24,000 nt of DNA from an uncultured Pseudomonadales bacterium (GTDB taxonomy: Bacteria; Patescibacteriota; Microgenomatia; UBA1400; PJMF01). The stretch is taken from assembly GCA_964452285.1 (NCBI GenBank), contig CAYVKW010000006.1, positions 7,960 to 31,959 on the forward strand, given 5' to 3'. A model generated the notes under the pieces. It worked only from the letters and a program-made list of their open reading frames with translations. It made no database searches and had not been told where the DNA came from. A program made the position numbers and the translations under genes. Below, one piece after another: positions 1 through 24,000 of the stretch (positions within the stretch are counted from its first letter, which is position 1; each line of letters starts with the position of its first letter).

Positions 1-1239
1 GTCACTTGTTATCGCAAGCTCAAAAGTGGATATTTTCTACCTTTGGGTTATGGTCCCAGACTATGGCAATACTTGAAAGAGCGAGGAGATACTTTGGAGT
101 TGGACGATAAAAGAATAGAAAAACCGATTGCCAAAATTATCAGTAAAATAGAATTAAAAGAAAATCAAGCCGAAGCTTTGGCAAAAATCTTGAAAAGTAG
201 TCGATCGATTTTGGAAGCGAAACCGGGGTTTGGGAAAACTATGCTCGGGTTGCAAACACTGTGCGAACGTGGACAAAAAACGCTAATTGTGGTGCATACC
301 CGAGCATTATTGGGACAATGGCAAAAGAGAATTCAAGATTTTTGCCAATTGGAAGAAGATGATTTGGGTATTATTGGTGAAGGGAAATGGAAAATAGGGG
401 CAAAAGTCACCATTGCTTCTTATCAGACACTTTTGAGCCGAGGAACAAAGACACTTAAAAATGAATTTGGCTTATTAATTGTAGATGAATGTCATCACGT
501 CCCCGCCAATACTTTTGCCAAAGTCGTCAAGGGCTTTGCGGCTAAATATTGTCTTGGTCTGACGGCGACACCTTTTCGCAAAGACAAATTAGACAAACTG
601 ATGACTTTTTATATTGGAAAAATTATTCCAACGGAGAGTTTAACAACGAGTGAAGAAAATAGTTTATTGCCAAAAGCAGCGGTACAAACTAAATTAATAG
701 TGAAAAGAACCGCACTCTGGATTGAAGAAGCAGAATTAAAAGAATTTACAGAACTAGGAACGATTTTGAGCAATGACCAAGAACGAATTAAAATGATTGT
801 CGATGATATTGCTGAAGAAATTAAAAAGGGCAGTAAAATTATTGTGCTGTCAGAAAGAGTAGGACATTGCGAAGCCTTACTGGCAGCGATAAAGAAAAAG
901 TCAAAAAAAGTGAAAGCAGTGCTCGTCACGGGACAAATGAAAAAAAATGAACGAGAAGTACTTTTTGAAGAAATTAAGAAAGACAAATATCAATTAATTG
1001 TGGCCACGGGTGGAGTAATTGGAGAAGGCTTTGATTGGCCGGCACTTAATTGCTTATTTCTCACTTTTCCGTTTTCTTGGCGAGGAAAATTGATTCAATA
1101 CGTCGGGCGAGTGCAAAGACTTTATCCCGGCAAAACGGAAGCAAGAGTTTATGATTACGTGGACGAGCAAATGTCAATTTTCCTCGCCATGTTTCGCAAA
1201 AGACGAACAGCTTATAGAGAGCTGGGAATTGAGTGCTAA
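1..1239 (+). CDS. SF2 DEAD/DEAH-box helicase (ResIII + Helicase_C layout, UvsW/XPB-like), 5' partial
   Basis: Frame 1 is open from nt 1 (VTCYRKLKSGYFLPLGYG...), so the TTG at 43 in the ORF track is not the real start and the gene begins upstream of the window. Helicase motifs are visible: motif I KPGFGKT, motif II VDECHH, motif III LTATP, motif VI QYVGRVQR. Stop is TAA at 1237-1239. Confidence 0.85.
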   Translation, partial: VTCYRKLKSGYFLPLGYGPRLWQYLKERGDTLELDDKRIEKPIAKIISKIELKENQAEALAKILKSSRSILEAKPGFGKTMLGLQTLCERGQKTLIVVHTRALLGQWQKRIQDFCQLEEDDLGIIGEGKWKIGAKVTIASYQTLLSRGTKTLKNEFGLLIVDECHHVPANTFAKVVKGFAAKYCLGLTATPFRKDKLDKLMTFYIGKIIPTESLTTSEENSLLPKAAVQTKLIVKRTALWIEEAELKEFTELGTILSNDQERIKMIVDDIAEEIKKGSKIIVLSERVGHCEALLAAIKKKSKKVKAVLVTGQMKKNEREVLFEEIKKDKYQLIVATGGVIGEGFDWPALNCLFLTFPFSWRGKLIQYVGRVQRLYPGKTEARVYDYVDEQMSIFLAMFRKRRTAYRELGIEC

Positions 1240-1317
1240 AAAAGCCGACAAATAAACCGATTTTTTTGATGAGTTGATGAAGTAAAGAAAGAAAAAAATG
1301 CTTTTATACTAAAAAGC

Positions 1318-2880
1318 ATGATAGATTTTGTCAAAAACTTAAAAATTCTTGGTGGACGAAAAAGTGAAAACTGGAATAAAAGCTGTGACTTCGCTGAGGG
1401 GTCTTATCAACCAGAAAAATTTTCTCCAAATTTAAAAAGTTTAATCAAAGAGTGGGAGGCGATAACAAAAAATTGGAATGTGGTGGAAATATTGACGCCG
1501 ACCAAGGAATCTTTAGTCAAAGAAAAAGAGAAGGCTTGGTCGGCGTGGTCAAAAAATCAAGTTTATCAACCACTGTTTGAATATGGTTGGCTCAAAAAAA
1601 ATCCCATTGATATCAAAGCGACTAAAAAACAATTGCAAACAATTTTGGAAAAAACAAAAGTACTCAAAGTCAAAGATGAAATCAATCGGACAGGTAAAAC
1701 TGCTTTTTACCAATGCGTCAAGGATAGTCTAGAAACATTGAATTTAATCGAAGGCTTAGAGAAAAAAAATGAAAAATTAATTAAGGAAGCTTTGAATAAA
1801 AAATATGCTGCCAACGATGATTATTTGTGGTTACTGGCAAACAGTTATTATCAGCAAGCAGTAGAAAAATCCTTAGATAATAGACACGTGGAAAACACTG
1901 AGTTGCAAGAAATGGAGAGACAATTGCTAAGAGAAAAAGTTTTTAATGCTGGCGACTTAGCAATGGCATTTATTTGGTTATTGCAAAAGTATAATTTTTT
2001 GGGCACGGAAAATAAACGAGGCTATCAAGTCATAATTAGCGATGAAGCAACTGCAGTTGATGTGCGCGATAAAGCTCAGAAGCCGCTAACAATTATTATC
2101 CCAGCAACAAAAACTCTCAGCGGCGAAAAATTACTTTGTCTAATGTATCGTCAAATAGAAAGTAAAGTCCGGCAAAGTATGAATGCGCGAGCATTAACTG
2201 AAGATGAATTTGAACTAAAAACAGATGATGAAACTTGGTATGAAGGTTGTGCTTTGCGGCTGGAAAATAAATTTTTTTATCATCATTTATTTGGTGAACA
2301 CGAAGAAGAAATCGTCAAAATGTCTTTCTATGTGTTAGCGGTCAATTTAGCGGAAAATGGCCAAAGTTTTTGGGAAATTTGGCAAGAAATCACAGAAATG
2401 TATGTGCATGTATTCACTGGTATAGAAGTGAACCGAAATTTGACTAGAACTGATTTGACGCAGATGCCGGCGGAAATAATAGAAGCGGCAAAAGAGAAAG
2501 CGTGGACGGTGACTTACCGGATTATGCGTGGACATACGAATATGGAAAACAAACTAGCTTATGCCAACCGCAAAGATTTGGCTTATTTGCGAAGCTACTT
2601 GGTCGATGAAATTCTCAACAATATGGAGCTGGAAAATGTTGACGAAAAGCTGTTAATTAAAACCAATGCATTGCCGATGACGAATGAAGCAACTTTGCAA
2701 ATAGACAATTTAGCTTATCCATTTCTAAATGGAACGCGCGATTATTGTTTTGATGTGTTGCTACCGCAAGTAAGAGGAGAAAAAACTAAAAGAGCCATAA
2801 TTTGTGATTGTAGAAACAAAATTCGAGCAATAAAGATATTACGCACAGAAAGAAAAAATAATAATAGAAAGGATGCAATT
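1318..2880 (+). other. N-terminal region resembling the DUF1704 / TIGR02421 'QEGLA-motif' (MATCAP carboxypeptidase) family, with HExxH replaced by RQxxK
   Basis: Pattern GYQVIISDEATAVDVRD..LTIIIPATKTLSGEKLLCLMY-RQIESKVRQSMNAR-(17 aa)-WYEGCALRLE ... SFWEIWQEI ... YRIMRGH..NRKDLAYLRSY. I recognise this from memory as the DUF1704 core (xHEIxxHxxRxxNG...QEGLAxxxE...FTKDxxYLRG). It has not been checked by HMM. Confidence 0.45.
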
Positions 2881-4257
2881 ATGCATTTAGTTCACAATTT
2901 AATGGACGATCCCTACGGAAGTCGTGAAAGCGAAAAAGCCGCAGCGCAATTTGTGATTCCGCAAAAAGAAAGTCAGGGTCGTGACGTTTATAATTTTCTC
3001 AAAGACGAATTGCTTTTGGACGGTAATGCCAAACAAAACCTCACCACTTTTTGCACTACTTGGTTGGAACCAGAAATTCACAAATTAATGAATGATTCAA
3101 TTACCAAAAACTTAGTGGATAAAGATGAATATCCACAAAGTGCGGCTATTGAATTACGTTGTGTCCACATGTTGGCTGATTTATGGCATTCGCCAGAAGC
3201 AAAAACGACTTTGGGGACTTCAACAATTGGTAGTAGCGAGGCGGCAGAGTTGGGCGGTTTGGCAATGAAATGGCGATGGCGGAAAATGCGCGAAGCGGCC
3301 GGAAAAGATACTAGTAAACCAAATCTAGTGTGCGGACCGGTGCAAGTCTGCTGGTATAAATTCGCGCGTTATTTTGACGTGGAAATCAGAAGCGTACCAC
3401 TGACAGAAGAACGTTTGGAAATGACAGCGGAATCAATGATGCCTTACATTGATGAAAATACAATTGGCGTAGTCCCGACTTTGGGTATCACATACACTTG
3501 TGCTTATGAAAATGTGAAGGACATCAGCGATGCTTTAGACAGGATCCAAACGGAAAAAGGTTGGGACATTCCGATTCACGTTGATGCGGCCTCAGGTGGT
3601 TTTATTGCCCCATTTTTGCAGCCAGATTTACTATGGGATTTTCGCTTGCCGAGAGTGAAATCAATTAATACTTCTGGTCATAAATTTGGCTTATCACCTT
3701 TAGGCGTGGGGTGGGTGGTTTGGCGAGAAACAAAAGACTTACCAGAAGATTTAATTTTCTATGTCAATTACTTAGGTGGCAATGAAGCAACTTTCAATCT
3801 TAATTTCTCAAAACCAGCTGGGCAAGTGATTGCGCAATATTATAACTTCTTGCGACTAGGTAAAGATGGCTACACCAAAATTCAGAGTGAGTGCGCCAAA
3901 GTAGCGAAGTATGTCGCAGAAGGAGTGAAGAAGCTGGGCATCTTTGATATTCTCTATGACGGTGAGGGTGGCCTACCAGCAAGTTGCTGGTCATTGAAAA
4001 AAGATGCGCAAGTGCCATTTAATTTGTTTGACATCACTGATAGATTACGTAATCGCGGTTGGTTGCTACCGTCATACAGTATGCCACCGAATGCGCAAAA
4101 AGTAGTGATTCAAAGAATATTGTGCCGACACGGATTTAGTATGGACATGGCAGATTTATTCTTGGCTGACTTTGCTAGAACAGTAGAATTTTTGCGCCAG
4201 CGAGGAGACTGCGGTAGTTTAAGTGAAACGGAAGCAGCGAGCTTCAAACACACTTAA
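1318..4257 (+). CDS. gadB: 979-aa ORF: DUF1704/MATCAP-like N-terminal region (degenerate metal site) in frame with a complete PLP-dependent glutamate decarboxylase
   Basis: Single uninterrupted ORF. The C-terminal ~455 aa match E. coli GadA/GadB end to end as remembered: DELLLDGNAKQNLTTFCTTW, IGSSEA, PNLVCGPVQVCWYKFARYFDVE, HVDAASGGF, PLP-lysine motif SGHKFG, and an identical C-terminal SFKHT. The N-terminal ~520 aa are not found in canonical GADs. The fusion status is uncertain (see findings). Confidence 0.85.
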   Translation: MIDFVKNLKILGGRKSENWNKSCDFAEGSYQPEKFSPNLKSLIKEWEAITKNWNVVEILTPTKESLVKEKEKAWSAWSKNQVYQPLFEYGWLKKNPIDIKATKKQLQTILEKTKVLKVKDEINRTGKTAFYQCVKDSLETLNLIEGLEKKNEKLIKEALNKKYAANDDYLWLLANSYYQQAVEKSLDNRHVENTELQEMERQLLREKVFNAGDLAMAFIWLLQKYNFLGTENKRGYQVIISDEATAVDVRDKAQKPLTIIIPATKTLSGEKLLCLMYRQIESKVRQSMNARALTEDEFELKTDDETWYEGCALRLENKFFYHHLFGEHEEEIVKMSFYVLAVNLAENGQSFWEIWQEITEMYVHVFTGIEVNRNLTRTDLTQMPAEIIEAAKEKAWTVTYRIMRGHTNMENKLAYANRKDLAYLRSYLVDEILNNMELENVDEKLLIKTNALPMTNEATLQIDNLAYPFLNGTRDYCFDVLLPQVRGEKTKRAIICDCRNKIRAIKILRTERKNNNRKDAIMHLVHNLMDDPYGSRESEKAAAQFVIPQKESQGRDVYNFLKDELLLDGNAKQNLTTFCTTWLEPEIHKLMNDSITKNLVDKDEYPQSAAIELRCVHMLADLWHSPEAKTTLGTSTIGSSEAAELGGLAMKWRWRKMREAAGKDTSKPNLVCGPVQVCWYKFARYFDVEIRSVPLTEERLEMTAESMMPYIDENTIGVVPTLGITYTCAYENVKDISDALDRIQTEKGWDIPIHVDAASGGFIAPFLQPDLLWDFRLPRVKSINTSGHKFGLSPLGVGWVVWRETKDLPEDLIFYVNYLGGNEATFNLNFSKPAGQVIAQYYNFLRLGKDGYTKIQSECAKVAKYVAEGVKKLGIFDILYDGEGGLPASCWSLKKDAQVPFNLFDITDRLRNRGWLLPSYSMPPNAQKVVIQRILCRHGFSMDMADLFLADFARTVEFLRQRGDCGSLSETEAASFKHT
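2881..4257 (+). other. gadB: Glutamate decarboxylase module with its own Shine-Dalgarno and ATG (possible independent translation unit)
   Basis: AAAGGA at 2868-2873 lies 7 nt before the in-frame ATG at 2881. Met-2881 aligns within ~4 residues of the natural N-terminus of E. coli GadB. Confidence 0.85.
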
Positions 4258-4297
4258 GAAAAACTAAAAACGGAGGTGAAAGCGAAGTGGAAGCAAG

Positions 4298-4328
4298 TTG
4301 GCGACCAAATGAAAAATTTGGTCGCCAA
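4298..4328 (+). terminator. Perfect 13-bp stem / 5-nt loop hairpin between gad and gadC; no U-tract (attenuator or mRNA-stabilising element rather than a classical terminator)
   Basis: TTGGCGACCAAAT (4298-4310), loop gaaaa, ATTTGGTCGCCAA (4316-4328). The hairpin is followed by caacaataaaaat, which is A-rich rather than T-rich. Confidence 0.4.
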
Positions 4329-4364
4329 CAACAATAAAAATAAATTAAAAAAGAAGGAAGGAAA

Positions 4365-5855
4365 ATGCAAACAGGGAAAAAGAAGTTTTTGACAACGATG
4401 CAAATTGCATTGATGACGGCCGCGGCAATTGTGAGTTTACGCGGTTTGCCGATGCTGGCCGCAGAAGAAATGACAATGTTTTTTTACATCATTTACGCGA
4501 CAGTTTTATTTTTGGTGCCAGCGGGATTGGTGGCAGCGGAGTTAGGTAGTGCTTTTGCGACTGTAGGTGGCGGAGTTTACACCTGGGTGAAAGAAGCGTT
4601 TGGGGAAAAATCCGGATTCTTAGCTATATTTTTACAATGGATTCAAAATGTAGTCTGGTATCCGGTAGTACTAGGTTTTGCAGCGGCAGCAGTAGCTTAT
4701 TTAATCGGGATGCCAAAATTGGCAGACAATAATATTTATACCGGAATTTTTATTATTGTGTTTTATTGGTTAGCGACGGCAGTAGCTTTTAAAGGGAGCG
4801 GTTTCCTAGCAAAAGTGACGAGTCAAGCCTTTTTATTGGGCACAGTTTTACCTGGCGTCGCCATGGTGGTAATGGCGGGAGTATGGCTCGCAAATCGACA
4901 ACCAATCGGTTTCCAAAACTTATCTTCGGCTGACACGCAAATAGTGGAAGCGAGTAAAGTAGCAACGATGCATGCTCATCCGCGCTGGTTTCCGTCTCTG
5001 ACTAATTTGGGTAATTTAGCTTTTCTAGCGGCAATTTTATTGCTTTTTGCTGGAGTAGAAGTACAAGCAGTGCATTCAGTGGATATGGAAAATCCGCAGA
5101 AGCAATATCCACGAGCAATTTTAATGGCAGCATTAATTTCACTAATCATTTTTGCTATTGGTAGTCTAGCAGTGGCAATTATTCTCCCCTACCCCGACAT
5201 TCAATTGGAGTCAGGTTTATTTGACGCTTTTGCCCTAGCGTTTAAAACTTATAAAATTCCTTGGATGACTAATGTGATGGCGGGTTTGGCGGCGTTTGGA
5301 GCAATGGGCGGCGTCTTGTCTTGGATTGCTGGGCCAAGCCGCGGTTTATTGTGGACAGCGCGCGACGGTCAATTGCCGAAATCGTGGACAAAAGTCAATA
5401 AGAATAATGTCCAAACAACGATTTTATTGTGGCAAGGAGTGTTCGTGACCGCTTTGGCTCTAATTTATTTCATTTTCAAAAATGTGAATGTGGCTTTCTT
5501 TTTACTCAGCGCGCTCACGGCCGGACTTTACATTATTATGTATTTGCAAATGTATGCAGCGGCGATCAAACTACGCTACAGCCAACCGAATTTGCTCAGA
5601 CCATATAAAATTCCTGGCGGGAAAAGTGGAATTTGGACGGTGGCAGGAATTGGTTTCTTAGCAGCATTATTTTCTTTAGTGGTAGCATTCGTGCCACCGA
5701 CACAATTGGTCATCGGTAATAAGACAACTTATGTCTTAATGGTGGCGGCGGGTACAATTGTGTTTGTGATATTGCCGTTTATTATTAATTATGCGGTGAA
5801 AAAAGGGAAAAAGCAGGTGGTAACTGGAGAAATGCAAGCGCAAGAACAAAAATAA
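4365..5855 (+). CDS. gadC: APC-family glutamate/gamma-aminobutyrate antiporter (GadC-like)
   Basis: Polytopic membrane protein with blocks matching E. coli GadC as remembered: WIAGPSRGLLWTARDGQLP..VNKNNVQ, YKIPGGKSG...AFVPP. SD GAAGGAAGGA precedes the ATG. The gene lies immediately downstream of gad. Confidence 0.9.
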   Translation: MQTGKKKFLTTMQIALMTAAAIVSLRGLPMLAAEEMTMFFYIIYATVLFLVPAGLVAAELGSAFATVGGGVYTWVKEAFGEKSGFLAIFLQWIQNVVWYPVVLGFAAAAVAYLIGMPKLADNNIYTGIFIIVFYWLATAVAFKGSGFLAKVTSQAFLLGTVLPGVAMVVMAGVWLANRQPIGFQNLSSADTQIVEASKVATMHAHPRWFPSLTNLGNLAFLAAILLLFAGVEVQAVHSVDMENPQKQYPRAILMAALISLIIFAIGSLAVAIILPYPDIQLESGLFDAFALAFKTYKIPWMTNVMAGLAAFGAMGGVLSWIAGPSRGLLWTARDGQLPKSWTKVNKNNVQTTILLWQGVFVTALALIYFIFKNVNVAFFLLSALTAGLYIIMYLQMYAAAIKLRYSQPNLLRPYKIPGGKSGIWTVAGIGFLAALFSLVVAFVPPTQLVIGNKTTYVLMVAAGTIVFVILPFIINYAVKKGKKQVVTGEMQAQEQK

Positions 5856-5923
5856 GATTGCGCGGGAAAAGAATAAAGAGTAAAATTGAAGCATTAAAAC
5901 TAGGAGTGATAAAGGAGGTTTTA

Positions 5924-6565
5924 ATGCACGAAAATAATTGGCGGCGACGCGAACAAGATGATTTAATTCATCAAGTAGCGACGCCGCTTACTAATGCTTT
6001 ATTATTTTTGGAAAGGGGGATAGAAAAAGAATCGACAAAAGTAAAAAAGGAACTAAAATTAGCTCATGAAGAATTGCAAAAGGCGATAAAATTATTGCAA
6101 AATAGAGAGGCGAAAAATTTGGAGAAAACAAATTTTTCGCCAATAAAAACCCTAGAAAACATTCTTACTCATTACCAAAAACCATATCAAGTAAATTGCC
6201 AACTGCAAACCGACCAAAAAAATTACTCTTTTTACGGACACGAGGAAGCATTCGCAGAAATAGTCATACATTTGCTCAACAATGCCGCCGAAGCTTATCA
6301 TGACCATAGTTGCGCTCGTCCAATTCAGCTGACATTAACCGAAGCTTGTAATGGGATGAATCTAATCATCGGCGATCATGGACGAGGCATGAATTGGTGG
6401 CAAAAACTAATAGCAACTTATCCCAAAATATCTTTTAAAAAAGTCAAAAGTGGGTTGGGTTTACCAAAAGTAAAAAGGTTGCTCAAAGAAGAATTTGATG
6501 GTGAGTTAAAAATCATAAGCAAAGTCTGTGCGGGCACACTGATTATCGCCTATTTTCCTTTTTAA
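5924..6565 (+). CDS. Small soluble histidine kinase (HisKA-like H-box + HATPase_c), with no sensor domain or TM segment
   Basis: H-box IHQVATPLTNALLFLE, N-box HLLNNAAEAY, G1 GDHGRGM, G2 SGLGLPKV. I place the start at ATG 5924 because AAAGGAGG (5911-5918) precedes it. The ORF-track TTG at 5858 begins 2 nt after the gadC stop and lacks an SD. Confidence 0.75.
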   Translation: MHENNWRRREQDDLIHQVATPLTNALLFLERGIEKESTKVKKELKLAHEELQKAIKLLQNREAKNLEKTNFSPIKTLENILTHYQKPYQVNCQLQTDQKNYSFYGHEEAFAEIVIHLLNNAAEAYHDHSCARPIQLTLTEACNGMNLIIGDHGRGMNWWQKLIATYPKISFKKVKSGLGLPKVKRLLKEEFDGELKIISKVCAGTLIIAYFPF

Positions 6566-6569
6566 TTTA

Positions 6570-6578
6570 TGCTATAAT
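6570..6578 (+). promoter_or_regulatory. Extended -10 promoter element (TGcTATAAT) upstream of tRNA-Thr
   Basis: TGCTATAAT at 6570-6578, 25 nt before tRNA position 1. No convincing -35 element, which is consistent with extended -10 usage. Confidence 0.35.
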
Positions 6579-6603
6579 TACACTTCTTAACAAGAATTAT
6601 TTT

Positions 6604-6676
6604 GCCTGGTTAGCTCAGTTGGCAGAGCGTCGCATTCGTAACGCGAAGGTCGTGGGTCCGATTCCCACACTAGGCT
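6604..6676 (+). tRNA. tRNA-Thr (anticodon CGU), CCA not encoded
   Basis: Folded manually into a cloverleaf. Acceptor GCCTGGT/ACTAGGC (one G-U pair). D-arm GCTC-AGTTGGCA-GAGC. Anticodon arm TCGCA-TTCGTAA-CGCGA, anticodon CGT. Variable loop AGGTC. T-arm GTGGG-TCCGATT-CCCAC. Discriminator T, followed by CAT. Confidence 0.9.
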
Positions 6677-6689
6677 CATTTGACGGTAA

Positions 6690-7225
6690 TTGAAAAAAAG
6701 CGAAGAGAATTTTGTAGTGCATAAATGGTTATATAAGACACCCAATGAATTTGATGATATACTAATGAGAAGTGACGGAGAATATCTCACGGGTTTGGGA
6801 TTCATAAAGACAAATAGTAATGTTAAAAGCACGAAAAATGAAGAAGAAGAATTGGTGATTTTCAAAGAAACTAGCAACTGGTTAGATATTTACTTTGGCG
6901 GTAAAAATCCAAATTTCAAACCACGATATAAAATCGCAAATTCAACCGCATTTAGAAGTAGAGTAATTGAAATAATGACTGCTATTCCTTTCGGTCAGAC
7001 TCTAAGATACAAAGATATTGCAGCAGCAATTGTAAAAAGTAAAGGGTTGAAGAAAATGTCTAGTCAAGCCGTAGGCGGAGCGGTGGGATGGAATCCGATT
7101 GGAATTATTATTCCTTGTCATCGGGTCATAGGTTCGAATGATAGCTTAACTGGATACAGCGGAGGAATAAAAATAAAGCAGCATTGCTGCTGCATGAGCA
7201 AAAAAATAAAAAAATGGAAAAATGA
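6690..7225 (+). pseudogene. ogt: O6-alkylguanine-DNA (methylated-DNA--protein-cysteine) methyltransferase, frameshifted near the 3' end at an A5 run
   Basis: Active site IPCHRVIG and helix-turn-helix region PFGQTLRYKDIAAAI. After YSGGIK the annotated frame reads IKQHCCCMSKK. The +2 frame reads NKAALLLHEQKNKKMEK and stops at TGA 7223-7225, which is the canonical Ogt C-terminus. One extra A in the run at 7169-7173 restores it. The start (TTG 6690 or GTG 6717) is uncertain. Confidence 0.8.
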
Positions 7226-7229
7226 TATA

Positions 7230-8327
7230 ATGGCACCAATTAAAACAAGTGCTAAGAAGAAAACAAAAATGAGAAAACATTATTTAGATAACATTCGGTG
7301 GCTGACAATAATTTTGGTTTTGATTTACCATGTTTTTTATCTTTTCAATAGCGTTGGTGTTTTGGGCGGAATGGGAGGTTTCGCGCCCAAGCAAAGTCAA
7401 GATGTTTTTCTTTATATAGTTTATCCTTGGTTTATGGTGTTATTTTTTGTGGTAGCAGGTATGAGTAGTCGTTATGCTTTAGCGACTCGCACCAACAAAC
7501 AATTTCTGAAAGAAAGAACGATGAAGTTATTAGTGCCGTCGACTTTAGGACTATTGGTTTATCAGTGGATTGGCGGATATTTCAATTTGCTGATTGGCGG
7601 TGCCTGGCAAACAATATCCGCTTTTTTGAAATATCCGCTTATGGTTCTAACTGGCACTGGGCCACTGTGGTTTATTCAAATGCTATGGTTATTTTCAATA
7701 ATGCTGATAATAATTAAAAGTGTAGATAAAAAAGATAAATTATATAATTGGGGTGGAAAATGTAATTTGTGGATTTTATTATTACTTTTTTTACCAGTTT
7801 GGGGCGCGGCACAAATTCTAAATGTGCCAGTAATTACAACTTATCGTTTTGGCATTTATTTATTCACTTTTTTAATCGGTTATTTTGTTTTTTCTCATGA
7901 TGAAGTAATGGAGAAACTTGAAAAAGTGTGGTTGCCGCTATTACTAGCAGCTGGTATTTTGGGCGTAATTTTTGTTGGATTTTTCTTTGGCAAAAATTAT
8001 ACTGAAGGAGAATGTTTGCAAAGTGTTCTCACTAATTTATATTTATGGATTACTATTTTGGCGGTACTTGGCGGTGGAAAAAAGTGGTTAAATCAAAATT
8101 CGGCTTTTACCCAATATATGACAAAAGCGAGCTTTGGAATTTATATCGTACATTATCCGATTACTTTGGCTATTTGTTATGGACTGAAAAATTATGTTTT
8201 ATGGCCAACGCCAATGATCTATGTGACAGCAATAGTGATGACGTTATTTTTGTCTGTGATGACAAATGAAGTTATTCGGCGGATACCGATAATAAATTTC
8301 TTAGTGCTGGGCGTCAAAAAAACTTAG
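7230..8327 (+). CDS. Acyltransferase family 3 (OpgC/OatA-like) integral membrane O-acyltransferase
   Basis: The N-terminus HYLDNIRWLTIILVLIYHVFY is typical of acyltransferase_3 and is followed by ~10 hydrophobic segments. ATG 7230 lies 4 nt after the restored ogt stop; ATG 7269 is an alternative start. The ORF track fuses this gene to ogt only because of the ogt frameshift. Confidence 0.8.
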   Translation: MAPIKTSAKKKTKMRKHYLDNIRWLTIILVLIYHVFYLFNSVGVLGGMGGFAPKQSQDVFLYIVYPWFMVLFFVVAGMSSRYALATRTNKQFLKERTMKLLVPSTLGLLVYQWIGGYFNLLIGGAWQTISAFLKYPLMVLTGTGPLWFIQMLWLFSIMLIIIKSVDKKDKLYNWGGKCNLWILLLLFLPVWGAAQILNVPVITTYRFGIYLFTFLIGYFVFSHDEVMEKLEKVWLPLLLAAGILGVIFVGFFFGKNYTEGECLQSVLTNLYLWITILAVLGGGKKWLNQNSAFTQYMTKASFGIYIVHYPITLAICYGLKNYVLWPTPMIYVTAIVMTLFLSVMTNEVIRRIPIINFLVLGVKKT

Positions 8328-8772
8328 CTGGCGATGATTCCGTTAATAGCGTTATTTGCTGGCAATCTTTTTCAATTAATGGTCGCATAGTATCTTTGTA
8401 TTTTGAGAGATTGAGGTTTTTTACTTTATGACTAATTTTTTGAGCAAGCTGAGGTTTGTAGAAAAGCAAAGTCGGCAGAGCGGATAAACATTGACGAACG
8501 ATAGTCGGTTTATCATCATCCAAAACGGCGAGCAAATTATCTATGATGGGTTCAATACGATTATTTTTATCCCAGCGAGATAATTTGCAGATTAATCTAA
8601 AGCCACGCATTTTGATAAAAGATTTTTCATTGACAAGCATCTTTTGAACGTCATCAAAATGCTGATAAAGAAAGTCTGATTGATCAATGCTCTTTTCGAT
8701 ATCTTGAAAAGCCTGCCAAACTGCAGCGATTTCTTTATCATAAAGTTGGTAAAAAATTTCTTCTTTAGTCAT
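8314..8772 (-). CDS. Conserved hypothetical protein, all-helical / HEAT-like repeat appearance
   Basis: 152-aa ORF with no competing frame, arranged in series with the two upstream minus-strand genes. The sequence (..RGFRLICKLSRWDKNN..DDDKPTIVRQCLSALP..YKDTMRPLIEKD) resembles a small Firmicutes-type family of unknown function that I cannot name with confidence. Confidence 0.55.
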   Translation of the reverse strand: MTKEEIFYQLYDKEIAAVWQAFQDIEKSIDQSDFLYQHFDDVQKMLVNEKSFIKMRGFRLICKLSRWDKNNRIEPIIDNLLAVLDDDKPTIVRQCLSALPTLLFYKPQLAQKISHKVKNLNLSKYKDTMRPLIEKDCQQITLLTESSPAKFF

Positions 8773-8794
8773 AAGTCAGATCTAAAGTTTTAGC

Positions 8795-9055
8795 TTATGA
8801 ATTATTTTTCCATCTTTTCAAAGTTGGGAAAACAGTCTGACAATGAGTTCTCATTTGCTCGGGCGTCATATTGGCTTGGGCGGCAAATTTGACATTCATG
8901 TCGATATATTCTTCCATACTAACGTCGTCAATAAATTTGCCGCCTTGATAACAATAACGGCAATAGTCTTCATTTTGACTACCGTCGGCATTAGTGCCAA
9001 GCTCTTCTTCTTTTGTTAGTGGCATACTACAACTTTGACAGATAGAATTTTTCAT
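8795..9055 (-). CDS. Putative zinc-ribbon domain protein (CxxC...CxxC)
   Basis: MKNSICQSCSMPL...EDYCRYCYQGGKF carries two Cys pairs. The size and layout are typical of the small 'putative zinc ribbon' family. Confidence 0.7.
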   Translation of the reverse strand: MKNSICQSCSMPLTKEEELGTNADGSQNEDYCRYCYQGGKFIDDVSMEEYIDMNVKFAAQANMTPEQMRTHCQTVFPTLKRWKNNS

Positions 9056-9132
9056 CTCCGACCTTTCTGTATTTTTTAAATGTTATTAAGTATAACCGAT
9101 AATGAAAAAATGAAATAAAGGCAAAAAATTTT

Positions 9133-9564
9133 TTACAAAATAGTCAGAAAGGTACCGCCGACGATAAGTAAAACACCGATAATATTTTGCCAGGAAACTT
9201 TTTCATGTAGTAAAAAAACTGATAAAATCATAGCGATAACCAAGCTCAATTTATCTAGAGCAAGAACTTTGGTGACGCCGTCAGTGAGTTGCAGAGCGCG
9301 ATAAAAAAGTAGCCAGGAAGCGCCGGTGGCGAAACCGGAAAGAATGAGAAAGATCCAGTTACGCGGAGTCAAAGTAAGAGTCTGATTTTGCAAACCAAGA
9401 ACAAGCACGATGATCCAGGATAAAAATAAAACGACAGTCGTTCTGATGGCGGTGGCAAGATTGGAATTGACGCCGGCAATACCAATCTTGGCGAGAATAG
9501 AGGTGAGCGCGGCCATGACGGCAGAACCGAGAGCGTAAAATAGCCATAAAGGAATTTTGGTCAT
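9133..9564 (-). CDS. Single-EamA-domain DMT-superfamily small membrane transporter
   Basis: 143 aa with ~5 TM segments. The N-terminus LWLFYALGSAVMAALTSILAKIGIAGVNSNLATAIRT is characteristic of EamA repeats. Confidence 0.75.
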   Translation of the reverse strand: MTKIPLWLFYALGSAVMAALTSILAKIGIAGVNSNLATAIRTTVVLFLSWIIVLVLGLQNQTLTLTPRNWIFLILSGFATGASWLLFYRALQLTDGVTKVLALDKLSLVIAMILSVFLLHEKVSWQNIIGVLLIVGGTFLTIL

Positions 9565-9743
9565 AATGAAAATTATAAGCGGTAATTTGAAAAAAGAAGC
9601 GTTAAATTGAGCTGAAAAATTAGCGGAGAAAAATAAACAATAGATAAGAGAAATTACTACAATCAGTTTTTATTTTTCGGTTATAATAGAAACATGATCG
9701 GTGAGATCCAAAGTTGAAATATAATAATAGAAAGTAAAAAAAG

Positions 9744-11039
9744 ATGAAAGTAGCTTTAATTGGAACTGGTTTTGTAGGAGTAACAGCGGCGGTGGTTTAT
9801 GCTTCTTTTGGCAATCAAGTCATTGGCTTAGATATTGATGAAAAGAAAATCGATAAATTGAACAAAGGGAAAGTGCCTTTTTACGAGCCGAAGTTAACCG
9901 AGCTACTAGAATCTGGTCTAGAAAGTAAAAAATTAAAGTTTACCACTTCTTATAAAGAAGCAATTGAAGACGCAGACGTAGTGATTGTGGCAGTGGGAAC
10001 GCCATCGGCGGCGGATGGCGCCATCGACCTCAGTTATATTGCTAAAAGCGTGGCGCAGGCTGCGCCTTTTCTCAAAGATGGCGCTGTCTTAGCTATTAAG
10101 TCAACCGTTTTGCCAGGAACATTGGCACAAGTGAAAAAGATTGTCAATAATCTCACAGATAAAAAAGTTTATTTTGCGGCTTTACCAGAGTTTTTGAAAG
10201 AAGGAACAGCGGTGGACGACACTTTATATCCAGACCGGATTGTAATTGGAACGGAGCACAAAGCCGCTTTCAAAATTTTGGAAGAGCTGCATGCGCCGTT
10301 TAAAGCGCCAATCTTATCAGTGAAACCGGAGTCGGCGCAACTAGCAAAATATGCGAGTAACAATTATCTAGCACTAAGAATTGTTTATGCCAATGTGTTG
10401 GCAGAAATTTGTGAAAATAGTGAAGCCGATATCAAAGAAGTGATTGAAGCAATGGGTTACGAAAAAAGAATTGGCAATCATTATTGGTATCCAGGTTTGG
10501 GCTACGGCGGTTCTTGTTTCCCTAAAGACGTGAAAGCTTTGGCACATTTTTGCCAAGATAATCAGCTGCAAAGCAATCTCTTTGCCGTAATTAATGAACT
10601 TAATAATAAGAGACCAAAACAGGTTTTGGATAAAATTGGCGAAGTAATTAATGGTTTTCAAGATAAAAAAGTGGCGGTCTTAGGTTTGTCTTTCAAACCA
10701 AATACAGATGATCAAAGAGAGGCGCCAGCTCTGACAGTGATTCCGACATTATTGGCGGCAGGCGCAAAAGTGGTAGCTTATGATCCAATGGTGAAACAGA
10801 TTGCCAATGACGAGCTGGCGCGAAATAAAAACTATAAACAAGTAGAAACAATCGCAGTGGCGGTCAAAGAAGCAGATTTAATTATCCCATTAATTGAATG
10901 GTCGCAAATTGTGGGCTTTGATTTTGCGACTACCAAAGAGAAGAAAGAACAATATTTCTTTGATGCACGGGGACAATTTGAAATGGATAAAATGCAAGAT
11001 TTGGGTTATATTTATTTAGGAATTGGACAGAAATTTTGA
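9744..11039 (+). CDS. ugd: UDP-glucose 6-dehydrogenase
   Basis: N-terminal Rossmann motif IGTGFVG. Catalytic-cysteine signature GYGGSCFPKDV. C-terminal UDP-binding block LGLSFKPNTDDQREAP. Confidence 0.9.
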   Translation: MKVALIGTGFVGVTAAVVYASFGNQVIGLDIDEKKIDKLNKGKVPFYEPKLTELLESGLESKKLKFTTSYKEAIEDADVVIVAVGTPSAADGAIDLSYIAKSVAQAAPFLKDGAVLAIKSTVLPGTLAQVKKIVNNLTDKKVYFAALPEFLKEGTAVDDTLYPDRIVIGTEHKAAFKILEELHAPFKAPILSVKPESAQLAKYASNNYLALRIVYANVLAEICENSEADIKEVIEAMGYEKRIGNHYWYPGLGYGGSCFPKDVKALAHFCQDNQLQSNLFAVINELNNKRPKQVLDKIGEVINGFQDKKVAVLGLSFKPNTDDQREAPALTVIPTLLAAGAKVVAYDPMVKQIANDELARNKNYKQVETIAVAVKEADLIIPLIEWSQIVGFDFATTKEKKEQYFFDARGQFEMDKMQDLGYIYLGIGQKF

Positions 11040-11053
11040 ATAAATTTCTGTCC
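11025..11053 (+). terminator. Perfect 12-bp stem / 5-nt loop hairpin enclosing the ugd stop codon; no U-tract
   Basis: GGACAGAAATTT (11025-11036), loop tgaat (contains TGA 11037-11039), AAATTTCTGTCC (11042-11053). The hairpin is followed by gcaaaaataaagg. Confidence 0.4.
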
Positions 11054-11073
11054 GCAAAAATAAAGGTGAGAAA

Positions 11074-12009
11074 ATGACAAAAAAAGTTTTAATCACTGGC
11101 GGAACGGGTTTCGTTGGCGGTCATTTATTGAGATATTTGCAAAAAATGGCGCCGAATGAAGAATATCATTTAACAAGTTTGCATGCACATAAAGTAGCTG
11201 GAGCATTTGTACATGAAATCGATCTCACGAGTAAAGAGGAAGTAGAAAAATTAATCGCGGAAATCAAGCCGAATGAGATTTATCATTTAGCGGCGATCGC
11301 GAGTGTGCCAGCAAGTTTCCAAGACCCAGAAGGAGTAATTAAAAACAATTTTCAATTAACGCTGAATGTATTGGAAGCGATGCGGCTGCTAGTGCCAAAA
11401 AGTAAAATGCTGATGGTAAGTAGTGCTGATATTTATCAAGTGGAAAACAATGGACGGAAAATTAATGAAGAAACTTTGGTGGCGCCAGCTAATCCTTATT
11501 CAGCGAGTAAAGCGGCGCAAGATTTATTAGCTGGCGCCTATGCAAAAAGCTTTGGCTTAAATATCGTCAGAGTTAGACCTTTTAATCATATTGGAGTGGG
11601 TCAAGGTTTAGGTTTCGTGGTGCCTGATTTTGTTTCACAGATCGCAAAGGTGGAAAAAGAAAAAGATGCCAAAATTAGAATTGGCAACCTAGAGGCGGAG
11701 CGTGATTTTACAGCAGTAGATGATATTGTGGCTGGCTACGCTCTACTAATGAAAAAAGGAGGGGGCGGTGAGATTTATAATTTGGGACAAGGTGAAACGA
11801 TCACGATTCGAGAATTACTAGATCGGCTGCTCAAGCAAGCAAAACGACCGATTGAAATAGAAGTGGATCCGACACGTTTGCGACCAAGTGAAAGACCGTA
11901 TATTTGCGCAGATGTGAGCAAGGCACAAGCTTTGGGCTGGCAAGCAAAAATCCCTCTTGAGACAACTTTGGCAGAAATCATGGACGATTGGCGAGAGAAG
12001 ATGATATAA
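11074..12009 (+). CDS. rmd: Extended SDR NAD(P)-dependent sugar-nucleotide reductase, GDP-4-keto-6-deoxy-D-mannose reductase (Rmd)-like
   Basis: TGGTGFVGGHL and YSASK (YxxxK). The Gmd/Rmd-type block RPFNHIGVGQ is present. The gene lies directly upstream of gmd. The specific Rmd assignment, as opposed to another 4-reductase or epimerase, is inferred. Confidence 0.65.
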   Translation: MTKKVLITGGTGFVGGHLLRYLQKMAPNEEYHLTSLHAHKVAGAFVHEIDLTSKEEVEKLIAEIKPNEIYHLAAIASVPASFQDPEGVIKNNFQLTLNVLEAMRLLVPKSKMLMVSSADIYQVENNGRKINEETLVAPANPYSASKAAQDLLAGAYAKSFGLNIVRVRPFNHIGVGQGLGFVVPDFVSQIAKVEKEKDAKIRIGNLEAERDFTAVDDIVAGYALLMKKGGGGEIYNLGQGETITIRELLDRLLKQAKRPIEIEVDPTRLRPSERPYICADVSKAQALGWQAKIPLETTLAEIMDDWREKMI

Positions 12010-12053
12010 TAGAGACTTAAAATGTAAGTTAGACAGAGACAGAAAGTATTTTT

Positions 12054-13046
12054 ATGGCAAAAAAAGCTTTAATTACCGGAGTAACAGGTCAAGACGGTTC
12101 TTACTTGGCAGATTTTCTTTTGGAAAAAGGTTATGAAGTGTATGGTTTAATTCGTCGCACTTCCACGCCAATTTTCGAGAGAATCGAAAATTTGCTCGAC
12201 AATGAACATTTTCATCTAGTATCAGGAGACCTAGCTGATAGCGGCTCGCTAATGCAATTGATGAAAGAAATAGAGCCAGACGAAATTTACAATTTAGCCG
12301 CTCAGTCTTTTGTGAAAGCGAGTTGGGATCAACCGATTCTAACTGGTGAATACACGGCTCTGGGAGTGACGAGAATACTAGAAGCAATGCGACTGTTTGC
12401 GCCAAAAGCCAGGTTTTATCAAGCATCGTCATCAGAGATGTTTGGGAAAGTTTTAGAAGTGCCTCAATCGGAAAAAACACCTTTCTATCCGCGTTCTCCT
12501 TATGGAGTAGCAAAAGCTTATGGGCACTTTATTACGGTGAACTATCGCGAATCTTATAATTTATTCGCTTGTTCTGGTATTCTTTTTAATCACGAATCGC
12601 CACGAAGAGGTCTAGAGTTTGTAACTCGGAAAATTGCGCACCAAGTAGCAGAATTAAAATTGGGTTTAAGAGATAAAGTGGAGTTAGGTAATTTGGACGC
12701 GAAAAGAGATTGGGGTTATGCCAAAGATTACGTGCGAGCGATGTGGTTAATGTTGCAGCAAGAAACTCCAGATGATTATGTGGTCGCCACAGGCGAAACA
12801 CACAGTGTGGGCGAATTCTTACAAAAAGCTTTGGCGCATATTGGAGTTAATGATTGGGAGGCACATTTCAAACATAATCGGGCTTATGATCGGCCAGCAG
12901 AAGTTGATTTATTGATTGGTAATGCAGAAAAAGCCAAGACTGTTTTAAAGTGGCAGCCAAGCATTACTTTTGATGAATTAGTGGCATTAATGGTGGATTC
13001 AGAAATAGCGCTTTTGGAAGGTAAGGCAAAAATTTACGATTTCTAA
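12054..13046 (+). CDS. gmd: GDP-mannose 4,6-dehydratase
   Basis: Near-colinear with E. coli Gmd as remembered: [71 protein letters not shown]. Confidence 0.93.
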
Positions 13047-13047
13047 A

Positions 13048-14232
13048 ATGAAAAAAGCTGTCATTATTATTCCAACTTATAATGAGAAAGAGAATGTAGC
13101 GAAAATCGTGCCGCAAATTTTTGCCGCGGTTAAAAACATTAAAAATTATCAAGTGGAAATTTTAATTGTTGATGATACTTCGCCTGATAAAACTTATATG
13201 GTGGTAAAAAAAATGCAGGTAGACTGGCCACATTTACATTTACTGGTCAATCCGGAAAAAGCAGGTTTAGGTGGAGCTTATCTTAAAGGCATGAAAGAGG
13301 CCTTCGGCAAACTGAAGGCAGACTATGTCTTTGAATTTGACGCTGACGGTTCACATGATCCAAAAAAATTACCAGAATTTTTTGCAAAATTGGATGAAGG
13401 CTATGATTTTGTAATTGGCGGCCGTTATCGTCATGGTGGCTCAGTCGATCCTGACTGGCCGCTGCTGAGAAAATTTTATAGCATTGTTGGCAACTTTGTG
13501 ATTATGGTGGTTTTAACCGATTTCCGGATTGGTGACTGGACCAGCGGCTACAGAGCGATTAGTAAAAAGGTCTATCAAGCAGTGATCGGAGAAATGACAG
13601 GTGAAAGATTTAGTGGTTACACTTGGCAAATTGGTTTTTTGCACAAAGCCGTGAGGAAAAACTTTCGTTTTACAGAAGTACCGATTCATTTCCAAGATCG
13701 AAAAATTGGAGAATCAAAATTAGGTGCAGAATATATAAAAAATACTTTGCTTTATATTTTTAAAGCTAGATTTGATGAGATCGTCAATCACAGAATTTTT
13801 AAGTTTGCAGTCACGGGTGCAATTGGAACATTAGTACAATTGCTTAGTTATGGATTGATGCAAACAACAATTTTGCCGCCAAATAATTTATGGCAAATTC
13901 AAACAGCTAATTTTATTTCCATTGAATTGGCAATTATTTCTAATTTTACTATTAATGGTTTTTGGACTTTTTCAGATCGCAAACTAAAAAGTAAAGAAGT
14001 GCTGCCAAAATTTTTACAATTTAATTTAGCTTCGGCTGGGTCAGTGACGGTGCAGATGTTGCTAATGTGGGCGCTAGTGCGTTTGTTTGGCAGTGAAGTT
14101 TTATTTAAGCTGTTTGGAATTTTTGATGTGGGCAAACAAACGCTTTATCAACTGCTCGGAATTATTTTAGCAATGTGTTTCAATTACTTTTTTTATAACC
14201 GTTTTATTTGGAAAAATCAAAAGACAAAATAG
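13048..14232 (+). CDS. GT2 polyprenyl-phosphate mannose/hexose synthase (Dpm1/Ppm1-like) fused to a C-terminal GtrA-like 4-TM domain
   Basis: IIIPTYNEKENV, VDDTSPD and FDADGSHDP are GT2 DxD-type motifs. The C-terminal ~130 aa (FKFAVTGAIGTLVQLLSY...NYFFYNRFIW) are GtrA-like. The ATG lies 1 nt after the gmd stop. Confidence 0.85.
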   Translation: MKKAVIIIPTYNEKENVAKIVPQIFAAVKNIKNYQVEILIVDDTSPDKTYMVVKKMQVDWPHLHLLVNPEKAGLGGAYLKGMKEAFGKLKADYVFEFDADGSHDPKKLPEFFAKLDEGYDFVIGGRYRHGGSVDPDWPLLRKFYSIVGNFVIMVVLTDFRIGDWTSGYRAISKKVYQAVIGEMTGERFSGYTWQIGFLHKAVRKNFRFTEVPIHFQDRKIGESKLGAEYIKNTLLYIFKARFDEIVNHRIFKFAVTGAIGTLVQLLSYGLMQTTILPPNNLWQIQTANFISIELAIISNFTINGFWTFSDRKLKSKEVLPKFLQFNLASAGSVTVQMLLMWALVRLFGSEVLFKLFGIFDVGKQTLYQLLGIILAMCFNYFFYNRFIWKNQKTK

Positions 14233-14240
14233 AAACAACG

Positions 14241-15824
14241 ATGACAAAACTTAAAAGTTTTTTTGCCACCATAAAAAAAGAATTTTGGCGCCAGCCAGTG
14301 TTGTATGCTTTTTTGGGAGTATTGATAGCAGCTGGCGCTTGGTTAAGATTGTACAAAATCAGTGACACGCTCATGTTTCAAGGCGATCAGGGACGCGATG
14401 CGATTGTAGTAGCAAGAATGTTTAGAGAATGGGATCCGGCTTTCATCGGTCCAGTGACGAGCATCGGTAATATGTATTTGGGGCCATTCTATTATTACTT
14501 TATGCTGCCATGGCTATGGATTTCTTATCCAAATCCAGTAGGACCAGCAATTGGAGTAGCTTTAGCGAATGTGGTGGCAATTATTTTAACTTATGTTTTA
14601 GGCAAAAAAATGGTGGGAGAACGAGCGGCCTTATGGGCAAGTGTTTTATTTACTTTCTCGCAAGTAGCAATTTTTTATGGTCGTTTTTCTTGGAATCCGA
14701 ACTTAAGCGCTTTAGTGAGTTTACTAACCATTTTTTTTATTCATCAAGCTTTGACGGAAAAAACAAAAAATTGGTTGTGGGTGGGCTTATGTGCTGGGAT
14801 ATTAATTCAACTGCATTATGTTAATTTGGTAGTGGTGGCAGTGGCGGGAATTTTTTGGTTATGGCAATGGTGGAAAAAGGGGCGAGAAAAAAAATGGCGG
14901 CAAAAAAACCATTTTTGGCAAATGAGCGTGGGAGCGGTGGTAATTTTTTTTCTTACTACTACTCCGTTAGTACTTTTTGATTGGAAGTATGACTGGCGCA
15001 ATATAGAGGCAGGAGTGGGAATTTTTACTAAAGAAGAAAGCTTTACCAGCAATCAAGAAGTGGAGACAGCGCAAAGCGCCCGCGCTTTGCGCCAACAATT
15101 AAAAAACAGAACTAGACAAGTTTTGGGTGACTTAGCAATGCCAGAAGTACCAAAGAACGAGGCCTTTTTTGTGTTTACTTTTTTGGTCCTAATCACTTTT
15201 TTGTATCTCACTTACAAAAAGAGAGAGACAAAAGAAGCGCTTGGCTATGTAATTCTAGCCGTCAGTGTCGTGATGACAATTGTAATTACGGGTTTATATC
15301 GTCATAATTTTTACGATCACTATCTACTATTTATATTGCCAGTGATATTTTTGATTTATGGTTGTTTACTAAGCCAATTACGATGCTTAAAACAAAAATG
15401 GCTGAAATGGGCAATCACAATTTTGCTGATGATTTTTTATCTGACTGCCAATTACAGAAGTGGTTTTTACGTGGGTAATAATATGCCAGCAAAAATCAAT
15501 GAAATTACAGATTTTATTATTACCCAATTACCAAAGCAAACACCCTTTGCCTTTTCTTTTGTCAATGACAATAAAGATTCCTTAGGTGAACATTACCGTT
15601 ATTTCTTGGAAACTAAAACCGATCAATTAGTTGATTTGAGCGAGATTGCGAAAGCAGAAGTGATGTTTATTGTGGATGAAACTAATCAGGCAAATATCTA
15701 TGACTTATCTAGTTTTGATGTGGTAGTCTTTCGTGATGACGCGACAGTAAGCGCTATCCCTTATAATGATGTGACAATTTATAAATTGGAAAAGAAGACA
15801 GAACAGGCGGCCAATGATGAATAA
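14241..15824 (+). CDS. GT-C fold membrane glycosyltransferase (GT39/ArnT/PMT_2-like)
   Basis: Polytopic N-terminal half with a first-loop acidic motif FQGDQGRDAIVVARM, followed by a soluble C-terminal domain. I place the start at ATG 14241. The ORF-track start at 14208 is a TTG that overlaps the upstream gene. Confidence 0.75.
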   Translation: MTKLKSFFATIKKEFWRQPVLYAFLGVLIAAGAWLRLYKISDTLMFQGDQGRDAIVVARMFREWDPAFIGPVTSIGNMYLGPFYYYFMLPWLWISYPNPVGPAIGVALANVVAIILTYVLGKKMVGERAALWASVLFTFSQVAIFYGRFSWNPNLSALVSLLTIFFIHQALTEKTKNWLWVGLCAGILIQLHYVNLVVVAVAGIFWLWQWWKKGREKKWRQKNHFWQMSVGAVVIFFLTTTPLVLFDWKYDWRNIEAGVGIFTKEESFTSNQEVETAQSARALRQQLKNRTRQVLGDLAMPEVPKNEAFFVFTFLVLITFLYLTYKKRETKEALGYVILAVSVVMTIVITGLYRHNFYDHYLLFILPVIFLIYGCLLSQLRCLKQKWLKWAITILLMIFYLTANYRSGFYVGNNMPAKINEITDFIITQLPKQTPFAFSFVNDNKDSLGEHYRYFLETKTDQLVDLSEIAKAEVMFIVDETNQANIYDLSSFDVVVFRDDATVSAIPYNDVTIYKLEKKTEQAANDE

Positions 15825-16578
15825 AAATGAAGTTTTTTTGTCAGTGATAATTCCTTCTTATAATGAAAAGAAAAATTTTGGACGTGGAGTTTTAGATAAG
15901 GTGGATGATTATTTAAAAAAGCAAAAATATAATTATGAAGTAATTTTGTCTGACGATGGGAGCACGGATGGAACACTAGAAATATTAGAAAAATTTGCCC
16001 AAAAACATGAAAATTTCAAAGTTTTAGCCAATCAGCATGCAGGCAAAGGACCGACGGTGACAGCGGGAATGATGGCGGCGCGCGGACATTGGAGACTATT
16101 CACTGATTTTGATCAATCGACACCATTGAGTGAAGTGGAAAAATTGTTCCCGTCAGTAATTGATCATCAAATTGTGATTGGTTCGCGCGCTGCTGCTGGA
16201 GCAAAAAGAGAGAAAGAGCCGTGGTACCGGCATGTAATGGGTTTTGGATTTAATATATTGACTCGAATGATTGTTTTGCCAGGCATCTTGGATAGTCAAT
16301 GCGGTTTCAAACTTTTTAGTGATAAAGCCACAAAAAAAATCTTCCCTAAACTCAGAGTTTACGGAAGAAAAAATCAAGCTCGAGATGCTTTCACTGGTGC
16401 TTTTGATGTGGAGTTACTATTTCTCGCACGCAAAAATAAACTAGCAGTGGCAGAAATTCCAGTTTTGTGGCAGCACGCAGAATCGGATCGCGTGTCGCCG
16501 ATAAAAGATTCTGTGCGCATGCTGCGTGACATTATTAAAATCAGATTGGCAAGCTGGCGCGGTCAATATGAAAAATAA
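15814..16578 (+). CDS. GT2 polyprenyl-phosphate glycosyltransferase (ArnC / dolichyl-phosphate glucosyltransferase-like)
   Basis: LSVIIPSYNEKKN, LSDDGSTDGT and FTDFDQS are GT2-A motifs. The protein is soluble or monotopic, 254 aa. Its start overlaps the upstream stop by 11 nt. Confidence 0.8.
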   Translation: MMNKNEVFLSVIIPSYNEKKNFGRGVLDKVDDYLKKQKYNYEVILSDDGSTDGTLEILEKFAQKHENFKVLANQHAGKGPTVTAGMMAARGHWRLFTDFDQSTPLSEVEKLFPSVIDHQIVIGSRAAAGAKREKEPWYRHVMGFGFNILTRMIVLPGILDSQCGFKLFSDKATKKIFPKLRVYGRKNQARDAFTGAFDVELLFLARKNKLAVAEIPVLWQHAESDRVSPIKDSVRMLRDIIKIRLASWRGQYEK

Positions 16579-17791
16579 ACTTAATTTAGTTGTCTATGGA
16601 GTACTGCTGGCGGCATTAGCTTGGTGGAGTTGGATTTTGACCGCGCCAAATTTAGTTTTATCAACTTGGGCGCCTTATTGGAATTGGCAAAATTGGATGT
16701 GGCAAACTTTTTATGCTAATAGAGCGTTAATCTGTGTTCTTTATGCGGCCATAATTTCAGCTTTATTAATCATTTTCTGGAAAATAACCAAGGAACAAAA
16801 GTTTGCCCGACCAAAACATTTTTTGGTAACGATGTGTGTAACGGCTTTGCCTTTACTGTTTTCATTTAACGCTCTGTCCTTTGATGTTTTCAATTATCTA
16901 TTTAATGCAAAAATGGTGGCCGTCTATCATGCCAATCCTCACGAACAAGTGGCGCTTGATTTTAGCAGCGATCCTTGGACTCGATTTATGCATAACACGC
17001 ACACAGCGGCACCATATGGTTATGCGTGGACGGGAATTTCTTTGATTCCATTTTATTTAAGCGGCGGTAAATTTGCTAGCGCCTGGCTAATGACAAGAGG
17101 GGGCAATTTTCTTTTATTAATCGCGACCGGAATTTTGATGTGCAAATGGCAAAAGAAAATTGCCGGAAAATATGACTTCAAAAGTTTGGCTTTATTCTTT
17201 TTTAACCCTTTAGTGTTGATAGAATTATTAATGAATATGCACAATGATTTATGGATGATGTGGCCAGCGCTATGGGCGCTTTATCTCATTTATCCAAGTC
17301 AAAAAAATGGAGAATGGACAAAAGTCAAAGCGGGAAAAATAATGCTATCGGCGGCAGCGCTGTTTTTTTCGATGACGATTAAATATTCCACTTTAACATT
17401 GTTGCCAGTGTGGTTATTTTTATTAATTTTACCGTGGCTCAAAAAAAATAAATTGATGAAAATAAAAAAACTCGCTTATACTTATATTTTTGACGGCGCA
17501 GCCGGATTAATGTTTTTGCCCTTGTTGACCAGTAGAGCGCAATTATTTCATCCGTGGTATTTACTTTGGAGTTTAAGTTTCTTGCCGTTTTGTAAAAGTA
17601 AAATAGTTCAGACTAGCTTACTGATTTTGAGTGCAACTTCATTATATCGTTACTTGCCCAATTTATGGGTCAACGGATATGAGACAGAAACACTTTTTTA
17701 TCAACAATTAATAACTATAGTGCCATTATTATTTTACTTAATAGGAATCTATGCGCACAAGGTGCTACTTTATGTCCAGAAAAATAAATAA
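16568..17791 (+). CDS. Polytopic membrane protein, probable GT-C glycosyltransferase (DUF2029/GT87-like)
   Basis: About 11 hydrophobic segments with an early loop SFDVFNYLFNAK (acidic plus aromatic, GT-C style). The gene is embedded between GT genes. ATG 16568 overlaps the upstream stop (caatATGaaaaaTAA). Confidence 0.55.
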   Translation: MKNKLNLVVYGVLLAALAWWSWILTAPNLVLSTWAPYWNWQNWMWQTFYANRALICVLYAAIISALLIIFWKITKEQKFARPKHFLVTMCVTALPLLFSFNALSFDVFNYLFNAKMVAVYHANPHEQVALDFSSDPWTRFMHNTHTAAPYGYAWTGISLIPFYLSGGKFASAWLMTRGGNFLLLIATGILMCKWQKKIAGKYDFKSLALFFFNPLVLIELLMNMHNDLWMMWPALWALYLIYPSQKNGEWTKVKAGKIMLSAAALFFSMTIKYSTLTLLPVWLFLLILPWLKKNKLMKIKKLAYTYIFDGAAGLMFLPLLTSRAQLFHPWYLLWSLSFLPFCKSKIVQTSLLILSATSLYRYLPNLWVNGYETETLFYQQLITIVPLLFYLIGIYAHKVLLYVQKNK

Positions 17792-19343
17792 GTTCCAGCT
17801 AGCAATTATAATTTTAAGCGGTATTTATCTATTGTGGCGATTACTTAATTTGACAATATTGCCAATTTTTGCCGATGAAGCAATTTATATTCGTTGGTCG
17901 CAACTAATTATTTCTGATTGGAAACAATATTTATTTTTTCCACTGAATGATGGAAAAACACCACTACAAATGTGGCTAATGGTGCCATTACTAAAAGTTT
18001 TCAAGGATCAATTATTTGCTGGAAGACTACTGTCGGTGTTATTTGGTTTGGGACAAGTTTTAATGATGATAAAGATGATGTCGTTATTCACAACAAGGAA
18101 AAGATGGCAGTTATTGGCAGGCATAATTACGATTTTAACACCAGGATTGATTTTGACTGGAAGGTTAGCATTAATTGATACACAATTAACGTTTTTTCTG
18201 GCAGTAAGTTTCTATTGGGCTTATAAAGCTTTAGAAAAAATGAAAGCAGATAATGAAGAAAAAGAAGAAAGAGGCGCTGAAAAAAGTCAGTGGAAATGGA
18301 AAGAGATTTTGACGCCGGCGCTTTTTTTCAGCGCTGGGGCATTTGGTTTAGCAATGTTAACTAAATTTTCAGCGATTTTATTTTTGCCAGTTTTAGTGAC
18401 TTTGTTACTTTATTTTTGGCCAACAAAATTTACTTGGAAAAAAGCCGATTGGCAATTGCCGATTAAAATGTTATTAGTATTGATAAGCATTGGTTTTTTA
18501 GGCGGTTGTATTTTCTTACTCTTAGCTGTACATCCAGCTTTTCCGCAACTGTTCTCGCGGGGAGGAGATTTCCTTTATTCGATTAAAGATTTTTTTGTTC
18601 AGCCAGGACAAATTATAAATAAAAATTGGTTATCGTTTATAGAAACAATGAGTACTTATTTAACAACGGTATTATTTTATTTTAGTATTGTCTTAGCAAT
18701 TTTCTTTTGGCCACAAGATCGAAGGCCAATGTGGCTACTGATAAGCGGCTTAGCTTTTAGCGCACCAATGATAATTTTGGGACAAGTCATTCATGGTCGC
18801 TATTTATTACCAGCACTACCGTTTTTTATTCTCAGTTTCACTTTGAGCCTAATGTATTTACGTGGGAAAATGGGAAGGTTGGTAAAAATAGTTTTGCTCA
18901 GTTTATTTTTGGCTTTGGGCGGATATTTTACTTATAATAGCGTGGCGGCGCCAGCAAAGATGCTTTTGTCGCGAGATGATCAAATACAATATTTGCAAGA
19001 ATGGTCATCTGGTTATGGTATAGAAGAAACGATTGCCTTAATCGAAAAGCTCAGAAGTCAAAAGCAAACGCTAGTGCTAACGGAGGGGTTTTTTGGCACG
19101 CTGCCAGATGCGCTCCTAGCTTATTATTTTAATCGAGAGGTAACGAATTTAAAAATAGAAGGTATTGGTCAACCGATTTATAATTGGGAAAAATATCAAG
19201 ATTTAATTGATCAATATCCACAGGCAATTTTGGTAGTAAACTCACACCGAATGTTTGCGAAGTTGCCAAGCGAAAAATTGCTGGGCAATTTTTCGCGTCC
19301 CCTACCCGACTCACCATCGTTACAGGTTTGGAACTTGAAATAA
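17772..19343 (+). CDS. GT-C fold membrane glycosyltransferase (GT39/ArnT/PMT_2-like), second copy
   Basis: First periplasmic loop FADEAIYIRWSQ (the DE..Y motif of ArnT/PMT enzymes), a polytopic N-terminal part and a soluble C-terminal domain. ATG 17772 overlaps the upstream gene by 20 nt. Confidence 0.75.
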   Translation: MSRKINKFQLAIIILSGIYLLWRLLNLTILPIFADEAIYIRWSQLIISDWKQYLFFPLNDGKTPLQMWLMVPLLKVFKDQLFAGRLLSVLFGLGQVLMMIKMMSLFTTRKRWQLLAGIITILTPGLILTGRLALIDTQLTFFLAVSFYWAYKALEKMKADNEEKEERGAEKSQWKWKEILTPALFFSAGAFGLAMLTKFSAILFLPVLVTLLLYFWPTKFTWKKADWQLPIKMLLVLISIGFLGGCIFLLLAVHPAFPQLFSRGGDFLYSIKDFFVQPGQIINKNWLSFIETMSTYLTTVLFYFSIVLAIFFWPQDRRPMWLLISGLAFSAPMIILGQVIHGRYLLPALPFFILSFTLSLMYLRGKMGRLVKIVLLSLFLALGGYFTYNSVAAPAKMLLSRDDQIQYLQEWSSGYGIEETIALIEKLRSQKQTLVLTEGFFGTLPDALLAYYFNREVTNLKIEGIGQPIYNWEKYQDLIDQYPQAILVVNSHRMFAKLPSEKLLGNFSRPLPDSPSLQVWNLK

Positions 19344-19355
19344 ATAATAAAAAGA

Positions 19356-20993
19356 TTAAGCGGAAATTTTTTGAGTTTGAGATAAGAATTCTTTGCTGGC
19401 TTGGAGCAGCGCCTGACGATTGTTTAAATCGCTGTCTTCCAAAACTAATTCAAGCAAATGATTGAGAATTTGGCCTAAAATAGGTCCGGGTTTCAAAGCG
19501 AACTCCGTCATTAAATCATGACCATCAATGGCTAAATCGCGAGTTTCCATGGGTTGATTGAGCTGTTCAATCATTCTTTGTTTCATTTCCTCTAAACGCC
19601 AGCTAGTTTTGCGAGCATTGCTGCCAAGACGATCAGATTCACGTAAATCCAAGATATCGTTGAGATTTTCCAAACCAACTTGGCGCATGAAGCGGCGAAT
19701 GGAAGCATCGGTATTTTCCGGTTGATAGTAGAACATGTGCTGACGAACAAGGAGGAAAATACGGTCGGTATCGCGTTTACTCAAGTGCAAACGTTGAGCG
19801 ATTTTTTTGGCTAAATGAGCACCGACGACTTGATGATTGTAAAAAGTGTATTGACCACGAACCATTCGCTGAGTAGCTGGTTTGCCAACATCGTGTAATA
19901 AAGTAGCCAAGCGGACGATGGGATCAGAATTGGGGCAGCAAGCGAGAGCATCCAAAGAATGCACCCAAACATCGGTTAAGTGATGACCTGATTGAGCGAC
20001 GTCTTTCATCTCAATCAGTTCAGGCAAGAATTCTTTGAGCAAACCAGTTTCGTCTAAAAGCATGATGGCTTCGCGCGGAAAATGACTATGGAGCATTTTT
20101 AAGAATTCATCGCGAATCCTTTCCGCGCTAACTTGTCGTAATAAAGGAGCGCTTTGTTTGACAGCATCGTAAGTGAAATCGTCTAAAGCGAAATTAAGCT
20201 GGACACTAAAACGAACGGCGCGCAAAAGACGTAAAGGATCTTCGGTGAAACGTTTTTCTGGTTTACCAATAGCTTTGATAATACCGGCTTTAAGGTCCTG
20301 AAGGCCGTGATAATTATCAACTAATTCATAAGTGCCGGTACGGAGAGTGACTATTTTTTTGAGATTTTTTTGGCTGAAAATACAATCGAGCTGATCAAAG
20401 CTGAGAGTCAAAGCGAGAGCGTTAATGGTAAAATCACGACGAGATAAATCGTCGTCAATAGTTTCGCCCCACGATAAGGAGCGCGGAGAGCGAGAGGTGG
20501 CATCATAAACTTCCCCCATGCGATAAGTGGTAATTTCAAAATTGAGAGGTGGAGTCACTTCATTTGGCCACTGAGGTAAAACAAGAGAGGCATGGAGTTT
20601 GGTAGTGGCAGTAATGTCAATGCGATCATGGCGGCGACGACCGTCATTATGTGCCGAAGATGTCGAGTCTGCCTCGCCGCCAGACCAATCGTCGACCAAA
20701 AAACCTTCCGCTCGCATCAGAGCGAGAAGTTTTTCTTTAGTGATACTGACCGTACCGAAATCGTTTTCATAAAAACTTTCTGGAAAAACCTGTAAAATTT
20801 CTTCAGGTTTGGCATTGGTGGCAAAGTCAAAATCAAAATCTTTAAGCTCGGTTTTTTGTTCGGTCAAATCCATACCTTTGGCTAATAAGTCGCGGACGCT
20901 GCCGCCAACTAAAAAAGCTTCAAAGTGAGACTGTTGCAATTTCCACAAGATAAATAGGCTAGTAGTGGGCAAACTTAAGTCTGGTAAAGTCAT
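19356..20993 (-). CDS. cca: CCA-adding tRNA nucleotidyltransferase (class II, with HD domain)
   Basis: GGSVRDLL...DFDFAT, RRDFTINALA, the PolyA_pol RNA-binding region EDPLRLLRAVRF, and an HD domain (LLHDVGKP). Confidence 0.85.
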   Translation of the reverse strand: MTLPDLSLPTTSLFILWKLQQSHFEAFLVGGSVRDLLAKGMDLTEQKTELKDFDFDFATNAKPEEILQVFPESFYENDFGTVSITKEKLLALMRAEGFLVDDWSGGEADSTSSAHNDGRRRHDRIDITATTKLHASLVLPQWPNEVTPPLNFEITTYRMGEVYDATSRSPRSLSWGETIDDDLSRRDFTINALALTLSFDQLDCIFSQKNLKKIVTLRTGTYELVDNYHGLQDLKAGIIKAIGKPEKRFTEDPLRLLRAVRFSVQLNFALDDFTYDAVKQSAPLLRQVSAERIRDEFLKMLHSHFPREAIMLLDETGLLKEFLPELIEMKDVAQSGHHLTDVWVHSLDALACCPNSDPIVRLATLLHDVGKPATQRMVRGQYTFYNHQVVGAHLAKKIAQRLHLSKRDTDRIFLLVRQHMFYYQPENTDASIRRFMRQVGLENLNDILDLRESDRLGSNARKTSWRLEEMKQRMIEQLNQPMETRDLAIDGHDLMTEFALKPGPILGQILNHLLELVLEDSDLNNRQALLQASKEFLSQTQKISA

Positions 20994-21000
20994 ACTTTCT

Positions 21001-21023
21001 ATTATACAATATTATTGTATAAT
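21001..21023. promoter_or_regulatory. 10-bp perfect inverted repeat (3-bp spacer) carrying a TATAAT on each strand; back-to-back divergent promoters for cca and parB and/or an operator
   Basis: ATTATACAAT att ATTGTATAAT. The plus-strand TATAAT is at 21018-21023. The minus-strand TATAAT at 21006-21001 ends 7 nt before the cca ATG. Confidence 0.4.
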
Positions 21024-21074
21024 CAGGGAGAGCGAGGTAAAAAAATTTAATAACTTCAAAGAAGAGGAGCAGTT

Positions 21075-21944
21075 ATGGAATCAATTAAACACGGCAATTC
21101 ACAAGTAACTTTTTTAGAATTGGATAAATTACAGCCGAATCCTTTTCAACCCAGAGACAAAATCACTGAAGATGAAAATTTTTTAGAACTGGTGGAATCG
21201 GTAAAAACACATGGCGTTTTGGAACCACTGGTGGTAGTAGATACGCCAGCCGGTATGCATATTATTGCTGGCGAAAGACGTTGGCGGGCGGCGAAAAAAA
21301 ATGGTTTGGAAAAAGTGCCGGTGCACTTGATTAAAACGACGCCAAAAGGAATGCTAGAAATGGCAATCGTGGAAAATGTGCAAAGAGTAAATTTGTCAGC
21401 CCTAGAGAAAGCGCAAGCATTTTCGAGATTGGTAAATGAGTTTGGTTATACGCACGGAGAAATTGGGCAAAAAATTGGCAAATCGCGTTCCTACATCCAG
21501 TGCTCGATTTCCTTACTTGATTTGCCGGACCCAATTAAAGATGGACTGAACAAAGATTTGATTACAGAAGGACACGCAAGAGCGATTCTAACAGCTGGTA
21601 ATGAGAAAAATATGTTGGCGTGTTATAAATTAGTACTAGCAGAAAAGGCGAGCGTGAGACGAACGGAAGCGCTAGCACGTTTTTATCGCCGCCAAGACGA
21701 AATCCATAAACCAAAAAGCAAAAGAGTGGCGCCGGCGATTTTGGATGTCGACAAATATGTGCACAATTGGAAAAATGCTTGGCAACCACAGCTAAAATCA
21801 AAAGCCGCTTTTTCAATGATTGATAGTAATGCTGGCACTAAAATCATGATTACCCTACACGGAGAGCCAGAAGATAGACGAAAAGACTTAGACAAAATTG
21901 TCAATTTGGCAGGCTTGAATAAAAACAAAGACGAAGAAAGATAA
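21075..21944 (+). CDS. parB: ParB/Spo0J-family partition/CTPase protein (no adjacent parA)
   Basis: ParB N-terminal box LQPNPFQPR, arginine patch / CTP-binding GERRWRAA, HTH GEIGQKIGKSRSYIQCSISLL. SD AAGAGGAG lies 6 nt upstream of the ATG. Confidence 0.85.
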   Translation: MESIKHGNSQVTFLELDKLQPNPFQPRDKITEDENFLELVESVKTHGVLEPLVVVDTPAGMHIIAGERRWRAAKKNGLEKVPVHLIKTTPKGMLEMAIVENVQRVNLSALEKAQAFSRLVNEFGYTHGEIGQKIGKSRSYIQCSISLLDLPDPIKDGLNKDLITEGHARAILTAGNEKNMLACYKLVLAEKASVRRTEALARFYRRQDEIHKPKSKRVAPAILDVDKYVHNWKNAWQPQLKSKAAFSMIDSNAGTKIMITLHGEPEDRRKDLDKIVNLAGLNKNKDEER

Positions 21945-21969
21945 AAGACTCAGGTTTTGTTAAGCTTGT

Positions 21970-22557
21970 TTATTGCGCTTGAGTTTGAGTAGCGTGCGGA
22001 ATTAAACCCATAGTACTGAACGGCCAATAAGAAACATAAGCTCGGCCAATAATAGATTTTTTGGTAATGGGACCCCAATAGCGGGAGTCAGCAGAATTAG
22101 CGCGATTGTCGCCGCTGACAAAATACTGATCTTGAGTCAAAGTAATTTCGCGTTCGTCGAGAGTATAAGGACCGGGATTAGTCGTAACCGTGGGTGCTAA
22201 ATATTCGTTTTCGTCTAAGGCGACACCATTGACGTAGAACTTACCATCGGACACTTTGACGGTGTCGCCTGGCAAACCAATAATCCGTTTAATATAGTCA
22301 CAGCCGCTACCGATACAAGCTGAAGACGGAGCTTTGAAGACAATAATTTCTCCACGTTTAGGTTCACCAAAACGATAAGAAAGTTTTTCGGTCAGCAGAT
22401 ATTCGCCAGTTTGCAAAGTGGGATCCATAGAGTGACCATTAACTTGATGAGGTTGAGCCACAAAAATATAAATGACGAAAAAAATTGCCAAAGAAACAAC
22501 AATCGTTTCCACGAAATCCAAAACGCTGTTTACAATTTTATCTTTAGTAATAGTCAT
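21970..22557 (-). CDS. lepB: Signal peptidase I
   Basis: N-terminal TM anchor, catalytic Ser box GHSMDPTL, Lys box YIKRIIGLPGD, box E GDNRANSADSRYWG. Confidence 0.9.
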   Translation of the reverse strand: MTITKDKIVNSVLDFVETIVVSLAIFFVIYIFVAQPHQVNGHSMDPTLQTGEYLLTEKLSYRFGEPKRGEIIVFKAPSSACIGSGCDYIKRIIGLPGDTVKVSDGKFYVNGVALDENEYLAPTVTTNPGPYTLDEREITLTQDQYFVSGDNRANSADSRYWGPITKKSIIGRAYVSYWPFSTMGLIPHATQTQAQ

Positions 22558-22565
22558 AATCGCTT

Positions 22566-22574
22566 ATTATAACA
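22566..22574 (-). promoter_or_regulatory. Extended -10 element (TGtTATAAT, minus strand) ending 8 nt before the lepB ATG
   Basis: The minus strand reads TGTTATAATaagcgattATG. No SD lies between the box and the start codon. Confidence 0.35.
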
Positions 22575-22604
22575 CTTTTCTAGAAACAAAAACCAGACTC
22601 TCTT

Positions 22605-23495
22605 TTAAGGAGTAAATTTAACTTTGAACTCCAAAGTTTCTGATTGGTTACCGGCATCATCGCTAGCGCTAATGGCTAAATTATTGTCGCCGGCCTGTAA
22701 TAGATAAGTCAGTTCAAAATTGCCCTCATCGTCGGCAAAAGTTTTTTGGGTATTGACTAAAACAGTGGCTTTAGCTTCCGTACTACCACGGATAGTGAGC
22801 GATTTTTTGTCTTTGCCGACAATTTCGCTTTCTTGCTGAAGATTATCGATAACAATTTCTGGAATGCTTTGATCATAATTAATAGTATAAGTTTTGGTTA
22901 AATTTGATTCTAAGCCAGTCTGAGAAATCGTATAAGCTTGGAGAGTGTTGTCGCCCTCACGAAGACGGAAGGAGAAAGTGAAATCGCCATTGGCGCCGAC
23001 CGATAATAAATTGGCAGGTTCAGTGTCGTCATTGATAATGAACTGAACCTGGCTGTCCGCCGGCGCGAAACCGGTTAGAATCAATTCGTCAACATTGGTG
23101 TGCGCCGGTGGAGCATTGAAGGTCGGCGCCTGAGGTTTGATTTGTTTTTCTGGCGGTGTATAGTTAGCGCTGTTTTTAACTCCAGTGTAATGGACTAGAC
23201 CAGGAAAAATAGCGAATAAAAACAGCGCAATCAGACCGATAATAATAATTGCCAAAACGGCCACTTGAATTAAAAGAGAGCGGTTATTTTTACCCGCTGC
23301 TACAGAAGTCTGATCAAAAGAATGAGACGATTGACTTTGACTCAAACGAGAATTTGTTTCTTGCCCGACGGTGTTTTTTTGCAAACGAGAATAACCTAGA
23401 AACGAATTTTTAGAAGTTGAAGGCGAGACAGAAGAAGAGGCGGCCACAGTTTTTGTTTGCAAGCGCGATGGAGCTTGACGAGCGTTGTCAGTCAT
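22605..23495 (-). CDS. Membrane-anchored protein with two tandem Ig-like (bacterial Ig) extracytoplasmic repeats
   Basis: S/T/Q-rich N-terminus, one TM segment (LLIQVAVLAIIIIGLIALFLFAIF), then two ~75-aa repeats. These share the pattern ...V.V..N.....ADD.GNF......L..GDN.L...A.D.AGN (LREGDNTLQAYTISQTG / LQAGDNNLAISASDDAGN). Confidence 0.6.
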   Translation of the reverse strand: MTDNARQAPSRLQTKTVAASSSVSPSTSKNSFLGYSRLQKNTVGQETNSRLSQSQSSHSFDQTSVAAGKNNRSLLIQVAVLAIIIIGLIALFLFAIFPGLVHYTGVKNSANYTPPEKQIKPQAPTFNAPPAHTNVDELILTGFAPADSQVQFIINDDTEPANLLSVGANGDFTFSFRLREGDNTLQAYTISQTGLESNLTKTYTINYDQSIPEIVIDNLQQESEIVGKDKKSLTIRGSTEAKATVLVNTQKTFADDEGNFELTYLLQAGDNNLAISASDDAGNQSETLEFKVKFTP

Positions 23496-23569
23496 AGATA
23501 GTGTCTATTATAACGTGTCAATGGCTAAAAATCTAGCTTAGTGAATGGCTCAATTAAGTTTTTATTTAA

Positions 23570-23578
23570 TGATATAAT
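23570..23578 (+). promoter_or_regulatory. Extended -10 element (TGaTATAAT) upstream of hppA, implying a ~110-nt leader
   Basis: TGATATAAT at 23570-23578. The hppA ATG is at 23694, preceded by AAAGGAGG. Confidence 0.35.
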
Positions 23579-23693
23579 AAAGATCAAAATCGCACAAAAT
23601 GGACAAAACTAAAACCAAAAAGCTTGGTGAATAAGGATTGGCCAAAAAGCGATTGAGCTCTTTCACATCAACTATAAAAAAGGAGGAATTTTC

Positions 23694-24000
23694 ATGTCAA
23701 TCTTAGCTTTGTTAATCGTGGCTTCCTTGGGTGGATTATCTCTAGCAGCGTTCAACTTCTTTCAAGTAAAAAAAACTGAAAGAAGGAACGGTGGAAATGC
23801 AAAAAGTGGCGGCGGCAATTAGACTCGGAGCAAAAACTTTTATCAACTATGAGTACAAAGTTTTGCTATGGGTACTACTAATTGTGGCGCTGGCGCTAAC
23901 TTGGTTGGTTTCTTGGTATACAGCGGTGGCAATGTTAATTGGCGCTCTAATGAGCGCACTCGCTGGATGGATAGGTATGAAAATGGCAACCTATGCCAAT
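23694..24000 (+). pseudogene. hppA: Membrane-bound proton/sodium-translocating pyrophosphatase, 3' partial, with an apparent 1-nt insertion in an A8 run near the 5' end
   Basis: ATG 23694 with SD AGGAGG gives MSILALLIVASLGGLSLAAFNFFQVKK and then hits TAG at 23818. The conserved continuation EGTVEMQKVAAAIRLGAKTFINYEYK...GALMSALAGWIGMKMATYAN is in the +1 frame from 23776 to the window end. It matches the N-terminus of Thermotoga PPase as remembered. A7 instead of A8 at 23768-23775 joins the two parts. Confidence 0.85.

Follow-up and report, generated by a model that had tools for sequence, protein, structure and literature searches.

A degenerate MATCAP/DUF1704-like domain fused to a predicted GadB-type glutamate decarboxylase in a small uncultivated bacterial clade

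Analysis of a 24,000-nucleotide stretch of DNA (hereafter: the window) identified a glutamate decarboxylase (GAD) gene whose open reading frame (ORF) begins with approximately 520 codons for a peptidase-like domain. This fusion is genuine and selectively maintained in a small group of related, uncultured bacteria that are probably akin to the candidate phyla radiation. In the N-terminal domain, the two zinc-binding histidines and/or the catalytic glutamate are gone, and purifying selection has kept its fold and nearly all other positions conserved in the family. As the probable overall explanation, held with moderate confidence, we propose a maintained fusion in which the dead domain has a binding or regulatory role, which yields two products, and which arose by insertion of a gene cassette. 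Coordinates of the relevant features are listed in Table 1.

Table 1. Features of the fusion gene and its downstream neighbors in the window (residue numbers refer to the 979-aa ORF).
Feature	Position	Strand	Basis or remark
TATACT, -10-like box, 7 nt upstream of long-ORF ATG	1305..1310	+	
Full fused ORF (long isoform): pseudo-peptidase, linker, and GAD	1318..4257	+	979 aa plus stop
MATCAP/DUF1704-like gluzincin fold, catalytically degenerate, residues ~30-495	1405..2802	+	phmmer, AF2, Foldseek, dN/dS
Degenerate metal-binding/catalytic motif R278-Q-I-E-S-K283 (family column HExxxH)	2149..2166	+	
YEGCA, with retained third-ligand glutamate E309 (invariant E of YEGLA/QEGLA element)	2239..2253	+	
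Retained signature TYRIMRGH...RKDLAYLRSY (R401, R404, G405, N411, K419, D420, Y423)	2512..2598	+	Aligns to human MATCAP
Fast-evolving linker, residues 496-521	2803..2880	+	In-frame open in all lineages
AGAAAGG, Shine-Dalgarno-like, inside ORF, 8 nt before internal ATG	2866..2872	+	
GadB-type GAD; probable short isoform (458 aa) from internal ATG at 2881	2881..4257	+	TIGR01788, 1pmm alignment
SGHKFG, PLP-lysine motif, residues 786-791	3673..3690	+	Same hexapeptide in 1pmm GadB
C-terminal SFKHT, residues 975-979	4240..4254	+	Aligns to GadB residues 462-466, identical
GadC-like amino-acid antiporter	4365..5855	+	AA_permease_2, 6e-56
Small sensor-less histidine kinase, H-box and HATPase_c only	5858..6565	+	Orthologue adjoins P0008

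The ORF is ATG-started and uninterrupted over 979 codons, as the initial annotation had stated. Counterparts of 973, 971, and 968 aa, each likewise a single ORF, were found, with six assemblies represented (four from Logan, one from ENA, and one NCBI MAG) and the single fused ORF kept in L001-L004, L005, and L009. The three other complete fusions showed 48-61% identity in the N-terminal part and 87-88% in the GAD, and all four complete fusions had the gene order CysRS-helicase-fusion-permease-kinase. On a fifth, truncated contig, the reading frame was open across the linker. Two observations could suggest that an error in sequencing, assembly, or reading frame merged two genes, or that the N-terminal region is a decaying pseudogene: the NCBI pipeline annotated the L009 contig with a 458-aa GAD only, and Pfam detects no domain in the N-terminal half. 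However, the same uninterrupted ORF occurred in at least six independent assemblies from different projects despite the divergence of its N-terminal part, which settled the choice between a fusion and two separate genes in favor of a real fusion. Moreover, dN/dS of the N-terminal domain was far below 1 (0.07-0.21 across four lineages, with saturated dS), its AF2 model was confident, and all 2000 shuffled versions of the N-terminal 1560 nt contained a stop. An artefact is therefore scarcely credible, and this reading is already effectively refuted. An alternative genetic code as the source of the long ORF was rejected because translation table 11 already uses all three stops.

The C-terminal part (residues 529-979) had been described as a complete GadB-type decarboxylase, and profile and sequence alignments bore this out. 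TIGR01788 matched residues 533-959 with a score of 622 bits (profile positions 3-430 of 431; equivalog cut-off, 380.4), and alignment to residues 12-466 of Escherichia coli GadB (1pmm; E 5.5e-170) reached the last residue. Both motifs that had been noted, SGHKFG and an E. coli GadB-like C-terminal SFKHT, were present and aligned to 1pmm. The latter matched the auto-inhibitory tail ending in His-Thr (His465 of GadB), and its gating role is predicted from sequence. Judged by these alignments, the decarboxylase half is a fully canonical GadB-type PLP-dependent glutamate decarboxylase. Since a related GAD encoded in L040 works without an N-terminal domain, this domain is predicted to be dispensable for catalysis.

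Assignment of the N-terminal domain to a family depended on its relatives. Its proposed DUF1704 membership was only partly reproduced by profile searches. PF08014 scored 15.7 bits against the N-terminal region alone, below the Pfam gathering cut-off of 27, and TIGR02421 gave no match to this domain at E<=1. In contrast, the family to which the domain belongs did match: PF08014 recognized 65 of 70 members, some above the cut-off (active members P0005, P0035, and P0006, with 39.9, 41.4, and 30.6 bits, respectively), and TIGR02421 recognized 14 of 16 aligned members at E<=0.1 (best, 3.9e-8). This family, composed of stand-alone proteins of approximately 490 aa that occur mostly in candidate-phyla-radiation bacteria, was retrieved with phmmer (174 proteins; best E 4.7e-78; residues 30-495 covered), and PF08014 membership of the window domain is transitive only, via relatives (E down to 1e-77) that pass. 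A word-indexed protein search with the N-terminal half alone returned no match although the protein was in the same database, a miss that reflected failure of the prefilter rather than absence, as an exhaustive HMMER search recovered the family. The genome scan was run with a 16-sequence alignment.

Structure prediction was consistent with this assignment. With a 70-sequence alignment, the AF2 model of the N-terminal domain reached a pLDDT of 89.5 and a pTM of 0.87, while prediction without an alignment was useless (pLDDT 41.8). Human MATCAP (7z5g_B) was the first-ranking PDB match of the model in Foldseek (E 5.8e-5, probability 1.00, target-normalized TM 0.64), followed by M32 carboxypeptidases and ACE. 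At the sequence level, the family profile matched human MATCAP with E 3e-7; this profile aligned to 7z5g over two short segments only, and a single active member gave no match. The N-terminal strings that had suggested a DUF1704/MATCAP-like region were all present (RQIESK, 278-283; YEGCA, 308-312; TYRIMRGH, 399-406; RKDLAYLRSY, 418-427). Together, the family matches and the predicted fold place the N-terminal region on a remote branch of the MATCAP/DUF1704/QEGLA group, in agreement with the initial annotation.

The family's active-site motif was complete in 137 of 147 representatives, whereas each of the four fusions had a degenerate version: RQIESK (window) and RQIEGK or HQIEGL (others). The column and the three losses in the window (H278>R, E279>Q, H283>K) had been correctly recognized, as had retention of E309, but the family motif is HExxxH rather than HExxH. 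All three replaced positions were 100% conserved in active members (144 proteins treated as active). Among other conserved positions, 32 of 40 were kept, including E309, which was invariant in both family and fusions, R401, R404, K419, D420, and Y423. No intact HExxxH, which would have pointed to an active peptidase, occurred elsewhere in the aligned N-terminal domain. The domain evolved 4-5 times faster than the GAD. Homology to active enzymes, replacement of catalytic residues, and purifying selection identify it, by sequence criteria, as a pseudoenzyme, and metallocarboxypeptidase activity is predicted to be absent from the loss of the motif.

A residual hydrolase that uses non-canonical metal or catalytic residues, and that frees C-terminal glutamate for the fused decarboxylase, would be compatible with the retention, in the window, of E309 and E281 and of most of the scaffold around them, and with the first histidine that is kept in two lineages (HQIEGL). 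One active relative adjoins three ATP-grasp ligases (RimK, glutathione-synthetase, and Ddl types), which hints at glutamyl-peptide chemistry within the family. We nevertheless regard such activity as very improbable: the general-base glutamate is Gln and the second histidine Lys or Leu in all four fusions, at positions without exception among active members, and equivalent MATCAP mutants are inactive (E281A, PMC10499314; E281Q, PMC13269789). MATCAP1 E281Q, a laboratory mutant in which the HExxxH glutamate is likewise replaced by Gln, retained microtubule/substrate binding (PMC13269789); in the fusions, this replacement is natural, clade-fixed, and goes along with loss of one zinc histidine or both.

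The linker between the two halves evolved rapidly (dN/dS 0.66-1.1 in window-versus-other pairs), acquired no stop in any lineage, and showed only indels that were multiples of three. Its only invariant runs were AGAAAGG and TATGCAT. The arrangement AGAAAGG, 8 nt, and ATG (2866-2883) was invariant in the four fusions, with the heptamer encoded via the minority codons AGA and AAG, although its conservation could partly reflect selection on basic RK linker residues. The unfused GAD orthologue in L040 has this heptamer ahead of its start codon as well, and variants occur in L042 (AGAAGGG) and L041 (AGGAAGG). Invariance of this ribosome-binding site and start codon in an otherwise fast-evolving linker, and their match to the unfused orthologue, suggest that a short, plain 458-aa GAD is probably made as well. 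The earlier proposal that fusion buries the GadB N-terminus and thereby implies a different activation mechanism is weakened by this conserved internal start, which would provide a GAD with a free N-terminus. A 72-codon N-terminal extension of the 531-aa GAD of L041 was considered as a remnant of the fused domain and rejected as unproven, because its local alignment scores equaled those of shuffled controls. Upstream of the long ORF, TATACT(TAA) also occurred close to the ATG in L001, L005, and L009, which suggests a leaderless or very short-leader transcript. A generic sigma-70 promoter and terminator scan of positions 1100-6800 yielded counts that were not above those of shuffles.

Downstream of the fusion, as downstream of the GAD in all relatives, lies an antiporter gene whose best NCBIfam matches were the Gln/GABA and Glu/GABA antiporter GadC profiles; because its scores were below the equivalog cut-offs (438.6 versus 650 and 431.4 versus 640 bits, respectively), GadC-like denotes a class only, without a substrate. 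It is followed by the histidine kinase gene. P0008, the closest stand-alone pseudo-peptidase, is encoded without a GAD and adjoins a Na+/H+ exchanger and a kinase that is 45% identical to that of the window; kinase linkage outside the fusions comes from this one 5-kb contig (L006). The fusions and P0008 formed one clade in 100 of 100 neighbor-joining (NJ) bootstraps, a grouping of fast-evolving pseudoenzymes that could be inflated by long-branch attraction. Homologues of the GAD, permease, and kinase near family loci were confined to the fusion loci and L006, and L040 carried an unfused GAD and permease only. Clustering of ORFs within 5 kb of approximately 30 loci of the active stand-alone family revealed no shared neighbors beyond close relatives, and a scan of JGI metagenomes found no further members of the pseudo-clade. 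An Rfam search found no riboswitch near the operon; its sole match was a tRNA at 6604-6676.

These arrangements are consistent with an origin in which a cassette of GAD and antiporter genes, present without the fusion in L040, inserted between a pre-existing pseudo-peptidase gene and a gene for a sensor-less kinase, the pair found in L006, after which loss of the stop codon behind the pseudo-peptidase gene would have created the fusion. As insertion would have placed the cassette between the pseudo-peptidase and its kinase partner, the kinase would probably be part of the same pH- or glutamate-responsive circuit. The same data bear on a rival explanation, tolerated read-through, in which the pseudo-peptidase acts alone (e.g., with the histidine kinase), GAD is made largely from the internal start, and fusion has no regulatory effect on decarboxylation. 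Conservation of the ancestral Shine-Dalgarno sequence and ATG of the GAD, almost neutral evolution of the linker, the stand-alone sister P0008 with the same kinase neighbor, and the unfused GAD-permease pair in L040 would all fit it. A neutral junction would, however, be expected to regain a stop, whereas the frame is open in at least four lineages despite a rapidly diverging, AT-rich linker and saturated synonymous divergence, with the indel pattern preserving frame; furthermore, an unfused, adjacent arrangement was not found among relatives. We therefore consider tolerated read-through rather unlikely.

In the favored explanation of a maintained fusion, the N-terminal domain would no longer cut peptides and would be attached to the decarboxylase as a non-catalytic module for binding or regulation. 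The retained groove of a peptidase that recognizes C-termini would most plausibly bind an acidic or glutamate-type ligand, or the tail of a partner protein. Two products would be formed, the 979-aa long form and the plain GAD from the internal start. Since GadB-type enzymes are hexamers, long and short forms could co-assemble, and their mix would set the number of regulatory domains per particle. A more specific version, in which the dead pocket captures a C-terminal tail (the auto-inhibitory SFKHT of the GAD itself, or the C-terminus of the antiporter or kinase), a ligand or partner gates the active site beyond pH, isoforms mix in the hexamer, and the kinase reads or sets this state, is speculative and, in our assessment, improbable.

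Like the E. coli GadB/GadA and GadC system, the locus combines a decarboxylase that can be aligned to GadB from end to end, PLP-lysine motif and SFKHT included, with a GadC-like gene directly after it. E. coli GadB lacks the approximately 520 extra N-terminal residues, and we know of no characterized GAD that carries such an addition. The predicted short isoform has an N-terminus approximately five residues shorter than the bundle-forming segment of E. coli GadB, the antiporter scores below GadC equivalog cut-offs, and the operon includes a histidine kinase, in contrast to GadE/X/W-type regulation in E. coli. With MATCAP1/TMCP1 (KIAA0895L), PF08014 (formerly DUF1704), and TIGR02421, the window domain has a predicted gluzincin fold in common. 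MATCAP and the family share the signatures YNPxFxY and RxxRG..D..N...KD..YL.G as well as the E-G third-ligand element, and active bacterial relatives carry HExxxH, as does MATCAP. Unlike MATCAP, the window domain is bacterial, falls below the Pfam cut-off, lacks HExxxH, is fused to a metabolic enzyme, and has an additional helical stretch (approximately 80 residues) that lies between YxPxFxY and the motif helix.

Long and short isoforms formed by internal initiation are known from ClpB (95/80 kDa), CheA (CheA-L/CheA-S), and IF2 (alpha/beta). As in these proteins, the fusion has an in-frame internal Shine-Dalgarno sequence and ATG and a short form without the N-terminal accessory domain, and the two forms could build a mixed oligomer, as in the ClpB hexamer. 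It differs in that the internal start is the kept start of a formerly separate gene and in that its two products are predicted from sequence. Plant GAD (3hbx) offers another parallel, with a C-terminal calmodulin-binding domain as an appended non-catalytic module that regulates a GadB-like hexamer. Plant GAD1 is a clear homologue, whereas the appendage described here is N-terminal, ten times larger, and peptidase-derived.

Neither Pfam nor NCBI annotation displays the fusion architecture: the domain escapes Pfam, and 1.5 kb of conserved coding sequence is left unannotated by the NCBI pipeline. No description of it was found in the literature searched, in line with the earlier impression that no such GAD had been described. 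Among bacterial acid-resistance systems, GAD/GadC is the textbook case, and how its N- and C-terminal segments regulate it has been well studied. A natural GAD with a 520-residue N-terminal pseudoenzyme and a kept internal start would represent a new, directly testable regulatory design. The fusion also ties an uncharacterized bacterial branch of MATCAP/DUF1704 to glutamate metabolism and a histidine kinase, and thereby suggests what bacterial MATCAP/DUF1704 proteins recognize. If tail capture is true, it would provide a first functional handle on these proteins, which would act as enzymes on glutamate-type C-termini or as readers of them.

The fusion ORF of the window, in which an N-terminal region precedes a glutamate decarboxylase (GAD), was uninterrupted; when its first 1560 nt were shuffled 2000 times, every shuffle contained a stop codon. 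With the full-length protein as query, a word-indexed search recovered that protein along with two homologues, one of 973 aa (74% identity) and one of 971 aa (68%), both over 98% of the length. The 973-aa version was present in four independent Logan assemblies (among them L001) and the 971-aa version in an ENA assembly (L005); a scan of a genome collection yielded a fourth version, of 968 aa, in an NCBI MAG (L009). In a fifth lineage, represented by a 1.6-kb contig, the same frame was open across all 36 codons available before the GAD methionine. Fusion loci had in common the gene order Cys-tRNA synthetase, ResIII helicase, fusion, permease, and kinase. In the three other complete fusions, identity to the window protein was 61, 50, and 51% for the N-terminal half and 88, 87, and 88% for the GAD part. 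The gene fusion is real, and an explanation of the joined frame as an artefact is exceedingly improbable. Precomputed Pfam annotation of all three database copies gave PF00282 only. The public record of L009 annotates only a 458-aa "glutamate decarboxylase" (P0154) within the ORF of 968 open codons; the N-terminal 510 codons, approximately 1.5 kb upstream of the annotated GAD, carry no annotation from the NCBI pipeline.

Features of the window and of related loci (window positions unless a contig is named)
Feature	Position	Strand	Sequence or remark	Basis
Fusion ORF	1318..4257	+	uninterrupted, ATG start, 979 codons	ORF call
Linker heptamer	2866-2872	+	AGAAAGG, invariant	fusion alignment
Linker heptamer	2880-2886	+	TATGCAT, invariant, contains in-frame ATG	fusion alignment
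GAD-permease hairpin	4297-4329		GTTGGCGACCAAA-TGAAAAA-TTTGGTCGCCAAC	
GadC-like antiporter gene	4365..5855	+		Pfam/NCBIfam matches
Small histidine-kinase gene	5858..6565	+	after antiporter	
Rejected ORF	6587-6877	-	spurious, overlapped by tRNA-Thr	
tRNA-Thr (CGT)	6604-6677	+	between kinase gene and Ogt-acyltransferase ORF	
Ogt-acyltransferase ORF	6690-8327	+	545 aa, TTG start	
Glycan cluster	9744-19343	+	co-directional	
Short-distance TATACT/TATAAT boxes	1305-1310; upstream of 9133-9564(-), 19356-20993(-), 21970-22557(-), 22605-23495(-)			
Degenerate motif, window			RQIESK	
Degenerate motif, L001			RQIEGK	
Degenerate motif, L005 and L009			HQIEGL	
Fusion ORF, L009	JAUNST010000003.1, 3060-5966			
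GAD-permease hairpin, L001	11141-11284		GC-rich	
531-aa GAD, L041 (GCA_964369765.1)	7001-8596			
L006 features (GCA_964466205.1)	3-1650(-); 1769-3310(+)		5-kb MAG contig	

The C-terminal part is, by every sequence test, an ordinary GadB-type glutamate decarboxylase. It matched Pfam Pyridoxal_deC (residues 564-894) and NCBIfam TIGR01788 (622 bits, cut-off 380.4; residues 533-959) and, from the internal Met522, aligned to residues 12-466 of E. coli GadB (1pmm) through the final residue (E 5.5e-170), an alignment that takes in SGHKFG and the terminal SFKHT. GC content over GAD and permease (3001-6000) was 0.41-0.43; across the N-domain region and in adjacent genes it was 0.35-0.38. The difference is compatible with acquisition of a GAD-antiporter cassette from elsewhere or just with stronger conservation. 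The intergenic region between GAD and permease contained a perfect 13-bp hairpin without a T-run; L001 carried a different hairpin in the equivalent position, and the corresponding spacers of L005 and L009 were just ~30 nt long, without a hairpin. The window hairpin may act as an intercistronic element of expression or stability.

When used alone, the N-terminal half scored 15.7 bits against PF08014 (MATCAP, formerly DUF1704), below the cut-off of 27, and an NCBIfam search with it gave no match. Searched exhaustively with phmmer, a set of 1.84 billion representatives yielded 174 relatives (130 at E<=1e-10; best E 4.7e-78, 36% identity), nearly all stand-alone proteins of ~480-510 aa, aligned over residues 30-495. 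PF08014 was matched at E<=0.01 by 65 of 70 relatives, several of which exceeded the Pfam cut-off (P0005, 39.9; P0035, 41.4; P0006, 30.6 bits), and TIGR02421 ("QEGLA motif protein") by 14 of 16. A family profile matched human MATCAP (KIAA0895L, 7z5g; E 3e-7) via the signatures YNPQFEY and R..RG.TD...KD..YL.G. An AlphaFold2 model of the N-domain, built with a 70-sequence alignment as input (pLDDT 89.5, pTM 0.87), had human apo MATCAP as its top PDB match (E 5.8e-5, probability 1.00, target-normalised TM 0.64); next in rank came other gluzincins (M32 carboxypeptidases and ACE). According to genome records, hosts of the family were mostly candidate-phyla-radiation bacteria (Peribacteria/Peregrinibacteria, Roizmanbacteria, Levyibacteriota, Saccharibacteria). 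The by-eye identification of a DUF1704/MATCAP-like region in the initial annotation was thus correct. The N-domain is of MATCAP/DUF1704 descent and MATCAP-like in its working. Since by itself it remains below the Pfam cut-off and lacks HExxxH, two tests of membership, it is to be classed as a MATCAP-like pseudo-peptidase. Other architectures occurred among active members: P0035 (760 aa) and P0058 (747 aa) have ~300-aa N-terminal extensions, and P0053 (815 aa) has a C-terminal Peptidase_C39-like domain (22 bits).

The family consensus, LL.L..HEIEGHARQS.NG...DDETLYEGLA, comprises an extended HExxxH motif and a downstream E-G glutamate, an arrangement as in MATCAP/TMCP, whose activity is abolished by E281A (PMC10499314). 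In an alignment of the four fusion N-domains and 150 listed relatives, 147 sequences were informative at the motif. HExxxH was intact in 137 of these, and the ten without it included all four fusions. The catalytic glutamate was replaced by glutamine in 4/4 fusions, the identical substitution to that engineered in MATCAP1 E281Q, which lacks activity and keeps substrate binding (PMC13269789). All four fusions kept 32 of the 40 positions conserved in >=85% of active members, including third-ligand E309 and the R401/R404/G405/N411/K419/D420/Y423 cluster; E279, H283, G256, and G426 were lost in all four, and H278, Y308, and G310 in some lineages. Synonymous sites were saturated between lineages (pS 0.66-0.75), with dN/dS values of 0.07-0.21 for the N-domain and 0.02-0.04 for GAD. 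The N-domain thus reads as a pseudoenzyme under purifying selection, neither a decaying gene nor an active peptidase; peptidase activity of a non-canonical kind would be highly unlikely.

In the linker between the two parts (residues 496-528), dN/dS was 0.66-1.1 in window-versus-other pairs, i.e., almost neutral, and just 15% of third positions were invariant. Two heptamers were nevertheless invariant and together form a Shine-Dalgarno (SD)-like element followed, after 8 nt, by an in-frame ATG. AGAAAGG is encoded via AGA and AAG, minority codons in these genes (AAG, 13-20% of Lys codons; Arg codons mostly CGN). The closest unfused orthologue, P0156 (80% identical; locus L040), is followed by the same permease, without a peptidase-like gene or kinase; it has an identical AGAAAGG 10 nt before its start codon, and its protein starts at the equivalent position. 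Related GAD genes carry the variants AGAAGGG (L042) and AGGAAGG (L041), and comparable purine-rich sites precede other window genes. These sites identify the internal site as the ribosome-binding site and start that a once-separate GAD gene has kept. Conservation of the site in the face of saturated divergence speaks for its continued use, so that the gene would yield both the 979-aa fusion and a plain GAD of 458 aa. The main alternative, a fusion that is just tolerated, with GAD produced from its own start, is rather unlikely: the frame has stayed open in every lineage across a neutrally evolving, AT-rich linker. In L041, the 531-aa GAD (77% identity) is extended at its N-terminus by 72 codons, which include an Asn/Ser-rich run. 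Its AGGAAGG lies 11 nt ahead of an internal Met that corresponds to the starts of other GADs, and the long start is preceded by a TATACTTAA box resembling the one in the fusions. The extension was compared with the fusion N-domain, and homology between them could not be shown.

The N-domains of the four fusions were monophyletic in neighbour-joining trees and grouped in 100/100 bootstraps with P0008, a stand-alone protein with a degenerate motif (REIENK). On its contig, L006, P0008 divergently adjoins a 222-aa histidine kinase, which is 45% identical to the window kinase (E 2e-64) and co-directional with a Na+/H+ exchanger. GAD and permease were both absent from L006; ribosomal protein genes lay on the opposite side. 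No kinase homologues were found near active-family members in ~30 loci examined. As the simplest reading, a pre-existing pair of pseudo-peptidase and sensor-less kinase would have received a GAD-antiporter cassette between its members, after which the stop codon of the pseudo-peptidase would have been lost. In both arrangements, one of them known from the single L006 contig, the kinase shares its operon with a transporter related to protons or pH, which is suggestive.

Several other features of the window were recorded. A second apparent fusion ORF combines an Ogt/MGMT DNA-methyltransferase domain with PCHRV (residues ~86-165) and an Acyl_transf_3 membrane acyltransferase (197-525); its true start may be further downstream because the apparent start immediately follows a tRNA. 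L001 has Ogt as a gene of its own (174 aa), encoded on the opposite strand. TATACT or TATAAT boxes occurred just 7-13 nt ahead of several start codons without an SD element, and purine-rich SD sites were clear at genes 4365, 11074, and 21075; leaderless/short-leader genes and SD-led genes seem to coexist in this genome. The glycan cluster encodes UDP-glucose dehydrogenase, two NAD-dependent epimerase/dehydratases (one a GDP-mannose 4,6-dehydratase), a GT2 fused to GtrA, two PMT-like glycosyltransferases, another GT2, and a 421-aa ORF without a Pfam match.

We infer that the N-domain serves as a non-catalytic binding or regulatory module. Its most plausible target would be an acidic or glutamate-type ligand, or the tail of a partner, since the family recognises protein C-termini and ATP-grasp neighbours hint at glutamyl-peptide chemistry. 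These neighbours follow the active HExxxH member P0005 on a JGI contig, as three ATP-grasp ligase genes (one Ddl-like, two RimK/GSH-S-like) with a pyruvate kinase; the ligase-peptidase pairing recalls tubulin tyrosine ligase and MATCAP, and was found in none of the other family loci examined. Long and short isoforms may be co-assembled in a GadB-type hexamer. Searches of a paper library retrieved no description of a GAD with this architecture, nor of bacterial DUF1704 in this context. The enzyme and the fold are each known and their pairing is undescribed; the fusion also has a dead site that carries a natural E-to-Q change and, probably, a design that gives two isoforms.
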